Positions 1 through 64,000 of a DNA stretch of 64,000 bases are shown piece by piece. The notes beneath the pieces are model-generated. The model worked only from the letters and a program-made list of their open reading frames with translations. It was not told the origin of the DNA and did not search any database. Origin of the DNA: Escherichia phage vB-Eco-KMB38. How positions within the stretch are numbered: the stretch's first letter is position 1; each line of letters opens with the position of its first letter. The position numbers and the translations under genes were made by a program. The DNA lies in sequence record OR525701.1; one strand, 5' to 3'.

Positions 1-2214
1 TTATTTGGCCGCTTCCACGGCCTTCATGAATTTAACGATTTGAGCGACCTGTTCTTTGGAAAGAGTACCACGTCGTCCCATGTAGTCTGACACAATATGA
101 TAATTGGTTTCGAATTCAATAACCATTTTATCATCATTATCGTAAGCATTATCTTTAAGCTTATCGAAAATTTTAGCACACAATTCTAACTTCTTATTCA
201 GGTCTGTATTAGTAGCACCTGCGAATCGATTCCATCCCCAACGATTATTTACTGTTGAGAGTTTTGCAAAGTCTTTACTGATTTCTTTGTTCTTAGAGCT
301 AAAATACTTACTAAGGAAGTTAAGCTCTTCATTACGAGTAATATGATTCAAATAAGGCTGTGCTCTACGACTTGGTGATACATACTCATCATAATCCACT
401 TTATCGATTAGCGTAATATAGTCATTAATTGATTTTTCGAACAAGCATTCTACTTCACCAAGTTTACGAACTTTCTTAGCAATCTGTGGACGAACTACAG
501 TGAACTCTTTAATACCTGACAAATCAGCAATACGAGTCAAGAAATTGGAGTCATAGTTCAACCAACCTTTATCTGCGTCAAGACATTCAGCATTAGAACG
601 ATTACGAACTATAGCATAACCTTGGATCTCATCAGCTTTACTGGCCGGAATAAAAAGGTCTTCTGATACCCAAACATCTTTTTCGTTCTTAAAGAACCGA
701 TGAGCACTTGGGGATTTAGGACGAGGCTGCGATGAACGTTCTTTAACTTCAATCCACGGTTTAACTAATGCAAGAATTTCAGAGGTCTTATAAAATTTAA
801 GGCTATCACCAGCGAAAATAACCTTTAATCGTTCCAGAAGTTTCATTGCAACTTCATCTTCCGGGTTAATGAATAATACGCTACTACCATATCCGGAAGG
901 AACCTTATCAACGAGTGTTGATGCATCTGTGGAAGTCAAAGCATCGTTCAGAGCACGCATCATTGGTACGCGGCCTTTCACATCGTCAATAACAATATCA
1001 ATATGCTTACGACTAATACCTAGCAGGCTATTAATTGAAATAGTTGCAGACGAGCTTCCGCTTTCACGAATACGACGAAGTCGTGGGTCTGAAACGTTAT
1101 CATATACAACACCAAGGTTGCACCATTCGGGTCCCATTTTAAAACGTTTGTACAACTCAGAATAAGTTAGCTGTTCTTTAGAATATTTCAGTGATTCAAT
1201 ATTAGAACCAGCTTTTTCCATGTATTTACGAGCAGAGTAACCAAGAGAATCGATTTCACGGAATACATGACGTGGATATTCACAATCAATCCATTTCTTA
1301 GAATCTTCAGCAAATAATTTTGCATCAATTTCTGCAACGCGTTTATGGATATTTGCTACTGTACGTTTATCAAATGACAATGCTTCACGAGACGGGGCTA
1401 CATCTAGTTCACCCATAGGGAATTTAATATAAGCTGTAGTGCATCGCGTCATCATCCATGTTTGTTCTTTAATAACACTTCCGATTGGATATACAATACC
1501 ACCATAAACAGCCATGATATTACCACGTTCACCCCATGGAGCTTCCTTAGCCAAATATACATCGTCAAATTCAGGAAAGTATTTAATATCTTTAACACCG
1601 CGAACTTCTGCAATATCACCTAGAGGACGCATAACATATGCAATTTCAGATGCGAACTTTTCAAAATCTTCTGGGTTAACCGGCACAACTACTTCTACAC
1701 CCGTACGGTCATCAGGGCCCATCTTATCTACAAAGGTCGGCTTAATCTGTGGACCACTGTCATCTTGGTAGATTACGTAACCACGAACTTCACCGTTGTG
1801 ATAAGACGTAAGGTTAAACGTATCGGTATATGCTAGTGGAGCTTTAGAGCCGAGTCCGAATCCGCCAATGAAATCGTTACTCGATGTTTTAGTTGAAGCA
1901 AAATATGAGTTATAGATTCCTGGCTCTTCGTCATTACCTCTAATGGTGAAATCGCTCATGCCAGGACCAAAGTCTCGAACTACAAAACGTGGGTCTAAAC
2001 GACCTGGAGCCTGAACAATAAACTTATCAGTGCAACCATTAAGAATTTGTCCATCGATACAGTTTGTGATTAATTCACGTACACAAGCCAATTCTTTGTT
2101 TGTATAAAGGTCATTAGACAAAATCTTATAAACTTTGCTATTGCCTTGAATAGTGAATGCTGTGCTCTTACCGCCTGAACCAATAATCGTTTCTTTAGCT
2201 GTTTCAATAATCAT
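1..2214 (-). CDS. rIIA: rIIA protein (GHKL/Bergerat-fold ATPase-like N-terminal region)
   Basis: 737 aa ORF with DFGPGM motif; size and position next to the topoisomerase gene match T4 rIIA (725 aa). Confidence 0.8.
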   Translation of the reverse strand: MIIETAKETIIGSGGKSTAFTIQGNSKVYKILSNDLYTNKELACVRELITNCIDGQILNGCTDKFIVQAPGRLDPRFVVRDFGPGMSDFTIRGNDEEPGIYNSYFASTKTSSNDFIGGFGLGSKAPLAYTDTFNLTSYHNGEVRGYVIYQDDSGPQIKPTFVDKMGPDDRTGVEVVVPVNPEDFEKFASEIAYVMRPLGDIAEVRGVKDIKYFPEFDDVYLAKEAPWGERGNIMAVYGGIVYPIGSVIKEQTWMMTRCTTAYIKFPMGELDVAPSREALSFDKRTVANIHKRVAEIDAKLFAEDSKKWIDCEYPRHVFREIDSLGYSARKYMEKAGSNIESLKYSKEQLTYSELYKRFKMGPEWCNLGVVYDNVSDPRLRRIRESGSSSATISINSLLGISRKHIDIVIDDVKGRVPMMRALNDALTSTDASTLVDKVPSGYGSSVLFINPEDEVAMKLLERLKVIFAGDSLKFYKTSEILALVKPWIEVKERSSQPRPKSPSAHRFFKNEKDVWVSEDLFIPASKADEIQGYAIVRNRSNAECLDADKGWLNYDSNFLTRIADLSGIKEFTVVRPQIAKKVRKLGEVECLFEKSINDYITLIDKVDYDEYVSPSRRAQPYLNHITRNEELNFLSKYFSSKNKEISKDFAKLSTVNNRWGWNRFAGATNTDLNKKLELCAKIFDKLKDNAYDNDDKMVIEFETNYHIVSDYMGRRGTLSKEQVAQIVKFMKAVEAAK

Positions 2215-2226
2215 ATTTTTCTCTCA

Positions 2227-2427
2227 TCACAAGTTACGTTTAAAAATTTCTGCTACTTCAAGAAGTTCTTCTTTAGTAGCTGTATCGGTTTGTATTTTAT
2301 ATCGAATTTCTTTAAAGCGTTCTTTAAATGACTCTGCTGACTCGATATCAAAAAATCTTTGGATAAGCCGGAATTCCCGGAGCACCGCTTTATCAAAAAG
2401 TTCCAAGTCCACGTTATATGTTCTCAT
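2227..2427 (-). CDS. small hypothetical protein (rIIA.1 position)
   Basis: 66 aa ORF immediately downstream of rIIA on same strand. Confidence 0.5.
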   Translation of the reverse strand: MRTYNVDLELFDKAVLREFRLIQRFFDIESAESFKERFKEIRYKIQTDTATKEELLEVAEIFKRNL

Positions 2428-2519
2428 AATATTCTCTTCAGTAGATTCCTAGGGCACTATTACTAAAGACCATATAATTTATCATCTTATGTGTAATAGT
2501 GCCTCAGGCTATTCAGGAT

Positions 2520-3620
2520 TTACGCTGTGAAGATTTTATCCCACATCGCAACAACTGCATCTCGATTATACTTCTTCCATACTGCTTCAGCACGTTTAAC
2601 TCGAGCTTCGTATGTGTCAGTGAATTCTAATACAGCTTTTGTGTAAAGCGCAACTACTTCTTTCTTAGGAGTAGAGGAATCAATTTCTACACGCACAGTA
2701 TCTGGGTCGTATTCGAATGTCGCATGAGGATAATCCTTAAAAACTAACTGGATTACAGGGACACCTTTAGAGATGGCTTCAATAGAACTATTCTCTACCG
2801 TACCTGTGTCAGGACATGTATTAATAAGTGCTTTAGCTGTTTTAAGACGTTCCATGATTTCACTGTGTGGAGCATCAATAATAACAGGATATTTAGCTGG
2901 TGGTGCCCATTTGCTTGGACAATAACCAATACCATTTTCGCCTAGTGCTTTAATTGCTTCAAGAGCAACATCAGTGCGACGCATCTTAGTGTCATAACGT
3001 TGAGCACTAATAATCAAATCAGTTGCCGGAAGAACTTCAGGTTTTTCATTCAAACAAATAACCGGGTAGTCATCAGGTTCAAATAATGGATTTTCACGCC
3101 AGTAGTCATAATCAATTTTGTCAGTAAGAGCTGAAGTCATATGACAATATTTACGTTCAAATTCACGGAAGGCTTTAGTAGGAGCATAGCTCTTCCCACC
3201 GTTCTTGTGAATCTGGATAGTCTGATCCCAAATTTGAACAATACCACGAGACACCGGTTCAAATGGCGTAGCCATAAAATTCTTATGAACTTTAGAGAGA
3301 CCTGCGTCTTTAATTGCTTGGACGGTTAGTTTAGTCGGTTCCATAGTAACAACAAAATCGTATTCATGGATGCCGGCTAGTTCAACAATCTTACGAGCCA
3401 TAGTATAACTCATACCTAGACTGAATTTAGTCAGATGACCAACAGGATGGTGTGTAACTTTCCAGTCACCAAACGTGTCATTATCAAAGCCGATATAATC
3501 AATATCAGCACCGATGGACACAAGATATTTCAACACATTTAAATGTACTGCTTCAAGTCCACCTTGTACACGGTCAGGATTAAATGGGACTGCACGAGAT
3601 GGGATAAACATAACTTTCAT
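2520..3620 (-). CDS. hypothetical protein, lineage-specific insertion between rIIA.1 and gene 39; candidate DNA sugar-transferase
   Basis: 366 aa ORF with no T4 counterpart at this position; followed by UUCG hairpin terminator; function inferred only from context. Confidence 0.6.
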   Translation of the reverse strand: MKVMFIPSRAVPFNPDRVQGGLEAVHLNVLKYLVSIGADIDYIGFDNDTFGDWKVTHHPVGHLTKFSLGMSYTMARKIVELAGIHEYDFVVTMEPTKLTVQAIKDAGLSKVHKNFMATPFEPVSRGIVQIWDQTIQIHKNGGKSYAPTKAFREFERKYCHMTSALTDKIDYDYWRENPLFEPDDYPVICLNEKPEVLPATDLIISAQRYDTKMRRTDVALEAIKALGENGIGYCPSKWAPPAKYPVIIDAPHSEIMERLKTAKALINTCPDTGTVENSSIEAISKGVPVIQLVFKDYPHATFEYDPDTVRVEIDSSTPKKEVVALYTKAVLEFTDTYEARVKRAEAVWKKYNRDAVVAMWDKIFTA

Positions 3621-3630
3621 AATTAAGCCT

Positions 3631-3664
3631 TATTAAAATTAAAATGAAGCTCCCGAAGGAGCTT
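3631..3664 (-). terminator. hairpin (AAGCUCC-UUCG-GGAGCUU) followed by U-rich tract, overlapping gp39 stop codon
   Basis: inverted repeat with UUCG tetraloop read on minus strand. Confidence 0.55.
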
Positions 3665-5480
3665 AGGACATCCATTCTTTACGAAGTTCTGAATCATCAC
3701 CCATGAGCATTTCAAATAGTTCTTTCCAATTTTCAGGAAGTTTAACTACGTCGTACACTGGGTTCTGAATCATTTCACGATATTCTGACTTTTCAAGGGA
3801 GCCCAATCCCTTGATGTATCGAATACTATGCTTAGGCAGTGTATCTTTAACTTCTTCATACTCAGCTACAGTATAAAACCATTTTTGAGTTTTGCCAATT
3901 TGTGCAATAATTACAGGCGTTTTAACAAAGCGAATACGTCCTTGTTCAAACAATTCAGGCCAATTACTAAAGAAAGCAAGCAAAGCCGGATAAATACTTC
4001 CAAGACCGTCATGATCGGCATCAGTCATAATTGCAATATTACGATAGTTCGTATTCTCTGCCTTTTCACCAAGAATAAGACCTGTGATAGCACAGATATC
4101 AAAGAGCTCTTTGTTCTTCATCATATCAGCATATGACATACCCCAGCTATTCATCACCTTACCACGTAATGGGAATCCACCGTGTAGTTCACGGTCACGA
4201 ACATCAATGAGATAACCAATTGCCGAATCACCTTCTGTTAAGAACAATGTCGTATCTGCATCTTTACCACATTGGTTAGCTTTAATATGCTTATGAACTT
4301 TAGCTTTAGTTGCCTTTTTAGCTGCTTTAGTTTCTGCAGCCTTTTCTGCCGCCAATTTACGAGCTAATGCTGCTTCAACAATAGGCATAATCAAGGCTTC
4401 GTTTTTAAGAAGTGCCTGAGCAATTTTCTTAGCATCTAATTGGATATGATTACGAATATCACCATACGTCGACGTTAAACGTTCTTTAGTCTGAGAATCA
4501 AAACGCATGTTGCTCATGTCTCTAATAAACATCAACATTGTGAGGCATTCTTTAACACGAGCTTTAGTGACTTCAATACCTTTATATTTCTTTTTAATAC
4601 CCGGCAAAAGATGTTCGCAGATATCATCCATTACACATTCAACATGATGTCCGCCATTTTTAGTATGGATGTTATTCACATAAGTTAAATGACGGAAGCC
4701 ATCTGGTGATGTTGTGAATGCTATAGAGACTTTATCATTTTCTTGAATGATGTTATCTTCACCAAATTGTTTAGCAAATCGTTTAAAATTACCATCAACC
4801 TTTTTACCATTAAATGTGAACTTGATATCAGGATAAACGACTGCTAATGTTTGAAGTCGGTCTAAAGTAATATCTAAATAAATTTGAGATAAATTATGCT
4901 CTTCAAATGAAGTGAAATCAGGAGTGAAGATTACTTTAGTGCCTTTACCTTTAGATTTCTTAGAAGACCATGATTTGTTTTCCATTCCGTTTGAACAGTT
5001 AACAGTGATTTCATTTTCGCCATCTGACGTGATGCCTGTAAACAACGTAGAGAAGATATTAGTTAAACTACTCCCGACGCCGTTCATACCACCAGTCTTG
5101 CGTTCAGAATCATCACCAAAGTTACCACCGGCCTTTGGAATAGTCCAGGCTGCTACAGGCCCAGGAATTTGTTCACCTGTTTGGTCAGTAACTAAACCTT
5201 GAGGAATACCACGGCCGTTATCTTCCACCGAAACTTGATTATTTTTAATTTGCACATCAATTTTATTTGCAAACTTAAATGATGTACGAATAGCTTCATC
5301 AACCGAGTTGTCAATAATCTCATCGATTAATTTAACCAGACCAGGAACATATTCAACTTGTTGATATTTACCAAACAAAAAACGCTCGTGGGCTTCTTTA
5401 GCAGAAGAACCAATATACATGCCACTACGTTTCTTAATATGTTCTACATCTGACAGTACCTTAATTTCATTTTTAATCAT
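3663..5480 (-). CDS. 39: DNA topoisomerase II large subunit (GyrB-like), single polypeptide (39+60 fused type)
   Basis: 605 aa; GHKL ATPase motif IDNSVDE, GGMNGVGSS loop, toprim region; position after rIIA. Confidence 0.9.
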   Translation of the reverse strand: MIKNEIKVLSDVEHIKKRSGMYIGSSAKEAHERFLFGKYQQVEYVPGLVKLIDEIIDNSVDEAIRTSFKFANKIDVQIKNNQVSVEDNGRGIPQGLVTDQTGEQIPGPVAAWTIPKAGGNFGDDSERKTGGMNGVGSSLTNIFSTLFTGITSDGENEITVNCSNGMENKSWSSKKSKGKGTKVIFTPDFTSFEEHNLSQIYLDITLDRLQTLAVVYPDIKFTFNGKKVDGNFKRFAKQFGEDNIIQENDKVSIAFTTSPDGFRHLTYVNNIHTKNGGHHVECVMDDICEHLLPGIKKKYKGIEVTKARVKECLTMLMFIRDMSNMRFDSQTKERLTSTYGDIRNHIQLDAKKIAQALLKNEALIMPIVEAALARKLAAEKAAETKAAKKATKAKVHKHIKANQCGKDADTTLFLTEGDSAIGYLIDVRDRELHGGFPLRGKVMNSWGMSYADMMKNKELFDICAITGLILGEKAENTNYRNIAIMTDADHDGLGSIYPALLAFFSNWPELFEQGRIRFVKTPVIIAQIGKTQKWFYTVAEYEEVKDTLPKHSIRYIKGLGSLEKSEYREMIQNPVYDVVKLPENWKELFEMLMGDDSELRKEWMS

Positions 5481-5523
5481 GTTGTCTCCTCGTTATGAAG
5501 GTATTCTATCATCCTAAATCTAA

Positions 5524-5545
5524 AGCAAAAAGGGCCGAAGCCCTT
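5524..5545 (-). terminator. hairpin AAGGGC-UUCG-GCCCUU plus U tract overlapping goF stop
   Basis: inverted repeat followed by T-run on minus strand. Confidence 0.55.
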
Positions 5546-5969
5546 ATTTAAATTTAATTTTCTGAAGTGCATCAATTGCAGCCAGGCGCCCTTGTTCACT
5601 TTTAACTGTAATGACCACATCGCCTGATACGATCACCGAACCATCAACAAATTCTATAGAGCCTTTTTTGAAATCAACAGATGTATCTGGTTCCGGAACT
5701 TCTTCAAAGAATTTAAATTCTGCACCATAAAGCAGAATATCACCTTGCATACTATGAATAGTTCGGCCATAATCGCCTACGGCTTCTACAGCAATCACTG
5801 AAACACCATAACCAATCATCTCTTCCACAATAAAATCTTTAGACAATAAAGTAGTATGCAGATTAGTATTAAGACGTTTACCAGTCGTATTAAGAATTCT
5901 CAAGAAATTATCTTCCTGTCCTTTGATAATACGATATTTCTTACCAACTTCAAAACCTTTAAAAGCCAT
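5544..5969 (-). CDS. goF: goF-like protein (141 aa)
   Basis: 141 aa ORF at T4 goF position downstream of gene 39; same length as T4 goF as I recall it. Confidence 0.5.
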   Translation of the reverse strand: MAFKGFEVGKKYRIIKGQEDNFLRILNTTGKRLNTNLHTTLLSKDFIVEEMIGYGVSVIAVEAVGDYGRTIHSMQGDILLYGAEFKFFEEVPEPDTSVDFKKGSIEFVDGSVIVSGDVVITVKSEQGRLAAIDALQKIKFK

Positions 5970-5971
5970 AA

Positions 5972-6151
5972 TTAACCCTTCTTAAGTAAGTCGTAAAAAC
6001 CACCGTTCACATGTTTAGGAGCAGAAACCCGACGAGTAGACAGACGATGACATTCAGGGCAAACATCGTTTTCTCGTTCAGAAATTCTTTTAATTTTTTC
6101 ATATTCATGACCACAATCTTCGGATTGACATTTATAGTCGTATAACGGCAT
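5972..6151 (-). CDS. small zinc-ribbon protein (59 aa, below ORF-track cutoff)
   Basis: ATG start overlapping upstream stop (TAATG); CxxC...CxxC pairs (CQSEDC...CPEC); translated by hand from sequence. Confidence 0.5.
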   Translation of the reverse strand: MPLYDYKCQSEDCGHEYEKIKRISERENDVCPECHRLSTRRVSAPKHVNGGFYDLLKKG

Positions 6152-6564
6152 TATTGTTCCTTAAAGTGAGCTTTCAACATTTGATACAAAGACCATGCCT
6201 GGTCGTTATTTTCGATAGTAATTGTCATCACTGGAAATTCAGACAATTCGTCAAGTTCATCAGAATCTTGCTCTTCGGACGCTTGATATGGATTTCCAAC
6301 TTCGTCAAAGAACTCTGCTTCATTCGTGGAGAGCCAGATAAAGTTTTCATCAAGGATATCACCACCCGTGTCGTATCCAACCGTGCCAGTAGATGTCACA
6401 ATTTTAGTAGGACGACCAAGATGGTCAACATCTAATACTTTAAATGGTTCCATGCCAAGACGTCGTGCATAAATCCCATTATCAGTGTGGTTTTTAATAA
6501 ACTCTTCTTGGGCACGTTTATCTTTAAATTGGTACCATGAGTTAACGCGGAATTTATTAGCCAT
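6151..6564 (-). CDS. hypothetical protein (acidic C-terminal region)
   Basis: ORF-track 6151..6582; start re-set to ATG (MANKF) preceded by GGAAGGAAAC RBS and overlapping upstream stop. Confidence 0.6.
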
Positions 6565-6791
6565 TAGTAAGTTTCCTTCCAATAAGTTGTACCGTTTTCA
6601 GTGATTTCACGGAAGATACCGTAGATAGGCATTTCATCACCGAGTTTTTCGTAAACGTAAACCACTTCGGTGTAGCATAAAAATCCGGTCCAGTTTTTCT
6701 GTACAACAACTAAATCAGGATTAAACAGAACATCTTCAAACTCATCGATGTTTGAATCAGTAGTTACGTTTTTAATGATTTGACGTTTCAT
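6564..6791 (-). CDS. hypothetical protein
   Basis: ORF-track 6564..6836; likely start at internal ATG (MKRQII) with AAGAGGAGAA RBS, downstream of promoter at 6820-6848. Confidence 0.5.
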
Positions 6792-6819
6792 AATATTCTC
6801 CTCTTGTTTTGATAGGTCT

Positions 6820-6848
6820 ATAGTATCATAGACCATAGTTGTTGTACA
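6820..6848 (-). promoter_or_regulatory. T4-type early promoter (-35 TGTACA, -10 TACTAT)
   Basis: sigma70-like hexamers with 17 bp spacer on minus strand; -10 embedded in dyad GGTCTAT..ATAGACC. Confidence 0.45.
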
Positions 6849-7373
6849 TCATTTTAGCAAAATAAAATCAACTTGTTCTGCCAATGAACGTCTAAACATT
6901 AATTGACAACTTCCGAGGATGAAATCAGGTGCTTCATAGACCGCGATGTAGTATCCTTTAGCTTTCAAGAGTTCAACATCCACCTGGTCATCAAACCATG
7001 CATAAACCGCGTCAACGCTTTCAAATCCAAAATAGAACCCTTGAGCCCAATCTTCACTCAATTCAAATGTGTGCTCAATTCTATAGTATCTTAAGATATT
7101 TTGTTCAAGGAGTTTGTCTTCATTTACTGTAGGACGATTAGGGACATTATAGTTGTCGCCGTGATGGTAGAAGTTACCTGAGAGTATTCCATGCTTATCA
7201 AGGAACTCCCATGTTTCTTCAGAGTTGTCGGTGCCCGACCAACCGTATGGCGAGCGAGGTTCTTTATTCCAAGAGGTTTCCCAAATTCTGACGGCTTTAC
7301 CGTCTTCGATAGCAATTCCTGGTAATGATTCACGTTGAGTGCAAAAACTACGTTCTACGCGGTAAACTAACAT
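6849..7373 (-). CDS. hypothetical protein
   Basis: 174 aa ORF, ATG start with GAGGAG RBS. Confidence 0.65.
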   Translation of the reverse strand: MLVYRVERSFCTQRESLPGIAIEDGKAVRIWETSWNKEPRSPYGWSGTDNSEETWEFLDKHGILSGNFYHHGDNYNVPNRPTVNEDKLLEQNILRYYRIEHTFELSEDWAQGFYFGFESVDAVYAWFDDQVDVELLKAKGYYIAVYEAPDFILGSCQLMFRRSLAEQVDFILLK

Positions 7374-7398
7374 ATTATTCTCCTCTGGTTGATATGGT

Positions 7399-7427
7399 TA
7401 TAATATCAAAACCAGAGGAGAAGTAAA
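7399..7427 (-). promoter_or_regulatory. T4-type early promoter (-35 GTTTAC, 17 bp, -10 TATTAT)
   Basis: match to T4 early promoter consensus on minus strand upstream of 6849..7373. Confidence 0.55.
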
Positions 7428-7432
7428 CAACT

Positions 7433-7852
7433 TTATGCGAAAGCAGCTGGGCTATATTTTTTAATTTGGAATTCAGGAACTACCATGAACTGACCAGCGA
7501 AAACGATGTTATAAAGCTTAACACCATCTTCTACCCAACGGTCGCTAATAAATCCGGCGATTTGCTTAGTTTTCTATGGCGTTCCATCAGTTGCCGCAGC
7601 AATAGTGAATTCATGGTCTTTTTCAACAGAAACTGATCTGCATAGTCCCCATTTGAACGCTTTTTCTTCTGGCTCAATGAACTGGCTTGAGACGTAGCCA
7701 ATATTACCATTAGCATCACGAACTTTAACTTGGTTACGACCAAAAACCGGATCACTCACAGAAAGAACTTCAACCAACTTCCCGGCAACTTTAGAGCGAG
7801 AAGCAACAGATACATATACGTAATCACCTGTAGAGAGATTTACAATATTCAT
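7433..7852 (-). pseudogene. third member of a paralog family interrupted by an in-frame TAG at 7574-7576 (N-terminal 92 aa ORF 7577..7852, C-terminal 45 codons continue in frame to TAA at 7433)
   Basis: hand translation: ...AAATDGTP*KTKQIAGFISDRWVEDGVKLYNIVFAGQFMVV...; both halves align to paralogs 7862..8347 and 8409..8903. Confidence 0.55.
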
Positions 7853-7861
7853 AATAATTCC

Positions 7862-8347
7862 TTAAGCTTTACGAGGAGACACATAGCGAGTGATTTCGGA
7901 TTCTTTAACAACTCGGAAGTCACCTAAGAATACGATATTGTATAACTTTTCACCATCTTCTACCCATTGGTCACTAATGAAGCCACACATGGTATCAGTT
8001 GTGCTTGGATAACCATATTCATCGATGAAGTCAAATTCTTTATCAGTCTGGAATTCAACACCTTTACACAAGGCCCATTTGAACTGTACATTAGGCTCTG
8101 TGGATTCAACTTTTTCTCTTGAAGCAAAAGCACTACTCGCAGGAGTTTCCAAGAACTTTGCACGAACATAAGCGAACTGAGTTTCCCTCGACCCAAGACT
8201 AGGAATAATACGAACTTTTACCTCAGAATCTTCATCTTTAACGCCTTCTTTAAGTTGAATACTTACAACTTCGACCAATTTTCCTGCTGCTTTAGAACGA
8301 GATTTGTTAGATACGCGAACGATTTCACCAATAATACCAAGATTCAT
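7862..8347 (-). CDS. hypothetical protein, paralog family member (shared C-terminal motif DQWVEDGxxLxNxVxxGDFxVV)
   Basis: 161 aa ORF; N-terminus similar to 7577..7852 (KxAGKLVEVxS), C-terminus similar to 8409..8903. Confidence 0.7.
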   Translation of the reverse strand: MNLGIIGEIVRVSNKSRSKAAGKLVEVVSIQLKEGVKDEDSEVKVRIIPSLGSRETQFAYVRAKFLETPASSAFASREKVESTEPNVQFKWALCKGVEFQTDKEFDFIDEYGYPSTTDTMCGFISDQWVEDGEKLYNIVFLGDFRVVKESEITRYVSPRKA

Positions 8348-8375
8348 AATTTTCTCTCTTTGTTTAAGTTGAATT

Positions 8376-8404
8376 CATTATACTCCATCCGTCCTTGGAT
8401 GTAC
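8376..8404 (-). promoter_or_regulatory. T4-type early promoter (-35 TGTACA, -10 TATAAT)
   Basis: hexamers with 17 bp spacer containing CCAAGGACGG. Confidence 0.5.
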
Positions 8405-8408
8405 AACA

Positions 8409-8903
8409 TTAATTAAGGATATTAACCACAGCACTACGTGGAACTACACTAAAATCACCTGCATGAACAACGTTCAGAAGTTCAACACCGTCTTCAATCC
8501 ATTGGTCAGTTACCCATCCATTTACTGGACCAGCGAATGGGCGTCGAATTGAAACATATTTACACAACAAATCAGTAGGCTCAATAGGCTTAATCAGAGT
8601 ACCGTACATACAAGCGATATCCATATCAATACAGATATCTTTAACGGGTTCTACTTCTTCAATCAACAGTTCAAAGTCGGTGCTTGGAAGGGCGGTGGTA
8701 GAAATTGTACCATATGAATTTTTAATTTCTAAGAATAACCAAGGGCCTTCAACTTGTTTGATGAAGTTAACAATAGTGAAACTATTACCTTGAGTGGCAC
8801 CTAAAATTTCACAAAACTTTTCATAAGCTCGCACTGAAGCACCGTACCAGTTGATTTGTTTTTCATCTTTCAGGATGTAAGTAGCCGTAGTATTGATATT
8901 CAT
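8409..8903 (-). CDS. hypothetical protein, paralog family member
   Basis: 164 aa ORF; C-terminal WVTDQWIEDGVELLNVVHAGDFSVV matches paralogs. Confidence 0.7.
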   Translation of the reverse strand: MNINTTATYILKDEKQINWYGASVRAYEKFCEILGATQGNSFTIVNFIKQVEGPWLFLEIKNSYGTISTTALPSTDFELLIEEVEPVKDICIDMDIACMYGTLIKPIEPTDLLCKYVSIRRPFAGPVNGWVTDQWIEDGVELLNVVHAGDFSVVPRSAVVNILN

Positions 8904-8933
8904 AATGTTTTCCTGTTTGGTTAAGATAGAAAG

Positions 8934-8963
8934 ATTATACTCAAACCATCCTTGGTTGTAAAC
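8934..8963 (-). promoter_or_regulatory. T4-type early promoter (-35 GTTTAC, -10 TATAAT)
   Basis: hexamers with 18 bp spacer AACCAAGGATGGTTTGAG. Confidence 0.5.
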
Positions 8964-8968
8964 TGGTT

Positions 8969-9646
8969 TTATCGCTGTTTTACACTTAACGGGTCAGGAT
9001 TCTCAGGGACATCTTCAAGGCCAAGCGCATAACGCTGAGCATATTTTAACATCAAAATATCTTTAGCACAATCGTGAATACTATCATGGGCAACGAATCC
9101 TTTTAGCGTACCCATCGGTAATGGACACATACTTAATCCTCGTGTCAACGAGTAAGCTTCGATTGCCGTACGAATATCACGTTGAGCCCAGAATTTAACA
9201 GGTTCTAATTTATCAGTATCAATATCTGGTTCAAGAACACCTTCATCACGATAGAGGTCACGAATCAAATCGACCAATATCGGGAAGTCAAAGCTCATAC
9301 CACGGCACCACATCTGTGATTTCCATTGGTCAACTTTATTAGCTCGACAATAATCTAAAAAGATTTTAATGCCTTCAAGCGTAGTGACATCGTCTTCAGA
9401 CGGAGCCAAGTTTTTACGCGCTTCAGCCGATTGTTCTTTCCACCATTTCATAGTGGATTTAGCGAAAACTCGCTTCCCTTTCTGAGAAGCTAAATTAAAT
9501 TTAATTCGCTTACCTCGTTGAACAAGTTCTTCAAATGATTCAACAACTTCAGGGTCGGAATTATATGCAATAACCGCAAGGTCAATAACAGCCGCTTTTG
9601 ATGTATTGCCGAATGTTTCAAAATCTATAATAACATCAGTGCTCAT
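8969..9646 (-). CDS. dexA: exonuclease A (DEDD 3'-5' exonuclease)
   Basis: 225 aa; DFETFG exo motif; position upstream of dda as in T4. Confidence 0.8.
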   Translation of the reverse strand: MSTDVIIDFETFGNTSKAAVIDLAVIAYNSDPEVVESFEELVQRGKRIKFNLASQKGKRVFAKSTMKWWKEQSAEARKNLAPSEDDVTTLEGIKIFLDYCRANKVDQWKSQMWCRGMSFDFPILVDLIRDLYRDEGVLEPDIDTDKLEPVKFWAQRDIRTAIEAYSLTRGLSMCPLPMGTLKGFVAHDSIHDCAKDILMLKYAQRYALGLEDVPENPDPLSVKQR

Positions 9647-9655
9647 AATTTTCTC

Positions 9656-10969
9656 TCAAATAAAATGGACGTCAAAACGACCACGAGTTGTGCCGACATA
9701 CAATAACTGTTTAGCTAATTCTGAATCGGCATAATGGATACACGGTGTATAAACAAAGGCTGTGTCAACAGACATACCCTGGGCCTTATGGAAGGTTGAT
9801 ACTGGTAGTGCCTTCACCTTAGTGAACATACGTTTAGCATCCCAGAATTCGCTCCATGGAGCTTTACCACCTTTATTCCAGAATTTGTATGTTTCTGCGG
9901 TCTTAGCCAAAAACAAATTGAATTTATAAAGCTCTTCTTCAGAAGAAATAACCTTTATATCTTCGCGGATGTATTCTTCATCATCACCATATGTTTCTAC
10001 TGTAAGATTCCAGTATCGTATCATATATTCGCCTGAAACACCACGTGCTTTAACGAATGTAGACGTTTCTACAGCATCTCGAATACGAACGAATTGCCCG
10101 TTATTGAAAAGCATTTCGGTCATATTTTTACCATCTAGCTTATATGTCTTAGTAAATGGCTCTTGTAGAACAATGACTTCGTCTTTAATAAATGGTTTTT
10201 CTGTTTCAAGAAGTTTTCGGCGAATAATTGAATTTAACTTGTCCACCGACTTATTTGTGAATGCCATCATTCGATTTTCGAAAAGGTCTTCAGGAGTTTT
10301 AACGACGTTAAAATAGTTCATCATATACGATTTAAGGTCTGTATATCCATGAACACCGTGTCCATCAACTACTTTATCGTAAATCCATTTGCCATTACGA
10401 ATATCAGTCGCAACATCAATAATTGGTGCATTGCTACGTTTAACTTCTGTAAGGTTGCATTGCACGAAGTCTTTGTGAGTGAAGAAAGGACTTAGATACG
10501 CAGTTGATTCGCCTGGGTCTACCGGTCGAATCTGGCATCGGTCACCAATTCCAATTACTGTGCACCATTTAGGGATACTAGCTAACATTATTTTAAACAG
10601 AGGACGGTCGCACATTGACGCTTCATCAAATAACAGTACACGACACAAGGCTAAGTCGGGAACCTTTTTCTGTTCAAACAATACGTTTTCTTCGTATGTA
10701 GTTGGGTTGATTTTAAGAATGCTATGAATAGTCGATGCTTCTTGACCCGCAAGTTTGCTTAGAACCTTTTTAGCAGCATGTGTAGGGGCTGCTAAAATAA
10801 TACCTGATTCTCCAGAAGAAATAAGGGCTTCAACGATGAATCTAGTAAGGGTTGTTTTACCTGTACCAGCGGGTCCATTAATAGTTACATGATGTTTCTT
10901 TTCTTTAATAGCTTCCATAACAACGTTGAAGGCGTTTTTCTGGCCTTCAGTCAAATCATCAAATGTCAT
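9656..10969 (-). CDS. dda: Dda DNA helicase (SF1B)
   Basis: 437 aa; Walker A GPAGTGKTT; T4 dda is 439 aa at same position. Confidence 0.9.
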   Translation of the reverse strand: MTFDDLTEGQKNAFNVVMEAIKEKKHHVTINGPAGTGKTTLTRFIVEALISSGESGIILAAPTHAAKKVLSKLAGQEASTIHSILKINPTTYEENVLFEQKKVPDLALCRVLLFDEASMCDRPLFKIMLASIPKWCTVIGIGDRCQIRPVDPGESTAYLSPFFTHKDFVQCNLTEVKRSNAPIIDVATDIRNGKWIYDKVVDGHGVHGYTDLKSYMMNYFNVVKTPEDLFENRMMAFTNKSVDKLNSIIRRKLLETEKPFIKDEVIVLQEPFTKTYKLDGKNMTEMLFNNGQFVRIRDAVETSTFVKARGVSGEYMIRYWNLTVETYGDDEEYIREDIKVISSEEELYKFNLFLAKTAETYKFWNKGGKAPWSEFWDAKRMFTKVKALPVSTFHKAQGMSVDTAFVYTPCIHYADSELAKQLLYVGTTRGRFDVHFI

Positions 10970-11277
10970 CGTAAAGTCCCTGCAATTGGAATACTAACAA
11001 TACGGCCTGTGTCCAGGATTCGTTGATACAATCTTTGCGTCTCCGCATCTAGTTTAACGTGTTTCATTTCAAGCTTATTAAACCAGAACTTACGCGGAGT
11101 TTCGACCATTCTTAGAACTCCCATTTTTAAATCTGTTTTATACTGTGTTTTCAAAGTATCGAAAACTTTATCTGCAATATCCTTTCTAAAAAATACTGCA
11201 GGACGATGCTCATCAAGTGGGACCGGGACAGTAAATCCTTCCATATCTCGATAAACTATTGCATATACATAAACCAT
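10966..11277 (-). CDS. hypothetical protein (dda.1 position)
   Basis: 103 aa ORF with ATGA overlap to dda. Confidence 0.55.
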   Translation of the reverse strand: MVYVYAIVYRDMEGFTVPVPLDEHRPAVFFRKDIADKVFDTLKTQYKTDLKMGVLRMVETPRKFWFNKLEMKHVKLDAETQRLYQRILDTGRIVSIPIAGTLR

Positions 11278-11279
11278 AA

Positions 11280-12026
11280 TTAACCTTTAATCAGTTGGAA
11301 TAATGATACGTTAAGTGGTAAGCCACGTTTCAATTTTAATTTACCAATGAAACCAATCTTTTCAAAACGTTGCAGACCTTGGATAACTTTATCATATGTA
11401 TCGAAAAGCGATTCAGCGTCAGTTAATTTAGTTTTAGTTTTCCAGTCAGAGCCTTTAAGAAGAACGTTGAGTTTAGTAAGTTCATGGCCTTCTGCTTGAT
11501 GTGAGCCATTAATGCGTGCTTTTAAAGCAACAATTCTAAGTTTAGATTCGTTAGATAAAGGTTGATTTTTCATCATGTTCGCCATATGCTTAACACGATT
11601 TTCACGTTTTGCTCGGATTTTTAAAATAGTACCGTAAACCTTTTTAATTTGGGCCCATTTCTTCTCGTCGAGATTAAGTTTCTCTACTTTACGGGCAGAA
11701 GGATTAGCGATACGTCTTGCAATGGCATCACGTTTCTCAATAAGTTCTTCTAATGTTAAATCAGAACGAGCCGTGTTATATTTTTTCTTAACCGGGATAA
11801 CATTACCTTTAATGTAGCCTATATCATTATTAAAACGTTCTAAGGATAATTTCTCACCTTCAACAGAGTTATTAAAAGATTCACCTGAGTAAGCGCAGAC
11901 CTTTTGATCAAGAATGTTTTTAAGGTAATTAAAGTCCAAGTTAAAATCCTTAGAGCGTCTCTTCGCAGAAGCTCTGGTGTGGTCAAGACGACGATTGATT
12001 TTGTTAATTTTATTATTTGATAACAT
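11280..12026 (-). CDS. srd: Srd-like protein (putative anti-sigma/sigma-related factor)
   Basis: 248 aa basic protein at the T4 srd position between dda and modA; name by synteny only. Confidence 0.5.
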   Translation of the reverse strand: MLSNNKINKINRRLDHTRASAKRRSKDFNLDFNYLKNILDQKVCAYSGESFNNSVEGEKLSLERFNNDIGYIKGNVIPVKKKYNTARSDLTLEELIEKRDAIARRIANPSARKVEKLNLDEKKWAQIKKVYGTILKIRAKRENRVKHMANMMKNQPLSNESKLRIVALKARINGSHQAEGHELTKLNVLLKGSDWKTKTKLTDAESLFDTYDKVIQGLQRFEKIGFIGKLKLKRGLPLNVSLFQLIKG

Positions 12027-12178
12027 AATATTTTCCTCTGTCTTACGGACGTTAGGTCATTTAGCTGATAAGCTTATAATATCATGCCCTCAGGTAGTGT
12101 ACACTCTTTTTTCATAAAATGCTTTAATTTTTTATGTGTTATAATGGTTCTGAGTTCCATCCGGTTATTCTAATTCAG

Positions 12179-12787
12179 TCAGTAACTGACAATAGACAGA
12201 TTCCAGATTGTATAACTTCCATCTTGAATAATAGAATCTACACGCAGTGTAGTCCCTATAGGGAGCATAAATTCACATTCGTCGGATATAAGTCTAGCAT
12301 TAGACCGTCTTGTCGCTTCAGGGAAAGCTCCATTGAACTCACAAGATGGCGCAGCCAGAATCATGTTAAGCATATGTTCACGGAAGTTGAAAGCAAATGG
12401 TGCATCTTTGATGCAGAACATATTAAATGTTCCGTAAAAATTATACGAAGCAAAGTTACGTGCTACACTGAACACCGGGCTGAAGCTCATTACTCTATCA
12501 AATTTAATAATACTACCAATGCCTTTATCATCAAGTGTGACCATAGTTTTCTTAGAGATTCCACGATACATTGTCTCAGGAACAGAAGACGACCAATTTC
12601 TACGAACGATTGAACTTAACTCCTGTTGAATACAGTCTGGCTTGTTTTCCATACACTGCCACAGGATGCTTTGTTCATTATCGTTGAATTGACTATCAAT
12701 TTCGTACTGCAATACATCTTGATATTCGGGGTTTTGAGCACGACGAACCATTTCTTCAATTTCACACTCGTTATACGGCATAAACAT
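12179..12787 (-). CDS. modA: ADP-ribosyltransferase ModA
   Basis: 202 aa; paralogous to adjacent ModB-like ORF; conserved YRG(I/V) Arg motif; T4 synteny. Confidence 0.7.
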   Translation of the reverse strand: MFMPYNECEIEEMVRRAQNPEYQDVLQYEIDSQFNDNEQSILWQCMENKPDCIQQELSSIVRRNWSSSVPETMYRGISKKTMVTLDDKGIGSIIKFDRVMSFSPVFSVARNFASYNFYGTFNMFCIKDAPFAFNFREHMLNMILAAPSCEFNGAFPEATRRSNARLISDECEFMLPIGTTLRVDSIIQDGSYTIWNLSIVSY

Positions 12788-12844
12788 TTTGGTTTCTCCT
12801 GTGGTTGATAAAGGTATAGTATCATCATCGGAAGAGTTTGTACA

Positions 12845-13426
12845 CTAAAAATTCAACATTTTCAAATGAATGATTTTGTATAATCGAGATAAAGGGTCAT
12901 ATTCTAAGTCTTCAATTTCCACAATCTCAAATCTAGAGATACCTGAGACCATGTACTCTTGTTCAGATTCAATCATATCTAGGACGTCAACACGCGTTTC
13001 TTCCATAACATGCTTAGGGTTCTTTCCGGCGAGTACAATGTTAATCATGTTTTGGTAGTAATCAAAAATGAATGGAGCATTCCTGAGACTAAGAATAGTG
13101 TACGTCTGATATTCCCATCTCCCAGAGAATTGACGAGCTGTACTGAAATCAGTTGTGAACGATGTTACTCGTCCAGGAGACCAATGGCATCCAACAGAAA
13201 GAAGTGAAAGACGTTCTACTTCTTCTGGAGTTACACCGCGGTAGAGTTCTACTGGTACTGTAGAAGTCATATGCTTACGAACAAGATGGTCTAATTCATA
13301 GTGGAAATCCGGGTCTTCCTTAGAATCGGTGCAAGCCCAGAGAATGTTTTGTTCTTGGCGGGTGAATTTGCTATCAATCAGATTTGTTAGGTATTCACGT
13401 TCTTGAAGTTCAGATTGACATGTCAT
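12845..13426 (-). CDS. modB: ADP-ribosyltransferase ModB
   Basis: 193 aa paralog of ModA (shared ILWxC...VPxxxYRG segments). Confidence 0.7.
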   Translation of the reverse strand: MTCQSELQEREYLTNLIDSKFTRQEQNILWACTDSKEDPDFHYELDHLVRKHMTSTVPVELYRGVTPEEVERLSLLSVGCHWSPGRVTSFTTDFSTARQFSGRWEYQTYTILSLRNAPFIFDYYQNMINIVLAGKNPKHVMEETRVDVLDMIESEQEYMVSGISRFEIVEIEDLEYDPLSRLYKIIHLKMLNF

Positions 13427-13453
13427 GATAGACCTCCATTTAAAGATAAGCCT

Positions 13454-13482
13454 ATCATAACACGAGAGGAGGGAATGTAAAC
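13454..13482 (-). promoter_or_regulatory. T4-type early promoter (-35 GTTTAC, 17 bp, -10 TATGAT)
   Basis: consensus hexamers on minus strand upstream of modB start. Confidence 0.5.
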
Positions 13483-13642
13483 TACTTTTTAAGCTTTCCT
13501 ACTAAAGGTCCATCAGGGCCAGGTTGTTCTAACATGAATAACGATGCTTTAAAAAGCAATGTCAACCCTTTCACCATTCGATACCATGTCTCAAAGTCTT
13601 TTTCCTTGATTTCTAGTAAGAATTTCTCTTTAAATTTCTCTT

Positions 13643-13831
13643 TCATTTCCAAGGACTCCATGGTGGAGGGTCGTCATAATAAGAGGCAAGGTCTTTCAGG
13701 GCTTCAACAGGTAAACTAAAGCCGTGTCGTTGTATAATACTATCTAGTTCATCAACAAGTTCACTACGATGCACTTTAGGAGCCTCAACTTCAGGCTCGT
13801 CAAACATACTCATAAGGTCCATATTATTCAC
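13643..13831 (-). CDS. small hypothetical protein
   Basis: 62 aa ORF in gene-dense minus-strand run. Confidence 0.4.
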   Translation of the reverse strand: MNNMDLMSMFDEPEVEAPKVHRSELVDELDSIIQRHGFSLPVEALKDLASYYDDPPPWSPWK

Positions 13832-14288
13832 CTAAATAAAAACTAGCAGGTTCAGAGAATGTTTCTAGTGCTACACCTTTTGTCTTAAAAAATTTCCAAA
13901 TAGCTCGTTGCAAATGGATTAAATCTGCTAATGATGTAATAAAGTATTTTTTGGCAAAATACTTGTGGTCTCGCTTTTCAAACAAGTCTAAACGCTTTTC
14001 AGGATTCACATAAACGGCATTTTCCGTAGATTCATAACCTAAGTCCTTTATGCCTTCTTCAAGACTAAACGGAGAATTTTTAGAACGAGTAATAGCTCCA
14101 ACTCGCTCTACACGAATTTTGTAACCTTTAGGAATCTGCAATTTGCAGAATTCTTCTACGATATATTGCGGATTATTTAGACTTTTGTTAATGAGAATAG
14201 CTATTTCTAGTGGAGTCTTATCTTCTACTGGTATATGTTTAAATGACTTGGCTTCAAGCAAATACATTTTAAATAACATAGCATCCAT
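13824..14288 (-). CDS. hypothetical protein
   Basis: 154 aa ORF; start overlaps upstream stop (TAATG). Confidence 0.55.
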   Translation of the reverse strand: MDAMLFKMYLLEAKSFKHIPVEDKTPLEIAILINKSLNNPQYIVEEFCKLQIPKGYKIRVERVGAITRSKNSPFSLEEGIKDLGYESTENAVYVNPEKRLDLFEKRDHKYFAKKYFITSLADLIHLQRAIWKFFKTKGVALETFSEPASFYLGE

Positions 14289-14467
14289 TATAATTTCCTC
14301 GATGGTTCACCCATATAAAGTTTTACAATACGTTCGCCTTCATCTTCGACGAGTTTTTCTTCGTGTTTCTGGAATTCTTTAGCCATATTCTCTTCAAGAA
14401 CATCTAACCAATCTTCTGGTCCGACTCCATCATTCCAGCTTTTAAACCATTTTACTATTTTGTTCAT
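14288..14467 (-). CDS. small hypothetical protein (59 aa, below ORF-track cutoff)
   Basis: ATGA overlap with upstream ORF and TAATG overlap with downstream ORF; hand translation MNKIVKWFKSW... Confidence 0.45.
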   Translation of the reverse strand: MNKIVKWFKSWNDGVGPEDWLDVLEENMAKEFQKHEEKLVEDEGERIVKLYMGEPSRKL

Positions 14468-14700
14468 TCGCAGCTCCCTGAGTCCGAACTACAATCAGAA
14501 TAACTTGAACCAGAATCTCCAGACCAGGATGATACGTAAGAATGATTATAACTTGAAGAGCTTGAAGCAGACTTAGGACGAATAACTTCTTCCATCATGC
14601 CGTCACCAATATATTCCCAACTTTTTTCATGTGTATCAGGAATAGGCATCATACCTTCGCCTGGTTTAACAACAAATAACTTCTTCAGCATCGTAAGCAT
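14464..14700 (-). CDS. hypothetical Ser-rich protein
   Basis: ORF-track 14464..14775; start probably at an internal ATG because of overlap with 14666..14893. Confidence 0.4.
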   Translation of the reverse strand: MLTMLKKLFVVKPGEGMMPIPDTHEKSWEYIGDGMMEEVIRPKSASSSSSYNHSYVSSWSGDSGSSYSDCSSDSGSCE

Positions 14701-14893
14701 TAATTGTTCCTCGAACAAAACGAACACCACCATCATCCCAACGGATTTCGGCATTAAATTTGACGTCTTCACCATCCATCATGAATGAATGTACGACTAC
14801 ATCATCGTAATATCCAAGACCGTATTTCAACGAAACTTCTTGAGCAATCAAAGCACCTAATGTGTTATTAGGTTTAATCCAACGATTTAACAT
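14666..14893 (-). CDS. small hypothetical protein
   Basis: 75 aa ORF. Confidence 0.45.
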   Translation of the reverse strand: MLNRWIKPNNTLGALIAQEVSLKYGLGYYDDVVVHSFMMDGEDVKFNAEIRWDDGGVRFVRGTINAYDAEEVICC

Positions 14894-14961
14894 AATGTTC
14901 TCCTCTTGAGTAAGTAAGAATATCTTAACATAGTTTTTAGTGGATGTAAACTCTAGAAACG

Positions 14962-14989
14962 AAAAAAAAAGGAATCCCGAAGGATTCCT
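14962..14989 (-). terminator. rho-independent terminator downstream of soc (AGGAAUCC-UUCG-GGAUUCCU + U9)
   Basis: 8 bp stem, UUCG tetraloop, 9-nt T-run on minus strand. Confidence 0.7.
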
Positions 14990-14997
14990 TAAATTAT

Positions 14998-15234
14998 TTA
15001 ACCACTTACTGGTGTAGGGGTAAACATTGCAGCGTTCTTAGTACGCCAATCTGCTGCGTCAGTCACCACAGTAGTGTAAGCAGCTTTTTCAGATGGGAAA
15101 GTCTGATAATGAGCATCAGCAATCCGATGTTCGTTTGAATAAATCTCAAACGGTACAGAAACTTCCATACCTTTAACTTCTTTACCTTCACCCGCAGGAT
15201 GCGTAAAGGTTTTGATGTTTACATAACCACCCAT
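14998..15234 (-). CDS. soc: small outer capsid protein Soc
   Basis: 78 aa; GYVNIKTF...AHYQTFPSEKAAY matches T4 Soc as I recall it; late promoter upstream. Confidence 0.8.
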   Translation of the reverse strand: MGGYVNIKTFTHPAGEGKEVKGMEVSVPFEIYSNEHRIADAHYQTFPSEKAAYTTVVTDAADWRTKNAAMFTPTPVSG

Positions 15235-15265
15235 AATTAACTCCTTTGTTGTTTAATTACAGGTG

Positions 15266-15273
15266 TATTTATA
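15266..15273 (-). promoter_or_regulatory. T4 late promoter TATAAATA upstream of soc
   Basis: exact TATAAATA on minus strand about 32 nt upstream of soc ATG. Confidence 0.6.
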
Positions 15274-15279
15274 ACTTAA

Positions 15280-15801
15280 TTAGTAACCATTATCCTGACG
15301 TTCAAAGTTGTGTTGGTTTTTCAGGTAATACAGTTTGAAGATTTCTTCAGCAGAAAGACCCAGACCTTGGAACATATTCAGAACAAAGTGGAGGATATCA
15401 ATCATCTCGAATTTAATTTCAAGCTGGTCTTCAGGGGACAGTTCATCGATACGACGATTTCGATATTCAGCATGCTGTGCTTTCCATGGCTTCCACACAG
15501 AGCTGGCAGCTTTTTCACCGTTGGACATACCACCGAGTGAAGTCAGCAGTTCACGGAATTCATCATCAATATAATCTTTCTGATTACGCAGCCAATCAAC
15601 AACATCACCGGCAGTAGCCAATTCATCAGGATGTTTGTTATGTTCAGGCTTGTCATTTGCCAGACGAACCTGTAAAGATTTCTGCATATCAAGCATTACC
15701 TGCAGTGGGTCTTTATCTTCGTGAATCAGAGCATTAAAATAAGCTTCTTCTGCTTTATCAACACCAGAAATAAGTTGTGAACATTCGTTAAAGTGCGCCA
15801 T
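15280..15801 (-). CDS. 56: dCTP pyrophosphatase (dCTPase/dUTPase, MazG-like)
   Basis: ORF-track 15280..15816; start re-set to MAHFNECSQ (matches T4 gp56 N-terminus) with AAAGGA RBS. Confidence 0.8.
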   Translation of the reverse strand: MAHFNECSQLISGVDKAEEAYFNALIHEDKDPLQVMLDMQKSLQVRLANDKPEHNKHPDELATAGDVVDWLRNQKDYIDDEFRELLTSLGGMSNGEKAASSVWKPWKAQHAEYRNRRIDELSPEDQLEIKFEMIDILHFVLNMFQGLGLSAEEIFKLYYLKNQHNFERQDNGY

Positions 15802-15889
15802 TATTTTTCCTTTCAATTCAGTATAAGAGAGTTAATTCTAACATTAATTTTATAAAGCGTAATAAATAATATGTAACTAAGGAGATATC

Positions 15890-16087
15890 ATGTTTAAACT
15901 TCCATCGTTAATCAACGCTATTAAAGGCAATAAAAAGAAAACTGCTATCGCCGCAATAGTTGTAGGTGGCATTATTTCATGGAACTTCGGGATTGCACCA
16001 TTGTTAGTTGCCCATGGTGTTATGGTTCCTTCTGTTCCATTGGATACTGTAGTTGATTTGGCCTTTGCTATTATAGGGCTTGTTTAA
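15890..16087 (+). CDS. small hydrophobic membrane protein (65 aa), rare plus-strand gene
   Basis: strong SD TAAGGAGAT 7 nt before ATG; two predicted TM segments; stop overlaps primase stop (convergent). Confidence 0.5.
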   Translation: MFKLPSLINAIKGNKKKTAIAAIVVGGIISWNFGIAPLLVAHGVMVPSVPLDTVVDLAFAIIGLV

Positions 16088-17106
16088 ATCTTTGAATAAC
16101 GAGATAATCTCATTTTAGCATGCAACCCACTTGAAATATTCTGTTTCATATATTCTAAAATTTCTTGTGGTGTTGCATTTTCTTTCATTACCATATCATT
16201 CACATCCTTTGATCTCCATGGAGCTCGGTCCCAGAACATGACACGTTCGCCTGCATCAACTAATCGCTTCATGCGAGCTATAGTATCTGGATGCCTAGGT
16301 TCATTATCCATTACCCATACCCGACGTTCTTTAAATGGTACCACATCTAAATCTATTGAGCCGCCTGTAATAGCGATTGCATTGGGTATGAATAAACTAT
16401 CAATAGGGCCTTCCATTACCCAGACGTCCCCTTCCTTAACGCGTTCAACACCATAAATTTTTGTTGCAGACTCAAACGCTTTAATAGTGATATATTTCTG
16501 AGGAGCATCTTTACGAAGTGCACGTCCTTGGAATGACTCGGCCTTCCCATCTTTATTAAAAATAGGAATCACTAAACGTGGTTCGGGAATCTCTTTCTTA
16601 TACGTACCAGGTTGAATCTTGTTGACCAATTTGGGCCATTCTAATGTGAACCATAATCTGTTCCATGATTCTTTAGGAATACACCGAGACTTAACATATT
16701 TCACAATAGGATGCTCTTCAGGCAGCTTGTCAAGACGAGAACAAGACGGCAAAGAATTTATAGTCTTTTTCTCTGGTTCTGGTTTATGTTCAGGAACCTT
16801 TTCAATCTTTGGTTCCATTCTAGCTTTTTCTTTACGAACTTCCATTAGATATTCGCGATAAAGCTCTTCATCATACTCTTTTAAGTATCCGGAAATTGTA
16901 TTGTGGTATTGACAATTATAGCAATGTACATTACCAGGAGTACCGCCATAATACCAACCGCGGGCTTTCATTGCATCTGTCTGAGAGTCGCCACAAACTG
17001 GACAACGAAACGTTAATTTAAATGTGCTTGAATTATTGATTTGTCTAAAACGAGGGAGGTGAGAAAACGCACGATAAGCAAATTCATTATCTATCCATTC
17101 AGCCAT
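16084..17106 (-). CDS. 61: DNA primase
   Basis: 340 aa; zinc ribbon CPVCGDS...CYNCQ; T4 gp61 is 342 aa at same position. Confidence 0.9.
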   Translation of the reverse strand: MAEWIDNEFAYRAFSHLPRFRQINNSSTFKLTFRCPVCGDSQTDAMKARGWYYGGTPGNVHCYNCQYHNTISGYLKEYDEELYREYLMEVRKEKARMEPKIEKVPEHKPEPEKKTINSLPSCSRLDKLPEEHPIVKYVKSRCIPKESWNRLWFTLEWPKLVNKIQPGTYKKEIPEPRLVIPIFNKDGKAESFQGRALRKDAPQKYITIKAFESATKIYGVERVKEGDVWVMEGPIDSLFIPNAIAITGGSIDLDVVPFKERRVWVMDNEPRHPDTIARMKRLVDAGERVMFWDRAPWRSKDVNDMVMKENATPQEILEYMKQNISSGLHAKMRLSRYSKI

Positions 17107-17145
17107 AGTATTCTCCAGAGGCCTTAAATTAATAAGGCCATCATA

Positions 17146-17640
17146 TCACAACTTATTAATATTTACTTTAATTCGCTTTCTTTTCTTGGAAGGAATTTGT
17201 TCTGGGCCTTTATTTACGACTGCACCTGTAGTAGTTCCTGATGCAATAGCTTGAGGACTGCCGCCTGAATCACCAGCAACCATATCCTCAAATAAAGGGA
17301 GTTCTTTAAATATTTCTTTCTGTTGTTCTTCAGTAATGTTATAGCGTGAAGCTACAGCACTCCAAGCAGACATCATTGAGGCCATTCCATTAAGACCTGG
17401 AACAGTGCTCATCATTCGCTTCATTGAACGAACTGAAGCATGAAAAGGTGTATAAGCCGCTTTCTCTTCAGGAGTAGAAGGACGTTTAAGAACACTTCCA
17501 CGTTCATCGATGATTTTGGCTTCGTATGCTTTCCATTCGGTAAAAGGTTTTTGCATTAGTCGAATAAACTTATATGCGTAAACAGAATCTATTGCAGTGT
17601 TAATAATACCCATAGGTACCTCCTGAGTATATTTAATCAA
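17146..17640 (-). CDS. hypothetical protein (61.1 position)
   Basis: 164 aa ORF. Confidence 0.55.
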   Translation of the reverse strand: MIKYTQEVPMGIINTAIDSVYAYKFIRLMQKPFTEWKAYEAKIIDERGSVLKRPSTPEEKAAYTPFHASVRSMKRMMSTVPGLNGMASMMSAWSAVASRYNITEEQQKEIFKELPLFEDMVAGDSGGSPQAIASGTTTGAVVNKGPEQIPSKKRKRIKVNINKL

Positions 17641-17830
17641 TTACAAAGATTGCTTTGTCACCATTTATATCTGTGACTTCATATGTAGTGCCTTCATACT
17701 GTGGAATATCCCAAATTACACCATCATTAGCTTTTACGCTAATATGGCATTGGTGTTTTGAAACAACTTCATAATCTTCAAAACTTGTAAAAACACTAAT
17801 TTTAGAACCAGTGCAAATTGCAGTAGTCAT
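17633..17830 (-). CDS. small hypothetical protein
   Basis: 65 aa ORF. Confidence 0.45.
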   Translation of the reverse strand: MTTAICTGSKISVFTSFEDYEVVSKHQCHISVKANDGVIWDIPQYEGTTYEVTDINGDKAIFVID

Positions 17831-17832
17831 TT

Positions 17833-18492
17833 TTAACCTCGATTCATAAATGCATTAAATATTTGGTCATCAACAGAAATTTCTAATTCGACTTCAATTG
17901 CTTCAGCCTTTTCTTCAGGTGGTAATTCGTATCCACACACTACAATTTTTTCATCGATATCAAAATACACAGAAGCAATATGATTAATGTTATTTTCGGT
18001 TAAGTCTAAATCAACATCAACATCTTTTTGACCTACACTTAAAGGATAACTAATACGGGTTATTTTATTATCTTTAACAAAGAGTCCACCGACATACTCT
18101 GTACTACGTTTGAAGTTTACACGTTTCCGAAATGAAAGATATGATGCATCTTTACCGTGAGCTCGGCTCATAGGACATAATGAATAGCTAGAATAAGAGA
18201 TGTCAAATCCTACACCTTCAATATGAGCCAACGCGTCATGATTAAACCAATTATAATCATATGCCAAATCCATTATATTGTAATATGTGAAAGGCACTGG
18301 ATTAACATCATACGTTGTACCTTTAAAATCTGCCCAGGCAACGATTTCGTTATCTTTAACAATTACAAAAATTACACCAATATGATATCCGTTATTATTT
18401 TCGTTCGGCGTTATATTATAACATTGTGCATTAGGAAATTTACCATATTTAAATGGTGCGTTTTTGTGCATGTAATAAATCATATTATTCAC
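17833..18492 (-). CDS. hypothetical protein
   Basis: 219 aa ORF. Confidence 0.6.
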   Translation of the reverse strand: MNNMIYYMHKNAPFKYGKFPNAQCYNITPNENNNGYHIGVIFVIVKDNEIVAWADFKGTTYDVNPVPFTYYNIMDLAYDYNWFNHDALAHIEGVGFDISYSSYSLCPMSRAHGKDASYLSFRKRVNFKRSTEYVGGLFVKDNKITRISYPLSVGQKDVDVDLDLTENNINHIASVYFDIDEKIVVCGYELPPEEKAEAIEVELEISVDDQIFNAFMNRG

Positions 18493-18778
18493 CTGTGATT
18501 TCGGTTACGATATCTTTGTTATCGAAATTAGGGTCGCAATACAAAACATAATTGTACTGCATGATACCGCCAGACTTAAGTTGGTCAACAACTTTATTAA
18601 CCATATTAGGACGGTCTCGTTTAGTGATGTTCATGATATCAGAGAAGATTTGTTGTTCAACATCTTCTTGATTTGCCGTCATTGACCACTCACAGAGGTC
18701 TTTATCATAACCTGCCGTAACTGGAGCCGGTGCACATGATACTGCAAGTAAGATTGCTGCCAATGATAACTTTTTCAT
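18485..18778 (-). CDS. sp: periplasmic protein with signal peptide, spackle-like (superinfection exclusion)
   Basis: 97 aa with N-terminal signal peptide MKKLSLAAILLAVSCAPA; T4 sp is 97 aa at this locus. Confidence 0.55.
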   Translation of the reverse strand: MKKLSLAAILLAVSCAPAPVTAGYDKDLCEWSMTANQEDVEQQIFSDIMNITKRDRPNMVNKVVDQLKSGGIMQYNYVLYCDPNFDNKDIVTEITGE

Positions 18779-18841
18779 TTTAACTCCTTAGTTGATTTGA
18801 TAGGACTACTATACTATAGTCCATCTATAATGTAAACAAGT

Positions 18842-19090
18842 TTATTCTTTTTCGCGAATAATAATTACTTGTTGAGGCTGCTGAGCAGATTTCTTTTCGG
18901 CAACGATAGACCAAATTAAAGTTCCAATCCAACCAACCATCGTCCAGTTAAAGAGTAAAGATACAAAGAAGATTGCTGTTGTGCTTTTTGTGCCACGAAT
19001 GAGTGCGATTACCCAAGGCAACATGTAAATGATGATTGAACCAATACCTGCGATTAAAACTGCTACTGAACTAGCTACGAATAATTCCAT
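18842..19090 (-). CDS. small membrane protein (2 TM helices)
   Basis: 82 aa hydrophobic ORF. Confidence 0.55.
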   Translation of the reverse strand: MELFVASSVAVLIAGIGSIIIYMLPWVIALIRGTKSTTAIFFVSLLFNWTMVGWIGTLIWSIVAEKKSAQQPQQVIIIREKE

Positions 19091-19151
19091 GTTAATTTCC
19101 TCTTGATTTGTTATGTTTATAGTATCTTGTTTTAACTTTTGCGTAAACCAA

Positions 19152-19520
19152 TTAATTAAATTTGTTTAAACGTTCAATACACTGGACGTAGTTATTCGCG
19201 ATTTGTTTCTGGGTAGGCTCTTTACCAGTTGTTTCAACATAGCGAATGAATGCGATTTCAGTAGCCTGTAAGCAATGTTCTTTAACGCGTTGTTCTTTTG
19301 ACAACGCTACGGTATCAGAATCACGATACCGTTGAGCATGGGCATCAGCTTGAATCATTCGATTACCTACAGTAACCGGGTCTTCCACTTCAACTTTAGG
19401 TTGGTTATACTGTTTAACATTCGGATTGTAAATCAGTTGGCCAACATTATTAGGGATAAAGCCATGGGCACCACATCCGGTTAATCCAAATACCATTGCT
19501 AAAGCGATTAATTTTTTCAT
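19152..19520 (-). CDS. putative lipoprotein
   Basis: 122 aa; signal peptide with lipobox LTGC. Confidence 0.6.
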   Translation of the reverse strand: MKKLIALAMVFGLTGCGAHGFIPNNVGQLIYNPNVKQYNQPKVEVEDPVTVGNRMIQADAHAQRYRDSDTVALSKEQRVKEHCLQATEIAFIRYVETTGKEPTQKQIANNYVQCIERLNKFN

Positions 19521-19580
19521 TTCAATTTCCTCTGTAGTTGATAGAAAGATAGTAACACAGTATGTGGTGCTTGTAAACAG

Positions 19581-19832
19581 CTATTTTAAACTTTTGCGAA
19601 ATTTGCGTTTTTCTTGACGAATCTGCCGTTTAGTCGGACGTACAGCAAATTTAACGAAGTCCACTTTGCCATGTGGAAACTTTTCAGATGCTTCGCAGTC
19701 CATCATTAGTTCCCATCCTTCCAGAATAAGAGCTTTCCATTGTGTAGTTGATGCAAATTCGTATGTTGATGGTTTAAACACAGTTGAATACATATTATCC
19801 TCTGAAATCAGCTTCAAAAACTTTCTCGTCAT
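19581..19832 (-). CDS. small protein with basic C-terminal tail (RPTKRQIR motif)
   Basis: 83 aa; tail similar to 48010..48207. Confidence 0.5.
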   Translation of the reverse strand: MTRKFLKLISEDNMYSTVFKPSTYEFASTTQWKALILEGWELMMDCEASEKFPHGKVDFVKFAVRPTKRQIRQEKRKFRKSLK

Positions 19833-19986
19833 TAATAAATGCTTTAACTAATGCATTGTTCACTTCAGCAAGTTGTACCGTAACCCACTCGATTTCTTCG
19901 CGATCACCTGATAACATGATATCTTTAGTGAACATCTCACCGCTTTTAAACCAACCGATAAAAGTAACTTTAGTTAATTTGCTCAT
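19795..19986 (-). CDS. dmd: Dmd-like protein (discriminator of mRNA degradation, anti-RnlA/LsoA)
   Basis: ORF-track 19795..20007; start re-set to MSKLTKV; FIGWFKSGEMFTKD...VKAFINDEKV resembles T4 Dmd as I recall it. Confidence 0.55.
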   Translation of the reverse strand: MSKLTKVTFIGWFKSGEMFTKDIMLSGDREEIEWVTVQLAEVNNALVKAFINDEKVFEADFRG

Positions 19987-20300
19987 ATTTCCTCGCAAAA
20001 CGCCCATTCAGCGTGATAAACTGTAGCGCCTTTAGTATCATTCATTTGAACTACATCTACCGGAGAAATTACTCGATAGAGACGTGGTTCACCTCCATAA
20101 GAGCGTGCTGCTCGTCCTGCATAAATCTTTGCTAAGCCGATATCTTCAGTAAAGAATACACGGTTCAAGTTTTTCTTACGTCCAGTTTCAGACAGAACTC
20201 CTGTTTCCTCAGGAGGACAAAGCATGTTTTCGATGTTAGCTGAACTACTTGAACCGTGATAAAAAATCTTAAATTCTGCTTTACAATCGATGGTTTTCAT
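19983..20300 (-). CDS. hypothetical protein
   Basis: 105 aa ORF. Confidence 0.55.
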   Translation of the reverse strand: MKTIDCKAEFKIFYHGSSSSANIENMLCPPEETGVLSETGRKKNLNRVFFTEDIGLAKIYAGRAARSYGGEPRLYRVISPVDVVQMNDTKGATVYHAEWAFCEEI

Positions 20301-20326
20301 TTTGTTCTCCAGTAGTTGATAGGTCT

Positions 20327-20355
20327 ATAATAACACAACTACTGGAGAAGTAAAC
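20327..20355 (-). promoter_or_regulatory. T4-type early promoter (-35 GTTTAC, 17 bp, -10 TATTAT, then AGACCTATC)
   Basis: consensus hexamers on minus strand upstream of 19983..20300. Confidence 0.55.
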
Positions 20356-20730
20356 TTAAAAACGTAATTTAGATATATCTGCGTTGATTTCGTTTTGGTT
20401 TGCGTCGTATGCAATTAAACGAACCGCTTTAGATGGGTCATTCAATGCATAGAAATGATGGAACATTGCTCGAACGATATCACCATTTACGAGTTCTACC
20501 TGGATAGGAGAACCTTTTTCGAGTTGGAAATGTTCATAAGCTTTGATGGTTCGTAGATAATCAAGTTTTTGATTTCCAGCTCCAACTATTTGTACGATAC
20601 GTTTGCCTGTGTTTTCCATACGAGATACAATAGTTTTAGGAGCAAGAATAACGTAGGTTGCCAGCGGAGAAACTACTTCAACAGTTGTGTTTTCGGTGAT
20701 TGCAGTAAAAATTGCTTGAGACATATTCAT
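20356..20730 (-). CDS. hypothetical protein
   Basis: 124 aa ORF. Confidence 0.6.
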   Translation of the reverse strand: MNMSQAIFTAITENTTVEVVSPLATYVILAPKTIVSRMENTGKRIVQIVGAGNQKLDYLRTIKAYEHFQLEKGSPIQVELVNGDIVRAMFHHFYALNDPSKAVRLIAYDANQNEINADISKLRF

Positions 20731-20795
20731 AATGTTTTCCTCTTGGTTGGTGTAAGTTCATCATACCATGCTTAGAGGAAGATGTAAACCCCGAA

Positions 20796-20811
20796 AGGAG
20801 ACCGAAGTCTC
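20796..20811 (-). terminator. GGAGAC-UUCG-GUCUCC hairpin just downstream of gene 41 stop
   Basis: perfect 6 bp stem with UUCG loop; T-run lies on plus-strand side so terminator polarity is uncertain. Confidence 0.4.
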
Positions 20812-20818
20812 CTTTTTA

Positions 20819-22261
20819 TTAAAATTTTAACTCATTGGCTAAGCTATCTAGGTCAGCACGTGTTGCTTTGGCTTTACCTACGCGTTCCGTACGATTCACC
20901 TCTGCCTGACGCATCTGAGCACCTGCGTTTTCATTTACTGTGTTAGGTGTGTTCATGCCTTCTTGCTCAATCTCAACCCATTTCTGATTGCCTTTACGTA
21001 CACCCATCAAGAACTTGTTCCACTTATTCTTATCACCGTATCGTGATTTGATTTGTTTGATAAGTTGTTGTTCAGCTTGTGCAAGTTCTTCAGTTTCAAT
21101 TACAGCCAACATGAAATCTGCCGTTGCTGGTAAACCTGCTGATTCTGCGATATCACTCATGTTCATGTCTGAAGCATCCCATGCTGCACGTCCTACTTGA
21201 GCTGCAGTCCATAGAACTGTTTCAGATTCTACTGCTAATGCACGAAGTTCTTCTGCGATAGCTTTAACTAATGTGTAACTATTTTCGGTGTAAACTCTGA
21301 TACGACAAGACCCACAAATACCTAAGTAATCAACTATGATTACAGACGGCACAAAGTTCTTCTTAAGTTTTAACTCATTAAGCAATGCACGGAATGTATT
21401 AGCATTAGCTCCACCAGTAGGATACTGTTTAACTACTAAACGTCCTAATGTGGATTTTGAACGCCATTTTTCCATCTTGGCTTTATATTCAGCATAAGAT
21501 ACGTTACCATCATCAATATCATCAAGTGATACGTCAAGCATGTTTGCATCTATACGCTTAGCACAAACTTCTTCGGCCATTTCCATGGAAATATAAAGAA
21601 CGTTATGACCTGTTTGAAGATAATCTGCAGCAAGTGAACAAAGGCCTAAAGATTTACCAACGTTAACACCGGCCATTAAAACGTTTAGTGTACCTGTTTC
21701 TGCACCGCCTTTAGTGATTTTATTCAAAATGTTTAATTTGAACGGGACCTTACGTGCTTTGTTCAGATAAGAAAGCCAGCGTGCTTCGTAGTCTTCCATC
21801 CAGTCATGTCCAACATAACTATCGAACGAAATTGAAAGTGCTTGACGCATAATATCAGGAATAGCTCCTACGTCAGGCATTTTCTTGTTACGTTGTTCTG
21901 GAGGTAGTTCAGCATTAGACTGAATCTCAATGATTTTGGATGTAGCATTATACATCGCTTTTTGCTGGACATATTTCTCAGTTTCTTTAACCAACCATTC
22001 GTGGTCTTCAGGAGTATCAGCTAATTTTTCAATTAGGTCTGAAGTTCCTTTATATTCGGCTTCAGTTAAAGAACTGTTATCTAAAGCCACCTTTAACGCA
22101 TTGATAGATGGCATTGCATTATATTCGTTAACGTGGCTCTTTATAATTTTAAAGACATTTTTTGCCGGTCCACGCTCAAAATACTCAGAATCCATATAAG
22201 GCCAGACCTTAGAAAAATAAGCCTGGTCGTATACTAGATGAGACAAAATAATTTCTACCAC
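20819..22261 (-). CDS. 41: replicative DNA helicase (DnaB-like)
   Basis: 480 aa; Walker A GVNVGKS; T4 gp41 is 475 aa at same position. Confidence 0.9.
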   Translation of the reverse strand: MVEIILSHLVYDQAYFSKVWPYMDSEYFERGPAKNVFKIIKSHVNEYNAMPSINALKVALDNSSLTEAEYKGTSDLIEKLADTPEDHEWLVKETEKYVQQKAMYNATSKIIEIQSNAELPPEQRNKKMPDVGAIPDIMRQALSISFDSYVGHDWMEDYEARWLSYLNKARKVPFKLNILNKITKGGAETGTLNVLMAGVNVGKSLGLCSLAADYLQTGHNVLYISMEMAEEVCAKRIDANMLDVSLDDIDDGNVSYAEYKAKMEKWRSKSTLGRLVVKQYPTGGANANTFRALLNELKLKKNFVPSVIIVDYLGICGSCRIRVYTENSYTLVKAIAEELRALAVESETVLWTAAQVGRAAWDASDMNMSDIAESAGLPATADFMLAVIETEELAQAEQQLIKQIKSRYGDKNKWNKFLMGVRKGNQKWVEIEQEGMNTPNTVNENAGAQMRQAEVNRTERVGKAKATRADLDSLANELKF

Positions 22262-22270
22262 GATAACTCC

Positions 22271-22633
22271 TTAAAAGAATTTAAATTTTTTCTTGGTTCG
22301 TTCATTAAAAGCTTGTTGTACTTGCATTGTAACACATTTTTCAACGTGCGGTGCAAGTTCTGCTTTTCTGTCCTGGTCAAGAACTGCAAAGTCCATTACG
22401 ATTTTACCATCAACCCAGTCTAGTTTTGTAATATAGACTATATGATGGGAACCGTCTTCAAGTGTAATCAGAATCTCTTGAATGACATTTTCCATTGCTG
22501 AACGGATAATTTTAAGAGATTCATTAAACACTCGTTCTTTGCGAATGTCTTCCCCTTCCGAAGAAGGGGATTCATCAACGATTTCTAGATTTAAATCATC
22601 GAGATTATTCATCGAAATCTTCCATTTCGTCAA
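22271..22633 (-). CDS. hypothetical protein (gene 40 position)
   Basis: 120 aa ORF between 41 and uvsX. Confidence 0.5.
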   Translation of the reverse strand: MTKWKISMNNLDDLNLEIVDESPSSEGEDIRKERVFNESLKIIRSAMENVIQEILITLEDGSHHIVYITKLDWVDGKIVMDFAVLDQDRKAELAPHVEKCVTMQVQQAFNERTKKKFKFF

Positions 22634-23777
22634 GGTCGTTTTCTATATCTGCTGCAGACGGAGCATCAGAAGTTTTAACCGGAACTTTAGTTGTTGCTTT
22701 GCAATTAATAAGGTCGTTAACCGCGTCATCAACTTCTTTAATAGAAGAGATAGCACCTAGTTTATATTTAGTTTCAATTGCATCTCGGAAAGGTTTGTGT
22801 TTAAACAACGGTCCCCAGAATTCTACACAATCAGTAGCTTTAGCACGCCATGATTTTTCTTCACGAATCATTTCACCTGTTTCTTCGTCAAGGAATTCAC
22901 GAGCATACCAACCAGCTTTAGGCTTAACCACAAAACCGATTTCAGTTGCCATTTCTAACAAGCCACTGAATGGGTCAATACCACCGTCGAAATTAACCGT
23001 GATCGGGAAAGTAGATTTCTCTTTAACTGTACGAGATTTTTCTGCTTTCAACGTGAAGTCATAACCAGTCAATTCTGTACCTTCTTTAACCTGACGTTTA
23101 GAGATAAAAAATACCGTGTTGGCGGAATAAAGAATACCTGTACCACCACCCATAATCTCTTTAGGATACAATCCGCCAATTTCCATTGCAGTATGGTTAA
23201 TTGCAACACATGGAATATCTTTAATAGTCAGATAAGGAGTCACAATGCGGAACAGAGATTTAAGTGCCTTAGCACGAGACATATCACCTACAACTTTCTC
23301 GTTCAATGCATCTTCAGTTTCTTTCTTAGATGCAGTATTACCGATTGAATCGATAAAGATAATAACTTTATCACCCCGTTCAATCGCGTCAAGCTGATTA
23401 GTCATATCAACTTTAAGTTGTTCGACAGATTGAATCGGAGTATGAACTACACGGTCTAAATCAACACCCATTGAACGAAAATAAGATTCTGAAGCACCGA
23501 ATTCTGAGTCATAAAACAAACAGATTGCATCTTTATATTTCTTCATATATGCTGCAACCATGGTCAGCCCAAACAATGTTTTAAAGTGTTTAGAAGGAGC
23601 AGCAAAAATAGTTAAGCCTGATTGCAACCCGGCATTCAGTGCACCACCTAGTGCAATATTCAACATCGGAATACGAGTAGGGACTTCATCACGATTATTA
23701 AACAGCTTAGACTTAGTCAAGTCTGCAGTCATTTTAGAAGTAGAAGCTTTAATCAGACGAGATTTTAAATCAGACAT
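22605..23777 (-). CDS. uvsX: UvsX recombinase (RecA-like)
   Basis: 390 aa; RecA-fold P-loop FAAPSKHFKT; T4 UvsX is 391 aa. Confidence 0.9.
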   Translation of the reverse strand: MSDLKSRLIKASTSKMTADLTKSKLFNNRDEVPTRIPMLNIALGGALNAGLQSGLTIFAAPSKHFKTLFGLTMVAAYMKKYKDAICLFYDSEFGASESYFRSMGVDLDRVVHTPIQSVEQLKVDMTNQLDAIERGDKVIIFIDSIGNTASKKETEDALNEKVVGDMSRAKALKSLFRIVTPYLTIKDIPCVAINHTAMEIGGLYPKEIMGGGTGILYSANTVFFISKRQVKEGTELTGYDFTLKAEKSRTVKEKSTFPITVNFDGGIDPFSGLLEMATEIGFVVKPKAGWYAREFLDEETGEMIREEKSWRAKATDCVEFWGPLFKHKPFRDAIETKYKLGAISSIKEVDDAVNDLINCKATTKVPVKTSDAPSAADIENDLDEMEDFDE

Positions 23778-23875
23778 TGTATTTTTCCATAGGCATCATT
23801 ATATTTTACTCATGTTTAAAAGATAAGATGATTATATACTAAGGGTTATACAGCATTTAAAACTTTAAATGGCTC

Positions 23876-24424
23876 TTAACGAGCCCATTTGATAATTTCT
23901 GTAATCAAATAATTACGTTCGCTTGCATTAAATCCTATAACTTTGTTAGCACCATCATGATTAAGTAATTGATACGTTTGGATTTTGTTATGAATTGCAA
24001 ACTCTTCAAAATGTGAAATGACTGTATTAAAACCGAATGAGGACAAAGTAATAAGGTCGTCTTCAAAACTTTCAGTCATTTCGTTACGTGTTAAAATAAT
24101 TGTGAACACATCATGGTTTTGGCAAAGACGAACATAATCCTGTTCATAAACGTCAAGAACCGAGTCCGCATCTTGTCGAATACGTCCATAAACCCAGTTA
24201 CTAATATATCCACGGTCTAACAGATAAATCTTAGTAGGGTCTAAATAATTCAACATCGTTTCGAAGCAGCCAACTTCATTTCGAGACTTAACATCGAAAC
24301 GCCCATCAACTGTTCGTTTAGGGAAATCAATCTTTACATATCTTTCACTAATTTCCATTATGTCATTAATGAAAGTTGTTTTACCAGCATTATCTGGGCC
24401 ATCTACTAAAATAATTTTAGCCAT
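23876..24424 (-). CDS. P-loop kinase-like protein (Walker A GPDNAGKTT), substrate unknown
   Basis: 182 aa; occupies the T4 beta-glucosyltransferase locus between uvsX and 42. Confidence 0.6.
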   Translation of the reverse strand: MAKIILVDGPDNAGKTTFINDIMEISERYVKIDFPKRTVDGRFDVKSRNEVGCFETMLNYLDPTKIYLLDRGYISNWVYGRIRQDADSVLDVYEQDYVRLCQNHDVFTIILTRNEMTESFEDDLITLSSFGFNTVISHFEEFAIHNKIQTYQLLNHDGANKVIGFNASERNYLITEIIKWAR

Positions 24425-24425
24425 T

Positions 24426-25325
24426 TTATTCCTCGATTACGACATCTTCATATTTAGGTATATTATACGGTGAAGAAATTAAAGCATTAAAGTAGATGAA
24501 CTCACCAAGACCTGGATGAAATACTTCTTCAGGATTTTCGAAATATTGAATCTTCGGACGTCCTTTAAGAATTTGATAGTACTCAGTTTTAGTTGGTTTA
24601 AAAATTCGAATCAGCGCTTCTTCAGGATACTTATTTCTGTCGAAGCTATTATTTGGATCGGTTATATAAAGCGGTTGACCTAATTGAATTGCACATTCAA
24701 CCACTTGTTCAAAACGATAGCATGGGTCACTAATTCGAAATGGATGAAAAATACCATCTAGATGAATAGGAGCCAAATCACCCACAAGACGCTGCATGAT
24801 GGAAGGACGTATAACTTTCTGAGTTACGATAATCTTATTACCATCTGCACCTGCGTTAACCAGCACTTCTTTTTGACGTTCATTCAACACAGTAGTTTGA
24901 AGTGAACGATTAACTGACAACATATCGGTTTTTAAGAATTCGTCAATATAAAAACGTGGTTTATTAGGGTCTGCCGTGATATTGAAATTGAATTCTACAT
25001 CAAAAGCGCCGTCATATCCAGTGATATCTGTTATTAGAAAATCACAATCATAATAAGCAATTAATGAATCAACCACAAATTCATTTTCAGACCAGAAATA
25101 TTTACGAGTGTTATACGCGTTATCTTTATACCATAATGGAACAAACTTAAATTCCGGGAAAAGACGTTCACATTCTTTAATATCAGATGCATTACGTGGA
25201 TATGTAATCACATCACCTGGATTAGCACGGTGCAAATGAAGTTGGAAGTTGCCATCCTTAAGGATAGCATACTGTCCAGTTTCATAAGACCGCATACTCA
25301 AGATAGGTACGCGGAAAATAGCCAT
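24426..25325 (-). CDS. hypothetical protein, candidate DNA sugar-transferase
   Basis: 299 aa ORF tightly packed between the P-loop gene and gene 42; no recognisable motif. Confidence 0.6.
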   Translation of the reverse strand: MAIFRVPILSMRSYETGQYAILKDGNFQLHLHRANPGDVITYPRNASDIKECERLFPEFKFVPLWYKDNAYNTRKYFWSENEFVVDSLIAYYDCDFLITDITGYDGAFDVEFNFNITADPNKPRFYIDEFLKTDMLSVNRSLQTTVLNERQKEVLVNAGADGNKIIVTQKVIRPSIMQRLVGDLAPIHLDGIFHPFRISDPCYRFEQVVECAIQLGQPLYITDPNNSFDRNKYPEEALIRIFKPTKTEYYQILKGRPKIQYFENPEEVFHPGLGEFIYFNALISSPYNIPKYEDVVIEE

Positions 25326-26041
25326 TAGTCAAGGAATCCTTTAACATAATCAAAATCACGTTCAAACACATGGGCACTTACCATGGTATGAGTATAATCA
25401 CCAACTTCTACACCGCATTCGTTAGCGATATAATGAAGTAATTTTCCTTGGAGATAAAAATCCAATTGCATAACAACAGCACAGTTCTGAGAACGCATAT
25501 GACAGTGGGTATAAAGCTTACCATCACGAATATAATAGGTCACTGAGTCAGTACATGGATATTCAAGCGTTTCGTCTGAATCAAGCAAAGCCTGATCAGA
25601 ACTTTCTAGAATTTGGAACACAACTCTTCGAGAGTTAGGTTTCTCTTTAAGTTCTTTTAGAAGAGCTGGTAATTGGGCCGCAATGCGAGGACCATAGAAA
25701 GTGTTGAAGTTCGCAGGCAAAGCATCTGATTTTGGTTTAGAAATGAATTTAGCGACATTAGGATATGCCTTAAACGCTTCTTCTGCATCAGTACCACCAG
25801 AAATCATAAACTTCCAGAAGTCTTCGGCATATTCATAAGAGATGCGGTTAATACGTGGGTCAGTCATTTTGAATGATGACGGAGTGTCAACAACTACTGT
25901 CATAGACCCAATTTCATTACAACGACCAATACGAGAATCAGTTACGAATTCCGGGTTTTCTAAAATTTCACGATTGACTGCTTTAAATGCGGTTTGAAAA
26001 TCTGCGGCTTTGATATATTTCATTGTGTTATGTTTTCCCAT
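25325..26041 (-). CDS. 42: dCMP hydroxymethylase (thymidylate synthase family)
   Basis: 238 aa; PNSRRVVFQI, YPCTDSVTYYIRDGK and HMRSQN segments parallel T4 gp42 as I recall it. Confidence 0.8.
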   Translation of the reverse strand: MGKHNTMKYIKAADFQTAFKAVNREILENPEFVTDSRIGRCNEIGSMTVVVDTPSSFKMTDPRINRISYEYAEDFWKFMISGGTDAEEAFKAYPNVAKFISKPKSDALPANFNTFYGPRIAAQLPALLKELKEKPNSRRVVFQILESSDQALLDSDETLEYPCTDSVTYYIRDGKLYTHCHMRSQNCAVVMQLDFYLQGKLLHYIANECGVEVGDYTHTMVSAHVFERDFDYVKGFLD

Positions 26042-26319
26042 GTTTACCTCAATACAATTTATTATATACTCAATTCATAAAGCTTATTTGAATTTCTTGG
26101 CAATGTTGATATAACGTAAAGCTTCACCATCAATACTTCCAAGAACACTATGAAGAAATGCATCAGCTTAGTATTCCAATTGAACAGGTTCTTTAATCAC
26201 TTTAGCCGCTTTGGTTTCAAACAGGCCCATCAGGGCCTTTTTAAGAATTTGTTCGTTAGTGTTCAGTTTTATAGTCAAAATCTTTTCATTAAGTTGGTGG
26301 TTAAAAGTTTTTCTAGAAA

Positions 26320-27480
26320 TCATTCCGGGTACCTCAAAGCGTCATCAGAGTTAGTTATATCAATAATAGATATAGAGTTTTCTGCTAACCCATTTTTAGA
26401 TAACTGACGTTTATAATATCTTTCACAATATGTACACGTCGTCCCGCAGATTTCATTAGCACAATCGAAATCTGGATGTCTGAACCACCTTTTTTCTAAA
26501 AAGCCATCTAACAAAGAGGTTTCAATATTTACTGTATGTGAAAACTCGGTCTCATTTTCAAGAGTGAAAATAGTCTCTAAAGGCTTCCACAGTTCTAACA
26601 AATTACCTTCAAACTTTTCAGAAGCGTATGCTTCAAGAACTTTCAAAATGTAGTCTGTGCTACCTGTACGTCCTGAAACTTTGAATTGAGTGATACCAAT
26701 ATCATTATAAAGTTTCAAATCTTGAGGACGAACAAAACGAGTTCTCAACCAGTTAAATGGGTCTGTATCACGAGCTTTAATACAGTGCTGCATAGGATAT
26801 CCGTTTAAGGATTTAGCATCATCAGCTGTAACATCAGTACTATGGAAAATATAGCAAGAGTCACGATAGCTACAATGTGTTGTATACCCTTTACCAGCAT
26901 TAGAACAGAACTCATTTACAAGAACTTCAAATATTATATTGTTCTTATTGCAAAACTCTGCTGCACGCTTCAGGAAAGAAACTGAACGGTTCTTATGAAT
27001 TCCACAGCAGACCTTTTTGATATTATACTGGTCATGCAAGTATTTGATTTGAGTTACAGCATCGACATGTAGAATTGTTGAAACTTCAATCTCAATGTCT
27101 TTATTGACTTCACGAACAATTTCCATAACAACAGGGTTAGCGATAGTAATACGCCATACGCCTATTGACCAAAGATACTGAACATAATCCTGAATAGCTT
27201 TCTTCTTCCACTCAACTAGTTCTCTTTTTGAACCAGGATTTATCGTGTTGAGTGTATAGTTAAAGCAAATACCTAATTCGTTACAACGTTTAACGTAATC
27301 TTCTAACATCTTTTTGTCAACGTCAGGAAGCCTAAAATCAGGTCTGGCTGCTACAAAAGCCATTTCTCTTGTAGAGCCGTATACTTCATTTATCAAGCTA
27401 TTAGGATAAGTTTTATTGAGCTCTACGATTTTATCAAGAAGAGCTAAATCAAAATTCGTTCCGATTTTAAAAGTATTCAT
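26320..27480 (-). CDS. Cys-rich enzyme of unknown function (tentative peptidase-U32-like/metal-binding)
   Basis: 386 aa; C-terminal CANEICGTTCTYC cluster and internal CSNAGKGYTTHCSYRDSC; part of island between 42 and 43. Confidence 0.6.
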   Translation of the reverse strand: MNTFKIGTNFDLALLDKIVELNKTYPNSLINEVYGSTREMAFVAARPDFRLPDVDKKMLEDYVKRCNELGICFNYTLNTINPGSKRELVEWKKKAIQDYVQYLWSIGVWRITIANPVVMEIVREVNKDIEIEVSTILHVDAVTQIKYLHDQYNIKKVCCGIHKNRSVSFLKRAAEFCNKNNIIFEVLVNEFCSNAGKGYTTHCSYRDSCYIFHSTDVTADDAKSLNGYPMQHCIKARDTDPFNWLRTRFVRPQDLKLYNDIGITQFKVSGRTGSTDYILKVLEAYASEKFEGNLLELWKPLETIFTLENETEFSHTVNIETSLLDGFLEKRWFRHPDFDCANEICGTTCTYCERYYKRQLSKNGLAENSISIIDITNSDDALRYPE

Positions 27481-27539
27481 TTTTTTGCATCTCGCGTTAA
27501 TTGATGCGATGGTTTTTTTTGCAGGTCTTACTTAAATTA

Positions 27540-27941
27540 TTATAGATTCGGTTTATACGATTTAAATGTTTCGAATTCGCCTTTATTCATAAGAGCTTTG
27601 AATTCGTCAGGACGCATAGCTTTGTCGTCGATAATCCAATCATATACTGGTTTATGTGTTAGCAAATTATGGTACTTCAAGCCAATGTTTGCCAAGTTCT
27701 GAATCAGACTTGGGAGAATGTCAATTGCTATACGACCAGGACCTACTGACTTCATACCGCGAGCAGTGTAAAGCGTTATGGTATGCCCTGCATCATACAG
27801 GGCATTAATGGCAGACACCATTTCGACGTCTGGTTTGAAGTTCACGTAATCACGATTGTTATTCCACTCTGTTATACAATCATCGACATCAAAACAAAGA
27901 TTAAGCATGTTTTCTACACGGCGCATTAGATTCGTTCCCAT
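27540..27941 (-). CDS. HAD-superfamily phosphatase-like protein
   Basis: 133 aa; N-terminal FDVDDCIT resembles HAD motif I; small cap-less HAD architecture. Confidence 0.6.
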   Translation of the reverse strand: MGTNLMRRVENMLNLCFDVDDCITEWNNNRDYVNFKPDVEMVSAINALYDAGHTITLYTARGMKSVGPGRIAIDILPSLIQNLANIGLKYHNLLTHKPVYDWIIDDKAMRPDEFKALMNKGEFETFKSYKPNL

Positions 27942-29611
27942 TGATGAGTGATATCGCCACCGATTGGACGATAGGAAACACCAGTTTCTTTATCAGTTAG
28001 TACCCATTTACCAGGATTTTTTGTAATCAGAGTAGCCGTTACAGGTTCTGCTACGTCATAACTAATAGAGCCGTCTTGAAGTACACGGCCCATATTACGT
28101 AATTGCTTAGTCAGAAGTTCCATACCTTTATAATATGCGGCTACCGCTTTAAGTGGATTATTCTTGAAATAACCACCTAATGCAATCCAGATAATTGCCA
28201 CTGCCAAATGATGATACTCGTTAAACGAACTCATCTTTCCATATTTGTAAACTAATGGATTGATGTTAATAGTCACATTACAAGTTGTTTCATCAATAGT
28301 AAACTGCCCCCAGGTCGGATTAGCGTTGAATTCATCATATCCTGAAACAGCGTAAAGCACTTTAGCTTCATCGTACAATTTTGGCCCGTAAATCTTGGTT
28401 TCACCAAAATATCCACGAGGGTCGATAAACTTGACTTCGCCGTTATCAGTAATCATAGTATTACTGAAGTTCGGGTCACCATGAATAACAGAGTACTGTC
28501 CCTGAGAACGGTTATGATAACGAATAAGGTGTTCTAAAGCTTGTTTCAGCATTGGCTTCAGACGTCCAATCTTAGTGTAGTTCACATGTGTGATTTTACC
28601 AAATGAATCAATCAATGGTTGAATGCTTTCACAACGATCAATAACTTTCGTATAGAATTCTTTAGTGAAATCACGACGAACAGTTTCAGGACTTACAAAA
28701 TAAGTGTCTGTGCTGAATTTCAGTGCATCTAAAATTGCATCAACAATTTGTGGACGAGCAAGACTTGATTTGGATTTAATATATTCAAATGCTGGCTTAC
28801 CTTTAATGCGTTCCATTTCAAAGTTATTTTCATTAACAGAAACTAACTGAGGAACTGAATCTGATTTCACTTTAAGATACCACGAAATCTCATCTTTCTG
28901 AAGAGCTCGTCCCTGTTCGGTTAATGCGAATTTAGTTACAGTTTCTTCACCAATTTCAACTGCATTAAAACTACGATTAAGTTCACGAACTTCATGAGCT
29001 TTTTCAAGTTTAGGCATATCACCTAAATCAATTAGATTCATAAGCTCTGATTTATTGAATGCGCTGCCGTAAAGGAATTCTACGAAATCACGTCCTTTGC
29101 AGTATTCATGAATTTCCTCATCAGTAGAACCCATATAGAATTCCCAGTCTTTGAACTGATAAATTCCTACAACATTACCACCTGTTGAACCTACGTTAGT
29201 GATATTTTCACCGTCGAAATTATATCGACATTCGTCACCCTTAACATAGATTGCGTTAACATTCCAAGACCATGAACCAAAATCAGGAATAATATCACAC
29301 CAGTTAACAATTACATTATGGCCGTCTAAATCTTTGTGTAATTTAGCAAGAGCATAAGCAGAACCATACGCTTCATCAACTGTACGAATAGTCACATTGA
29401 ACCCTTCTTGCTCACAATAAGCTCGAACGGTTTCAGCAAATTTTGAATGAACTACTACAATAATTTCATCTGCGCCAAGGTCAGAATAAATTGTATACAA
29501 ATTGCTCAGAATAGTGTCTTGTTTATAGTTAACAAGCACCTTAGGAATATGATGCGTTATTGGATACAAACGAGTTGCCAGTCCAGCACCAAGAATAACA
29601 GCTTTTTTCAT
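27926..29611 (-). CDS. bifunctional sugar-1-phosphate nucleotidyltransferase / sugar kinase (APH/choline-kinase-like)
   Basis: 561 aa; N-terminal AVILGAGLATRLYP nucleotidyltransferase motif; C-terminal IHGDPNFSN Brenner-type kinase motif. Confidence 0.7.
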   Translation of the reverse strand: MKKAVILGAGLATRLYPITHHIPKVLVNYKQDTILSNLYTIYSDLGADEIIVVVHSKFAETVRAYCEQEGFNVTIRTVDEAYGSAYALAKLHKDLDGHNVIVNWCDIIPDFGSWSWNVNAIYVKGDECRYNFDGENITNVGSTGGNVVGIYQFKDWEFYMGSTDEEIHEYCKGRDFVEFLYGSAFNKSELMNLIDLGDMPKLEKAHEVRELNRSFNAVEIGEETVTKFALTEQGRALQKDEISWYLKVKSDSVPQLVSVNENNFEMERIKGKPAFEYIKSKSSLARPQIVDAILDALKFSTDTYFVSPETVRRDFTKEFYTKVIDRCESIQPLIDSFGKITHVNYTKIGRLKPMLKQALEHLIRYHNRSQGQYSVIHGDPNFSNTMITDNGEVKFIDPRGYFGETKIYGPKLYDEAKVLYAVSGYDEFNANPTWGQFTIDETTCNVTININPLVYKYGKMSSFNEYHHLAVAIIWIALGGYFKNNPLKAVAAYYKGMELLTKQLRNMGRVLQDGSISYDVAEPVTATLITKNPGKWVLTDKETGVSYRPIGGDITHQWERI

Positions 29612-29644
29612 GTTGAAGTCCTCATTGGTAAGTAGGAGTATTGT

Positions 29645-29788
29645 ACACTATTCTAGTTAAAGCATTCATACTTTGCTTGTAGTCCAATCATAATCCATCC
29701 AATTACAAGTGTTGGAATCATTACCGGAGCCGTTAAGCTCCAGTAGATAGTCATGACAAGCATCAATAGTAAAAGTCCTATTGTTATT
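29645..29788 (-). CDS. small hydrophobic peptide (47 aa)
   Basis: hand-translated ORF MKAITIGLLLLMLVMTIYW... between SIS gene and kinase gene; below ORF-track cutoff. Confidence 0.3.
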
Positions 29789-29792
29789 GCTT

Positions 29793-30428
29793 TCATTGCT
29801 CGCCTCGTAACATGGCACCTAGTGCACCGCCAGGGTGGAACTTAAGGAAATCATTAGAGGTAAATCCACGTTCAGACGAAAGGTTGATAGCAAACGTATC
29901 GATAAGCGCTAACAACAATGTAGTGGACATAGTCGGAGCCAGAGAATTCTCATCAACCTCTACCGCGATGCCGGTGCAGAACGTATAATCAAAAAGAGCT
30001 TCGTATTCTTGTGGAATGTCAGGGTTACAATGTAACAGAATCTGTTTAACCTGAGGACGAATCATACGAAGATGTTTAGCAACACCTATCATTTCTTCAG
30101 TCTTACCAGAACGACTGATGTGGACTAATACATCATTAGGTGCAATAAATCCTGCGTCACCATGAGAATAATGCCCGGTATTCAAATACATGCTAGGAAT
30201 ACCTAGTGAAGCAAAAGTCTCGGAAGCTTTAGTTGCGATATTAGCATTCTTACCAACACCTGTAATAATTACCCGGCTTTCATAATTACTAAGTCCAGGG
30301 CGTCGAAGAGTTTCTAGAATAGCATTATAACGAGCAGGGTTTTGACTAATTACTTTAGCCATAGTGGCAAGAGATGAAGCTTGTTTTACGATTGCGTCAA
30401 TAGCGATAGTAATAGGAGTAGTTTTCAT
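29793..30428 (-). CDS. SIS-domain sugar-phosphate isomerase, arabinose-5-phosphate isomerase (KdsD/GutQ/KpsF)-like, no CBS domains
   Basis: 211 aa; VIITGVGKNANIATK..HGD..ISRSG and LAPTMSTT...FHPGGALG motifs parallel KdsD SIS domain. Confidence 0.75.
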   Translation of the reverse strand: MKTTPITIAIDAIVKQASSLATMAKVISQNPARYNAILETLRRPGLSNYESRVIITGVGKNANIATKASETFASLGIPSMYLNTGHYSHGDAGFIAPNDVLVHISRSGKTEEMIGVAKHLRMIRPQVKQILLHCNPDIPQEYEALFDYTFCTGIAVEVDENSLAPTMSTTLLLALIDTFAINLSSERGFTSNDFLKFHPGGALGAMLRGEQ

Positions 30429-30468
30429 ATTTCTCTCATTTAATTAGTTGGCCGTCCTTGGCATTATA

Positions 30469-33180
30469 TCAAAAATCAAACATATCGAACAGAGATGCTT
30501 TCTTCTCGTAATCGAGTTTCGCTGCTGATGTGAATCCTTCAAGTGGTTTAATAAATGTCTTCTCAAGGAGAACAGTGTAGTCCATCCAATGAAGTACATC
30601 GTCTTTAATTAAATCTGTGATTTCAGTACCAGAAGGCCATGCGATACATTTATCACCGAATGGGTTTCCTTCACGTAAAGGCAGAACATATACTTTTTCA
30701 CCTTCTACAACTTGTGGTGCATCAATATTACCTTTGATAGCTCGGTTATATGTCAGAATTCCACGAATATGGAACGGACATTTAGGACCAGGGAATCCAC
30801 CGACATCATATTTAGCAATGTTATTCGCAGAAGATACCGACGCGATGCTAATATAATTCAATTGACGGAATTCTTTTTCAAACTCTTTAAAATATTCTTG
30901 TAATGATTCTTCACCTTCTTGAAGCATACGACGAATACATTCTTTAAGAGCTTTCTGTACTGCTTTAGGGGTCGAAGATTTCTGAGTCTCTAGACCCATG
31001 ATTTTGAGTTTAGGCTCAGCGTAACGAGTGCCTTCCATATCCCACACGTTTAATGCATAACGTTTCTTACCAGTCCAGAATCCACCAATACCTTTAGAAC
31101 CGAGCGGAGGCCCAGCAATAGCTTCTCGGTCCATGAACATCAAATGTTGCTTATTATTCATGTATTCGCACATTTCACGGAAACCTCTATCAATAGCAGG
31201 TTCCATACGTTCACGAGCGAACTTATCTAAGAAGTCTACCCAATGGTTGGTATCACGGAATTTAGATTCACCAACCTTATCGATAATTTTATCAGCAGAT
31301 ACGTAAATAGAGTCTGTATCACCATAAAGAACGAAAGCTTCACCTTCTGTACCACAAACTTCATTCAGATATTCATTAACTTTACGTTCAATCCACTGTA
31401 AAGCCATTTGCCCGAATGTTGTGATTGCAGTAGCATTACGCAAATCATAATAACGGAACCAAACGTTTCCAAGTGCACCATAAAGTGAGTTGATAAGCAA
31501 TTTACGGTTAATTTGGGCAGTCATACCTGCAACTTCAGTACGTTGAGCTCTAAACAACATTTCATTAAGAGATTTAGCAGACAACTTTTTAATCTTTTCT
31601 TTAATCTCATCACTGAAGTCGAAACGATAATCAACATCTAATGGTTCGTCAACAGAAAGATTAGGATTATGCAATGCCTCTTTAATTATTTCACCATTAC
31701 GTTGAGCTGCAAGCATGTAACCTTTATGTTCTTTACGTTGATTAAAGACCTTAGTGATTTCAGTTGGAACTACACCATCACGGTCTTTATAATACATCAT
31801 GCCGTTAGGAGAGCAACTGTACACATCTGAAGGACGTTCAGCGATTGCGTTAATATAATCATGCAGTGGAGCTACTTTAAACGTTCCTGCTATTGTTTCC
31901 GGGCTAATATTCACTTGGCGAATAATACTTGGATACAGAGATGTAAGGTCGAAACTCATTACATATTTGTATCGATTTGGAATAGGTTCCTTAACAAAAG
32001 CGCCAGGATAAGGTTGAACCGGGTGAGAACGACCTTGTGGAATCACCTTGTTTTGTTCTTTAAGGCTATTAAAAATAATAGCATCCCAAGTTTTAATTGG
32101 ACTGAACACAGATTGAATCTGAATTTTAGCATAATAACCCATGTCCAAACTCAAGTTGATGAACTGACGCTTAGCATCAATTTGCAATACACGATATACG
32201 TCGATAATGTTATAAGAAATATATCGTTGGTGATTGCTTTCACGAAGTTTAGAAATAGGACCGTCGTATTTCAGTTTACCAACGTTCAATTCAAATTCTG
32301 AAATGTAATCCAGAGAATACGACGGTTGGTTCGTGAAAGAGAACTTTTTGTAAAGGTCAATGTAATCAAGAACAGAGATACCGAACAATGTAATGATTTC
32401 ACGAGAACCATACATGTTTTCGATAACTTTAACACGAGTTTTACGATGTGGTGATAAACGTTTCGCAGTAGATTCGCCAAAAATATTCTTGATTCGGTTA
32501 TACACATATGGAATATCAAATGACTCAACGTTCCATCCAGTCAAAATGACAGGAGTTTTCTGTTGCCAGAAGTTGAGATATTCCATCAACAATTCTTTTT
32601 CGTTATCGAACGGCATATAAATGATTTTATCGATAATTTCAGATGGAACTTCATCACCGCCTTGTTCTTGAAGCTTAGCAGCGATTTCAATAGACCATTC
32701 TTCTACATTACCATATGGAGAATTCAATAGATCAAATACGTAGAACCTGTCGTCAATTGAGTCATAATGGGTGATAGCATCAATCGGATGTTTTGCTTGT
32801 GACGGCTCAGGGAACCCATCCGGAGATGTTACTTCGATGTCGAAGTTAGCCACACGAATTTTTGTATGGTCGTATTTGATTTCATAGTTATAAGTGTCAG
32901 ACAAATACGCCAATTTGAAATCGTCCATGCCAAGTGCTTCAAGTCCGATATCTTCCATGCGTTTAATCCATTGGGAGGCATCACGCATATTAGCGAACAA
33001 CTTACGAGTACACGGCTTACCGTAGATATCGAAATATTTCGTAGCCTGACTTTCTGGACAATGAGCAAACAGTGATGGTTTATATTCTACTTCACGAGTA
33101 CGTTCACGGCCATTAGAATCGATGTAACGTTCAAAAATTGAATCACCAATCTGTTCAACCGTTAAGTAAAATTCTTTCAT
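30469..33180 (-). CDS. 43: DNA polymerase (family B, with 3'-5' exonuclease)
   Basis: 903 aa; exo motif FDIEVTS, pol motifs DLTSLYPSII and YGDTDS; sequence matches my recollection of RB69 gp43. Confidence 0.95.
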   Translation of the reverse strand: MKEFYLTVEQIGDSIFERYIDSNGRERTREVEYKPSLFAHCPESQATKYFDIYGKPCTRKLFANMRDASQWIKRMEDIGLEALGMDDFKLAYLSDTYNYEIKYDHTKIRVANFDIEVTSPDGFPEPSQAKHPIDAITHYDSIDDRFYVFDLLNSPYGNVEEWSIEIAAKLQEQGGDEVPSEIIDKIIYMPFDNEKELLMEYLNFWQQKTPVILTGWNVESFDIPYVYNRIKNIFGESTAKRLSPHRKTRVKVIENMYGSREIITLFGISVLDYIDLYKKFSFTNQPSYSLDYISEFELNVGKLKYDGPISKLRESNHQRYISYNIIDVYRVLQIDAKRQFINLSLDMGYYAKIQIQSVFSPIKTWDAIIFNSLKEQNKVIPQGRSHPVQPYPGAFVKEPIPNRYKYVMSFDLTSLYPSIIRQVNISPETIAGTFKVAPLHDYINAIAERPSDVYSCSPNGMMYYKDRDGVVPTEITKVFNQRKEHKGYMLAAQRNGEIIKEALHNPNLSVDEPLDVDYRFDFSDEIKEKIKKLSAKSLNEMLFRAQRTEVAGMTAQINRKLLINSLYGALGNVWFRYYDLRNATAITTFGQMALQWIERKVNEYLNEVCGTEGEAFVLYGDTDSIYVSADKIIDKVGESKFRDTNHWVDFLDKFARERMEPAIDRGFREMCEYMNNKQHLMFMDREAIAGPPLGSKGIGGFWTGKKRYALNVWDMEGTRYAEPKLKIMGLETQKSSTPKAVQKALKECIRRMLQEGEESLQEYFKEFEKEFRQLNYISIASVSSANNIAKYDVGGFPGPKCPFHIRGILTYNRAIKGNIDAPQVVEGEKVYVLPLREGNPFGDKCIAWPSGTEITDLIKDDVLHWMDYTVLLEKTFIKPLEGFTSAAKLDYEKKASLFDMFDF

Positions 33181-33238
33181 TTAATTTCCTTTAGACGAGT
33201 TATTGTCTTTTGTTTGTTGATGAACTTATTATACTCCA

Positions 33239-33258
33239 AATGGGACCGAAGTCCCATT
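33239..33258 (-). terminator. hairpin AAUGGGAC-UUCG-GUCCCAUU between regA and gene 43
   Basis: 8 bp stem with UUCG tetraloop; could also be part of the gene 43 mRNA leader. Confidence 0.5.
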
Positions 33259-33261
33259 GCT

Positions 33262-33630
33262 TTAATTACCAATTGTATATTTTGCTTTCAAAGTCCAGTC
33301 ATCTTTCTGTTTAAAAGAGATAACACGGAAGTTATTAGTCAGGCCAAACAGATCTTCACGAGCAGAGTCTTCAATAACAATCAATCCCCAGTCTTCAAGC
33401 AACTGGGCAATCGAATCACGTCGCTGATAGTCTTCACCATCAATATCAACCTGACGTCCATCCATACGCAACATTTCTTTAAAGTGGACGATGTAGTATT
33501 TACCTTGCTTTTGGAGGATATGACAGGACTGATAAAGAACTTTATCCTTGTTATTAGCGATGCCCATACGGGTCAAAGTCTCTTTGACTTTCAGAAAATC
33601 TTCAGGGTTCTTCAATTTAATTTCAATCAT
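33262..33630 (-). CDS. regA: translational repressor RegA
   Basis: ORF-track 33262..33639; start re-set to MIEIKLK; near-identical in pattern to T4 RegA (LKVKETLTRMGIANNKDKVLYQSCHILQK). Confidence 0.85.
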   Translation of the reverse strand: MIEIKLKNPEDFLKVKETLTRMGIANNKDKVLYQSCHILQKQGKYYIVHFKEMLRMDGRQVDIDGEDYQRRDSIAQLLEDWGLIVIEDSAREDLFGLTNNFRVISFKQKDDWTLKAKYTIGN

Positions 33631-33632
33631 TT

Positions 33633-34196
33633 TTACCATTCCAATGCTAATTTTTTAAATTGTTTTTGTTCTTTCACATTTTTTGTAACTTCTTTGAGAA
33701 ACTCATCAGTGACCATGGCCTTCAGTTCTTTAAGGACTATTGGCAACTTGTTATTTTTTTCAAGGAGCCGCTTATACTCGGTAGCATCATTCATGTTGAT
33801 TGTGTAATGTTTCATCAACAGTTTGATAACTAGTAACTCTGAAGTGTCTTCGACTAGTTTAGCCCATTTAGAGAATCGACGGCCATGTGGAATTGCCGCC
33901 ATCATATAGTTGAAGTGCGCTTCATCACTTAATTCAGAACCGACTAAGTTCATCATGTAAACAGCTGGCATACATTCTGGGAACTGGGATAATGAGTTCT
34001 CAACCATAAATTTTGAGTAGTCGACCTGAGCAATTGACATAGATTTCTTTTCATTAATAGCATTAATGATTTTAAAGAATTCATTCTCAGGTTTTTCTTT
34101 AAACATATCAGCACATTTTTGAATCGCATCAGCGTCATTAGACTTCCATGCAATTTGGTGCTCGTTAAGCCGGACGTCATCATCGAATAAGTTCAT
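33633..34196 (-). CDS. 62: clamp loader small subunit
   Basis: 187 aa, same length as T4 gp62, synteny regA-62-44-45. Confidence 0.8.
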
Positions 34197-34197
34197 A

Positions 34198-35160
34198 TTA
34201 TTTCCAAGTCAGTTCGCAGGTCAGTTGAAGAAGCATATACATAACATGTAATTCAATATTACTTGCTAATCCATGAAACTTATTATTTTCGCCTGCAATT
34301 TCATAAAGCGAAATAATACTTTTACCTGGTGCAACTTTGTCATAACACTCAGAAACTAATTTATCGATGAACCATGAATAATCAGCGGCATATTTTGGAG
34401 CTAATGCACGAAGCTGTTTGATATCTTTATTTTTCATTGCTTCTATGACATCATCTACCGTGCCACGATCATTGGTTACAATCGACAAAATACCTGCATC
34501 AAGAACACCTTTAGACGAGTACTGGTCTAATTGACCAATTGTACGACGAAAGTCTGGGAAGTTCTTTTTAACCAGAGCTGCAACAACTTTCATATCAGCG
34601 ATTTCGATATTTTCGTTCTTACAGATTTCAACCATACGATGAATCATTTTCTTCATCATCGATATTTTATCTTCTTCGGTTGGACGTCCGAATTCGATAA
34701 CTCGACAACGACTACGTAACGGTTCGATAATTCCATCGATGTTGTTGGCAGTAATAATAATAGAACAGTTACTAGAGAATTCTTCCATGAATGTACGAAG
34801 GTGACGTTGTGATTCAGCGAGGCCACTACGGTCAAATTCATCAATAACAATAACTTTAGGCTTGCCTTCCATTGAGACTGAACGAGCGAATGCAGTTAAT
34901 GGACCACGCACAAAATCAATCTTACAATCAGAACCGTTGACGAACATCATTTCGGCATTGATATCATTACATAATGCTTTTGCTACGGTTGTTTTACCGG
35001 TACCAGGAGATGGAGAGTGTAAAATAATATGAGGAAGTTTTCCTTTAGATACTAAAGACTTGAATGTTTCATGGTCATACGCAGGCAGAATACATTCGTC
35101 AATGGAAGAAGGACGATATTTCTGTTCTAGAATGTGTTCTTTGGAATTGATAGTAATCAT
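34198..35160 (-). CDS. 44: clamp loader large subunit (AAA+ ATPase)
   Basis: 320 aa; Walker [11 protein letters not shown]. Confidence 0.85.
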
Positions 35161-35235
35161 GTAATTTTCCTCATTATCATTAAACTGGAGGATTTCTCCT
35201 CCATAATCGTATCACAATAAACGTAAAGCTTTGAC

Positions 35236-35922
35236 TTAGAAGTCGTGAGTAGAATCGGCTTCCATCGCAATAACATAACTTACTTGAGAGCTTTCAAACT
35301 TAGCTGCAACTTTATCACCAGCTCCCCACAACATTACTTTATAATTACCTGGCTGGATTTTCATATTAGCCATATTGATTACGAAGTTAAAGTTATTAGA
35401 ACCGTCATAATCAGTAAGAGTCAAAGAATACTTAGGACGAGTTAGTCCGGAATCTTCAACTTTATTATAGCCATTGATAACAATTTTACCATCTTTATTT
35501 GTAATAGCAATTGTATCAATCTGAAGACCACGTGAAACTCGAAGCAATTGTTGAAGGTCTTCAGCTTTAATTTCAGTAATCACAGAAGCCACTGGGAATT
35601 GAATTGGCTTATTAGGAAAAACAATGGTGCTCTTGTCAGCGGCAGGCCAATAAACTGTGGAACGTGTATCTGCAATTTTAATATTGCCATCAGTATGCAT
35701 TGAAATTTCGGCATCATCAGACACTAGACTCAAAATGCTTAAGAAGCTATTCAAATCATAAAGTGCTACGTCAAAATCAATTTCATCAGAGATATTTGCT
35801 TCCGCATAAGTGGTGCCATTAACTGCACGAGTCATAATAAATTTACCTTGACTCAGCAGAATGCCAGAGTTAATAGAGGCAAAGTTTTTCAGAATAGCGA
35901 TAGTATCTTTAGACAGTTTCAT
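35236..35922 (-). CDS. 45: sliding clamp
   Basis: ORF-track start is TTG; re-set to ATG (MKLSKDTIAILKNF) with AAAGGAAAT RBS; 228 aa as T4 gp45. Confidence 0.85.
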   Translation of the reverse strand: MKLSKDTIAILKNFASINSGILLSQGKFIMTRAVNGTTYAEANISDEIDFDVALYDLNSFLSILSLVSDDAEISMHTDGNIKIADTRSTVYWPAADKSTIVFPNKPIQFPVASVITEIKAEDLQQLLRVSRGLQIDTIAITNKDGKIVINGYNKVEDSGLTRPKYSLTLTDYDGSNNFNFVINMANMKIQPGNYKVMLWGAGDKVAAKFESSQVSYVIAMEADSTHDF

Positions 35923-35964
35923 TTTATTTCCTTTCAAGACAATTCAAAGTTTATAACAAATTTA

Positions 35965-36381
35965 TTATGCAGCAACCATCTGCTTTTTAATAGCTTCAGG
36001 CAGTGATTCAATATATTCTGGAATTTTAGAAGCAACAATTTCGCCAGCTGCAATTAGTTGTTCGTCGGCATCAACACAGTAAAAATCTTCAAGGCGTTCA
36101 GAACCGTCTTTATCAAGAACGATTTTAGCACCTGCTTCGATAGAATCTTTATAGTGCTTACGCATCAAATGAATCCACATATCAGACACATCGTTATCAA
36201 TAAAGCCATAAATCATAAAACGAGTTTCTTGTGGCAAAGATTGGAGTTTTTTAGCACTTGCGTCATCACAATGCAGGACCCATGCTTTACGAACACGATT
36301 ATGGTTATGTGGGTTAGCGTCAGTACGGATAGAAGTAACTTTCAGATCAGCAGCAGTGAAACCTTTAGCAGTAGTAAACAT
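35965..36381 (-). CDS. rpbA: RNA polymerase-binding protein RpbA-like
   Basis: 138 aa ORF at the T4 rpbA position between 45 and 46; name by synteny only. Confidence 0.5.
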   Translation of the reverse strand: MFTTAKGFTAADLKVTSIRTDANPHNHNRVRKAWVLHCDDASAKKLQSLPQETRFMIYGFIDNDVSDMWIHLMRKHYKDSIEAGAKIVLDKDGSERLEDFYCVDADEQLIAAGEIVASKIPEYIESLPEAIKKQMVAA

Positions 36382-36393
36382 ATTATTTCTCTC

Positions 36394-36594
36394 TTATTCG
36401 TAGAAGTCGGTAACTGTCCATGCGGAATTGCGATTAGACATTATTTTATTATACTCATCTTTAAAAGCAGATTTGAGCATTTGTTCAGTAACAATATGTT
36501 CTTCACCTGAAAACGTATTGGTCAAAACATATTTTTTAATTTCAGGGACAACGAGAAGATGTTGGCCGGTTGAATACTCCATGTTGTTCTCCAT
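36394..36594 (-). CDS. small hypothetical protein
   Basis: 66 aa ORF. Confidence 0.5.
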   Translation of the reverse strand: MENNMEYSTGQHLLVVPEIKKYVLTNTFSGEEHIVTEQMLKSAFKDEYNKIMSNRNSAWTVTDFYE

Positions 36595-36636
36595 TTAATT
36601 TGATGTGGTCATTATAACCACATCATGTTAAAGCGT

Positions 36637-38325
36637 TTATGAAACAGTCATCACAGTAAATCGTCCAACTTTGCTCATTTGAAGATGTTGTCCATAAGCT
36701 TGTGGGTCATGGTCTCTGTGACTAATTATAAACACGTTTGCATCGGTTAGAGAGTTAAGAATTGTTGAAATAGCTTTAATACCTTCAGAATCAGTCGCGG
36801 AATCCATGACTTCGTCCATAATTAATGTATTGATTCTAACACCAGAGACCTTTTCAGCAATATCTCGCCATGTAAACAACAATGCGATATCGATACGTGC
36901 CTTTTCACCTTGACTAAATGAAGCATAACTGAACTCTTCACGGCCACGTGATTTTATAGATTCATTGAATTCTTCGTCAATAGAAAACACGTAATCAGCT
37001 TCCATGATTTTAAGATAATGGTTAATCTGCTTGTTGAACAGAGGCACATATTTTTTAATGATAGCACCTTTAATACCAGAATCTTTTAACATATCTGTGA
37101 TAATACCACGATGGTATTTTTCAAGAACGATATCCGATTTTGTTTTAATGATTTTATCAAGTTCTTTTTGAAGCAAAGCTATCTCATCGGCATGGTCGAT
37201 AAATTCCGCCGAGGCTTGTTCTATTGCAGCTTTAACTTTCTTAGCTTTATCAATAGTGGCAATCATTGCTTGTTTCTTGGTGCGAATATCAGATGCAAGG
37301 TCCTGCTTAGTCTTAACATTAGCTCTATATTCGTCCACTAGGACACTCAGATTATCTCTGTGGCAGGTAAGTTGCTCGAATGAGTGATTACATTCATGAA
37401 GCTTATCGGTAATCTTAGAGACAATAGGATCACCCTGGTGCAACTGTGATGCGCAAGTAGGACATGTACCGCCATCATGATACATCTTAATAACTTTGTT
37501 GTATGAGTCAATTTTAGATTTAATCAAGAATGCTTCTTGTCCTATCTTGTTGAATGCCTCAGTAGGGTCTTCATCAAGAACGATATTAAGTAGTCGCTCA
37601 TTAGCTTCTTCGATCTCTGCTTTTAATGAACGAGCTTCTTTGGCTAGGTCGTCATACATATTCTGTAGACGCGCTACATTATCACCAGATAATTTCTTTT
37701 GACGTTCGATATTTTCGTTATAAATCTTAATTTGTTGGATAATACCATCTTTCTTGGCATCGAGAACTTGTCCCTGGGAATTAAGTTCTCGAACTTGAGA
37801 CTTATTGATTTTATCCATTTCAGCGAGTGTGCCAACTTCTAAAAGGTCTTCGACAAGTTTTCTACGAGCAGGGGTGCTAAGAGCCATGAAAGGGGTATAC
37901 CCTGCCGTCCCAAGCACAACGATTTGTTTAAAAGACGCGTATGACATTCCGATGCTACGTTCAAATTCTTCTTGGAAGTCACGACTGCTGGCAGATTCAT
38001 CGAGACGAACACCGTCAACGGAGATTTCGAAAATATTGGGCTTTTGGCCGCGTCTAATGAAGTATTTTTTATCATCGAATTCCATCCAAAGCTCAACTAA
38101 GAGCTCTTTCTTGTTCGTGCTATTAATGATTTGTCCTTTCTTAACATCACGAAATGGTTTACCGAAAAGTCCGAAAGTAATGGCTTCTAACATCGTAGAT
38201 TTACCACCGCCATTTTTACCGGTGATTAAGGTCTTTTGGACTTTATCTAATTGGATATCGATAGGATTCCCACCTACCGACATGATGTTTTGATAACGAA
38301 CACGATTTAATTTAAATGATTTCAT
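36637..38325 (-). CDS. 46: recombination endonuclease subunit (Rad50/SbcC-like)
   Basis: 562 aa; Walker A GKNGGGKST, coiled-coil middle, C-terminal signature region. Confidence 0.85.
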   Translation of the reverse strand: MKSFKLNRVRYQNIMSVGGNPIDIQLDKVQKTLITGKNGGGKSTMLEAITFGLFGKPFRDVKKGQIINSTNKKELLVELWMEFDDKKYFIRRGQKPNIFEISVDGVRLDESASSRDFQEEFERSIGMSYASFKQIVVLGTAGYTPFMALSTPARRKLVEDLLEVGTLAEMDKINKSQVRELNSQGQVLDAKKDGIIQQIKIYNENIERQKKLSGDNVARLQNMYDDLAKEARSLKAEIEEANERLLNIVLDEDPTEAFNKIGQEAFLIKSKIDSYNKVIKMYHDGGTCPTCASQLHQGDPIVSKITDKLHECNHSFEQLTCHRDNLSVLVDEYRANVKTKQDLASDIRTKKQAMIATIDKAKKVKAAIEQASAEFIDHADEIALLQKELDKIIKTKSDIVLEKYHRGIITDMLKDSGIKGAIIKKYVPLFNKQINHYLKIMEADYVFSIDEEFNESIKSRGREEFSYASFSQGEKARIDIALLFTWRDIAEKVSGVRINTLIMDEVMDSATDSEGIKAISTILNSLTDANVFIISHRDHDPQAYGQHLQMSKVGRFTVMTVS

Positions 38326-38576
38326 ATGTATTCTCTTCGAATGAAGTCCTCTACATATTTTAACATGTCATCTCTATCAGCAAAATATTCATCTAGTTCT
38401 GCATACATAACAACACCTGGTGCATACTCACAGGTAACATACATTGTTCCAAAGAAACGAGGAGTTGATTCCTCGTAATTCTCAGTCCATTCAACGATAC
38501 CAATATAACCGTCACCAATACTAAATTCATGACGATGGATTTCACAATCAGTCTTCGTCATTATACGCATCCTCAA
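38322..38576 (-). CDS. small hypothetical protein
   Basis: 84 aa ORF. Confidence 0.5.
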   Translation of the reverse strand: MRMRIMTKTDCEIHRHEFSIGDGYIGIVEWTENYEESTPRFFGTMYVTCEYAPGVVMYAELDEYFADRDDMLKYVEDFIRREYI

Positions 38577-38805
38577 TACACGCTTCAGCCATTTTAAGAA
38601 TAGAGCCGGGAGTATCGTTGTCCATTATATTAAAGCTAAATTCAATAGCCCAGTCGGTGCAGACATGAACTGCTTTAACTTCATTGCCTTCAACGCGTAA
38701 TGGCTCAATCCAATACTTGATGGTGTTCTCGAATCCATCATCATCTTTAACGTCTATTTCAACTTCAAGCCCGAGCCCAGCATTGTTAAATTCATCTAAA
38801 GTCAT
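38548..38805 (-). CDS. small hypothetical acidic protein
   Basis: 85 aa ORF. Confidence 0.5.
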   Translation of the reverse strand: MTLDEFNNAGLGLEVEIDVKDDDGFENTIKYWIEPLRVEGNEVKAVHVCTDWAIEFSFNIMDNDTPGSILKMAEACIEDAYNDED

Positions 38806-39821
38806 TGTGTTGCCTCAATATAAAGTTCGTTGGAATATTTGACCAGCGCTTCTCTGTCTTCGTCTGAGATATCTGGAATCGCGTCAATATATTCTTTAAT
38901 GATATCTTGAAGTGATTTAATCTCGATTTCCTGGTCATCATCAGATTCAACACTGTTATCAACTTTAGAAACCATACGAAGAGAGTGAACTACTTTTTCA
39001 AGTTCAGATTCAAACTTAGTCAACTCTGAATCAATTTCTGATACTATAACACGTAAGGCTAGATTAGTATAATCAGAATAATTGATTTTGCCTTTAAACG
39101 GATAAGTGATTCGTCGATGCCATGTTGTTTCATTAGGAATAAATTCCATACGTTCAACATCAGTGTCAAATACCCAGAATCCGCGCGGGTCATTCTCATC
39201 ACCTGCAGTAAGTGTCCATGGTGTCCCAATATATTTGACGTTAGCAGCTTCAGAGATTGTGTGGAAGTGGCCGGACCAGACTTGTTTATAGGTCTTTAAG
39301 AAATCAGGTTCAAGCCCATGAGACTTCATTCCTTTATAGAAATAAAAGCCGTTTAATTCCCAGTGACCAACACAATACGCGGCAGAAGAAGTCTTGATGT
39401 GCTCTAAGATTTCACCTGTATTTTCTTCACACATCCATGGAACGATATCAATCAAACATCCGCCAAAATCTACAGTAGTCGGATGCTCGTAAATAGTAAA
39501 GTTTTCAAATTGAGTTAACAATTCAGAAACAGTGTTAGGTGTTATTGTATTCTTAAACGCCATGTCATGGTTTCCTATCGTGACATGAACGTGAATGCCT
39601 GCTTTAGAAATCATATCAACGATTTCACGATTGAATTCCATTGTACGATGTGTTATTGCTTTACGGACGTCAAACCAATCGCCGTACTGAATCCAAGTTT
39701 TAATCCCGTGTTTCTTAGAGTATTCAATTGCTTGACGAATACCATCACGTTGAATATCTTGAACCCATGGGTCGTCTTGTTTGACTCCGATATGGAAGTC
39801 GCCTAAGTGCAAAATTTTCAT
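38802..39821 (-). CDS. 47: recombination endonuclease subunit (Mre11/SbcD-like)
   Basis: 339 aa; phosphoesterase motif LHLGDFHIG and GNHD. Confidence 0.85.
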   Translation of the reverse strand: MKILHLGDFHIGVKQDDPWVQDIQRDGIRQAIEYSKKHGIKTWIQYGDWFDVRKAITHRTMEFNREIVDMISKAGIHVHVTIGNHDMAFKNTITPNTVSELLTQFENFTIYEHPTTVDFGGCLIDIVPWMCEENTGEILEHIKTSSAAYCVGHWELNGFYFYKGMKSHGLEPDFLKTYKQVWSGHFHTISEAANVKYIGTPWTLTAGDENDPRGFWVFDTDVERMEFIPNETTWHRRITYPFKGKINYSDYTNLALRVIVSEIDSELTKFESELEKVVHSLRMVSKVDNSVESDDDQEIEIKSLQDIIKEYIDAIPDISDEDREALVKYSNELYIEATQ

Positions 39822-39867
39822 ATTATTTCCTCATTAGTTAATTCATTTTATCATCCGTTTATAAAGC

Positions 39868-39896
39868 AAAAAAAAAAAGGAACTCCGAAGAGTTCC
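39868..39896 (-). terminator. rho-independent terminator (GGAACUC-UUCG-GAGUUCC + U11) overlapping upstream stop codon
   Basis: 7 bp stem, UUCG loop, 11-nt T-run on minus strand. Confidence 0.7.
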
Positions 39897-40069
39897 TATC
39901 CACATAGTACACCGTACAGAGGCTCATTTGAACTTTTAAATCGAATGGGCTTGTATGTAATAGTTCCTTCGGCTTTAGCTTTATCATAAGACTCTTTAAA
40001 ACGTCTCATTCTTTCTGCTTTGCCTTTACGGATTTTATCGAAATTTTCAGAAGTCGGGATGTTCGTCAT
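39896..40069 (-). CDS. small hypothetical protein (57 aa, below ORF-track cutoff)
   Basis: hand translation MTNIPTSENFDKIRKGKAERM...; stop codon inside terminator hairpin. Confidence 0.45.
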   Translation of the reverse strand: MTNIPTSENFDKIRKGKAERMRRFKESYDKAKAEGTITYKPIRFKSSNEPLYGVLCG

Positions 40070-40108
40070 GCATAAGCACCTCTCAGAAAATGCCTAAATC
40101 AATTTCTC

Positions 40109-40330
40109 TCATCGTTTCCACCATTTCTTAACTTGAAATGAATCGACCCACACGAGTTGTTTTGGGTCTGCCTTTACAATAGGCGGACAAATTTCTGTAA
40201 TAGAACCGTCGTGATATTCCTTTTCAGAAATTTTAACACAAAGAGGACCACCCAATTTAACGGTGAACCCTGCGTTCAGCTTCAGACGTTTAAACTTTGT
40301 TTGAACTAGCGCCATTAATGATGTCCTCAA
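40109..40330 (-). CDS. small hypothetical protein
   Basis: 73 aa ORF. Confidence 0.45.
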   Translation of the reverse strand: MRTSLMALVQTKFKRLKLNAGFTVKLGGPLCVKISEKEYHDGSITEICPPIVKADPKQLVWVDSFQVKKWWKR

Positions 40331-40613
40331 TAGCCTGACGAGTAGTAACCCACTGGATTTTAATTAACTTGTCATTATACGGTTGTCGTAGAATATCCCG
40401 AGATTTCTTAATAGCATATTCGTAAGCTTCGAAGTTGTTTTGAATTGCTGCTTCTTGAGCATGTGCATAAAGACGGTTTAGTTCAAAACGATTCTTTTTA
40501 AGAATCTTTTCGGATTTTTTACGTGCTTCAGCTTCATTTTTCTTTTGGATTTCTTGTAGCATTTTAGCTACTGCATCTTCTGCTTCTTTATTTTCAATAA
40601 TCTCGGTAGTCAT
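40290..40613 (-). CDS. hypothetical protein
   Basis: 107 aa ORF. Confidence 0.5.
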   Translation of the reverse strand: MTTEIIENKEAEDAVAKMLQEIQKKNEAEARKKSEKILKKNRFELNRLYAHAQEAAIQNNFEAYEYAIKKSRDILRQPYNDKLIKIQWVTTRQAIEDIINGASSNKV

Positions 40614-40614
40614 A

Positions 40615-40830
40615 TTATCTCATTAAATTAAAATAAAAACGTCCATCCTCTTCAATACAGAACTCATATTCAACTGGAGTCCCGTTTATCGAAAATGACA
40701 CGTCATGTGGGTTCAAAGGGTCGATGTCAAAATTAATTTTAAATTCACGACCCAACAGTTTTACCAAATAAGGGATTGCTTCGTCAAAAGGTTCTTCTAA
40801 GTAGTTAGAGATGTCAATTGTCATCCTCAT
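40615..40830 (-). CDS. small hypothetical protein
   Basis: ORF-track 40615..40908 overlaps gene 55; start probably at an internal ATG. Confidence 0.4.
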
Positions 40831-41371
40831 ATAAAAAATCCAAACTAGGCGAATCGCTAACAACTTCCTTCTTTTCAGCCCCAGGAGCTTTATAAGCGGA
40901 TTCTTCATAATGCGTCATTTTATCGTAGATGTCTTGAATAAACGTTTCATCTACCAACGCTACCATATCATCGTCATGACTGTCGTAGACATTATGAACG
41001 AAGTAACTATATTTCTTTGCAACTTCCTTACGTTCTTTTTTGATACGTTGGACAAAAGCATTAAAACAAGCTCGAGTTATGTATGCATGTGGGTTATTGT
41101 ACTTAGTTTCGTCGAAATTATGAAGTCCCTTAATAGAGGCTTCAATCCCATCTGCAATCATCTCCTGCTTCCAAGACTGGGTATATCCTGAAAAGTTGAA
41201 ACGTTTGGACAGGCCTTCGGCGATAAGCATAATTGCTAAACCGATGGTATCATTCTGACGAATAATTTTGTTTGGGTCTTTATTATTTAAGAGCTCCTTT
41301 TTCCACTCGATTATAGCGGCGAGAAGCTCTTTATTATTCACATAGTTATTTTTAGGTTTTTGTTCAGTCAT
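40814..41371 (-). CDS. 55: late-transcription sigma factor gp55
   Basis: ORF-track start is TTG; re-set to ATG ([17 protein letters not shown]) with AAGAGG RBS, 185 aa; closely parallels T4 gp55. Confidence 0.85.
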
Positions 41372-41443
41372 AAGTACCTCTTGGCTCAATTCATAGGTCT
41401 ATTATATCATAATATTTAGAGACCTATCTTAAAGCACGAGATA

Positions 41444-41713
41444 CTATCGGAGCAAACAATACGCCTGGAATACTTTTTCCATTAAACGTTTGAACTCATG
41501 GTTATCGATATAAAGCTCAGTAAGACCGGCATTATAAAGAAAATCTAAAAAGTTCTCATGTGTTTCGTTATAGTCGCCTTCGTTTAATTGAGATACATGA
41601 GTTTCCCAAAAACCAACACCTTTAACGAATGGAAAATACGTGACTTTCATGTATTCGTCAACATAAAATTCGCCCAGCTTTTCTTCAGTTATACTGATTC
41701 GAGTTAATTTCAT
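41444..41713 (-). CDS. hypothetical protein
   Basis: 89 aa ORF. Confidence 0.5.
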   Translation of the reverse strand: MKLTRISITEEKLGEFYVDEYMKVTYFPFVKGVGFWETHVSQLNEGDYNETHENFLDFLYNAGLTELYIDNHEFKRLMEKVFQAYCLLR

Positions 41714-41937
41714 TCTAGTTCCTTTGCTGCTTCAAGAGCAGCATCCAGCGAATCAAATTGGTCAACGAAATCAATATTCAACGCATCGTCAACCGTAGCA
41801 TATAACCACCATTGTTTGAATTCGTATTCTAGAATAAATCCAGGACCTTCAATCTGAGGAAGACCTAGACTATTTGTACCAACTTCGTAACCAGCTAGAC
41901 GCAGGTCATTAATCAAAGTTTCTGTTAATACGCTCAT
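41710..41937 (-). CDS. small acidic hypothetical protein
   Basis: 75 aa ORF. Confidence 0.5.
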   Translation of the reverse strand: MSVLTETLINDLRLAGYEVGTNSLGLPQIEGPGFILEYEFKQWWLYATVDDALNIDFVDQFDSLDAALEAAKELE

Positions 41938-42296
41938 TTTACCGCCTTAACAATTTTAAGGTCAACGAATTTTTTCTTACGTTGATTTTTCATACGACGG
42001 ATAGTCTTTTCAGAGATTTCATGTTTCTGATAAGCTTTAGATTCAACACCAAATGCAGCAACGTCAAATTCAGAAAGAATATATTGTACTAGAATTTCAC
42101 GAATAGAATTACGTCCAATTTTCTGGTCGTGTTTTTGCATGATTTCATAAAGACGGAATTCCCACGCATCAAGAACTTGAGGAGTAACAATATTGCCAGA
42201 TTCCAGAAGAGCAACAACTTTATCGAAAGCGAAAGAATTAACTACGTTTTTGATTTTAGTAGACATATTATTTTCCTCGGTTATTTTATTATCCAA
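41934..42296 (-). CDS. hypothetical protein
   Basis: 120 aa ORF. Confidence 0.5.
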   Translation of the reverse strand: MDNKITEENNMSTKIKNVVNSFAFDKVVALLESGNIVTPQVLDAWEFRLYEIMQKHDQKIGRNSIREILVQYILSEFDVAAFGVESKAYQKHEISEKTIRRMKNQRKKKFVDLKIVKAVK

Positions 42297-42332
42297 CGAG
42301 AGAATTATACTCTGCTCTCAAGAGTTTGTATA

Positions 42333-42572
42333 CTATTTTTTAAGCATGAAAAGCAAGTAATTTGTATCGCGTGGAGTAATATCAACACCCATATCAAAGA
42401 TGCCTTTATAGATTGGGTATTTGTTTTCGGTTGTATCGAAGCTGAAACTATTTCCATCACATCTAACAGTAATAGCATCTGTTAAAATGTCATACTCAAT
42501 CCTAACAATTGAATCCCCGATTTTAACGTCGAGGTGTTTTTTGAATTTGATAAAATCTAATTCTTGAGCCAT
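42333..42572 (-). CDS. hypothetical protein
   Basis: 79 aa ORF. Confidence 0.5.
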   Translation of the reverse strand: MAQELDFIKFKKHLDVKIGDSIVRIEYDILTDAITVRCDGNSFSFDTTENKYPIYKGIFDMGVDITPRDTNYLLFMLKK

Positions 42573-42635
42573 GATATTTTCCTCATTTTAAGACGATAGG
42601 AAGACATGTTATTATCTTCCTATCGTTGTACATTA

Positions 42636-42848
42636 TTAACCGAACTTTTTAGCGCCTTTCCAGCCTTCGTACATAACTGCGCAAGTCAATAGCACGGCAT
42701 GTTGGCATTCTTTGTATTTGTAAATCCAGAACCAGCGTAAAAAGTCTTCATCCTCAACACCGTTGAGTTTCATATTGGCAAAGAATTCGGCACGTTCTTC
42801 ACGAAGTTGCCATGACACAATATTTTCAGGATTCATTTTGTGTTCCAC
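42636..42848 (-). CDS. hypothetical protein
   Basis: 70 aa ORF. Confidence 0.5.
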   Translation of the reverse strand: MEHKMNPENIVSWQLREERAEFFANMKLNGVEDEDFLRWFWIYKYKECQHAVLLTCAVMYEGWKGAKKFG

Positions 42849-42974
42849 GCCCCATTTTCATCGATGAACTTAATCCAGTCATTTACAGACCATTTAGTTG
42901 TATCGCCCTTTGGATTAACATTTAAAGTATATAATCCCTGCTTAAAAAGCATTCGTTTGATATTCATAATTTCC

Positions 42975-43295
42975 TCAACTGTAACGATAACATTCGTTAG
43001 CTTTACGTTTGGCTTCAGTATGAGAAGTATTATAATCATAATCTTCTTTACTGTAAACATCTTTTTTCAACTTACGAACTTCTTTGCGGAGTTGTCGATT
43101 CATTTCGTTCTTGACTTCAGAATCAACGCCTTTCATACGTTTCCATTTATCTGAGCGGAAGATGTTTTCAACCATGTCTTTGTGGCTAACACCGTCAGGA
43201 GCTTTACGCTTACCAAAATAGTCATAATCACGAACTTTCAAATCTTTACGACGATATGTTTTACCCATAAGTACCTCAGAGGTTGATCGATACAA
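42975..43295 (-). CDS. hypothetical basic protein
   Basis: 106 aa ORF. Confidence 0.45.
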   Translation of the reverse strand: MYRSTSEVLMGKTYRRKDLKVRDYDYFGKRKAPDGVSHKDMVENIFRSDKWKRMKGVDSEVKNEMNRQLRKEVRKLKKDVYSKEDYDYNTSHTEAKRKANECYRYS

Positions 43296-43524
43296 CGCGT
43301 TTGATAAAATTCACTTCACTTACTGAAAGGTCTTTAAGACCGATTGATTCTAAACGCTGAGTAAGCGTCAACATCGGGATATAATCCCAATGAGTTTTAT
43401 TTGCTTGATAAGTACGAACGCCATTAGCAATTTCAACATGCAAATCGGAAATGGTAATGAATACCGGATGCTCGTCATTAACTTTAAGGGTTAGAACAAC
43501 CTTCTTTGAATCTAAACTAATCAT
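43276..43524 (-). CDS. hypothetical protein
   Basis: 82 aa ORF. Confidence 0.5.
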   Translation of the reverse strand: MISLDSKKVVLTLKVNDEHPVFITISDLHVEIANGVRTYQANKTHWDYIPMLTLTQRLESIGLKDLSVSEVNFIKRVVSINL

Positions 43525-43865
43525 GGTTTAATTTCCTTCGCAATTGAACAGAAGATACCACGGTCACAAAGCATTTCACCAATTTCTGGATATTTGATTG
43601 AACGGTACCAAACATCCAGGCTTGAAACTCTGGTTATCTGTATGGCATTACCATTGACAGAATAGTACTGGTCAACCTTAATTTCTTTATCTTCAATTGT
43701 CATTTTATTTTCCTCTATAGTAGATGGTTTAATCTTAACACATTTATTGAGGATGTAAACTGTTTTATGAAAATATTTTTTGATTTGAGAGGGGCACAAG
43801 GAGATAGTGAAGTGAAGATTCCAATGGATTATATTAGAAATGAGATAAAGAAGACCAGGCGGCAC
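43521..43865 (-). CDS. hypothetical protein (start uncertain)
   Basis: 114 aa ORF; may start at an internal ATG. Confidence 0.4.
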   Translation of the reverse strand: MPPGLLYLISNIIHWNLHFTISLCPSQIKKYFHKTVYILNKCVKIKPSTIEENKMTIEDKEIKVDQYYSVNGNAIQITRVSSLDVWYRSIKYPEIGEMLCDRGIFCSIAKEIKP

Positions 43866-43869
43866 CTGG

Positions 43870-44193
43870 TCAATCTTCTATGATATCAGAGTCATATCCT
43901 AATGAAATCAAGGACTTTTTAAACTCTGCAATATTCTTTTGTTTCTTATCATTTAAAAATATGACAGGATAACGAATATTAAGTGAAGTGAATCCTGCAC
44001 GTTTAGCAAGAGATACGATTAAAGGACGGTCATATTCAATCTTACCATTATTAGTGAGGACTTTATAAAATGTATAAGGAGCATTGAGCTCCTTTAAAAG
44101 TTTTGTAACAGTATAACATCCTGGACAACGTCCAACTTCTTCAGGGATGCCATAAATTTCAATCTTGTTCTTTAAGTTCGAGTTTTGTTCCAC
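43870..44193 (-). CDS. nrdH: thioredoxin-fold redoxin (NrdH/glutaredoxin-like, CPGC active site)
   Basis: KIEIYGIPEEVGRCPGCY redox motif; probable GTG start with AAGGAA RBS (ORF-track 43870..44322). Confidence 0.5.
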   Translation of the reverse strand: MEQNSNLKNKIEIYGIPEEVGRCPGCYTVTKLLKELNAPYTFYKVLTNNGKIEYDRPLIVSLAKRAGFTSLNIRYPVIFLNDKKQKNIAEFKKSLISLGYDSDIIED

Positions 44194-44476
44194 GAGAAAT
44201 AATTCCTTGGTAAGCCCAATAAGGAGGATTAACAGAATCCTCACCCGAGTTTTCTTCAGGAAAATAAACCTGGATAACGAAGCCGGATTCATCAAATGTA
44301 AAATAAACTGTAGGCAGTTCACCTAACAATTCGACACGAGCATTAATTTCTTCGAGATCTCGTTCACGTCCAGCCCAAAAACTAGGATTTAGATTACATT
44401 CGTAAAAATAATAGTCATTACCGAACATATCAAACCCCTTCCAACTCTCTACCACGTACCGCTCAAAACTAATCAT
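44159..44476 (-). CDS. hypothetical protein
   Basis: 105 aa ORF. Confidence 0.5.
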   Translation of the reverse strand: MISFERYVVESWKGFDMFGNDYYFYECNLNPSFWAGRERDLEEINARVELLGELPTVYFTFDESGFVIQVYFPEENSGEDSVNPPYWAYQGIISRGTKLELKEQD

Positions 44477-44478
44477 AA

Positions 44479-44694
44479 TTAAGCCTTTTTATCAAGAACA
44501 GAATTCAGTTTGTTAGTAATTTTGTCCAGACGCTCATTGAACTCACTAGAAGATAAACCCTTTTCTGGAGAAATTAAACTAATCACGAAAAATACACCAG
44601 TAAAAGGAATAAGAAAAATAGCTCCAACTGCCATAAACAAAAAGAACGTTACAGTTGTAAGAAAATCAGCTAAACCTTTACGAAATTTGTACAT
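44479..44694 (-). CDS. small membrane protein
   Basis: 71 aa hydrophobic ORF. Confidence 0.5.
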   Translation of the reverse strand: MYKFRKGLADFLTTVTFFLFMAVGAIFLIPFTGVFFVISLISPEKGLSSSEFNERLDKITNKLNSVLDKKA

Positions 44695-44804
44695 ATTTAC
44701 CCTTAATTAACTAAGCATTGATAATCATTAAACTATATTGCGAATAAAATTCTGGACCAAAACGAAAAATCATATCATTTATAGTATCCATAATGTAATT
44801 CAAT

Positions 44805-45275
44805 TTAATCATGTTTCCACACCCCATCGGTATTTGACCAAAGACGCTGATTATCTGATCCTCGCCACAGCTTTTTAGTCGGAAGATTTTTCTCATACTT
44901 CCCATCAATAATAACATCAACATATTTAAGCATTTCTAGTTGTTTAATATCTTCAAACTTATATCCTGTCCACAACCAAATGCTTTTATTGGGATAAAGA
45001 TTTTTTACTGTTTGAGCAATGCGATGAATAACATCTCGGTTATCAGGATAGAGAGGGTCTCCTCCGGTTATAGTTAATCCTTCTATATAATCATTATTCA
45101 AACATTCAATCAATTGTTCTAGTGTTTCACCAGTGAATGGAATACCATTTCTAGCATTCCATGTTGATTTATTATAACACCCTTCGCATTTATGCAAACA
45201 ACCCGTAACGAAAAGAACGACCCTGCAACCAGGGCCATTCACAAAATCGCAAGGATAAAATCTATCATAATTCAT
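44805..45275 (-). CDS. nrdG: anaerobic ribonucleotide reductase activating protein (radical SAM)
   Basis: 156 aa; CLHKCEGC (Cx3Cx2C); same length as T4 NrdG. Confidence 0.85.
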   Translation of the reverse strand: MNYDRFYPCDFVNGPGCRVVLFVTGCLHKCEGCYNKSTWNARNGIPFTGETLEQLIECLNNDYIEGLTITGGDPLYPDNRDVIHRIAQTVKNLYPNKSIWLWTGYKFEDIKQLEMLKYVDVIIDGKYEKNLPTKKLWRGSDNQRLWSNTDGVWKHD

Positions 45276-47089
45276 TGGTGTTTAACCCTATGCATGATTT
45301 CTTTATTTTTGCCGAGATTAAATCCGCGTTCGTTCGGATTTCCCAAATAACCACAAGTTCTTCTTATTGTGTTCATCTTTTTAGGGTCAGTTTCTCCGCA
45401 AACTGAACAAACAAATCCGTTTTCAGTAGGAGTCATTTCATGGGTACTTCCACATGTAAAACATTTATCTACTGGCATATTAACACCAAAATAATCTAAA
45501 TGTTGTGCGGCATAATCCCATACAGCCTCAAGACCTTTTAAGTTATTTTTCATATCAGGAAGTTCAACATAAGAAATGTGACCACCGGTCGCAATGAAAT
45601 GATATGGCGCTTCACGAGAAATCTTTTCAAACGGAGTAATATTTTCTTCTACTGAAACATGGAAACTATTAGTGTACCAGCCTTTATCAGTAACATCTTT
45701 TACACTTCCATATTTTTCTGTATCAAGTTTACAGAAACGATAACACAAGTTTTCAGCAGGAGTAGAATACAAGCTAAAAGCAAAACCGGTTCTTTCAGTC
45801 CACTGTTTAAGATGAGCATTCATTTTAGTTAAAATTTCTTGTCCAATATCACGACCGACAAGAATATTCAATTCGTGAATACCAATGTATCCTAGGGACA
45901 CTGAACTTCTACCGTTTTTAAATAACTCAATTATATCGTCATCAGGTTTAAGACGAACCCCGAATGCACCTTCTTGGTAAAGAATAGGAGCAACAGTCGC
46001 TTTAACTCCTTTTAAGGAACTAATTCTACACATCAAAGCTTCAAAACACAAATCCATTCGTTCATTGAACAATTCGGCAAATTTCTGTTCATTGAATTGT
46101 GTTCCAATATAAGAATCTAACGCAATGCGAGGAAGATTCAGTGTTACAACACCAAGATTATTGCGTCCATCAAGAATTTCATTACCAGTCGAATCTTTCC
46201 ATACACTCAAGAAACTACGGCAACCCATTGGAGAAACTGGAACTGAAGAACCAGTAATAGCTTTATTATTCTTAACCGAAATAATGTCAGGATACATTCT
46301 TTTGCTTGCACATTCTAACGCAAGTTGTTTAATATCATAGTTCGGATCATCTTTATAAAGATTAACACCTTCTTCAACGAACATAACAAGCTTAGGGAAA
46401 ATAGGAGTTATTCCATCACGACCAAGGCCTTTAATGCGGTTTTTAAGAATTGCTTTCTGAATCATTCGTTCAGTCCAGTCGGTTCCTGTACCAAATGTAA
46501 TTGTTACAAAAGGAGTCTGTCCGTTTGAACTAAAGAGAGTATTTACTTCATATTCATAAGCTTGGAATGCATCGTATACGTCTTTTTCTGTTTTAGATTG
46601 AGCATAATTCAACGCATCAGCGATTTGCCATTTTTCTGCATCTTCAACATGTTTAGCGTATGTGCGTTTAACATAAGGAGAAAGAACTTTATCGACATTC
46701 GCAAATGTAGTTCCGCCATATTGGTGTGAAGCAACTTGTGCGGTAATTTGTGCCATAATTGCAGTAGCAACGCCAATAGATTTAGGCGTTTCAATTTGAG
46801 CATTGCCTAATTTAAATCCATTCTCAAGCATCCCCTTTAAATCGACTAAACAGCAATTAGTAAATGGAAGAGCAGGAGAATAATCAATATCATGCATGTG
46901 AATGATTCCGCTTTCATGCGCATTCATAATAAAAGACGGGACCATATTTTTGGCAATGTGCTTAGACACAATACCAGCCATAAGGTCCCGTTGAGTTGGA
47001 AAAACACGAGAATCTTTATTAGCATTCTCGTTTAAAAGGTCTTTATTAGTTTTATGAATTAATCCTTCAATTTCTTTTTCAATTTTCAT
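45272..47089 (-). CDS. nrdD: anaerobic ribonucleoside-triphosphate reductase
   Basis: 605 aa; C-terminal Zn site CFTCG...CSVCG and glycyl-radical motif RTCGYLG; uninterrupted. Confidence 0.9.
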   Translation of the reverse strand: MKIEKEIEGLIHKTNKDLLNENANKDSRVFPTQRDLMAGIVSKHIAKNMVPSFIMNAHESGIIHMHDIDYSPALPFTNCCLVDLKGMLENGFKLGNAQIETPKSIGVATAIMAQITAQVASHQYGGTTFANVDKVLSPYVKRTYAKHVEDAEKWQIADALNYAQSKTEKDVYDAFQAYEYEVNTLFSSNGQTPFVTITFGTGTDWTERMIQKAILKNRIKGLGRDGITPIFPKLVMFVEEGVNLYKDDPNYDIKQLALECASKRMYPDIISVKNNKAITGSSVPVSPMGCRSFLSVWKDSTGNEILDGRNNLGVVTLNLPRIALDSYIGTQFNEQKFAELFNERMDLCFEALMCRISSLKGVKATVAPILYQEGAFGVRLKPDDDIIELFKNGRSSVSLGYIGIHELNILVGRDIGQEILTKMNAHLKQWTERTGFAFSLYSTPAENLCYRFCKLDTEKYGSVKDVTDKGWYTNSFHVSVEENITPFEKISREAPYHFIATGGHISYVELPDMKNNLKGLEAVWDYAAQHLDYFGVNMPVDKCFTCGSTHEMTPTENGFVCSVCGETDPKKMNTIRRTCGYLGNPNERGFNLGKNKEIMHRVKHQ

Positions 47090-47559
47090 TTTAAACTCTT
47101 TCTAAGCTGCTTTTTGAATGAAGCTATTAATTGTGTTTTAGTATCTGATTCATTATATTCAAATCCTCTTTGAAGCATCTCGGTCATCATTTCCTCTTTA
47201 CCTAGTCTTGAGAACTCTTTAGTTTTGTCTGGAACAAAATTAGGATGGATATTATTATCAGAATAATCTTGTTTCAAATAAGCGAGAAGAGCTTCAAGCC
47301 ATTCTAGGTAGTCGACATCACGGCCTTTAAGACCAGAACGGTTGAACTTATGCTTCATTTGACCTTCTGCTGCGTTGCACAGATTACAGAGTAATCCACG
47401 AACTCTACCGGCTTTTGGCCCGTTTAATTCATGGTCGTGGTCAAGATGGTTACCTTGAACATCAGGGTCTAATTCACGGTGGCAAATAGGACACTTACCG
47501 TTCTGTGCATCATAAAATTTTTGTTTTTCTTCTTTATATTTTGCGCCTGATAATAACAT
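47086..47559 (-). CDS. 49: endonuclease VII (Holliday junction resolvase)
   Basis: 157 aa; near-identical pattern to T4 endo VII (CPICHRELDPD...HLDHDHELNGPKAG). Confidence 0.9.
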   Translation of the reverse strand: MLLSGAKYKEEKQKFYDAQNGKCPICHRELDPDVQGNHLDHDHELNGPKAGRVRGLLCNLCNAAEGQMKHKFNRSGLKGRDVDYLEWLEALLAYLKQDYSDNNIHPNFVPDKTKEFSRLGKEEMMTEMLQRGFEYNESDTKTQLIASFKKQLRKSLK

Positions 47560-47594
47560 GATAAACCCTTACCTTAAATAGATAAGGGTATTTA

Positions 47595-48008
47595 TTAACT
47601 TAAACGTCTTTCTAAATATTCAATGTATTCTGCGGCTGCTTGCATCAGGTTACCTTCATAGCCGTCGTTATTTTCTTGTCCGGCTAATTTAGCTAAAGCA
47701 TAAGAAATACGTTCACCTTCGAATTCGCCAAGTCCACCATCACAAACTACTTGGTCAATTTCTTCGAGTTCATCTATTGAATGGGATTCCCAGAAGCACC
47801 AAAGAGAAGTATCACGGTCATAGATGCAAAGTTTCTCACCTGTGTTCAACATCACTTCGATAATGCCATGGTCGCCATAACCATCTTCGGTAGTAGTACC
47901 AATTACCTTGATGATCATATCTTTCTTTAATTCAGGAAACTTGACTTGTAGTTCTTCATCTTCTTTAACAATCTTGAACCATTTACCGCGAGTTTCAGAA
48001 ATATTCAT
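47595..48008 (-). CDS. hypothetical protein
   Basis: ORF-track 47595..48146; start re-set to internal ATG (MNISETRGKW). Confidence 0.5.
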   Translation of the reverse strand: MNISETRGKWFKIVKEDEELQVKFPELKKDMIIKVIGTTTEDGYGDHGIIEVMLNTGEKLCIYDRDTSLWCFWESHSIDELEEIDQVVCDGGLGEFEGERISYALAKLAGQENNDGYEGNLMQAAAEYIEYLERRLS

Positions 48009-48009
48009 A

Positions 48010-48207
48010 TCAATATTCTCTATAAAAGTTACGATGAGAACGTTTAGCTTTGCGAAGCTGACGTTTAGTAGGACGAACTGTAAATGGTTGTCCAGAGAAA
48101 AAATTCGGATCGGTTTTAATAAGCAAATACCAATCATGTTTGCCATTTTTTAATAAACGGTACAATAATTTAACTTGCATAATAATCTCTTCCCATTTCC
48201 ATATCAA
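48010..48207 (-). CDS. small protein with basic C-terminal tail (RPTKRQLR motif)
   Basis: 65 aa; tail paralogous to 19581..19832. Confidence 0.5.
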   Translation of the reverse strand: MIWKWEEIIMQVKLLYRLLKNGKHDWYLLIKTDPNFFSGQPFTVRPTKRQLRKAKRSHRNFYREY

Positions 48208-48308
48208 TTAATTCATTTATTGAAGGTTCATCATAACACGTTTCTTCGTCGTTGTAAACTATTTCAACGTCTGGCTCGACAGTCTCCCAACGAGCAGAAT
48301 ACCACGGT

Positions 48309-48665
48309 TTAACCCCGGAGTTTATTGAGCTCTTCATAATCAATCCAGGATTCTAGCCCTGACGGCAGGTCACATTCAATGTTCCACAGAAGCTCTTCAA
48401 TAGCTTGCAGGCGATTATATTCTTCAACGGTAATGGTAACCATTGGTGCAACCGGTTCTGCCTTTTTAACCATCATATCGTTCATCAGGACGTAAAGGTC
48501 ATCACGAACGGCAGTGTCGCTCCATCCCCATGATTTGGCTTCGTAAGCTAATGATGAAGGGAGCACATTTAAAACTTCAATAATAGTTGGAGCATCAGGA
48601 CCAAGTTCATTGGCACAAACTTCGTATACATCTTGGAAATCTTTAAGATTTAATGAATATGACAT
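48309..48665 (-). CDS. hypothetical protein
   Basis: 118 aa ORF. Confidence 0.55.
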   Translation of the reverse strand: MSYSLNLKDFQDVYEVCANELGPDAPTIIEVLNVLPSSLAYEAKSWGWSDTAVRDDLYVLMNDMMVKKAEPVAPMVTITVEEYNRLQAIEELLWNIECDLPSGLESWIDYEELNKLRG

Positions 48666-48683
48666 TTAAAATATTCTCGCAGT

Positions 48684-48980
48684 TTATTGTTCTACACATG
48701 CACAGGAAACTTCGAAGTCAGGACCACCGTATTCCCAGTGGTATTCACCAACAGGAATCCAGTCACCATGCTCGTTTTCTTCATAGTCCTCAGGCTCAAG
48801 GCCAACGAATCGCCATTGGACACCGATGATTCTATTACCCATCATTACTCGAAATTCGCCCCATGGATTATCAATAGCATACTGAATATCGTTCTTAGCA
48901 CGAGAGCACATTTCTTGATATAACAAAGTTTCTAATTCGTCCTGGTCATAAGGGCCTGGGAAAGTTAAATCGATATTCAT
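48684..48980 (-). CDS. hypothetical protein
   Basis: 98 aa ORF. Confidence 0.55.
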   Translation of the reverse strand: MNIDLTFPGPYDQDELETLLYQEMCSRAKNDIQYAIDNPWGEFRVMMGNRIIGVQWRFVGLEPEDYEENEHGDWIPVGEYHWEYGGPDFEVSCACVEQ

Positions 48981-49240
48981 TTAAAATATTCTCGCAGTTG
49001 GTCAAATCCACCAATGTGACTTCCGTCAGGAGCAAACACTTGAGGCATCGTCAATCCAACATGTGTTTCACGTCCAAGCTTAGCCAGAAGCTCAGCAATT
49101 TTTTCTTCATCGAATACACCTTTTTCCGGCATAACATTAATGAATTCGAATGGCTGTTTCTTAACAGTCAGCAATCGTTTCGCGTTATCACAATAAATGC
49201 ATTTATGAATAGTAGAGTCATACCCGTACACTTTAAACAT
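48977..49240 (-). CDS. nrdC: thioredoxin/glutaredoxin NrdC
   Basis: start re-set to MFKVYGYDS; CIYC active site; closely parallels T4 NrdC (87 aa). Confidence 0.85.
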   Translation of the reverse strand: MFKVYGYDSTIHKCIYCDNAKRLLTVKKQPFEFINVMPEKGVFDEEKIAELLAKLGRETHVGLTMPQVFAPDGSHIGGFDQLREYFK

Positions 49241-49646
49241 TATTTTTCCTTTCATCGATTAAATATGCAATGCCAAATACAATACATGTAATAAAACCTG
49301 TGATACAGATAGAAACCAACAACACTGTACCAAAGAACCAAATCAAGTTATCTTTAGTAGTTTGTTTGATATCCATCTCACGAATTTCTATAGCTATCGT
49401 ATCACCTTTATTCAGAAGCGTATAAAACGACGGTGATACACGCCTGTCAAAAACTCGTCCTTGTTCATCTTTATAAACTGCAATAAATTCTAATTTAGAA
49501 TATTTTCCTGTAGATTGTCCTGAGATTAATTCCACTACCTCCACAGGAATTACTTTAGTTTCCATGTAAGTATTCTGGCTGTTCCAAATGAATGGAATAA
49601 TAGCAAAAACTAAAGCTGCGATAAAACAACGAAGGCTATATCTCAT
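49233..49646 (-). CDS. membrane protein
   Basis: 137 aa with N- and C-terminal TM segments. Confidence 0.55.
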   Translation of the reverse strand: MRYSLRCFIAALVFAIIPFIWNSQNTYMETKVIPVEVVELISGQSTGKYSKLEFIAVYKDEQGRVFDRRVSPSFYTLLNKGDTIAIEIREMDIKQTTKDNLIWFFGTVLLVSICITGFITCIVFGIAYLIDERKNNV

Positions 49647-49951
49647 TATAATGTTCTCTCAAATTTGTGGAAGCATTTACGGCATTTCAATTTCAAGTTA
49701 TCAGTGGTCCAGTTAACCAGTTGGACTTGGATAGTTCCACATTCCGGGCATGGATGTTTTGCTGCCGATTTGGCAGCATTTTCACGTCGTTCAACCATTT
49801 TCATTATTTCGTTCCATGCCGGAGGAACGAACTCTTCTTCACTATGAATTTTATCTCGTTGAACAAATTCAATCTTTGAACTATCGTCAATAAACTTAAC
49901 CAAGCCATGATTAGTGCTCATATCAATATCCTCTAAAAGACGTAGTTTCAT
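49646..49951 (-). CDS. zinc-ribbon protein
   Basis: 101 aa; CPECG...CRKC pairs. Confidence 0.55.
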   Translation of the reverse strand: MKLRLLEDIDMSTNHGLVKFIDDSSKIEFVQRDKIHSEEEFVPPAWNEIMKMVERRENAAKSAAKHPCPECGTIQVQLVNWTTDNLKLKCRKCFHKFERTL

Positions 49952-50895
49952 TATAAAACCTCAATGGCATTTCGTAAACCGTCCGCTTTCGCATTCAGAG
50001 CTTTTAACGATTTAGTTTGTTCTGCAATCTGGGCTTCGACTTCTTTCAGACGAGATTTGAGGTACTCACGTTCTTCAGCCATGATATCAACCTTTTCTGC
50101 TTTAGGTTCTTTAATAGGCTTAAACACATTAGGGTTCTTCAGTTTAATTTTAATTCGAGAACTGAATAACATTGAACCGTTATCTTCGGTTTCGTCGAAC
50201 ATTTCAACAACATCCATAGTCTGTAACATCATACGAAGTTTATAAGACAGCGAACGAACGGTTTTGTTGTGCTTATTAATTTCTTCGGCTTTCATTGTAC
50301 CGAGATTACGTGAGTAATAATAAGGAACCTGGATATCAATTGATAATGATGCGTTACCATTACCTGTTGGTTTGAATACTGCAGTAACCCAATCTTTAAC
50401 ATGAACTTTATTTGTACGTCCATCGCCACCTGTGAATAATTTACGAGAATGTTTAAAAAGCATATTCACTTGGTTATTGAATTCACAAGCAAATTTATCA
50501 GCAAATTTAGTTTCAGGAATGGTAGATAACCAATCAGCTAAATGAGTCTTTTTAACATCATTAACAATAGTGAATTCAACCAAATCGGTTTTAGATGTCA
50601 CAGATTTAATAAAGCTCGGCTTCATAAAGTTTTTAATGTTATCGCGAGCTACAGTAGAAGATAATAAACGAGAACGTTTGAACCATTGAAGCAGTGTCCC
50701 TAATGAATGAGAATACGCATTTTGAGTATCTTTACAGATATGATTTTCTTGGCCTGTGTATGTACCAAAATCGCGAAGAATACCACTTACTACATCTCGG
50801 TGTGGAACATCAAATCCTAATGAACCAGAAGCACGTTGGGCATGAACGTTAGCGATAAGACCTGCAAAGTATTCAATGTAATGTGAACGTGTCAT
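49951..50895 (-). CDS. hypothetical protein with C-terminal coiled coil
   Basis: 314 aa; heptad-rich C-terminus; own early promoter. Confidence 0.65.
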   Translation of the reverse strand: MTRSHYIEYFAGLIANVHAQRASGSLGFDVPHRDVVSGILRDFGTYTGQENHICKDTQNAYSHSLGTLLQWFKRSRLLSSTVARDNIKNFMKPSFIKSVTSKTDLVEFTIVNDVKKTHLADWLSTIPETKFADKFACEFNNQVNMLFKHSRKLFTGGDGRTNKVHVKDWVTAVFKPTGNGNASLSIDIQVPYYYSRNLGTMKAEEINKHNKTVRSLSYKLRMMLQTMDVVEMFDETEDNGSMLFSSRIKIKLKNPNVFKPIKEPKAEKVDIMAEEREYLKSRLKEVEAQIAEQTKSLKALNAKADGLRNAIEVL

Positions 50896-50923
50896 AATAT
50901 TTTCCTCTCGTTAAGATAGATTC

Positions 50924-50953
50924 ATTATACTCCAACCATCCTTGGTTGTAAAC
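50924..50953 (-). promoter_or_regulatory. T4-type early promoter (-35 GTTTAC, -10 TATAAT, spacer AACCAAGGATGGTTGGAG)
   Basis: consensus hexamers; spacer shared with promoters at 8376 and 8934. Confidence 0.5.
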
Positions 50954-50957
50954 TGAT

Positions 50958-51917
50958 TTATGATTTTAATGCATTCATTGCGTTAAAAAGTTTAGAGTAC
51001 TGCAACTGGAGATTCGTTACAACACTTTGAGCATCACGAAGCTTAGCTTGTGCTTTGTCAAGTTCAACAGACAGTTGGTCTATAGTGGCCTTGATTTGAT
51101 TGTAATGGTAATCTTCGGCCGGAAGAAGGTCATTAGAAACATTTAGTTTTACTGCAGACAGTTTGCACACATTTGGCAAACCTTTAAACATTGATTTACC
51201 CGAAGTAGAATAAGCACTTAGGACTTCGGCCTGTTCAATTGGGGTTCCAGTAAGCGATGCTTCAAACAATGCATTTTCCTTTTTAAGATTTTGATAGTAT
51301 TCAGAGTCTTTGTGCCACCATGGCGCAGGAACCTTTTTACCAATAGATACACGAGCCTGGATAGCGATATTGCCCTTATTCTTGATAGGGTCGATAATAT
51401 TAAGCTCACGAGAATAAATTGCTTTAATCTGGTGGATATTATCACCTAAAACTTCCAGTGCTTGGTGGAATACACGAGCAACATTATCATTCTTAGGTTT
51501 ATATGTAAGAGTGAACTCATTCTCACTGATAACCATGATTTCTAACTTATCGTAAGTATATTTCAAATGTTTCATGTTAATTGCTTGAGGACGAATACGA
51601 GAAGCAATGGCCATCAGATTGTTAAGGTTATTTCGGAACTGTTTAGCAAAATATTGTCCGCAGCCGCCGATACAAAAATTACGAAGTTTCTGTTTGGCTA
51701 ATAAACGGCTGAACTCACCATTTTTAATGAACTCTTTAACGGGTGTGTTAGTAACGCATTCAAATTGAGTAAACATACGAGAATTAATCCCATAATATGA
51801 ACAGATTTCCTCAATCTCTTCAGGAGTCTTTACAGGCATACGGATAGGATTAGGTCCTGGAGTATATGCGTTCGAGGTAAATTCTTTGATAAGTTCTCTA
51901 CGTGTAATAAAAGCCAT
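50958..51917 (-). CDS. hypothetical protein with C-terminal coiled coil
   Basis: 319 aa. Confidence 0.65.
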   Translation of the reverse strand: MAFITRRELIKEFTSNAYTPGPNPIRMPVKTPEEIEEICSYYGINSRMFTQFECVTNTPVKEFIKNGEFSRLLAKQKLRNFCIGGCGQYFAKQFRNNLNNLMAIASRIRPQAINMKHLKYTYDKLEIMVISENEFTLTYKPKNDNVARVFHQALEVLGDNIHQIKAIYSRELNIIDPIKNKGNIAIQARVSIGKKVPAPWWHKDSEYYQNLKKENALFEASLTGTPIEQAEVLSAYSTSGKSMFKGLPNVCKLSAVKLNVSNDLLPAEDYHYNQIKATIDQLSVELDKAQAKLRDAQSVVTNLQLQYSKLFNAMNALKS

Positions 51918-51943
51918 TTTATATTCCTCATGTTGAAAAATTT

Positions 51944-51972
51944 ATTATACTCCAACCGTCCTTGGTTGTACA
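51944..51972 (-). promoter_or_regulatory. T4-type early promoter (-35 TGTACA, 17 bp, -10 TATAAT)
   Basis: hexamers on minus strand, spacer CCAAGGACGG. Confidence 0.5.
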
Positions 51973-52968
51973 TCATTCCTTAAGAAGTTTTACTACTTGA
52001 ATAAGATTAGCTCGTTCTGTTTTATTTTTACCGTTTAAGCCCGCTAATCGTGAGATTTCATCATCAGTCTGTTGAATAGTTACATTAAGTTCGTTAATCA
52101 AAGCTTCAAAGTATTTGATTTGCTCAGCATGTTTTGATTCAAATTTCTGAACCGGAATAACGTCTTGGTTTAGTTCATCAATAAGGTCTTTAAGAGCATC
52201 TTCTTGGTTGATATCATATTCAACTTCTTTTATTTCTTCAACGAGCTCGTCTTTATATCTAACGTCTTTTAGTCCTGGTGCTGGTCCTGAAATCTCTTCT
52301 TTAAGAGTGCAAACATATCCAATACGATATCCAGTGCCGTCTCGCTTGATATCAACTTCGTCGATAAATCCACAATGTTTGAGACCAGAGCCGATTAGGT
52401 CAAAATATCCTTGACGACGTCCTTCAAACGTTACACGAACTACTAAGACAGTTTTGCCTGCAACCTTTTGAAGCTCACATTTATAAAAGTCAGTTGAACC
52501 TGAATAACGTGGATGAGTTTTAAAGTTCATCTGACGATATATGCCCATTTGTAAACGTGCTGTTACGGCCATAAAACGTGTTTGGTTCTCGTTAAGATGA
52601 GCAACAATCCATTTCAAAGGCATTTTACACTGTTCACGACCGAACAAATCAGTACGTCCTAGATTACGCAGGATGTTGTTAGAGTTAATCATCGACAGAA
52701 CGTTAAGTTTATTCAGCGCGCTGAAGATTCCATCAGCCATTGATTTTCCGTAGCCTTTACACGCTTTAATAAGCGCTCGCGGTAGATTAGTATAGATTTC
52801 AGACGGCATATGAAAATCAAATTTACTAACCAGTAATTGATGAACTTGGATAGCAATTCGTTCATAATTAAGTGCTCTGCGATCATTATGGTCTTTAAAC
52901 CACACTTTAATCTGTGAAGCACATAAACCGTTAATTTCATGTTTTACCGCATCAGATGTAATGCTCAT
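51973..52968 (-). CDS. hypothetical protein with C-terminal coiled coil
   Basis: 331 aa. Confidence 0.65.
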   Translation of the reverse strand: MSITSDAVKHEINGLCASQIKVWFKDHNDRRALNYERIAIQVHQLLVSKFDFHMPSEIYTNLPRALIKACKGYGKSMADGIFSALNKLNVLSMINSNNILRNLGRTDLFGREQCKMPLKWIVAHLNENQTRFMAVTARLQMGIYRQMNFKTHPRYSGSTDFYKCELQKVAGKTVLVVRVTFEGRRQGYFDLIGSGLKHCGFIDEVDIKRDGTGYRIGYVCTLKEEISGPAPGLKDVRYKDELVEEIKEVEYDINQEDALKDLIDELNQDVIPVQKFESKHAEQIKYFEALINELNVTIQQTDDEISRLAGLNGKNKTERANLIQVVKLLKE

Positions 52969-53003
52969 AACTATTTCCTCAGATTGAATTGGAACTCAAA
53001 ACC

Positions 53004-53032
53004 ATTATAACCCGTCCTTGGGTAAAGCGTTT
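53004..53032 (-). promoter_or_regulatory. possible MotA-dependent middle promoter (MotA-box-like CGCTTTA, about 13 bp, -10 TATAAT)
   Basis: near-consensus MotA box positioned about 13 bp upstream of TATAAT. Confidence 0.35.
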
Positions 53033-53558
53033 ATGCGTGAACCGACTTTAAACGTTCTTCAAATTTCCGAAGAGTACTAATACGTTCTGCTTTCTGTTTT
53101 GTATAGTTTGCAATACGTTCTGAAGTGAGAGCGTATCGTTCGTTTACTGTTTCTTTCATGAAGTCAGGGATTTCACGAGAAGCTTTAATTTCATCAAACT
53201 TATCGAGTACTGCCTGGTCTTCAGCGATTAAATTTTCGTACATCTCGATATCTTTCTTGATAAACTCGATATCTTCCTGGGTTACTTTGGATAAACGAGA
53301 TGCTTTATCCTTTTTGTACTGCTCGTTAGTTTCACGAGACCAGAATAATGTACGTTTTTTGTTAGTGTTTTTGTAGACTTCCACAATTCCAACCGAATCG
53401 ATGATAACAATCCAATTCCAGCGAGATTTGAAAATCTGACCTCCGTCCACGGTAATCTCGTTACCATAAGCAACGTCATTAAAGAACTTGCTTTGTGCTT
53501 CAGATTTAAATTTACCGTCGTTATAATTTACCAGGTTGAAAATATCTTTAGCGTTCAT
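53031..53558 (-). CDS. hypothetical protein
   Basis: 175 aa ORF. Confidence 0.6.
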   Translation of the reverse strand: MNAKDIFNLVNYNDGKFKSEAQSKFFNDVAYGNEITVDGGQIFKSRWNWIVIIDSVGIVEVYKNTNKKRTLFWSRETNEQYKKDKASRLSKVTQEDIEFIKKDIEMYENLIAEDQAVLDKFDEIKASREIPDFMKETVNERYALTSERIANYTKQKAERISTLRKFEERLKSVHA

Positions 53559-53585
53559 GTTTTACCTCCAGTAGTTGATAGGTCT

Positions 53586-53614
53586 ATAATAACATAATCA
53601 TAGACCTTGTAAAC
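53586..53614 (-). promoter_or_regulatory. T4-type early promoter (-35 GTTTAC, 17 bp, -10 TATTAT, then AGACCTATC)
   Basis: consensus hexamers; -10 bracketed by dyad GGTCTAT/ATAGACC. Confidence 0.55.
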
Positions 53615-53616
53615 AA

Positions 53617-53904
53617 CTAAAAGAAACTTTTTTCGGTATTTTTTCCACTGAACCAAACCGACTTCGGGATTTTTTGTAATTTTTCAGATTTAAGTTTCTC
53701 TTCCTGTTCTTTCTTATACACATCCTTATCGTACTGGAGCATCTCTATGGCATTCTTTTGCAAACGATCTAAGGTAATTAAGGCTTTAGTTTTTCCTTTC
53801 AAGGAAGAGTCCTGGCGAACCTCCTCGCTATATTGCATTGTAGAACTAACCATACGATGAGCATAGAGTTCGACTGCGGCTTTAATTTTTTGCATAAAAT
53901 CCAT
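53617..53904 (-). CDS. hypothetical protein
   Basis: 95 aa ORF. Confidence 0.5.
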   Translation of the reverse strand: MDFMQKIKAAVELYAHRMVSSTMQYSEEVRQDSSLKGKTKALITLDRLQKNAIEMLQYDKDVYKKEQEEKLKSEKLQKIPKSVWFSGKNTEKSFF

Positions 53905-54042
53905 AACATATCCTCTTTGATTTGTACATCATTATTTTTAAATATTTCTATGCCCTCAGTAGGTTCCTGGTGTCCTTCTTTGAGGTAAGCCATATGATTA
54001 TTCATCTTTATGGCTTTTGTTACCTCAGAACTTCCTATAAGC

Positions 54043-55044
54043 TTATTTCAGTAAAGTTACTTCAGAGATTTCCTCCCAACCATCTTTATCAGTTGAAATA
54101 AAATCTGCTACATAAAGAGCCGTACGTAATGACACATTGCGAAGACGAGATATGTTAGCCTTCATCCAGGACAATGCTTTATACGTTTCTGCATCCGTCA
54201 GACCACGTTTCTGCATCATGTCAGTAGATAATATTACATCTTCAACTCGAACCATAATCTCTTCATTAGAGTGTACTCCAAGGTCAAGATACACTGAACG
54301 AGATACTAAAGCTTGAAGGTGTGGAGCAAGTTTCGAACCACGTTCTAACTCTTTATCGATATCAACGTTTGTAATGAAAACGATAGTACCTTCAAACTCA
54401 AATTCTTTATCAATACCCTTATCATCAAGATAAGATGATGCAGTGCTCCAGCAAACTTTGCGTTTATCACCAGTATCTAATGCTGCTTTAAGAAGGTTCA
54501 AGATATCCATATCCGAGAATACGTCAACGTCGTCGATTAAGAGAACGCTGTCTGCATCACGGTTGAGCCAAAGTTGTTCGTAAAGGCCAATACCTGAGAT
54601 TTTACCATTAATGCTTTTGTATTTGATGAAACCGTTATCATTAGCATTATTAAGCGCTCTATCCAGAGAATACGTCTTACCAATACCGGCTGCACCTGAA
54701 ATAATGAGTGAACGAATTTTGCCATCGATAATGCCATTCGTCATCATGTTCATTACTTTAAAGCGTTTGTTGATACGAGTTTTCATATCTTCAGTGCTTT
54801 CAACAACTGCAACTGGTGATGTCTCAGCTCCTTCCATTACGATATCTGATTTGAAGACCCATACTCCACGTTCAGAACCATCAATCATAACGAAAATTTT
54901 ACCGTCACCTAAGTGGGAACATTCAGGATTAAGCTTTGCCGGGAACCAGGTCTTTGTGGCAACATAAGAACCGGAGATTTCGTTATTACGATAGATACCT
55001 TTTTTGATTTGAACGTTGAACATTTTATTCTCCAATTTACTCAT
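54043..55044 (-). CDS. P-loop ATPase (Walker A GAAGIGKT, Walker B VLLIDDVD)
   Basis: 333 aa; N-terminal non-ATPase domain of about 100 aa. Confidence 0.65.
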   Translation of the reverse strand: MSKLENKMFNVQIKKGIYRNNEISGSYVATKTWFPAKLNPECSHLGDGKIFVMIDGSERGVWVFKSDIVMEGAETSPVAVVESTEDMKTRINKRFKVMNMMTNGIIDGKIRSLIISGAAGIGKTYSLDRALNNANDNGFIKYKSINGKISGIGLYEQLWLNRDADSVLLIDDVDVFSDMDILNLLKAALDTGDKRKVCWSTASSYLDDKGIDKEFEFEGTIVFITNVDIDKELERGSKLAPHLQALVSRSVYLDLGVHSNEEIMVRVEDVILSTDMMQKRGLTDAETYKALSWMKANISRLRNVSLRTALYVADFISTDKDGWEEISEVTLLK

Positions 55045-55061
55045 TTCGTTTCGATAGGTCT

Positions 55062-55090
55062 ATAATAACATATCCTAAAAGCATGTACAC
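55062..55090 (-). promoter_or_regulatory. T4-type early promoter (-35 GTGTAC, 17 bp, -10 TATTAT, then AGACCTATC)
   Basis: hexamers on minus strand upstream of ATPase gene. Confidence 0.5.
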
Positions 55091-55118
55091 TACTTTTTAA
55101 AAATATTTTGACCCCCTA

Positions 55119-55136
55119 AAGGGCCCGAAGGCCCTT
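55119..55136 (-). terminator. hairpin AAGGGCC-UUCG-GGCCCUU immediately after stop of 55138..56127
   Basis: 7 bp GC-rich stem, UUCG loop; weak U tract. Confidence 0.45.
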
Positions 55137-55137
55137 A

Positions 55138-56127
55138 TCATTTATAGTATGAATTGTGGTTTTCTAAGTAGACTTGCTCAAGGAAGTCATCCCAGAAACT
55201 CATATCTACTTTTTGCTGCATACCGTTCTTAGCAGCTTGTTCTGCCGCATGTTCAACTTGGTCAACGATATCTTCTAGGAATTCTTGTACAGTTTTAAAT
55301 GTATGTTTACCAAGCTTAACATCGAGAATAAATGGAGCATCCTTAAGCGGGTAAACCAGGTCGCCGGTTTTGTAAATTTCTAAGAGCTGAAGTCCACCAC
55401 GGCATGCATGACTCAATGCTTTCCAATCAATACCTTCATTGGCTTCTGCCTTACGAGCACGTTCACCGTAGTTCTCTTCAAGTTTAACCAGGATGGCATT
55501 GAACTCTTTATTGGTTAACGTATCTTGGAATTTACGGTCCAACAGACTATAGAATGTTTGCTTACCTGTTTTCTCGTTTTCAGTTTCAACCCATGAAGCA
55601 AATTCACCTACAGGCAGAACATTCTTCATATGTGATAAACGAATTACTGCACCATTATCAAAGTATTGTCCCCATTCATTAGAACGTTTAAGGGCTTGGC
55701 GGAGAACAGCCAGACGAGAACCCTTGACACCGTATTTAGAAGCTTGCTTACGGACGTACCCTAAATAAGATTTCATGTTAGTGGTATAGAAACGAGACCT
55801 GTTATCTTGAATATACTTCCATACATCAGGCAAATCAGATTTAACTACTAGACTTGGTGGAGTGTGAAGCATATCTAATGCGACGGTTTCACCATCTGCA
55901 GCTAGTTTAAAGAAATATTTGAGACTATACAACTCGTGGTCAATATCATCTTTAGTGTTTTTAGATGATGTGTTATTCGTGTTCTTGCTCATGTGTTCTT
56001 TAACATTACCGGTCAAGATATCACGAGCGTGAGGGACATAAATTTCTTTAAAATCGACGTCAGATTCAGGAGTAGACGTTCCATAAAGGTGGCTACCAAA
56101 GTAGCCTTTCATAATTGTTTTCATCAT
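55138..56127 (-). CDS. Pol-beta-superfamily nucleotidyltransferase-like protein
   Basis: 329 aa; N-terminal GSHLYGTSTPESDVDF (GS..x9..DxD) motif. Confidence 0.65.
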   Translation of the reverse strand: MMKTIMKGYFGSHLYGTSTPESDVDFKEIYVPHARDILTGNVKEHMSKNTNNTSSKNTKDDIDHELYSLKYFFKLAADGETVALDMLHTPPSLVVKSDLPDVWKYIQDNRSRFYTTNMKSYLGYVRKQASKYGVKGSRLAVLRQALKRSNEWGQYFDNGAVIRLSHMKNVLPVGEFASWVETENEKTGKQTFYSLLDRKFQDTLTNKEFNAILVKLEENYGERARKAEANEGIDWKALSHACRGGLQLLEIYKTGDLVYPLKDAPFILDVKLGKHTFKTVQEFLEDIVDQVEHAAEQAAKNGMQQKVDMSFWDDFLEQVYLENHNSYYK

Positions 56128-56597
56128 TTAGCCTTATATTCAAGGGTAGGACAGACTTTTTCTTTACGAGCTTTAAGGTATTCACCTATTAATGATTTCT
56201 TACGTTCAATAGGCCCAAGTCCATTTTTAATTCGTTCTTGGTTTTGTGCAATGAGCTCAATTTCTTTATAATATTTTCTGTCGTTATATTTGTCTAACAA
56301 CCAAGATGGACCAATTACCGCCCCGACAGCAATAAGAACCATTACTGATATTGTTAAAATGCCTATACCAATTGAGGCTGGAACTAATGTCCATAGACTG
56401 CTAAAAACAAAGAATTTAGTTAAAATTTCCTGGCCAATGATTGTGGCTGCTGCTAAAATCGCAAATCCAATAATCGAAACAGCTAATACCGGAATAAACG
56501 TTTTCCAAAAATAAGCACATAATGTTTTCGGACGATTCCATGTACTATTGAATGCGGCATAAATTTTATAGTGCCAAGAGTTTTCATTGATAATCAT
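56124..56597 (-). CDS. membrane protein
   Basis: 157 aa with central TM helices. Confidence 0.6.
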   Translation of the reverse strand: MIINENSWHYKIYAAFNSTWNRPKTLCAYFWKTFIPVLAVSIIGFAILAAATIIGQEILTKFFVFSSLWTLVPASIGIGILTISVMVLIAVGAVIGPSWLLDKYNDRKYYKEIELIAQNQERIKNGLGPIERKKSLIGEYLKARKEKVCPTLEYKAK

Positions 56598-56606
56598 AAT
56601 AATTCC

Positions 56607-57149
56607 TTATTTCAAAGTTGGGATAATAGAATCAAGATAAGCTTTAAGAGCAACTGCTTCATCTTTGTCTAATGCAACGATATGTTGACGAAGGTCATCA
56701 ATTTGGCGAATAACTACAACATCACCATCTTCATAAGAAGGATTAACACTCAGGACTGTTGTATAGTCAGGGTTGTCCGGATTTGTAATAAAAGCATTAC
56801 GGCATTTAGCCCATTGAAGTTTGGCCTTTTTGGCTGTTTCAGATTCCATGAATTCTTTCACTTTAGTGACGAATGTTTTCCAATTATTAATAGAAAAACA
56901 TTCGTCTTCTGTTTCGATATTAACCCCACTATAAAGTCCATGATAAAAACGAACTTGAAGGTCTTCGTTAATGTTAATTACAGATGCATGGCCTGGTGGA
57001 TTGAGTTTCAAAATCTTGTCCAGTTCCATAGGAAGAATAGTAACCGCATCATCTTCTTGTGTCAGAACGTAAGCATACCCGCGTTTTTCAATACATAAAT
57101 CACCAAACAACTCAGTCGTTTCAATTACAGTTTTCATATTATTCACCAA
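56607..57149 (-). CDS. hypothetical protein
   Basis: 180 aa ORF; true start may be ATG (MKTVIE) about 12 nt downstream. Confidence 0.6.
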   Translation of the reverse strand: MVNNMKTVIETTELFGDLCIEKRGYAYVLTQEDDAVTILPMELDKILKLNPPGHASVININEDLQVRFYHGLYSGVNIETEDECFSINNWKTFVTKVKEFMESETAKKAKLQWAKCRNAFITNPDNPDYTTVLSVNPSYEDGDVVVIRQIDDLRQHIVALDKDEAVALKAYLDSIIPTLK

Positions 57150-57483
57150 TTAAAGTTTCAACAAAATTCACCAAATCATTCTGACAAGCATCAACCTGAT
57201 TTTCATAAAAGTCTACGTTATCATTTACCGCGTGATAAGCTACATCATTCAAATCTGAATCGGCTTCACGTAAGTCACGGATAAGGTCCATCAATTTATT
57301 AGCTTGTTCACGGGTCATTTTACCATACTCGCTTCAATAAGATTCACTATGCCGTTTACCATGTTATAAGTAAACATTGGATAATTGTATTGTACTACAA
57401 CATAAGCGATAAGCAAAAGTTTCATTTTGTTCTCCATTTGTTTTTGGTAGGACTACTATAACACAGTCCTACCAAGATGTAAA

Positions 57484-57717
57484 CTACCGATTGTGTTTTA
57501 AATGTTGATAAAGTTCTTCAACTTGTTTAGGGTCCAAAACAATTAAGTCATTTTCTTGACGAAGATAAATCCATCCCTTATCCCCAGGACCATTTTTACA
57601 AAACATCACCACCGTATCATCATCTTCAGCGCTTTCAGGTAAAAGTTCAAGTACACCGTCTTCAGATTTTCCAGTATAATCGTAAAGCATAATATCCTCA
57701 CATAATCTCGTTAACAT
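57484..57717 (-). CDS. hypothetical protein
   Basis: 77 aa ORF. Confidence 0.5.
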   Translation of the reverse strand: MLTRLCEDIMLYDYTGKSEDGVLELLPESAEDDDTVVMFCKNGPGDKGWIYLRQENDLIVLDPKQVEELYQHLKHNR

Positions 57718-57916
57718 ACATTTGCAATTCGGTGTGCGTATCAGCCATCTTTTTCATAGCTCTGTTAATGTCGATATCACCGTCTTCACACCCATGGGCA
57801 TTTTCCCAATCAGATACAGCGTTAGCATACTCTTCAATCAAAAACATTAACTTAGAAATTTTTTCTTTACGTGACATAACGTTCTCCTCTAGTAAGTAAG
57901 GTCTACTATAACACAA
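57698..57916 (-). CDS. hypothetical protein
   Basis: 72 aa ORF. Confidence 0.45.
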   Translation of the reverse strand: MCYSRPYLLEENVMSRKEKISKLMFLIEEYANAVSDWENAHGCEDGDIDINRAMKKMADTHTELQMYVNEIM

Positions 57917-57942
57917 CCTGAGGAGAAGTAAACTGTTAAATG

Positions 57943-57975
57943 CAAAAAAGCCCCAACCTTTCGGAAGGGGCTTTG
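57943..57975 (-). terminator. terminator hairpin (GCCCC..GAAA..GGGGC) + U6, copy 1 of a 36-bp direct repeat
   Basis: stem with GNRA-type loop and internal UU/UU, followed by T-run; contains stop codon of 57977..58534. Confidence 0.6.
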
Positions 57976-57976
57976 A

Positions 57977-58534
57977 TTAGTTTTTGTAATATCGTAAAGG
58001 GTTGATATGGAATGAAAGCATTGCGCGTGGAATAGGACGACTCAAAAGACTCTTAAGTTTCCAACCACAGTAAACACGCAGATAAAATGTAATACCACCA
58101 ACCTTAAGATAAGGTATAGCAGCGAATAATCCCCATGCAGACTCGTTCCAAACTAAAAGATATCCATGATGTGCCGGATCAGGAGATCCAGATTTAGTTT
58201 CAGCGTTGCCTTTATAGTGCCATTCTGATGAAGCTTCGCGACCTAAAACATGATACGAAAAATTATATGCTTTGTTGCGCCATAACCAAGCTACGCGTTG
58301 AGCATATTTACCTATAACAGGAATTTTACGTATTTTAGACCAACGTTCAACATGACCACGGTCACCATCGATAGGATTATCGTAAGTCATCATCCAGTCA
58401 AAGCCATAAGGTAGTTTACCTGTTTTTTCACTATGGAATGGAACTACAAATGGTGCTAGAATAATTGCTAAAATCGCTGCGATCCAATCTATAGGAACAA
58501 GAACAACCCAACTTATGTATTTTAAAAATTTCAT
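57977..58534 (-). CDS. membrane-anchored hypothetical protein
   Basis: 185 aa; N-terminal TM helix; flanked by identical terminator repeats. Confidence 0.6.
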   Translation of the reverse strand: MKFLKYISWVVLVPIDWIAAILAIILAPFVVPFHSEKTGKLPYGFDWMMTYDNPIDGDRGHVERWSKIRKIPVIGKYAQRVAWLWRNKAYNFSYHVLGREASSEWHYKGNAETKSGSPDPAHHGYLLVWNESAWGLFAAIPYLKVGGITFYLRVYCGWKLKSLLSRPIPRAMLSFHINPLRYYKN

Positions 58535-58566
58535 ATATCCTCTCTTAGTTTACAAGGATATTTATA

Positions 58567-58598
58567 CAAAAAGCCCCAACCTTTCGGAAGGGGCTTTG
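58567..58598 (-). terminator. terminator hairpin, copy 2 of 36-bp direct repeat, overlapping rI stop
   Basis: identical to 57944-57979 core (AAAAAGCCCCAACCTTTCGGAAGGGGCTTTGATTAG). Confidence 0.6.
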
Positions 58599-58599
58599 A

Positions 58600-58902
58600 T
58601 TAGATAGATGTAGGCTCTAATTTTATTTTCATGAACTCGGCAAATTGTCTGGCAGTTTTTATGCCTTGTTCCTGGCATTCAAATGCATCATCACAGGGGC
58701 TATTTTTGTAATGCTTTGCCATATACTTATAGAATTTTTCAGAATTCTCGACATTTTGAATTTCGAACAAAGTATATACGTTTTTAATCCCTGATTCCAT
58801 AAAGTTATCAAAGTACGGGTCAACATATGCAGTGCCAACAATAGGAGTCGTTGCTGCAAAAAACCCCAGCATCGCCACAATGGCTATCGCTCTTAAGGCC
58901 AT
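58600..58902 (-). CDS. rI: lysis inhibition regulator RI (periplasmic antiholin)
   Basis: 100 aa; signal-anchor N-terminus; VDPYFDNFMESGI...CDDAFEC parallels T4 RI as I recall it; adjacent to tk. Confidence 0.75.
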   Translation of the reverse strand: MALRAIAIVAMLGFFAATTPIVGTAYVDPYFDNFMESGIKNVYTLFEIQNVENSEKFYKYMAKHYKNSPCDDAFECQEQGIKTARQFAEFMKIKLEPTSI

Positions 58903-58914
58903 ATAGGCCTCCTG

Positions 58915-59127
58915 TTAATTTTGGCCAGTATTTATTTTTCGCCTTTGGACGGCCTTAACATCTGCGAGGTATTTTTCCAGCTTGCGCTTGCGTGTATAAT
59001 CAGCTTTAGAACCAGTTTGACGGATATCCTCGTTTAAATGAGAAATAGAATGTCCTAATTCTCTTCGGATTTCATCCAATTGGGTTACAGTAAGATTACG
59101 AAGTTGTCTTTCGTTTAATTGCTGCAT
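58915..59127 (-). CDS. small hypothetical protein (rI.1 position)
   Basis: 70 aa ORF. Confidence 0.5.
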
Positions 59128-59151
59128 ATATACCTCTTGGTTAGATATTAG

Positions 59152-59159
59152 TATTTATA
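59152..59159 (-). promoter_or_regulatory. T4 late promoter TATAAATA
   Basis: exact TATAAATA on minus strand about 25 nt upstream of 58915..59127 start. Confidence 0.5.
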
Positions 59160-59736
59160 ACAACCCTGTCAAATCATTCCAATGCTTCCGGCATAATGAC
59201 ACATATCTATCAGTATCACCAATTTCAATTTGACTGCCATCTGTAATTGGAAGTCCGTCTTCCGTGACTCTAGCTACCATTGTGGCCTTTTTACCGCAAT
59301 GACAGACACCTTTAAGTTCAACAAGCTTATCGGCGATAGCCATTAATGCTTGAGAACCTTCAAATAGATTACCTTTAAAATCTGTTCGTAGTCCATATGC
59401 CATTACCGGCACATTGTATACGTCAACAATACGACTAAGTTGATACACCTTTTCAGTAGTTAAGAACTGAGCTTCGTCAACAAATACACAGTGAATATCC
59501 TTTTGTGCTGCAGCCCATTTATAAAATTCAAAGATATCCATGTCTTTTGTAATTATATTGGCATCCTGACGAATACCAATGCGAGAGACTATTTCACCTT
59601 TTGAATCACGAGTATCAATAGCCGGTTTAAGAACTAATACACCCATGCCACGTTCTTTATAGTTATGTGCGGCAGTAAGTAATGAAGCAGACTTACCTGC
59701 GTTCATTGCTGCATATGTAAAAATTAAACTAGCCAT
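59155..59736 (-). CDS. tk: thymidine kinase
   Basis: 193 aa; P-loop MNAGKS, Zn site CHCGKKAT...CRKH; same length as T4 Tk. Confidence 0.9.
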   Translation of the reverse strand: MASLIFTYAAMNAGKSASLLTAAHNYKERGMGVLVLKPAIDTRDSKGEIVSRIGIRQDANIITKDMDIFEFYKWAAAQKDIHCVFVDEAQFLTTEKVYQLSRIVDVYNVPVMAYGLRTDFKGNLFEGSQALMAIADKLVELKGVCHCGKKATMVARVTEDGLPITDGSQIEIGDTDRYVSLCRKHWNDLTGLL

Positions 59737-59745
59737 AAGAGTCCC

Positions 59746-59928
59746 TTATAGTGAATTCACATAGTCAATGAGTTCTTGTTCTTTCCTGTCAAATGATTCC
59801 ATCAATGCTTGATATTCTTCGTCTGTCAAAGGAGCGTATTCATCATACGCACTGGTGGCTGCTTGTTCATCCAATAGGTCATGGATAAGTTCGAACAGTT
59901 TAGTTTTCTCTTCTTTAGTCAATTTCAT
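59746..59928 (-). CDS. small acidic hypothetical protein
   Basis: 60 aa ORF. Confidence 0.45.
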   Translation of the reverse strand: MKLTKEEKTKLFELIHDLLDEQAATSAYDEYAPLTDEEYQALMESFDRKEQELIDYVNSL

Positions 59929-60152
59929 TTAGGTTCACCTTCTTTAACGAAATCCGGGTAAGGGTAAAATCCTGAGTAAAACCCTTCACCTTTATGATTG
60001 CTACAACCTTTGTTCGAACAGTAACACCAATAATCAAAATCACAAGCCATTTCGTCATTGCATAAAGCAAAAACTACAGGCCATTCGCATTTTTCGCATT
60101 TAGCACCTGTAAGAATTTTTGTTTGACTCATAGCCATGTCACCTTTAAGCAA
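59925..60152 (-). CDS. small Cys-rich hypothetical protein
   Basis: 75 aa; 8 Cys. Confidence 0.5.
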   Translation of the reverse strand: MLKGDMAMSQTKILTGAKCEKCEWPVVFALCNDEMACDFDYWCYCSNKGCSNHKGEGFYSGFYPYPDFVKEGEPK

Positions 60153-60355
60153 TATTCTTCTACATGTTGTTTACGGCCTTTCTTATCAATAAAGGTATAT
60201 TCAACGAATGTTCCGATGTAGTCTTTATCTACATCATGTGGACTATTAATTGGACATTTAGTACGACAAATGCGTTCCCATTGACGAATAATTACTGTCT
60301 TATTCTTTGGGTCATATGGATGTGGATAGTGTATATTCATAACAATGGTTCCCAA
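60128..60355 (-). CDS. small hypothetical protein
   Basis: 75 aa ORF. Confidence 0.5.
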   Translation of the reverse strand: MGTIVMNIHYPHPYDPKNKTVIIRQWERICRTKCPINSPHDVDKDYIGTFVEYTFIDKKGRKQHVEEYCLKVTWL

Positions 60356-60834
60356 TCAACAATCACAATTTCTAGTTTAGTGGAATATGTATCTAAAATC
60401 TCTTCGATGACATCCCAGTTTCCACCACCGATACCTGCACCAATTCTTGGCATATAAATTACAGGCTTTGTTATCTTATTCTTTCCGAATTCATTTAATT
60501 CTATTATACAATTCATTAAAGCAGAGTACTCAAAATTAGGTCCCGGCTCAAACTGTGTATAAAGATTAAAGCAATAAGCTTTATGGGTCTTAAAATATTT
60601 TTCATAAACTGAATAAGTCCCGAGTTTAGACTCATCTCCATATACAGTTTGAAGTTTATCGGCTTCCAGAATTTTTGGATAAGCCTTTGCTAATTGTCCT
60701 GCTACACCGGCGCCCATTGTATGAAAACAATTACACCCATGAGCAATATTATTACCTTTAGAAAACAGGGCGACAATATCGCCCTTGATATAGTTTTTAA
60801 TCACTTGCTGCAAGTCCTCTAGTATAAGAGTCAA
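60337..60834 (-). CDS. macro-domain protein (ADP-ribose binding/processing)
   Basis: 165 aa; NIAHGCNCFHTMGAGVAGQLAK and GAGIGGG segments typical of macrodomains. Confidence 0.6.
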   Translation of the reverse strand: MTLILEDLQQVIKNYIKGDIVALFSKGNNIAHGCNCFHTMGAGVAGQLAKAYPKILEADKLQTVYGDESKLGTYSVYEKYFKTHKAYCFNLYTQFEPGPNFEYSALMNCIIELNEFGKNKITKPVIYMPRIGAGIGGGNWDVIEEILDTYSTKLEIVIVDWEPLL

Positions 60835-61144
60835 CTAGGCGGTCTACCATAGAATTGCATGCTGCCTTATCTTTAGGTTCCGCCACCGAGCATTCTAATA
60901 TTTGCCATTTTTTATGATATCGTTTAATTAAGGTAGACGCCTTGAACCTACTAGACGCCCCATCTTTTTCTCCGTCTTTATACGCATATAACAATTTTTG
61001 TGAAAAATCTACTTTACACTCTTGACTTTTACCACAATAATCAGACGCCGTTCTGTTTGTATACTCCGTTACATCAGTATATGTAGTATTAGCAAGAGCG
61101 TTAAATGAAACCAAGCCAACTATTAAAGCCAACATTTTGGTCAT
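60797..61144 (-). CDS. secreted/periplasmic hypothetical protein
   Basis: 115 aa; N-terminal signal peptide; Cys pairs. Confidence 0.55.
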   Translation of the reverse strand: MTKMLALIVGLVSFNALANTTYTDVTEYTNRTASDYCGKSQECKVDFSQKLLYAYKDGEKDGASSRFKASTLIKRYHKKWQILECSVAEPKDKAACNSMVDRLVDSYTRGLAASD

Positions 61145-61683
61145 TCTTTTATTTCCAGTAGTTTATTTGATTTAAGGTAATTAGCCTTTTCTAGGACTTC
61201 AGAAGCATATTTACTTCCAGCACTTGTCTTCCATCCCGCATTGTATGAGGATATAGCTTTTCTTATATCCCCGTTATGTATATTTAACCAATAAGAAAAT
61301 TCGATATAAGCCCATCTGGTTGAATTAGACCGCTTAGATAGCATTTTCTTAATTTGGGCATCAGTCATATTATAACCAAGCTGGTTAATTCTTGCCCTCA
61401 TTGTTGGTAGATAGTTTTGGAACATTCCATACGCATGGTGACCTTTCTTATCTTTAAGATTAATACCAGCAGATGATTCCTGCCATAGTATTGCGGCCAT
61501 TATGTATCCAAGTCCTTTCTTATGCATATTTTCATGCGTTTTAAATTTTCCATCCTTAGAAAACTGCTCCCCAAACTGATAAGCATAATTCAAGTTATCG
61601 AGTTGGACATTACTAAAAGTATGCTCGGAGCTATGTGCTGATAATGAAAGAGCAAATAGACCAGCGAGTAGTGCTTTTCTCAT
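61141..61683 (-). CDS. periplasmic lytic-transglycosylase-like (SLT domain) protein
   Basis: 180 aa; signal peptide; AILWQESS, YGMFQ, AYNAG motifs. Confidence 0.6.
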   Translation of the reverse strand: MRKALLAGLFALSLSAHSSEHTFSNVQLDNLNYAYQFGEQFSKDGKFKTHENMHKKGLGYIMAAILWQESSAGINLKDKKGHHAYGMFQNYLPTMRARINQLGYNMTDAQIKKMLSKRSNSTRWAYIEFSYWLNIHNGDIRKAISSYNAGWKTSAGSKYASEVLEKANYLKSNKLLEIKE

Positions 61684-61691
61684 GTTTACCT

Positions 61692-62150
61692 CTAGATTTT
61701 AATCACTGCTTTAGAAGCTTTTCCTGGTAGTCGTTTACTGTTAATAATAGCCATTCTGCATTGAAGAGTCTTCATTTTGAACGCTGGATTTTCGCGACAA
61801 ACTGTAAGTCCTAACCAAAGATTTCCATCAGTTATTTCTAAACGGCCCGGGCGATATTCGACACCTTCGACAAAATCTTCATCAACATCTGGACGTGCCG
61901 GCATTGATAAAAATTCTGCAACTTCTTTAACATGATTTTTTACTTTACGAAATAATTCAAAAACGTAATTCTCATCTATTTCTCTCTGGATGGCACGATC
62001 TAAGAGATGTTGAGAATACTTGATATGAAAGCCGGGTAGCCCAAGAGACTTTGCAGCATCTTTTATACCGGCATTTATTTTGCGGAACTCCGTTTCAAAG
62101 ATTCGACGGAGTTTATTACGGCGGATAAAAACGTCTGAATTGATAGTCAT
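61692..62150 (-). CDS. regB: RegB site-specific endoribonuclease
   Basis: ORF-track 61692..62174; start re-set to MTINSDVFIRRNKLRR; closely parallels T4 RegB. Confidence 0.8.
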   Translation of the reverse strand: MTINSDVFIRRNKLRRIFETEFRKINAGIKDAAKSLGLPGFHIKYSQHLLDRAIQREIDENYVFELFRKVKNHVKEVAEFLSMPARPDVDEDFVEGVEYRPGRLEITDGNLWLGLTVCRENPAFKMKTLQCRMAIINSKRLPGKASKAVIKI

Positions 62151-62178
62151 TTTGATTTCTCCTCTAGTTGACATGTCT

Positions 62179-62207
62179 ATAGTAACACAACTAGAGGAGA
62201 AGTAAAC
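62179..62207 (-). promoter_or_regulatory. T4-type early promoter (-35 GTTTAC, 17 bp, -10 TACTAT)
   Basis: hexamers upstream of regB. Confidence 0.5.
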
Positions 62208-62211
62208 TACT

Positions 62212-62427
62212 TTATTGATAAAATGGAGTTAAAGCCCAAGATTCTTTAGATACCATATTGGCGAAATGCCTCATCTCTTCGATTTGGCGACGACGTTGGT
62301 CAGCATAGTCTTCTTCGCCTTCTTCCTTACAATCTTCAAGGTCTTCTTCAAGATACTTTAAGTATTCACTACAAATTTTGTTGACTTTTTCTTGAAAGTC
62401 CAATAACCCGGTAATAGTAGAAGCCAT
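62212..62427 (-). CDS. small hypothetical protein
   Basis: 71 aa ORF. Confidence 0.5.
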   Translation of the reverse strand: MASTITGLLDFQEKVNKICSEYLKYLEEDLEDCKEEGEEDYADQRRRQIEEMRHFANMVSKESWALTPFYQ

Positions 62428-62861
62428 TAGTATTTTTCCTCAGGTCGAAATACTGCACGGCATGCCCACATACTAGCTTCTTTTAGATGTTGCTTAGCAT
62501 ACTTAAGAGCCTGCACTGCATCCATATCTTCTTTGGTTTGTTGCTCTGTTTCGTTTTCTTTCAAGATATATGCTTCTTCAATCAGAGCATCAAACATCAA
62601 TCCAAGACGGACTTCAGCATCTTTGATAGCGTTCACTTTATTGATTTTATCGTCGGTATGCGGCTTGTAGCCTTTGATGTCTTCAATCGACATAAGGAAT
62701 TTCCTCATCGGTGGCAAGGTCATATTCGACCAATTGGATAGGCTCGTTAATACCATATCCACGTACAGTGATATCAGTTGTCGGATAGTTTCCAGTAATA
62801 TCACCCATTCTAAATGCTTCAATGAATGATTGCTCGCCTGAGCAACTAAACCAGGCGGCAA
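62427..62861 (-). CDS. hypothetical protein
   Basis: 144 aa ORF (start uncertain). Confidence 0.45.
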   Translation of the reverse strand: MPPGLVAQASNHSLKHLEWVILLETIRQLISLYVDMVLTSLSNWSNMTLPPMRKFLMSIEDIKGYKPHTDDKINKVNAIKDAEVRLGLMFDALIEEAYILKENETEQQTKEDMDAVQALKYAKQHLKEASMWACRAVFRPEEKY

Positions 62862-62907
62862 AACATTTTAAAACATCTTCAGACCCTTCTATAATCAATT
62901 TAGCCAT
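62683..62907 (-). CDS. small hypothetical protein
   Basis: 74 aa ORF; overlaps previous in another frame, only one may be real over the shared part. Confidence 0.4.
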   Translation of the reverse strand: MAKLIIEGSEDVLKCFAAWFSCSGEQSFIEAFRMGDITGNYPTTDITVRGYGINEPIQLVEYDLATDEEIPYVD

Positions 62908-63269
62908 TATAGACTCTCGGTAAAGGTACGAGCGATAACGTCGCGCTGCTGTTCCGGAGTCAGAGAGTTAAAGCGAACTGCATAACCGGATACACGGATG
63001 GTCAGCTGCGGATATTTTTCTGGATGCTTAACTGCATCTTCCAGAGTTTCACGACGCAGAACGTTAACGTTCAGGTGTTGACCACCTTCAATTTTAACTT
63101 TAGGTTGATGTTCAATTTCAATTTCACGAGCATTCAAACCGTAGAAAATTTCCGGGTCTACAATAGCGTCTTCTTTAAAAGTCTTAGAGACAATAATCCG
63201 GGCTTGAGTACCGTCTTCAAAATAAATAGTGCCTTTATGTTCACCTTCAAGAATTTGATATGCTTTCAT
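62907..63269 (-). CDS. autonomous glycyl radical cofactor (GrcA/YfiD-like)
   Basis: 120 aa; C-terminal [60 protein letters not shown] matches E. coli GrcA C-terminus as I recall it. Confidence 0.8.
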
Positions 63270-63275
63270 ATAACC

Positions 63276-63584
63276 TCAATTAGAAAATAAATTTATCCAA
63301 GATTTTTCTTTAATCAAAAATGGGTCGGAATTAAACGCCATTAAACTTTGAGTGATTAATCCCTTAAATGGCCCATCAATAAATTCCATTTTGAAATGCG
63401 GAATACTAGTCATCAACCGTGCATTAGGAGCAGTACAAAGAACCTGCTGCCCTGCGAACGGACCTTTAGTCAAACGATATCGTTTAGGTTTAAAATGGTA
63501 AATCTCATAATTTTCTACAAGGGCCCTTTTATTGCATACTGGGCTATTATAACAATACTCAAAAACTTCAATAGTGGTCATCAT
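63276..63584 (-). CDS. hypothetical protein
   Basis: 102 aa ORF; ATGA overlap with upstream gene. Confidence 0.55.
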   Translation of the reverse strand: MMTTIEVFEYCYNSPVCNKRALVENYEIYHFKPKRYRLTKGPFAGQQVLCTAPNARLMTSIPHFKMEFIDGPFKGLITQSLMAFNSDPFLIKEKSWINLFSN

Positions 63585-64000
63585 TGCATTCCAATCACAA
63601 AAAATTGAGGACGAGCATTACCGCCGATGCAATATTTGCTTTTGCAACAGTGTTGGACTGTTTTAATATGGATGTCGTAAATCTTATCCATATCAGGAGC
63701 TTTAATAGGCTCGTCAATTATATACAGAATACGAGAAAGCGTTAATCCACGGAATTTATGTCCTTCATTACCAATAAAACTACGGACAGAATCAGTAAAT
63801 AAACGGAATCGAATATCGTCGCTAGAATAACGAGAAAATTCTTTTTTAATGTTGCCAACAGAAATTTTAGCATAAGCTGAAGTATTAGAAAGAACAATAA
63901 CTGTTCCACCATCATATAGCCAATTAACAGCAAAATTAGTTACTGCGGTCGATTTACCTGATTGTCTGCCGCCGTCTAAACGAAGTGTACAGTACTGCTT
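63581..64000 (-). CDS. P-loop NTPase, partial (N-terminus lies beyond window end)
   Basis: open frame from window edge; Walker A LDGGRQSGKST; stop overlaps next start. Confidence 0.5.
   Translation of the reverse strand, partial: KQYCTLRLDGGRQSGKSTAVTNFAVNWLYDGGTVIVLSNTSAYAKISVGNIKKEFSRYSSDDIRFRLFTDSVRSFIGNEGHKFRGLTLSRILYIIDEPIKAPDMDKIYDIHIKTVQHCCKSKYCIGGNARPQFFVIGMQ

Follow-up and report, generated by a model that had tools for sequence, protein, structure and literature searches.

A glycosyltransferase gene beside rIIA in Escherichia phage vB-Eco-KMB38 most likely encodes the second, chain-extending arabinosyltransferase of phage DNA

A gene of 366 codons lies between rIIA.1 and gene 39 in Escherichia phage vB-Eco-KMB38 (OR525701.1) and raises the question of which sugar its product transfers, and onto what. 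Whether a given restriction enzyme, CRISPR system or DNA glycosylase can attack a phage depends on the sugars that decorate its DNA. Such decorations thereby bear on host range in phage therapy and on the engineering of T-even phages, and the 366-aa gene would be one determinant among them by lengthening an arabinose chain. Here we analyse the gene in its window, the whole stretch of 64,000 nucleotides under study. The gene is not new. It encodes a glycosyltransferase of RB69-like phages that has been published and crystallised before, a candidate in 2018 that was annotated in GenBank in 2021 (Bas46, Bas47), yielded crystal structures in 2025 and belongs to a pathway described in papers of 2025-2026. 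The value of our analysis is mainly corrective, in that a previous reading made from the sequence alone had misplaced a terminator and started from an hmC premise that is now obsolete.

The gene is carried by the minus strand and reads from an ATG to a TAA stop at 2522-2520 (Table 1). Its coordinates and length had been given exactly by the sequence-only reading, which did not state the strand. On the minus strand the order is gene 39 (3663..5480), the open reading frame, rIIA.1 (2227..2427) and rIIA (1..2214), in agreement with the site proposed earlier, and the order gene 39, transferase, rIIA.1, rIIA is also found in Bas47, PhAPEC2, JK45 and six metagenomic or viral contigs. The claim that T4 has no counterpart also holds, the T4 site being occupied by gene 60, 60.1 and mobA and that of JS98 by an unannotated gap of 588 nt. 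Nine relatives keep the 1101-nt frame intact, and synonymous codon differences from relatives greatly exceed non-synonymous ones (45:7, 32:3 and 56:8 among pairs), indicative of purifying selection. The intact frame and the synonymous excess rule out a chance reading frame or a pseudogene. A recent foreign insertion is ruled out by composition, with a GC content of 39.6% in the gene versus 37.1% in the window. A promoter scan found sites no more commonly than in shuffled sequences (5 versus 6.1).

Table 1. Coordinates of the transferase gene, its flanking elements and the arabinosylation island in the window
Feature	Position	Strand	Remarks
Long hairpin, 11-bp perfect stem (2453-2463 / 2493-2503), no T-run	2446..2510	-	In the 92-nt spacer from transferase stop to rIIA.1
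366-aa GT-B glycosyltransferase CDS	2520..3620	-	Orthologue of RB69 ORF003c/gp3, Bas47 bas47_0105 and the HY126 glycosyltransferase; proposed second (beta-1,3) DNA arabinofuranosyltransferase
Shine-Dalgarno-like AAGG	3628..3631	-	7 nt before the ATG; putative, by sequence inspection
C(UUCG)G-type hairpin AAGCTCC-TTCG-GGAGCTT, then U-rich tract	3647..3664	-	Shares sequence with the gene 39 stop codon; precedes the transferase gene
182-aa nucleotide-kinase-like gene, RB69 gp45 orthologue	23876..24424	-	Weak dTMP-kinase match; adjoins AraT1 in Acinetobacter islands too
AraT1, 299-aa putative first arabinosyltransferase, RB69 gp46:47 orthologue	24426..25325	-	99.3% identity to RB69 ORF046/047
Thymidylate-synthase homologue, RB69 gp48 5-hydroxy-dCMP synthase orthologue	25325..26041	-	Pfam Thymidylat_synt 2.4e-15
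U32-peptidase-like gene, RB69 gp50 orthologue	26320..27480	-	Pfam Peptidase_U32 7.3e-11
HAD phosphatase	27540-27941	-	TIGR01689; UDP-arabinofuranose supply
Bifunctional nucleotidyltransferase/kinase	27926-29611	-	Pfam NTP_transferase and kinase-like matches; UDP-arabinofuranose supply
SIS arabinose-5-phosphate isomerase	29793-30428	-	Pfam SIS; UDP-arabinofuranose supply

The sequence-only reading had pointed to a candidate arabinosyltransferase close to rIIA in RB69, and rightly so. RB69, a sister phage, carries this very gene as ORF003c (gp3, NP_861693.1): it has 366 aa, is 97.8% identical with about eight amino-acid substitutions, and occupies the same genome coordinates (2523-3620) between the same neighbours, gene 39 and rIIA.1, in a genome that has the same sugar island at another place. 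Thomas et al. put ORF003c forward as an arabinosyltransferase in 2018, when no other protein of RB69 had been recognised as glycosyltransferase-like (PMC6024577), and assumed a single arabinose on an hmC acceptor; both assumptions have since been revised. RB69 gp3 is now listed as 'beta-arabinosyltransferase 2' (Lee et al. NAR 2026), an assignment presented as an explicit proposal (PMC13326640). In Bas47 (AlbertHofmann) nucleotides 2200-3700 are identical and the gene is 100% identical, whereas outside this segment the window reaches only about 98% identity with any deposited phage, which makes vB-Eco-KMB38 a separate Mosigvirus isolate. The Bas47 gene, bas47_0105, bears the annotation 'putative hmC-arabinosyltransferase'. 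At second hand, we take the Bas46/Bas47 homologue of the 366-aa protein to be what Mahler et al. 2025 call 'Aat'. The protein matches phrog_8302 (PHROG 8302) over residues 1-366 (E 1.3e-221) and is 43% and 41% identical over its full length to DLP3 gp77 and gp76, respectively. A rough neighbour-joining tree places the Mosigvirus protein outside the gp76/gp77 duplication and hence co-orthologous to both.

The 366-aa protein is very probably a soluble Leloir glycosyltransferase of the GT-B (GT4-like) type, whose task is to lengthen the sugar on the modified cytosines of the phage. An AlphaFold2 (AF2) model built from a 14-sequence alignment (pLDDT 92.2, pTM 0.88; a 6-sequence alignment gave only pLDDT 59.7) has a GT-B fold with two Rossmann-like halves and an inter-domain cleft. 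Fold prediction thus returned a glycosyltransferase and not the non-transferase domain that would have told against the earlier proposal, and the HY126 glycosyltransferase, 98-99% identical and differing by a few substitutions such as E176A, P183A/D184E, I231V and S315F, has been crystallised both as apo protein (PDB 9IQZ) and in complex with UDP (9IR0, the bound UDP being given in the entry title), released 2025-07-16. These two entries are the sole matches in a profile search of PDB sequences; their depositors name the protein 'Glycosyltransferase subfamily 4-like N-terminal domain-containing protein', a name that serves as a label only. Residues G20, R208, R214 and E281, the last within EAISKGVPVI, are near-invariant across 14 family members, a pattern that fits a GT-B donor site, and G21 is invariant in six close relatives. 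In the alignment of Thomas et al., Gly-20, Arg-207 and Glu-281 correspond to Gly-15, Arg-204 and Glu-311 of T4 alpha-GT, which bind phosphate or ribose (PMC6024577).

At the sequence level the protein falls outside GT4 (CAZy GT4 / Pfam Glycos_transf_1). A Pfam scan returned no family at E<=10, including Glycos_transf_1 and Glyco_trans_4/Glyco_transf_4, and an NCBIfam scan none at E<=0.1. When the EX7E motif is placed by sequence alignment, the second Glu is conserved as E281, and the first-Glu position, seven residues upstream, appears to be taken by G273, with E276 conserved instead. The top non-phage structural matches are GT4 enzymes of lipid, LPS and small-molecule metabolism (PimA, BshA, MshA, WaaG). 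Bacterial retaining GT4 enzymes, sucrose-phosphate synthase included, share only 10-15% identity with the phage protein, and they act on lipids or small molecules and not on DNA. The phage had been described as lacking alpha/beta-gt, which we confirm: tblastn with T4 a-gt and b-gt gave noise (best E 0.57-2.5) across the 64-kb window, which spans both T4 positions. The alignment of the 366-aa protein with T4 a-gt and b-gt by hhalign likewise gave no sequence signal (probability <1%). The T4 enzymes also differ in what they do, putting glucose from UDP-glucose directly on hmC.

A complete arabinosylation island is present in the same window (23876-30428). Its thymidylate-synthase homologue is only 24.8% identical to T4 gp42, and the 5-hydroxy-dCMP synthase activity of the RB69 orthologue, gp48, has been demonstrated experimentally (PMC13326640). 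For RB69 gp46:47, the orthologue of AraT1, the role of first arabinosyltransferase is proposed, and the UDP-arabinofuranose pathway has been described for HY126 AfhE/AfhF and RB69 gp51-55 (PMC13326640). AraT1 and the 366-aa protein have no sequence similarity. The modified base is arabinosylated 5-hydroxycytosine (PMC13326640, PMC13390438), which overturns the hmC acceptor assumed in the sequence-only reading; the assay on hmC DNA suggested there would consequently use the wrong substrate.

These elements can be assembled into a pathway in which the 366-aa enzyme is most likely the second, chain-extending arabinosyltransferase and not the one that contacts the base. In this pathway 5-hydroxy-dC, made at the nucleotide level by the thymidylate-synthase homologue, would replace dC, and the small island transferase AraT1 would put a first alpha-D-arabinofuranose on the 5-oxygen. 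The SIS isomerase, the kinase/uridylyltransferase and the HAD phosphatase (27540-30428) would provide UDP-D-arabinofuranose to the 366-aa enzyme, which would add a second arabinofuranose, beta-1,3, onto the first on polymerised DNA. The product would be beta-D-Araf-(1->3)-alpha-D-Araf-5-O-dC, as in RB69-type DNA, and the longer chain would alter which host nucleases and glycosylases attack the DNA. We infer that the enzyme forms the beta-1,3 bond alone. Its GT4-like scaffold suggests a retaining mechanism, which would need a beta (1,2-cis) UDP-D-Araf donor. A functional analogue is the beta-glucosyl-HMC-alpha-glucosyltransferase of T2/T6, which also extends a sugar on a modified DNA cytosine and whose disaccharide, gentiobiosyl-hmC, alters sensitivity to defences; it differs in using glucose from UDP-Glc in place of arabinofuranose and in the hydroxymethyl instead of hydroxy linker.

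The distribution of the family agrees with this assignment. Among phage records, 211 contain a family member, and these are Mosigviruses (1 copy) and Acinetobacter T4-like phages (2 copies) only; tblastn found none outside the two groups, a lone 'Tegunavirus' match coming from a doubtfully named genome of Acinetobacter type. AraT1 is present in 348 records, which include Klebsiella, Serratia, Dhakavirus, Yersinia, Proteus and Shewanella phages without the 366-aa family, such that at genus level the phages with the family are a subset of those with AraT1. Two family members stand in tandem in five Acinetobacter phages and directly adjoin the kinase, AraT1, ThyA-like, HAD, NTP-transferase/kinase and SIS genes, with the U32-peptidase-like gene missing from these islands, whereas the single Mosigvirus copy lies about 21 kb from its sugar island, beside rII. 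The co-occurrence check proposed earlier, against the SIS/kinase island and phages with unmodified cytosine, does not tell against the sugar-transferase reading: every lineage that bears the gene also has a cytosine-arabinosylation cluster. The family is genuinely small. A word-indexed homologue search recovered only 5 clusters, and an exhaustive profile search of 1.84 billion representatives only 11. Scans of IMG/VR and JGI metagenomes found Mosigvirus-type and Acinetobacter-type loci only and none for the divergent members P0007-P0010, P0012 and P0015, and tblastn with P0007, P0009 and P0010 gave no closer phage record.

In the handful of phages whose DNA has been chemically analysed, copy number tracks the length of the arabinose chain. 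Thanatos (0 copies, a single ara-GT) is mono-arabinosylated; RB69, NP, Bas46 and Bas47 (1 copy) have mono- and di-arabinosylated bases; and DLP3 (2 copies) is tri-arabinosylated (PMC13326640, PMC13390438, PMC12923530). For Bas46 and Bas47 the doubly arabinosylated base is a hydroxy-cytosine (PMC12923530). Within the family, activity in vitro is on record only for the DLP3 homologues, which use UDP-Araf and act on arabinosylated DNA but not on 5hoC DNA (PMC13326640). Gp76 and gp77 are each inactive singly and together add a third arabinose to RB69 DNA in vitro (PMC13326640). They differ from the Mosigvirus enzyme in that both are needed and that their arabinose is the third (beta-1,5), whereas the Mosigvirus gene is credited with the second (beta-1,3). 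Our literature search, with incomplete coverage of 2025-2026, found no direct activity assay of the 366-aa protein or of its RB69, Bas46/47 and HY126 orthologues. The sequence-only proposal of a lineage-specific DNA sugar transferase is supported by the RB69 orthology, the GT-B fold and the UDP-bound structure of a near-identical protein.

Three other roles have to be weighed against that of a chain-extending enzyme. The 2018 idea, preserved in the GenBank name 'hmC-arabinosyltransferase', is that the 366-aa protein is the initiating transferase and puts the first arabinose directly onto the modified cytosine. It arose when no other glycosyltransferase-like protein was recognised in RB69, and the first step has not yet been shown in vitro for any individual transferase (PMC13326640), but we give it little credence. 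Many phages equipped with AraT1, the UDP-Ara genes and the 5hodCMP synthase, the mono-arabinosylated Thanatos among them, lack the family, and it is AraT1, not the 366-aa gene, that is syntenic with the ThyA-like gene in all lineages. The requirement of the DLP3 homologues for DNA that is already arabinosylated also argues against an initiating role, as does the viability of Bas46 after deletion of the arabinosyltransferase Aat, a loss that makes the phage sensitive to a defence system (PMC13216743); which Bas46 gene Aat denotes is known at second hand. That the enzyme glycosylates some different target (LPS, a protein or a lipid of the host envelope, for instance) instead of DNA is highly improbable. 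Its nearest structural neighbours do act on such acceptors and the Mosigvirus gene sits in the early-gene region, remote from the sugar island, yet those neighbours are distant in sequence, the Acinetobacter paralogues are embedded in the DNA-arabinosylation cluster and modify DNA in vitro, and the family is restricted to phages with arabinosylated DNA.

Activity only within a heteromeric or sequential pair, with AraT1 or some other phage protein as the Mosigvirus partner, is unlikely but is the alternative that we take most seriously. The joint requirement for gp76 and gp77 speaks for it, as does the co-orthology of the Mosigvirus protein to both in the rough tree. Against it, each Mosigvirus record has the gene at 1 place only, yet these phages make the di-arabinosyl base, and the HY126 protein was crystallised alone with UDP.

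Returning to the chain-extending enzyme, a broader reading can be advanced tentatively, and with more doubt than conviction. Family copy number would set the length of the arabinose chain (none giving one sugar, one giving two and two giving three), and the Mosigvirus enzyme would be a stand-alone furanosyltransferase of retaining type (GT4-like) acting on a DNA-borne sugar. Its move from the sugar island to a hot spot between rIIA.1 and gene 39 would have created a separately exchangeable 'chain-length module' by which Mosigviruses tune sensitivity to glycan-reading defences. If true, the donor would have to be beta (1,2-cis) UDP-D-arabinofuranose and the first transferase an inverting enzyme. 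Much of the chain-length reading may already be published.

The hairpins that flank the gene call for a correction. A UUCG terminator had been placed after the open reading frame, whereas the hairpin actually precedes it. Its position between the gene 39 stop and the start of the transferase assigns it to the gene 39 message. RNA folding gives it a dG of -10.5 kcal/mol, and in the PhAPEC2 record this hairpin is labelled as a terminator following gene 39. A terminator scan found 1 site versus 1.1 expected from shuffles. Judged from its sequence, the element is a putative terminator or stabiliser of the gene 39 message. Downstream of the transferase, the long hairpin folds with a dG of -27.7 kcal/mol (z -4.4), a stability equalled by 0 of 200 shuffles. 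An Rfam scan of 2200-3900 left it unmatched, the sole match being a chance snoRNA. The hairpin is near-invariant across six Mosigviruses.

The open reading frame (ORF) at 2520..3620, which a sequence-only reading had put forward as a candidate DNA sugar-transferase gene, was read from the window sequence as 366 minus-strand codons from ATG to TAA, at exactly the coordinates proposed. Its placement between gene 39 and rIIA.1 is seen in the minus-strand gene order: topoisomerase gene 39 (3663..5480), the ORF, rIIA.1 (2227..2427) and rIIA (1..2214). The frame of 1101 nt is unbroken in all nine relatives taken from phage records, IMG/VR and metagenomes, and synonymous codon differences between relatives and the window ORF far outnumber non-synonymous ones (e.g. 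45:7, 32:3 and 56:8), so that this is a genuine gene under purifying selection. In GC content the ORF (39.6 %) differs little from the window as a whole (37.1 %). The transferase candidacy stands, for a gene that lies on the minus strand; the side assigned to a neighboring hairpin and the choice of hydroxymethylcytosine (hmC) as acceptor do not. The finding is substantively correct and also already known: the function was proposed in 2018 and annotated in phages Bas46 and Bas47, the structure was solved in 2025 and the pathway placement appears in 2025-2026 papers.

Escherichia phage AlbertHofmann (Bas47, MZ501047.1) and phage PTK both match window positions 2200-3700 at 100 % identity, and the Bas47 counterpart of the gene, bas47_0105, is annotated 'putative hmC-arabinosyltransferase'. 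The protein is also 97.8 % identical, at equal coordinates, to ORF003c (gp3) of RB69, which is the arabinosyltransferase candidate near rIIA that the sequence-only reading had pointed to; from HMM and HHpred evidence of a GT-B fold, Thomas et al. 2018 had put ORF003c forward as the arabinosyltransferase of RB69 (PMC6024577). Relative to deposited genomes the window is a mosaic, with best matches of 98.1 % for 14001-39000 (MM02, mar005P1) and 98.8 % for 39001-64000 (PTK). With identities of only about 98 % outside 2200-3700, the window represents a Mosigvirus isolate distinct from the deposited phages.

The family is very small: a homologue search of 5.8 billion proteins returned five clusters at 90 % identity, and eleven matches came from a profile search run exhaustively over 1.84 billion representatives. 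NCBIfam gave zero matches and the sole sequence-library match is PHROG 8302, labelled 'unknown function'. Pfam likewise gave zero matches at E 10, so that GT4 membership defined by sequence fails and the protein is classed at fold level only. A profile search of PDB sequences retrieved a single target, 9IQZ/9IR0 (E 4.6e-197). The AlphaFold model, built from a 14-sequence alignment, is confident (pLDDT 92.2, pTM 0.88), and its top Foldseek matches are 9IR0, 'phage HY126 glycosyltransferase with UDP', and the apo form 9IQZ (both released 2025-07-16; 99 % identity, TM 0.96-0.97), followed by many GT-B enzymes at 10-15 % identity. The predicted GT-B fold and the crystallized HY126 enzyme thus bear out the sugar-transferase candidacy. 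Residues conserved family-wide, namely G20 (to which close relatives add G21), R208, R214 and E281 within EAISKGVPVI, are compatible with a GT-B donor site and match the positions that Thomas et al. had mapped (PMC6024577). With T4 a-gt and b-gt the protein shares no sequence similarity detectable by hhalign (probability <1 %).

The window also carries a complete arabinosylation island between the DNA polymerase (30469-33180) and uvsX (22605-23777) genes.

Features of the arabinosylation island and of the surroundings of the 366-aa gene
Feature	Coordinates	Strand	Remark
SIS isomerase	29793-30428		
Nucleotidyltransferase/kinase fusion	27926-29611		
HAD phosphatase	27540-27941		
U32-peptidase-like protein	26320-27480	minus	Pfam 7.3e-11
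Thymidylate-synthase homologue	25325-26041		
299-aa protein (AraT1)	24426-25325		RB69 gp46:47 orthologue
Kinase-like protein	23876-24424		
AAGG motif	7 nt upstream of ORF ATG	minus	Sequence reading
Hairpin AAGCTCC-TTCG-GGAGCTT with U-rich tail	3664..3647	minus	Overlaps gene 39 stop
92-nt spacer, 366-aa gene to rIIA.1	2428-2519	minus	One very stable hairpin

The U32-like gene is missing from the islands of Acinetobacter phages, which are otherwise collinear. Because the U32 family takes in the oxygen-independent RNA C5-hydroxylases RlhA and TrhP, the U32-like protein could provide an alternative route to 5-hydroxycytosine (5hoC). A NAR 2026 paper enters the gene only as 'sugar or heterocycle reductase'.

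By tblastn, AraT1 occurs in 348 phage records from many genera, including Klebsiella, Serratia, Dhakavirus, Yersinia, Proteus and Shewanella Thanatos phages, and the 366-aa family in 211 records from two lineages only: Mosigvirus, with one copy per genome, and Acinetobacter T4-like phages, with two. At five phage loci the Acinetobacter paralogues adjoin kinase, AraT1, ThyA-like, HAD, NTP-transferase/kinase and SIS genes, a link between family and pathway that does not depend on the Mosigvirus layout. In Acj9 the first paralogue is in two pieces (9432-10537; frameshift or sequencing error), the split ORFs p082-p081 remarked on by Thomas et al. (PMC6024577), and the genes of its island follow a rearranged order compared with other Acinetobacter phages. 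OZ038340.1, 'Tegunavirus sp. BRC001', the single Tegunavirus record among the matches, holds two family copies 92 % identical to DLP3 gp77, like AbTZA1 and Maestro, and its name looks wrong for the sequence.

The acceptor base is not the hmC assumed earlier: recent chemistry gives arabinosyl-5-hydroxycytosine, the base arising as 5hodCMP via the ThyA homologue (PMC13326640). RB69 DNA contains alpha-D-Araf-5-O-dC and beta-D-Araf-(1->3)-alpha-D-Araf-5-O-dC (PMC13326640), the mono- to di-arabinosyl ratio in Mosigvirus NP is 1:4, and double arabinosylation is described for Bas46 and Bas47 (PMC12923530). Across the chemically analyzed phages, family copy number parallels arabinose chain length, with one sugar in Thanatos (no copy), two in RB69, NP, Bas46 and Bas47 (one copy) and three in DLP3 (two copies).

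AraT1 and the 366-aa protein are unrelated by sequence comparison, and the AraT1 orthologue RB69 gp46:47 is the proposed first transferase (PMC13326640). The 366-aa protein is 43 % identical to gp77 and 41 % to gp76, the DLP3 paralogues that in vitro jointly add a third arabinose from UDP-Araf onto RB69 DNA and are inactive on plain 5hoC DNA (PMC13326640); in a rough NJ tree the Mosigvirus protein branches outside the gp76/gp77 duplication. A further paper reports that Bas46 deleted for the arabinosyltransferase Aat is sensitized to a defence system (PMC13216743), a result that fits a dispensable chain-extending enzyme. On the strength of lineage distribution, the activity of the DLP3 homologues, the copy number parallel and the Aat deletion, we adopt, as very probable, the published proposal that the 366-aa enzyme is the second-step (beta-1,3) arabinosyltransferase. 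It would transfer a second, beta-1,3-linked arabinofuranose from UDP-Araf to DNA-bound arabinosyl-5-hydroxycytosine; that it does so acting alone is a well-supported proposal. The enzymes closest to it in structure are of the retaining GT4 type, from which we infer a retaining mechanism, which would imply a beta (1,2-cis) UDP-D-Araf donor.

The UUCG hairpin said to follow the ORF as a terminator in fact precedes it, since on the minus strand it overlaps the gene 39 stop codon; the authors of the PhAPEC2 record likewise place a terminator on this element, behind gene 39. The spacer hairpin downstream, which has a perfect 11-bp stem (2453-2463/2493-2503; dG -27.7 kcal/mol, z -4.4) but lacks a T-run, is nearly unchanged across the six Mosigviruses compared and unmatched in an Rfam scan. 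It may serve in RNA processing or stability, or it may carry the rIIA.1/rIIA promoter.

The absence of a T4 counterpart holds: the T4 junction (2404-3777) contains gene 60, 60.1 and mobA where Mosigviruses have the 366-aa gene, and a family member was sought in T4 and in JS98 (Dhakavirus) and found in neither. Homologues of T4 a-gt and b-gt are, as had been supposed, absent from the window, which covers both T4 positions. What lies between rIIA.1 and gene 39 varies among phages, which marks this junction as a plasticity hot spot. In JS98 it is a gap of 588 nt without annotation (2437-3024) that contains small ORFs as well as a GC-rich hairpin, and an IMG/VR Mosigvirus contig carries ~850 additional bases between gene 39 and the 366-aa gene (9150-9997). 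Shigella phage JK45 (MK962757.1) contains a 503-bp tandem duplication (521-1023): its ORF JK45_00003 begins with codons 1-5 of rIIA.1 (MRTYN), continues with residues ~236-366 of the 366-aa protein and has another copy of the 92-nt spacer behind it. This arrangement could stem from genuine recombination or from an error of assembly. Although listed as a Tequatrovirus, JK45 is Mosigvirus-like in this region.

Follow-up and report, generated by a model that had tools for sequence, protein, structure and literature searches.

The MotB protein of bacteriophage T4 is an early protein that binds DNA tightly and non-specifically, and it copurifies with H-NS (PMC6070864, PMC7827196). MotB proteins have a two-domain build, in which a KOW/SH3-like N-terminal domain is followed by a C-terminal beta domain containing a conserved core motif (PMC7827196). 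The motB gene of T4 is non-essential and lies in a dispensable region (deletion 'Delta12'), and an engineered motB amber mutation halved the burst size (PMC6070864). In phage RB69 two copies of motB are found along with one motB.1 (PMC7827196).

Here we describe a motB-family gene that is interrupted by a single in-frame amber codon. It is carried on the first 64 kb of the genome of a Mosigvirus, an RB69-like T-even phage of E. coli; this is the whole stretch of DNA that was analysed and we refer to it as the window. The interrupted gene resembles T4 motB in belonging to the PF17613 family, in its predicted architecture and in its genome neighbourhood, although the window copy is shorter (139 rather than 161-162 aa, the middle segment being shorter) and is cut before the C-terminal core. 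As with the engineered T4 mutant, an amber codon is present in a motB-family gene of a viable phage; however, the T4 mutation was introduced deliberately into a single motB gene and lowers the burst approximately 2-fold on a non-suppressor host (PMC6070864), whereas the window allele is spontaneous and affects a duplicate. We consider it probable, at about three chances in four, that the amber codon is a genuine, recent and strain-private nonsense mutation that inactivates a redundant and non-essential motB duplicate.

The second motB copy is interrupted by an in-frame amber codon

The window was assigned to an RB69-like T-even phage on the basis of its minus-strand gene content, which includes rIIA, gene 39, goF, cef, motB.2, the motB family, dexA and dda and continues onward to ipII, together with megablast identities, since approximately 200 Mosigvirus genomes match it at 95-99.7% identity. 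No record identical to the window was found in the phage collection, where the top match over 25 kb was at 97.5%. The minus-strand order dda, dexA, motB.1, motB, motB-like, motB.2, cef, goF is the same in RB69, PhAPEC2 and SA79RD, and the interrupted gene is placed as would be expected for the MotB family, in the Tevenvirinae early region that extends from dexA to motB.2/cef/goF. The interrupted gene, its parts and its two paralogues are as follows.

7433..7852, minus strand: interrupted motB-like gene, the second motB copy of Mosigvirus; the intact form encodes 139 aa
7574-7576, minus strand (plus-strand 'CTA'): in-frame amber codon TAG at codon 93, which is TGG (Trp) in all relatives
7574..7852, minus strand: truncated open reading frame of 92 aa ending in TAG; predicted product 9,981 Da, pI 5.7
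7433..7573, minus strand: orphaned 3' segment of 46 codons and TAA, encoding the C-terminal core GFISDRWVEDGVKLYNIVFAGQFMVV
7862..8347, minus strand: motB proper, 161 aa, the paralogue that adjoins the interrupted gene upstream in transcription; matches Pfam PF17613 at 182 bits
8409..8903, minus strand: motB.1, 164 aa, a paralogue that has only the C-terminal core in common with the interrupted gene; residues 84-159 match PF17613 (35 bits), and there is a match to phrog_2333

On the minus strand the frame runs from the ATG at 7852 to a TAA at 7433-7435 and comprises 140 codons, namely 92 sense codons, the TAG, a further 46 sense codons and the terminal TAA. Translation of this strand therefore confirmed an earlier, preliminary description of this DNA, according to which the frame stays open across the TAG at 7574-7576. 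The altered base is at window position 7575, corresponding to nucleotide 278 of the gene, and is a G to A change on the coding strand. A gap of 9 nt separates motB from the interrupted gene, and the TAA stop codon of motB overlaps the Shine-Dalgarno sequence (AAGGA) of the latter.

When Trp was restored at codon 93, the protein matched the Pfam motB family PF17613 with 75.6 bits (cut-off 25) and phrog_1671, 'MotB-like transcriptional regulator', with an E value of 6.6e-51. The segment beyond the stop (residues 94-139) aligns with motB at 64% identity over 39 aa (E 4e-16) and with motB.1 at 55% over 29 aa (E 1.5e-11). Residues 1-92, in contrast, align with motB only (E 6e-11) and not with motB.1, because the N-terminal domain of motB.1 is different. 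It had been stated in the preliminary description that both sides of the TAG align to both paralogues, and this holds for the C-terminal side, while the N-terminal side aligns to motB alone. The paralogues had also been described as lying downstream; since the genes are on the minus strand, their higher plus-strand coordinates place them upstream in transcription.

The truncated product is predicted to lack the C-terminal domain

The full-length protein has a predicted mass of 15,388 Da, compared with 9,981 Da for the acidic fragment that ends at the TAG. The orphaned segment encodes the C-terminal core, GFISDRWVEDGVKLYNIVFAGQFMVV, which is common to motB and motB.1 and whose motif is given as GFISDxWVEDGxKLYNIVF. 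An AlphaFold2 model of a close homologue (P0001), which is of moderate confidence with a mean pLDDT of 64.7, contains the two-domain MotB build, that is a KOW/SH3-like N-terminal domain and a C-terminal beta domain with the core. It can be seen in this model that an N-terminal beta-barrel is formed by strands within residues 11-55 (pLDDT approximately 83), that the middle segment from 64 to 97 is poorly structured (pLDDT below 50), and that four C-terminal strands lie at 98-135, with residue 93 positioned just ahead of them. Weak SH3 matches in Pfam and the PDB agree with the modelled N-terminal fold. The 92-aa product is therefore predicted from the model to keep the KOW/SH3-like N-terminal domain and to lose every conserved C-terminal strand along with the core. 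Reinitiation could not yield the core, as the sole in-frame ATG, GTG or TTG codon that follows the stop is at Met123 and would give a product of 17 aa.

Codon 93 is a Trp codon in related phages

Orthologues of the interrupted gene are found between motB and motB.2, the same place as in the window, in RB69 (RB69ORF010c, 'similar to motB'), PhAPEC2 (gp010, YP_009056602), SA79RD (SA79RD_010) and F31 (F31_0010). In all four an intact 420-nt CDS is annotated, and these Mosigvirus orthologues encode an intact protein of 139 aa with Trp93 where the window has TAG. Nucleotide alignments gave TGG at codon 93 in 14 of 14 related loci. Seven of these loci, including SA79RD, are identical to the window throughout the gene apart from the G to A change at nucleotide 278, so that SA79RD and the window differ here by one base; across the orthologues DNA identity ranges from 98 to 99.8%. 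Likewise, all ten contigs that encode a MotB identical to that of the window have an intact 139-aa gene beside motB.

At the protein level, searches returned 25 full-length orthologue clusters, of which 24 are of 139 aa and one is of 145 aa, and a single one of these clusters represents 205 member sequences. Trp occupies this column in every orthologue cluster that was included in the alignment, while Ser is found there in the paralogue motB and Glu in motB.1. A 59-mer centred on the TAG matched 70 of 50,697 phage records by megablast, none of them at 100%. The TAG allele was likewise not found when IMG/VR, JGI metagenome contigs and GTDB genome contigs were scanned for the exact pattern; these three collections lend little power to the result, since control scans with TGG recovered only a few contigs from them. 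Exact look-up of the 92-aa product returned no record.

Among close relatives the gene has eight variable sites, seven of which are synonymous third positions, the remaining one being A86S; three of the seven synonymous sites fall 3' of codon 93. Purifying selection therefore acts on the intact gene, its 3' part included. The segment 3' of the TAG in the window is identical to that of SA79RD and six other relatives, and since there is no downstream difference from these closest relatives the lesion, read from the sequence comparison, appears to be a single and very recent G to A transition. We found no further decay following the TAG, either as extra substitutions or as indels, across the whole gene in comparison with SA79RD and the six other relatives, an observation that would equally fit a base-call error.

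Other members of the family are also found in a disrupted form. In the deposited RB69 record (AY303349, L026), positions 1977-2473, which correspond to window 8409..8903, contain a motB.1 that is broken into a 132-aa reading frame and the 29-aa RB69ORF012c, where the window and SA79RD each have one intact 164-aa motB.1. As in the window, a motB-family member is thus disrupted just before the C-terminal core in a Mosigvirus genome; the RB69 lesions, however, are two single-T insertions causing frameshifts in motB.1, as opposed to a nonsense substitution in the motB duplicate. The split explains the odd 29-aa 'Category 3' MotB peptide reported for RB69 (PMC7827196), and may be either a real frameshift or a sequencing error dating from 2003. 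In two metagenomic contigs the same motB-like paralogue as in the window carries an out-of-frame deletion, of 53 nt in QZLZ01006074.1 (L019, 1042-1408) and of 79 nt in ERZ1026884 (L020, 372-790), the latter at 1.1x coverage. Whether they are real lesions or assembly faults, these disrupted members at most suggest that the family tolerates the loss of single members. We note that the 53-nt and 79-nt deletions share their right-hand boundary in the alignment, although the reliability of both is uncertain.

Private variants and a second nonsense codon

Within 4.5 kb around the gene, and relative to six close contigs, nine variants are private to the window; the other contigs have 8-59. Five of the nine are synonymous and two jointly alter one codon of goF (A65D); the remaining two are an intergenic change and the TAG itself. 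Comparison with SA79RD revealed no frameshift in 126 ORFs (94 plus 32 minus-strand ORFs, each of at least 60 aa), where each ORF gave a single high-coverage match with three exceptions that lie at the end of the window or in replaced segments. Generally poor sequence quality or an error-prone assembly is rejected by the pattern of private variants together with the absence of frameshifts, which cannot, however, prove base 7575 itself.

When the SA79RD ORFs were projected onto the window, in-frame stop codons were found in only two annotated CDSs, the motB-like gene (TAG) and the gene listed below (TAA).

26084..26323, minus strand: homologue of RB69ORF049c / SA79RD_044 (79 aa), with a private nonsense codon TAA at 26168-26170

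The affected codon of this small accessory gene is TAC (Tyr52) in RB69 and SA79RD and has become TAA through a single C to A change. With a 59-mer centred on this second stop, 0 of 126 phage records matched at 100%.

Origin of the amber codon

If the TAG were an artefact of sequencing, assembly or consensus calling, or a minority variant in the lysate, the phage would in truth have TGG and an intact gene. The TAG is a single-base substitution that is unique among all the sequences examined, as an error would be, and the second unique nonsense substitution in the window could hint at sporadic base errors. However, five of the seven private variants in other coding sequence are synonymous, which is the signature of real variation filtered by selection, the number of private variants is within the range of the six other isolates, and frameshifts are absent. 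Random errors would create a stop codon in only about 4% of cases (50 of the 1251 possible substitutions in the gene), so two nonsense errors would imply many other errors, which are not seen. We therefore regard an artefact as unlikely, while giving it some weight. A sequencing error or a lab-strain amber mutation was among the origins offered in the preliminary description; the first is possible even though the window looks clean, whereas a classical conditional-lethal laboratory amber is rejected, as the gene is a duplicate in a region that is dispensable in T4 and no essential gene in the window has a stop. A milder form of conditionality would be that the phage was isolated or propagated on a suppressing K-12 host (supE/glnV44, for example DH5alpha or C600), in which some full-length W93Q protein would be formed; if its amount were useful, the mutation would be nearly neutral there. 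DH5alpha and TOP10 are on record as hosts of related Mosigviruses, the Ser and Glu of the paralogues at this column mean that substitution may be tolerated, and the base that follows the stop is A (TAG-A), a context that reportedly favours suppression by amber suppressor tRNAs. Against this, Trp is present in all aligned full-length orthologues, and the second private stop is a TAA, which supE does not suppress, so that the tolerance of stops in accessory genes can be accounted for without suppression. That the allele owes its presence to suppression is in our judgement improbable, and supE suppression could come into play only through the way in which the phage was propagated.

It could also be supposed that the stop was selected and not just tolerated, with removal of the DNA-binding C-terminal core or the presence of a free KOW fragment helping the phage on its host, through relief of MotB-type toxicity or through escape from a defence that senses the MotB copy. 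We think this very improbable. The N-terminal domain does remain complete and translatable, and the motB-like paralogue is independently disrupted in the two metagenomic contigs; if selection were at work, these deletions and the TAG would together point to repeated adaptive loss of the motB duplicate. The TAG allele, however, has not recurred and no clade carries it, the other disrupted copies have different lesions in low-coverage or metagenomic assemblies (one of them at only 1.1x), and a non-exhaustive literature search found no report of a defence triggered by MotB-family proteins. Nor did we find anything relevant in the literature on escape or nonsense alleles of the MotB family or on premature stops in Mosigviruses. 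As regards translation through the stop, the leaky UGA of the Qbeta coat/A1 gene is a programmed readthrough site, and such stops are conserved among relatives, the extended protein being required. The window has in common with Qbeta a meaningful open frame past the stop, which is homologous to the paralogues; but here the stop is found in one genome only, where it replaces a conserved Trp codon, and it is absent from every relative (the TGG of the 14 loci, and no TAG allele in the 70 phage records or the three contig collections). In the 106 nt that surround and follow the TAG, RNA folding is somewhat stronger than in shuffled sequences (z = -2.6). The only strong hairpin, however, begins approximately 45 nt past the TAG and, since its sequence is identical in relatives with TGG, has not evolved for readthrough; the fold scan and Rfam gave no site-specific stimulatory structure directly 3' of the TAG, and there were no Rfam matches within window 6000-10000. 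Genome-wide reassignment of TAG is likewise contradicted, as TAG terminates 12 of 118 long minus-strand ORFs in the window, only one annotated SA79RD CDS has an in-frame TAG there, and no suppressor tRNA was found either in the window, which has no tRNA gene according to ARAGORN, or in the tRNA cluster of SA79RD, which consists of tRNA-Arg and tRNA-Met only. This cluster, at about 75 kb, is beyond the range of the window, as is the phage's own, and the suppressor-tRNA search covers the window and the SA79RD cluster. The programmed readthrough or suppression entertained in the preliminary description is thus not borne out, with a stop that is unconserved and a TAG that is a normal terminator, and we regard both programmed readthrough and codon reassignment as all but excluded.

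A recent nonsense pseudogene, which the preliminary description had also proposed, fits all of the evidence: the relatives have TGG and an intact 139-aa gene, and the sequence past the stop is unchanged. By that description's own criterion, it would have been refuted by related phages in which the protein ends at this codon and the downstream sequence diverges; the opposite was found, namely Trp and near-identical downstream sequence. Orthologues that are intact at 139 aa and under purifying selection, combined with a disabling TGG to TAG change in this genome, are what would be looked for in a nonsense pseudogene.

A probable nascent pseudogene in a region dispensable in T4

According to the reading that we prefer, a recent nonsense mutation, a G to A change at window 7575 would have converted TGG to TAG at Trp93 in the second of the motB copies of Mosigvirus. 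Translation in a host without suppressor activity would then end after residue 92 to give a product of approximately 10 kDa, which would keep the KOW/SH3-like domain but lack all of the C-terminal beta-sheet core by which the MotB family is defined. Because the conserved C-terminal core is absent, the allele is expected to be null or severely hypomorphic, and the gene to be a nascent pseudogene. The mutation, the uniqueness of the allele and the part of the protein that is lost can be read off directly, and the phage would tolerate that loss for two reasons. The early region from dexA to gene 39 is reported to be dispensable in T4, and intact paralogues with the same C-terminal core, motB and motB.1, lie directly upstream; dispensability of the region together with redundancy of the paralogues is probably what allows the TAG to be tolerated.

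For annotation, the locus should be given as an interrupted motB-like gene or pseudogene, and neither as a recoding site nor as two small ORFs. The phage would provide a naturally arisen knock-out of the motB duplicate of Mosigvirus, and since it was viable enough to be isolated and sequenced, this copy, like motB of T4, appears to be dispensable under some conditions. A phage with TAG and a revertant with TGG would make up an isogenic pair with which the function of the duplicate could be addressed. In other respects the allele is an ordinary strain polymorphism.

Junctions with neighbouring genes and further features of the window

Candidate transcription signals are found on either side of the motB and motB-like genes, and motB.2 follows the interrupted gene.

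8377..8405, minus strand: promoter-like site TGTACA N17 TATAAT upstream of motB, from a consensus scan; no other such site lies nearer upstream of the interrupted gene
7373..7427, minus strand: hairpin and promoter-like site TTTACT N16 TATTAT, directly 3' of the TAA of the interrupted gene and ahead of motB.2
6849..7373, minus strand: motB.2, PF26820 (Phage_T4_Y00F) by precomputed hits; phrog_1106

The promoter scan returned no more sites than were found in shuffled sequence and its promoter-like sites are leads only; as such, the site at 8377..8405 probably drives a transcript that covers motB and the motB-like gene. The hairpin at 7373..7427 is formed by an 11-bp inverted repeat, CTCCTCTGGTT / AACCAGAGGAG, on the minus strand between the motB-like gene and motB.2, and the annotation of SA79RD has a rho-independent terminator in this stretch. 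Since this hairpin and the promoter-like site stand between the two genes and precede motB.2, the premature stop is unlikely to exert polarity on motB.2. We also observed that the 3' arm of the hairpin holds the Shine-Dalgarno sequence of motB.2 and that the promoter-like TTTACT-N16-TATTAT overlaps the hairpin, so that a terminator, a hairpin sequestering the ribosome binding site and a promoter could be combined in one short stretch.

In some relatives, F31 among them, the product of motB.2 goes under the name 'transcriptional regulator MotB'. No match to the Pfam motB family was found for it, and motB.2 adjoins the motB family without being a paralogue. Next to it, the cef ORF (6564..6836, minus strand) could begin 15 codons further upstream than it is annotated to do in relatives, which would give a protein of 90 aa instead of 75 aa, and the 90-aa form is also called in one metagenomic contig (L012). 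Finally, the segments 19581..19832 and 57977..58534, both on the minus strand, are without a counterpart at the same place in SA79RD. These replaced segments carry an ORF of 83 aa and one of 185 aa, the latter with what appears from its sequence to be a hydrophobic N-terminus, and the differences are typical of the mosaic variation in accessory genes that is seen among Mosigviruses.

Follow-up and report, generated by a model that had tools for sequence, protein, structure and literature searches.

Three consecutive genes lie at positions 7433-8963 of the 64,000 nucleotides of Escherichia phage vB-Eco-KMB38 that we analyzed (record OR525701.1; below, "the window" is this whole stretch). What are these genes, and are they three copies of one gene, each expressed on its own? 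A sequence-only reading had proposed a tandem family of three paralogs, each preceded by its own early promoter. Its location of the three genes was right, and all of them are on the minus strand. It also described their function as unknown, which is outdated: the genes belong to the MotB/MotB.1 family, which has been described in print (PMC6070864, PMC7827196, and PMC12152347). The best explanation, which very probably holds, is that the locus is the motB/motB.1 block of a Mosigvirus, comprising early genes that act on the nucleoid, with a second copy of motB that is broken by a nonsense codon.

Judging by DNA identity, the window is from a Mosigvirus, that is, an RB69-like phage of the T4 type. 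The nearest relatives of the 2.9 kb around the genes are vB_Eco_F31 (a Mosigvirus) and ECO111 5-P, at 99.1-99.2% identity, and many RB69-group phages are 96-98% identical across the same 2.9 kb. The local order on the minus strand is dda, dexA, motB.1, motB, the second motB copy, a motB.2-like gene, and cef (Table 1). F31, phiE142, CAU_ECP01, and RB69 share this order, with three genes between dexA and motB.2; in the relatives, the middle genes are labeled "MotB-like transcriptional regulator," "modifier of transcription," or "hypothetical protein." The motB/motB.1 block lies between dexA and cef, in an early region that the phage can do without. All four genes from motB.1 to the motB.2-like gene are under purifying selection: dN/dS among orthologs is 0.05-0.26 (0.08 for motB.1 and 0.06-0.21 for the second motB copy). 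These ratios are for orthologs only: at 41% amino acid identity, we assumed that the synonymous sites of the paralogs are saturated.

Table 1. Features around the motB/motB.1 block, in the order of transcription (window positions)
Feature	Positions	Strand	Basis or detail
dda	9656-10969	minus	
dexA	8969-9646	minus	
Predicted early promoter of motB.1	8934-8963	minus	GTTTACA, 17 nt, TATAAT; 11/12 matches (sigma-70 scan)
motB.1 (164 aa)	8409-8903	minus	
Predicted early promoter of motB	8377-8405	minus	TGTACA, 17 nt, TATAAT; 10/12 matches (sigma-70 scan)
motB (161 aa)	7862-8347	minus	
Second, shorter motB copy (139 codons)	7433-7852	minus	
In-frame TAG (amber), codon 93 of the second motB copy	7574-7576	minus	Codon-by-codon comparison
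PeSL-type cassette	7378-7428	minus	Promoter (7427..7400) with 9/12 matches, plus RNA fold
motB.2-like gene (174 aa)	6849-7373	minus	

The cluster in RB69 (RB69p010, motB, RB69p012, and motB.1) is from the same genus, and its four genes match those of the window in order and spacing; among them, RB69p010 encodes the 139-amino-acid ortholog of the second motB copy. In T4, the order is instead dexA-motB.2-motB.1-motB-cef, versus dexA-motB.1-motB-motB'-motB.2-cef here, and the second motB copy is absent from T4. The place of the motB.2-like gene relative to motB and motB.1 is also swapped. The product of this gene is 34% identical to T4 MotB.2 and belongs to PHROG 1106. It does not match the Pfam motB family and has no similarity to MotB. 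We therefore rejected the label "transcriptional regulator MotB" that it carries in F31, which we attribute to annotation carry-over. Among known RNA families, the sole match within 5500-11000 was to Y_RNA, below the threshold (25.9 bits versus 38), and we took it to be due to chance.

We then asked how the three genes are related. Three kinds of comparison led us to reject low-complexity or chance similarity as the explanation; the former, similarity limited to low-complexity segments, is what the sequence-only reading had named as the result that would undo its claim. First, all three products exceed the gathering threshold (25 bits) of the Pfam family motB (PF17613): MotB scores 182.4 bits, the second copy scores 75.6 bits (with codon 93 read as W), and MotB.1 scores 35.1 bits, with a match that is confined to its C-terminal 76 residues (84-159). 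Second, by blastp, the second copy is 41% identical to MotB over 150 amino acids (E = 1e-27), while MotB.1 is 44-55% identical to one or the other over just the last 29-36 amino acids (E about 1e-9). Third, when we aligned an alignment of 30 MotB sequences to one of 31 MotB.1 sequences with hhalign, they matched across 80 columns with 98.5% probability (E = 2.7e-15). According to these alignments, motB and the second copy are full-length paralogs, and motB.1 shares the C-terminal domain alone (about 60 residues).

The proposal of a tandem amplification of early host-takeover genes thus needs to be qualified: the genes are paralogs of that kind, but they did not arise by a uniform three-fold amplification. 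The N-terminal segment KxAGKLVEVxS, which was thought to be common to all three, is present in the second copy (SKVAGKLVEVLS) and in MotB (SKAAGKLVEVVS), but the N terminus of MotB.1 is unrelated. The C-terminal segment is genuinely shared by the three genes, but in the second copy it lies beyond the in-frame TAG, which the sequence-only reading missed.

MotB from the window is the ortholog of T4 MotB (58.6% identity over its full length, E = 1e-60). In the AF2 model, its N-terminal domain (residues about 6-67) is a KOW/SH3-like barrel, residues 70-85 form a disordered linker, and the C-terminal domain (about 88-156), which holds the core DQWVEDGEKLYNIVFLGDFRVV, is a beta domain. This combination of a KOW-like N-terminal domain, with the motif SRSKxAGKLVEV, and the conserved C-terminal domain is the two-domain architecture of MotB, and like T4 motB, the gene lies in the early, dispensable region between dexA and cef. 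The second copy is shorter (37% identity to T4 MotB; pI 7.8) and has the same two domains. In each of the three proteins, a flexible linker joins the N-terminal domain to the C-terminal beta domain, whose near-invariant core is DQW-EDG-L-NVV.

MotB.1 from the window lacks the KOW-like domain. Because its N-terminal domain is different, we assigned it to the MotB.1 branch (categories 2 and 4 of PMC7827196), whose members combine the core GWVTDQWIEDGVELLNVVHAG with an N-terminal domain that is not KOW-like, as this protein does. It consists of an alpha/beta domain unlike the N-terminal domain of MotB, a linker, and the conserved C-terminal domain (residues about 107-164, encoded at 8412-8585, with the core GWVTDQWIEDGVELLNVVHAGDFSVVPRS). 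It matches PHROG 2333 (E = 1.7e-82; PHROG matches within the family are to 1671 and 2333), is 37% identical to T4 MotB.1 over 134 amino acids, and has a pI of 4.5. The AF2 model has a mean pLDDT of 78.9, with about 90 for the C-terminal domain. The N-terminal domain of MotB.1 has been classed as LSm-like, in a family with GoF and Frd.2, and motB.1 mutants had no phenotype (Kim et al. 2025, PMC12152347). The modeled N-terminal domain of our protein is small and beta-rich, with helices. Compared to T4 MotB.1, our protein has about 20 additional residues in the linker (DMDIACMYGTLIKP) and a complete C-terminal domain; the reference T4 MotB.1 (119 amino acids) ends within the C-terminal core.

Much of this framework is already known. 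MotB homologs fall into four categories; MotB and MotB.1 have a common C-terminal domain and differing N-terminal domains, and one was suggested to be a duplicate of the other; and in RB69, motB is present twice, alongside one motB.1 and a peptide of 29 amino acids (Patterson-West et al. 2021, PMC7827196). The gene family, its domain logic, and the RB69-group arrangement, which was published for RB69 in 2021, are not new.

Joined as it is to a different N-terminal domain, the C-terminal module of motB.1 points to domain shuffling. The MotB.1-type core is invariant at 21 positions across 31 aligned sequences, and the N-terminal parts to which it is fused are of at least four architectures (proteins of about 143-169, 176-183, 241-252, and 145-199 amino acids, with a KOW-like N terminus in the last class). 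An exhaustive HMMER search with the 58-amino-acid C-terminal domain against 1.84 billion representatives returned 24 matches. We rejected the long ones (587-2595 amino acids, matching in many stretches) as repetitive, unrelated proteins, of which we inspected three. Thus, the C-terminal module is found only in short proteins that T4-type phages encode, and it evolves by domain shuffling and gene duplication. We also observed a short linker motif, D-x-D-[IV]-x-S/C-x-Y-x-x-x-[IV]-x-P, that recurs in MotB.1-type proteins, both between modules and at annotated N termini. Some of the MotB.1-type members of 241-252 amino acids have two N-terminal modules that are separated by this motif. A search by sequence for solved structures gave none below E = 0.3, and no KOW or SH3 sequence profile was matched significantly.

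What might these proteins do? Most of what is known concerns T4 MotB (modifier of transcription B). It is an early protein, highly toxic in E. coli, that binds DNA tightly and non-specifically, copurifies with H-NS and StpA, and doubles the burst size (Patterson-West et al. 2018, PMC6070864). At proV, it overrides the footprint of H-NS, and it raises the expression of 75 host genes, of which a third belong to the H-NS regulon (PMC7827196). Knocking down motB leaves the transcriptome of T4 almost unchanged (PMC6070864, PMC7827196). By homology, MotB from the window would bind DNA non-specifically, coating it, and would override or reshape the complexes of H-NS or StpA with DNA in favor of infection (PMC6070864, PMC7827196); host genes that are silenced by H-NS would be derepressed, and the burst size would rise about two-fold. 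The paralogs would have one C-terminal module in common, mounted on differing N-terminal barrels that bind nucleic acids or proteins. Each would be dispensable alone, as an accessory factor.

However, T4 MotB has a pI of 9.2, while its ortholog here is acidic (pI 5.2). It is uncertain whether non-specific DNA binding, the change in the H-NS footprint, and toxicity transfer from T4 MotB to this acidic protein. More broadly, the pI of MotB orthologs varies between 5.0 and 9.4, and every MotB.1-type protein is acidic (4.5-6.8), so charge-driven DNA binding is not a conserved trait of the family. The conserved acidic core may be a surface for protein docking.

We also considered whether the C-terminal domain, for which an OB-fold (cold-shock-like) structure was proposed in MotB (PMC7827196), might instead be an SH3/Tudor-like barrel that docks onto proteins rather than binding DNA. 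It would tether the KOW-like, LSm-like, and other N-terminal barrels to one host target (H-NS/StpA or RNA polymerase), and DNA binding would be an addition that is specific to T4 and due to basic residues. We hold this to be possible, if somewhat unlikely.

As for expression, the sequence-only reading had given each gene its own early promoter. Two of these promoters stand: we found sites upstream of motB.1 and of motB (Table 1). The promoter of motB.1 has no mismatches to GTTTAC-N18-TATAAT, which is a match to the consensus only. Another early promoter, at position 50953 of the window, has nearly the same spacer. The promoter of motB lies inside the 61-nt gap between the stop codon of motB.1 and the start of motB. 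The third promoter does not hold up: a sigma-70 scan of the minus strand found no site with 9/12 or more matches upstream of the second motB copy, which starts just 9 nt past the stop codon of motB and has its own ribosome-binding site (AAGGA). The second copy would be cotranscribed with motB, and host RNA polymerase would transcribe the block immediately after infection from the two early promoters, which would be strong, with no need for a phage factor.

A further promoter, at 7427..7400, lies downstream of the second motB copy and is predicted to serve the motB.2-like gene. It is part of a cassette of the promoter-early stem-loop (PeSL) type, which is known from T4-type phages (PMC2839356, PMC4122927). 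The cassette comprises GTTTAC, a 5' arm (UUCUCCUCUGGUU), a loop with the -10 element TATTAT, and a 3' arm (AACCAGAGGAGAA). Within the 3' arm is the ribosome-binding site of the motB.2-like gene (whose ATG is at 7373). The hairpin has a predicted stability of -24.6 kcal/mol (z = -5.3), and none of 200 shuffled sequences were as stable. As in other PeSL cassettes, a stable stem-loop in a hyperplastic region encloses an early promoter and includes the ribosome-binding site of the next gene; the promoters of motB.1 and motB are not in such a stem-loop. In RNA that reads through from upstream, the ribosome-binding site would be masked, and in RNA from the cassette's own promoter, it would be unmasked. 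Elements of the same design are found at about 20355 and 57933 of the window. The cassette marks where the motB block stops and does not belong to the paralog family.

The second motB copy has an in-frame amber codon. Codon 93 is TAG here, but it is TGG (Trp) in F31, phiE142, CAU_ECP01, and ECO111 5-P, and it encodes Trp in RB69 as well; all five of these phages have the intact form of 139 amino acids. Because of the TAG, the product would have 92 amino acids and would lack the conserved C-terminal core: the motif DRWVEDG...GQFMVV is encoded past the TAG. The 46 codons after the TAG are identical to those of F31, and dN for these codons is zero against all relatives, which implies that the change from TGG to TAG was recent. 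When we compared a 61-nt query across the TAG to other phages by blastn, none of 126 records were identical, and the best matched at 60 of 61 positions. (A 41-nt megablast query across the TAG had no match, but this is uninformative because neighboring synonymous differences break the 28-nt word.) We rejected reading of the TAG by a suppressor tRNA: ARAGORN found no tRNA genes in the 64-kb window, and the other premature stop codon that we identified (see below) is TAA, not TAG, so a common amber suppressor is an unlikely explanation. As read from the codons, the second motB copy appears to be a nonsense allele in this genome, and a real loss of function and a base-call error would account for it equally well.

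If the TAG were an error of sequencing or assembly, then the second motB copy would be intact in the real phage. The change is of a single base, it is shared by none of the 126 other records, and the reading frame past the TAG is perfectly kept, all of which favors an error. However, in the first 50 kb of the window, a comparison of 88 coding sequences to F31 found no frameshifts and two premature stop codons, this one and one in a small accessory gene, and this pattern fits the true loss of dispensable genes just as well. Also, T4 lacks a second motB copy, so its loss is tolerated. Overall, we think that an error is rather unlikely, and we favor a real nonsense allele. The other premature stop is TAA in place of TAC (Tyr) at codon 52 (26168-26170) of a hypothetical gene of 79 amino acids (26084-26323, minus strand).

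Another feature of the second motB copy is that codons 34-40 (7733-7753) occur in two allelic forms among its Mosigvirus relatives (SDPVFGRN versus SCGLFSPH), with nearly identical flanks. Their alternation suggests a small mosaic or recombinant patch.

Relatives of the block are broken in other places. In RB69, motB.1 is broken (132 amino acids plus the 29-amino-acid peptide) and both motB copies are present; here, motB.1 is intact, with 164 amino acids, and it is the second motB copy that is broken. We compared a stretch of RB69 (NC_004928, 2877-3373) and found that its motB.1 and the 29-amino-acid RB69p012 are one gene with two frame changes. By this comparison, what PMC7827196 lists as the 29-amino-acid "Category 3 peptide" is the C-terminal core of motB.1, cut off from the rest of the protein. 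In T4, the reference motB.1 (NC_000866, 7142-7650) ends in GWVTDQWIGRWR and a stop codon, and the next frame continues with the rest of the domain, EDGVELLNVVHAGEYSVVPRSAVVAILN, to its own stop. One extra base inside the conserved C-terminal core shifts the frame. It is found in the two T4 reference records only; it is absent from 11 other T4/T4T records and from RB55 and RB59, and the intact form of MotB.1, with 143 amino acids, is found in 256 contigs. Thus, the T4 MotB.1 of 119 amino acids appears to be a one-base frameshift artifact or a strain variant of the 143-amino-acid protein, and studies in print on "MotB.1, 13.8 kDa" may have dealt with a truncated protein.

Together with the amber codon, these are three natural truncations at the C-terminal module: the nonsense allele here, the broken motB.1 of RB69, and the frameshifted motB.1 of the T4 reference. 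If the invariant module were an SH3/Tudor-like docking domain, and not a DNA-binding OB-fold, that T-even phages shuffle onto different N-terminal barrels to direct several effectors to one host nucleoid target, then its repeated truncation would reflect selection because the domain is toxic, and not neutral decay. We put this forward as speculation, and we regard it as distinctly unlikely.

Alternatively, proteins of the MotB family might act on RNA, after transcription, and not on the nucleoid. KOW and LSm-like barrels typically bind RNA or ribosomes. However, such fold similarity is generic, the near-constancy of the T4 transcriptome in the motB knock-down argues against it, and an RNA reporter assay showed no effect of either GoF or MotB.1 in wild-type form (PMC12152347). 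We consider an action on RNA to be very unlikely. The suggestion of the sequence-only reading that these are anti-defense factors, diversified in tandem during an arms race with host immunity, is highly improbable and finds no support here: the hyperplastic early region with its PeSL-type cassettes is a frequent home of accessory and counter-defense genes, and the N-terminal domains are variable, but the dN/dS among orthologs gives no sign of diversifying selection, one copy was lost here without obvious consequence, and we found no link to a defense system in the literature, where a 2026 paper on the amplification of anti-defense genes mentions MotB only as a DNA-coating protein.

We return to the motB/motB.1 block as early genes acting on the nucleoid. 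As a discovery, this carries little weight, because the family, its domain logic, and its arrangement were published; the value lies in the corrections. The appropriate annotation is motB.1 for the first gene, motB for the next, and second motB copy, nonsense allele, for the last, and the block is served by two promoters only. Finally, the Mosigvirus ortholog of MotB is acidic, which calls for caution in extrapolating from T4 MotB.

Follow-up and report, generated by a model that had tools for sequence, protein, structure and literature searches.

The window analysed here is a stretch of 64,000 nucleotides from Escherichia phage vB-Eco-KMB38 (OR525701.1), an RB69-like Mosigvirus. Next to its DNA polymerase gene lies a block of co-oriented genes (26320-30428), which raises the question of what modification of DNA these genes serve and whether all of them work in the same pathway. 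We consider it probable, on balance, that the block is part of the RB69-type (Mosigvirus) arabinosyl-5-hydroxycytosine DNA hypermodification system, an explanation that as a whole includes a hydroxylase role for its Peptidase_U32-fold member.

A conserved block beside the polymerase gene

An earlier note on the window had described four open reading frames here, and all four are present where it placed them, on the minus strand. The flanks are also as described: the DNA polymerase gene occupies 30469-33180, and on the other side a thymidylate-synthase homolog occupies 25325-26041. At least 80% of the block is covered by 152 phage records, with a DNA identity of 95-99%, and the encoded proteins are 97-100% identical to their RB69 counterparts. 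Compared with Bas46 and RB69, the great majority of codon changes are synonymous; the U32 gene, for example, has 9 synonymous changes and 1 nonsynonymous.

The pathway was proposed in 2018 (Thomas et al., PMC6024577), annotated in Bas46 in 2021 and characterised in 2025-26, with data on RB69 and HY126 (PMC13326640). The island is therefore already known, and the suggestion that such a pathway had not been described is out of date. The sugar and base steps given below are established for proteins elsewhere that are 97-100% identical to those of the window.

Arabinose donor, acceptor base and transfer

The sugar branch would start with a D-arabinose-5-phosphate isomerase of 211 aa (29793-30428, minus strand), converting ribulose-5-phosphate (Ru5P) to D-arabinose-5-phosphate (Ara5P). 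This homolog of RB69 gp55 (204/211 identical) matches Pfam SIS (8e-10), NCBIfam KpsF/GutQ (8.8e-32) and KdsD (3.8e-30), as well as the PDB entries 3etn (1e-24) and 2xhz, an arabinose-5-phosphate isomerase (2e-18). KdsD and GutQ have a CBS pair, whereas the phage isomerase consists of the SIS domain only.

Next, a 561-aa protein (27926-29611, minus strand), homolog of RB69 ORF53_52c and 99.6% identical to it, is an AfhE-type bifunctional kinase/nucleotidyltransferase. The C-terminal APH/choline-kinase-like domain is the predicted Ara5P 1-kinase, which would phosphorylate C1 to give arabinose-1,5-bisphosphate (Ara-1,5-P2). The N-terminal domain is the predicted sugar-1-phosphate uridylyltransferase, which would form UDP-D-arabinofuranose (UDP-Araf); both activities are those cited for AfhE. 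The N-terminal part matches Pfam NTP_transferase (8.5e-10, residues 3-99) and the cytidylyltransferase 1jyk in the PDB (2e-5), and kinase-family matches are weak (residues ~344-409). A GxGxRL motif and a catalytic-loop motif, HGDPNFSN, are readable in the translation. Between these two activities would act an AfhF-type HAD phosphatase of 133 aa (27540-27941, minus strand; RB69 gp51 homolog), which would take the 5-phosphate off the bisphosphate to leave Ara-1-P. It has a DVDD motif and matches NCBIfam TIGR01689, a capsule-biosynthesis HAD phosphatase (4.3e-13), and the PDB entries 9IQW, “capsule biosynthesis protein” (8.6e-87), and 1xpj (5e-10).

The activities of AfhE and AfhF are those that PMC13326640 cites from He et al. 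According to that citation, the kinase turns Ara5P into Ara-1,5-P2, from which the HAD phosphatase cleaves the 5-phosphate, and Ru5P to UDP-Araf requires the isomerase, AfhE and AfhF only. This route copies the logic of the ADP-heptose route, with isomerase, kinase, phosphatase and nucleotidyltransferase.

As for the acceptor, the thymidylate-synthase homolog (25325-26041, minus strand) is identical to RB69 gp48 at 238/238 positions and to PDB 9IQC at 235/238, counted from the alignment (9IQC/9IR2, 4.5e-162). For RB69 gp48, experiments have demonstrated synthesis of 5-hydroxy-dCMP with O2 and flavin (PMC13326640), and the homolog would do the same with dCMP in this phage. Since the supposed gene 42 is identical to this O2/flavin-dependent synthase, the acceptor is 5-hydroxycytosine and not hydroxymethylcytosine (hmC).

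After incorporation into DNA, two glycosyltransferases would decorate the 5-hydroxyl with one or two arabinoses. The putative DNA arabinosyltransferase 1 is a single intact ORF of 299 aa (24426-25325, minus strand), homolog of RB69 gp46:47 and 99.7% identical to Bas46; it has no sequence match in Pfam or PDB, and its assignment follows PMC13326640 Table 1. The putative arabinosyltransferase 2 (366 aa; 2520-3620, minus strand) lies outside the island. It is likened to RB69 ORF003c (assigned in PMC6024577 and PMC13326640) by position and length, as its length and coordinates match RB69p003 and the flanks are rIIA and gene 39 in both. Adjacent to arabinosyltransferase 1 is a thymidylate-kinase-like nucleotide kinase (23876-24424, minus strand), with a weak dTMP-kinase P-loop match and 180/182 identity to RB69 gp45, itself listed as a nucleotide kinase in PMC13326640 Table 1.

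The earlier note had instead proposed a route through free arabinose, with four sugar genes supplying a donor for hmC made by a gene-42 hydroxymethylase. Its expectation of an NDP-arabinose donor for DNA modification holds, as in RB69 and HY126 (PMC13326640), and the lack of T4-type glucosylation that it suggests is in line with the RB69 studies of Thomas et al. 2018 and Lee et al. 2026. The domain matches support isomerase, phosphatase and nucleotidyltransferase plus kinase, while the Cys-rich protein does not belong with them in the sugar route. Arabinosyl-hmC was indeed what Thomas et al. 2018 first reported (PMC6024577), and the phosphatase and kinase steps are still worded as in the note in PMC13326640 Table 1. 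However, the model as a whole is very improbable. It is already contradicted by NMR and MS, which place arabinose in an ether link at C5 of cytosine with no methylene (PMC13326640, PMC13390438), and by the identity with gp48. Furthermore, the order cited from He et al. in PMC13326640 runs from Ara5P through Ara-1,5-P2 and Ara-1-P to UDP-Araf, and other phages arabinosylate without the fourth gene.

The Peptidase_U32-fold protein

This fourth gene (26320-27480, minus strand; RB69 gp50 homolog) encodes a Peptidase-U32-fold, Fe-S-type protein of 386 aa with 13 Cys (Pfam Peptidase_U32, 7.3e-11). Nine Cys are invariant in its subfamily, and hhalign aligns it with TrhP/RlhA/UbiU (96.7%), with three invariant Cys falling on [4Fe-4S] ligands. 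The canonical U32 motif CX6CX15CX3/4C is absent as such; the phage subfamily has CX10CX5CX23C and a C-terminal CX4CX3CX2C. TrhP and RlhA are remote relatives, and the phage proteins lack their C-terminal domains and differ in Cys pattern. Across genera, identity is 79-87% for U32, 59-79% for DNA polymerase and 51-72% for AfhE, U32 being better conserved than the polymerase.

The family name, and GenBank labels such as “peptidase” and “collagenase-like protease”, would suggest a peptidase of the collagenase type with no part in DNA modification. This is hardly credible given the nine invariant Cys and the invariant neighbourhood of nucleotide and prephenate genes; moreover, the characterised UbiU/V, TrhP and RlhA are Fe-S proteins tied to hydroxylation, not peptidases (PMC10990095, PMC5727448).

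The distribution of the protein differs from that of the sugar genes. Acinetobacter phage Lazarus has AfhE, AfhF, the thymidylate-synthase homolog, the glycosyltransferase and an annotated isomerase, and E. coli Dhakavirus VR5 has the first four; U32 is absent from both. Dhakaviruses thus infect E. coli without U32, so the protein is not indispensable for the chemistry in enteric hosts. Acinetobacter records number 0 for U32 against 57 for AfhE, and the named hosts of U32-carrying phages (221 records) are all Enterobacterales or Shewanella. DLP3 has tri-arabinosylated DNA with no U32 listed among its cluster genes (PMC13326640).

Chorismate mutase, on the other hand, is a recurrent partner. 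In 56 phage records it comes after U32 or lies close to it (Pfam 2.4e-10), with the AroQ catalytic Arg/Arg/Lys/Glu/Ser/Gln invariant in the phage enzymes, and in Shewanella phage Thanatos the two genes move as a pair. Among 36 distant viral U32 loci, 13 directly adjoin chorismate mutase, a DAHP-synthase/chorismate-mutase fusion or DAHP synthase. Chorismate mutase and the fusions make prephenate. GT299-like glycosyltransferases are found in 17/36 of these loci and AfhE-like genes in 18/36. A thymidylate-synthase-family gene is found in 0/36, with one marginal match, within requested flanks of 6-10 kb per side (shorter at contig ends); the same model recovers E. coli ThyA as a positive control. 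Some U32 loci are without any sugar gene, having dCMP deaminase, Pol III, UDG or dNK/NT5C as neighbours.

These patterns bear on the labels given to the protein in the literature: “sugar or heterocycle reductase” (Lee et al., PMC13326640 Table 1), “epimerase” (Durham paper, PMC13390438) and, in Bas46, “putative enzyme involved in UDP-arabinose biosynthesis”. A reductase or epimerase with the pentose or its nucleotide as substrate would fit these precedents, the TIM-barrel fold common to many sugar-phosphate enzymes, the co-oriented position within the sugar block near the phosphatase gene, and the AfhE-like and isomerase-like neighbours in many distant phages. We nevertheless find it unlikely, because the three sugar enzymes suffice for UDP-Araf (PMC13326640, citing He et al.), U32 is missing from arabinosylating phages of Acinetobacter and from Dhakaviruses, some U32 loci lack sugar genes, and pentose chemistry has no use for the recurrent partner, chorismate mutase or DAHP synthase. 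We infer that the U32 protein lies outside the sugar route, where the earlier note had put it.

A candidate anaerobic hydroxylase

Our preferred reading, held tentatively and with the arguments close to evenly balanced, is that the U32 protein is a candidate prephenate-dependent, O2-independent cytosine-C5 hydroxylase. It would provide a second, oxygen-independent route to the cytosine 5-hydroxyl, probably at the dCMP level. The oxygen donor would be prephenate, by analogy with proposals for the U32 proteins RlhA, TrhP and UbiU/V. RlhA makes ho5C in rRNA. RlhA-dependent C5 hydroxylation of cytidine requires Fe-S and prephenate (PMC5727448, PMC10990095), and in vitro hydroxylation has so far been demonstrated for no U32 protein (PMC10990095). 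Outside He et al. 2026 and Mahler et al. 2025, which may assign or exclude the role, we found no published statement of a hydroxylase role for the phage protein. Prephenate also feeds Cx-SAM synthesis, with a phage DNA-modification precedent (PMC12783734), so the chorismate mutase link is not unique to hydroxylation.

The substrate could also be RNA, the protein acting like TrhP or RlhA on host or phage tRNA (ho5U34) or rRNA (ho5C2501), with prephenate from the phage chorismate mutase. T4-like phages encode tRNAs, homology to TrhP/RlhA is detectable by hhalign, and the only U32 proteins tied to nucleic acids act on RNA and need prephenate (PMC10990095, PMC5727448). We regard this as quite unlikely: the kinship is remote, with another Cys pattern and no C-terminal domains, and the neighbours are consistently genes of DNA precursors or DNA glycosylation, with GT299-like glycosyltransferases directly upstream. 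Moreover, in the phage collection U32 is found only in carriers of the 5-hydroxy-dCMP system.

Further support for the cytosine hydroxylase comes from the anaerobic ribonucleotide reductase of the phage (44805-47089, minus strand), composed of NrdD (45272-47089; Pfam NRDD, 3.9e-171) and the activase NrdG (44805-45275; Fer4_12, 1.8e-48, with Radical_SAM), while the known hydroxylase needs O2. At the syntenic gp55-nrdH-gp49 site of Acinetobacter phage Lazarus, NrdD and NrdG are both absent. If the role is true, cytosine replacement would continue during anoxic growth of the facultatively anaerobic host. A survey of 100,044 species genomes gives 7 matches for the U32 subfamily: six in Romboutsia, Erysipelotrichales, a Bacillota MAG, Tannerella and Phocaeicola, which we take to be anaerobic lineages, and one in a BRC1 MAG.

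Neither chorismate mutase nor DAHP synthase is encoded in the window. Since the phage lacks its own chorismate mutase, host PheA/TyrA would be the prephenate source in vB-Eco-KMB38. The slot of chorismate mutase in other genera is occupied here by a homolog of RB69 ORF049c (26084-26323, minus strand; 79 codons), one of two small co-oriented ORFs that the earlier note had missed. It has no CM_2 match and an hhalign probability of 0.1% against phage chorismate mutases. In the window it is interrupted by an in-frame stop (26168-26170; TAC to TAA at codon 52), and its codon differences are 4 synonymous against 6-7 nonsynonymous.

Lastly, the other small ORF (29653-29796, minus strand) encodes a hydrophobic, transmembrane-like protein of 47 aa and overlaps the isomerase gene by 4 nt. 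Its counterparts in LC53, Entb_45 and VR5 occupy the equivalent position (58-64% identity), and the one in LC53 is annotated as “Transmembrane segment(s)”.

Sugar pathway and acceptor base of the island

The window comes from an RB69-like T-even phage of the genus Mosigvirus, of which it covers the left 64 kb; its gene 43 encodes an RB69-type DNA polymerase and its left-end gene coordinates are those of RB69. Across the 4.4-kb island, the 40 best-matching Mosigvirus genomes are 97.7-98.7% identical to it. The closest GenBank relative of the island is Shigella phage JK45 (MK962757, 98.7%), which is filed under Tequatrovirus although its island is of Mosigvirus type; this label is probably a classification error. 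Elsewhere in the window, the 219-aa ORF at 17833-18492 (minus strand) matches Pfam AdfA (anti-DarT factor A) over the full length with 4.7e-121; T4-like phages are known to use this gene in counter-defence.

All ORFs named in the earlier note were recovered in place on the minus strand. They are an isomerase (29793-30428, 211 aa) with a KpsF/GutQ/KdsD-like SIS domain; an AfhE-type enzyme (27926-29611, 561 aa) with an N-terminal sugar-1-phosphate nucleotidyltransferase and a C-terminal kinase-like domain carrying an HGDPNFSN loop; an AfhF-type HAD phosphatase (27540-27941, 133 aa); and a Peptidase_U32 domain protein with 13 Cys (26320-27480, 386 aa), here called U32. Two small ORFs on the same strand had been missed, a homolog of RB69 ORF049c (26084-26323, 79 codons) and a hydrophobic 47-aa ORF (29653-29796). 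The latter sits between the isomerase and AfhE; Winklervirus, Kanagawavirus and Dhakavirus phages have it in the same place with 58-64% identity, and it could act as a membrane anchor or regulate the pathway.

The GC profile of the island is not distinct from that of its flanks, so there is no sign of a recent foreign origin; together with codon differences from Bas46 and RB69 that are mostly synonymous, this indicates that the island ORFs are real, selected genes. Scans of 23700-30600 returned 21 sigma-70 promoters (26 in shuffled sequence) and 5 terminators (3.6 in shuffled sequence), neither above expectation and both uninformative on operon structure.

The isomerase shares 204 of its 211 residues with RB69 gp55 and matches the NCBIfam models KpsF/GutQ (8.8e-32) and KdsD (3.8e-30), as well as PDB entries 3etn (1e-24) and API 2xhz (2e-18). 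AfhE, 99.6% identical to RB69 ORF53_52c, has a Pfam NTP_transferase match at residues 3-99 and weak kinase-family matches at 344-409, consistent with its predicted two-part architecture. The phosphatase matches PDB 9IQW (8.6e-87) and TIGR01689 (4.3e-13). The TS homolog (25325-26041) is identical to RB69 gp48 over 238/238 residues and matches PDB 9IQC/9IR2/9IQU with E 4.5e-162; adjacent identifiers suggest that the 9IQC series and 9IQW are AfhA and AfhF of phage HY126. When it was aligned to E. coli ThyA with MAFFT, a 2-residue gap shifted the D169/N177 signature positions, and this alignment was not relied on because of the identity to gp48. The RB69 counterparts of U32, the isomerase and the kinase-like gp45 homolog share 97-99% identity with them.

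GT299, a putative DNA arabinosyltransferase (24426-25325), is 99.7% identical to its Bas46 counterpart. Its assignment to an arabinosyltransferase fold comes from the literature (PMC13326640), and its sequence has no PDB match at E <= 1. A 366-aa ORF at 2520-3620, the same coordinates as RB69p003, is by position a putative ORF003c-type arabinosyltransferase. Both GT299 and AfhE are single intact ORFs (299 and 561 aa), and the RB69 GenBank record splits their counterparts into gp46/gp47 and gp52/gp53; the intact ORFs fit published work that attributes the RB69 splits to sequencing errors. The absence of these splits and a nonsense codon in the ORF049c homolog distinguish the window from the RB69 record. 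Compared with the Afh system of RB69, HY126 and Bas46/47, the window does not differ in gene content or order between uvsX and gene 43; its proteins are 97-100% identical to RB69, and its TS homolog and phosphatase nearly match 9IQC and 9IQW. There is no substantive difference in the sugar pathway.

The RB69 module between DNA polymerase and uvsX was described in 2018, with ORF055c and ORF53_52c proposed as UDP-arabinose genes (PMC6024577), and the Bas46 GenBank record labels the island genes in the same way. RB69 DNA contains mono- and di-arabinosylated 5-hydroxycytosine by MS and NMR, with the arabinose in an ether bond at C5 and not attached via hmC; gp48 makes 5-hydroxy-dCMP with O2, as seen from 18O2 labelling and a bound flavin (PMC13326640). 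For the sugar donor, the passages of PMC13326640 that cite He et al. 2026 describe a route in HY126 in which the isomerase gives Ara5P, AfhE turns this into Ara-1,5-P2, AfhF takes off the 5-phosphate and AfhE then forms UDP-D-arabinofuranose. Mosigvirus NP carries the same base (Durham-collection paper, PMC13390438). Virion DNA with mono- or di-arabinosylated 5-hydroxy-dC, or UDP-Araf synthesis by the enzymes, has been shown for RB69, NP, Bas46/47 and HY126 (PMC13326640, PMC13390438).

We have very little doubt about the sugar branch and the 5-hydroxycytosine acceptor, both of which are established in proteins almost identical to these. The island as flagged in the earlier note is already known, and its chemistry had been partly mis-assigned. 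Near-identity to studied proteins means that the enzyme classes and the NDP-arabinose end product proposed there were right; hmC as acceptor, free arabinose, a fourth sugar gene and an undescribed pathway have to be given up. What was taken for dCMP hydroxymethylase (gene 42) is the homolog identical to the 5-hydroxy-dCMP synthase gp48. In place of a free-arabinose step, the route as related in PMC13326640 runs from Ara5P through Ara-1,5-P2 and Ara-1-P to UDP-Araf. The pathway itself was proposed in 2018 (PMC6024577), annotated in Bas46 and characterised since (PMC13326640). The sugar-nucleotide island is a textbook-in-the-making, not new, and it explains the restriction- and CRISPR-resistant DNA of RB69-type therapeutic and model phages.

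The island follows the four-step logic of the ADP-heptose pathway (GmhA, HldE/HldA, GmhB, HldE/HldC), with a SIS isomerase, an anomeric sugar-phosphate kinase, a HAD phosphatase for the distal phosphate and a nucleotidyltransferase; one protein combines kinase and transferase, as in HldE, and this type of phosphatase structurally resembles heptose-1,7-bisphosphate phosphatase (PMC13326640). It differs in its sugar, a pentose (Ru5P/Ara5P) and not a heptose, in a kinase domain that is APH/choline-kinase-like and not ribokinase-like, and in its product, a UDP-furanose destined for DNA and not for LPS. T4, which uses the gene 42 hydroxymethylase, alpha/beta-glucosyltransferases and host UDP-glucose to glucosylate hmC, has its genes in the same neighbourhood from uvsX to gene 43. 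In both phages a TS homolog makes the modified dCMP, C is fully replaced and glycosylation takes place on DNA. However, the handle is a hydroxyl in the window and a hydroxymethyl in T4; the window's system uses flavin with O2 where T4 uses folate, and its phage makes the sugar donor that T4 takes from the host. The glycosyltransferases also differ.

Fold, cysteines and distribution of U32

What makes the region interesting is the U32 gene and the way it associates, across viruses, with enzymes that make prephenate. We tentatively propose that U32 may be a prephenate-dependent, O2-independent cytosine C5-hydroxylase, probably acting on dCMP, that would serve as an anaerobic counterpart of gp48; we consider this a serious possibility, somewhat short of probable. 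Its RB69 homolog, gp50, is listed only as a "sugar or heterocycle reductase", from a fold match to the U32 protein 5D88, in PMC13326640, which appeared later than both Mahler et al. 2025 and He et al. 2026 and still assigns it no specific role. Homologs in other records are labelled peptidase, epimerase or UDP-arabinose enzyme. Outside those two 2025-2026 papers, a literature search found U32, prephenate or chorismate mutase never tied to phage 5-hydroxycytosine.

The Peptidase-U32 domain and fold are present in the 386-aa protein, the AF2 model has a pLDDT of 93.4, and its profile aligns to that of E. coli TrhP, RlhA and UbiU with a probability of 96.7% (E 4e-10); the sequence itself has no PDB match at E <= 1. 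Nine Cys are invariant in an alignment of 85 subfamily members. C203, C209 and C233 align with C170, C177 and C197 of TrhP, three of the four [4Fe-4S] ligands, and C192 is a candidate for the fourth. A further invariant set, C340, C345, C349 and C352, forms CX4CX3CX2C near the C-terminus. The canonical U32 spacing CX6CX15CX3/4C (PMC6747719) was not found in the subfamily, which has CX10CX5CX23C plus CX4CX3CX2C, and this non-canonical motif counts against the hydroxylase reading. Given this spacing, the alignment is best read as showing U32 to be related to the U32 hydroxylases but divergent, and outside every characterised subfamily. Residues 340-352 (CX4-CGxTCxYC) also hold CX3CX(aromatic)C, like the radical-SAM cluster motif, and two metagenomic loci (L006 and L007) have radical-SAM/SPASM genes in the vicinity of U32.

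RlhA, TrhP, UbiU and UbiV have the U32 TIM-barrel domain in common with the phage protein, along with Cys on three of the four cluster ligands. RlhA acts at the ring position presumed for U32, C5 of cytosine (ho5C2501 in 23S rRNA); TrhP makes ho5U34 in tRNA, and UbiU/UbiV belong to anaerobic ubiquinone synthesis. The link to prephenate is genetic in these enzymes and one of adjacency, to chorismate mutase and DAHP synthase, in the viral subfamily. U32 differs from all of them in having only about 20% identity, no RNA-binding or second U32 domains, an almost exclusively viral distribution and a presumed deoxynucleotide or DNA substrate.

We found U32 in 221 GenBank phage records, all at least 81.6% identical; every named host of these phages belongs to Enterobacterales or Shewanella, and none to Acinetobacter. 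AfhE is present in 376 records, 57 of them from Acinetobacter. In the Acinetobacter phage Lazarus, which has the isomerase, AfhE, AfhF, TS and glycosyltransferases, no gene separates AfhF from TS, E. coli Dhakavirus VR5 has no U32, and the DLP3 cluster is also without it, yet DLP3 DNA is tri-arabinosylated (PMC13326640). A fourth gene in the sugar route, as the earlier note had it, is dispensed with in Lazarus and VR5, which keep the rest of the cassette, and the distribution, as read from gene content, argues against a sugar role. That Dhakaviruses do without U32 also weighs against a hydroxylase.

Between genera, U32 is 79-87% identical, compared with 59-79% for DNA polymerase and 51-72% for AfhE. 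In three of four genus comparisons no other protein of the region is as conserved; in the fourth, with Enterobacter phage Entb_45, UvsX is slightly higher. Only seven loci match the subfamily patterns in one genome each of 100,044 prokaryotic species: Romboutsia (two), Erysipelotrichales, a Bacillota MAG, Tannerella, Phocaeicola faecalis and a BRC1 MAG. These lineages, the BRC1 MAG excepted, are anaerobic, and three of the loci have a chorismate mutase next to U32 or close by. The hosts of the subfamily are anaerobes, facultative or strict.

Genes adjoining U32

Prephenate is the product of chorismate mutase, and the pathway toward it begins with DAHP synthase. In Entb_45, a 79-aa ORF runs over the U32 stop codon and encodes a chorismate mutase; its CM_2 match in Pfam (2.4e-10) clears the gathering score. 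Homologs are present in 56 GenBank phage records, and in the T4-like ones they adjoin U32, the TS gene or both. Four divergent phage chorismate mutases all retain the AroQ catalytic residues Arg, Arg, Lys, Glu, Ser and Gln. In Shewanella phage Thanatos-1 the U32-chorismate mutase pair follows the kinase gene and does not precede TS, which indicates that the two genes travel together.

A profile scan of IMG/VR with the U32 subfamily gave 47 viral loci, and neighbour HMMs were run on these and on five metagenomic contigs. Chorismate mutase is present in 13/15 T4-like loci. Among the 36 distant loci (U32 identity 40-56%), U32 abuts a stand-alone chorismate mutase in six and a DAHP-synthase/chorismate-mutase fusion in five, with DAHP synthase alone in two, so that 13/36 have such a gene adjacent. 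Type-I-beta DAHP synthases with a C-terminal chorismate mutase lie directly beside U32 on four IMG/VR viral contigs (L045:8411-9433, L048:7302-8357, L049:8332-9387 and L059:11079-12197); unfused DAHP synthases occur on two others (L018 and L034). The possibility that these DAHP_synth_1 neighbours are Kdo8P synthases using Ara5P was rejected, as DAHP-synthase models score 124-237 bits and KDO8P models 47-63 (NCBIfam), and in four of these proteins CM_2 is present as a fused domain (Pfam). A literature search found no paper on phage shikimate-pathway genes in a U32 or DNA-modification context.

Prephenate is a required co-substrate of UbiU/V and the demonstrated oxygen donor for ubiquinone (PMC10990095), and RlhA-dependent cytidine C5-hydroxylation in rRNA genetically requires it (PMC10990095, PMC5727448). 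The hydroxylase reading fits the adjacency to prephenate-making genes. On the other side, no chorismate mutase or DAHP synthase is encoded in the window, and the ORF in the chorismate mutase slot is unrelated and cut. Prephenate also feeds Cx-SAM chemistry, a competing use that makes the adjacency less specific to hydroxylation.

The ORF in that slot, the ORF049c homolog at 26084-26323, has a TAC to TAA change at codon 52 (26168-26170) that truncates the 79-aa protein; its counterpart is intact in RB69, JK45 and Bas46. Unlike all neighbours, it has more nonsynonymous (6-7) than synonymous (4) codon differences. We rejected it as a degenerate AroQ chorismate mutase: it has no Pfam (CM_2) or NCBIfam match, and against chorismate mutases it gives a BLASTP E of 6.9 and an hhalign probability of 0.1%. 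It shares with the chorismate mutase of other genera only its position, 79-codon length and 4-nt overlap with U32.

A GT299 homolog is found in 17/36 distant loci, in seven of which it ends at or overlaps the U32 start; AfhE-like genes are found in 18/36 and isomerase-like genes in 10/36. In L054, phosphatase, glycosyltransferase, isomerase, AfhE and U32 form a tight gene run with the TS homolog absent in 19 kb. Other U32 loci have as neighbours dCMP deaminase, Pol III alpha and UDG, or a TAGT-type glycosyltransferase, dUTPase/DCD and UDP-galactopyranose mutase, or NT5C, dNK and a PnuC-like transporter. A TS-family gene was found in 0/36 within the flanking DNA searched (one marginal match, 3e-4), with a model that detects E. 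coli ThyA (2.8e-10); that the absence holds for this flanking DNA only is a further point against the hydroxylase. Taken together, the neighbourhoods of these loci thus point to U32 as a DNA-precursor or DNA-modification enzyme of phages, which in many of them appears to hold the place of the TS-type hydroxylase of RB69.

Oxygen and the proposed role of U32

The only hydroxylase known, gp48, requires O2 (PMC13326640). Among the window's genes are those for a dCTPase and for the anaerobic ribonucleotide reductase NrdD/NrdG; the phage therefore replicates in anoxic hosts while excluding cytosine. At 44805-47559, nrdG and nrdD stand directly before endonuclease VII. The syntenic site of Lazarus (58594-60230 of its locus) has gp55, nrdH, a small ORF and gp49, without nrdG/nrdD. 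Lazarus, whose host is an obligate aerobe, also lacks U32 and chorismate mutase, and loss of the anaerobic reductase parallels their absence.

In RB69-like phages, U32 would then be the anaerobic twin of the O2/flavin 5-hydroxy-dCMP synthase, a pairing analogous to NrdD and NrdAB or to UbiU/V and UbiI/H/F. In many uncultured phages it may be the sole hydroxylase feeding DNA glycosylation, and many U32 phages would supply their own prephenate through chorismate mutase or the DAHP-synthase/chorismate-mutase fusion. The broader claim, that the mainly viral subfamily may consist of prephenate-dependent, O2-independent pyrimidine-C5 hydroxylases acting on DNA precursors or DNA, we hold just as tentatively.

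The source of 5-hydroxycytosine without oxygen in these gut phages is now a testable question, and the association of U32 with prephenate enzymes gives a hypothesis that is specific and cheap to test. If true, this would be the first DNA-directed role of a U32 enzyme and a new reason for viral shikimate-pathway genes, accounting for virus-encoded chorismate mutase and DAHP synthase. It would offer the small, soluble, nucleotide-level substrate system for in vitro assay that the U32/prephenate field lacks, extend 5-hydroxypyrimidine DNA modification to many uncultured phages without a TS-type hydroxylase, and bear on phage therapy at anoxic body sites.

Finally, a different cassette, cellular or prophage, occurs in a Phocaeicola faecalis isolate (L075:2996-7089) and in L007/L008, with a GP88-family gene, a guanylate-kinase/SAM-methyltransferase fusion, a ~265-aa protein and U32. 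In L007/L008, NT5C, a PnuC-like transporter and a deoxynucleoside kinase come next, then a radical-SAM/SPASM protein, another U32-like protein and a deoxyribosyltransferase. This gene content suggests nucleotide hydroxylation followed by O-methylation.
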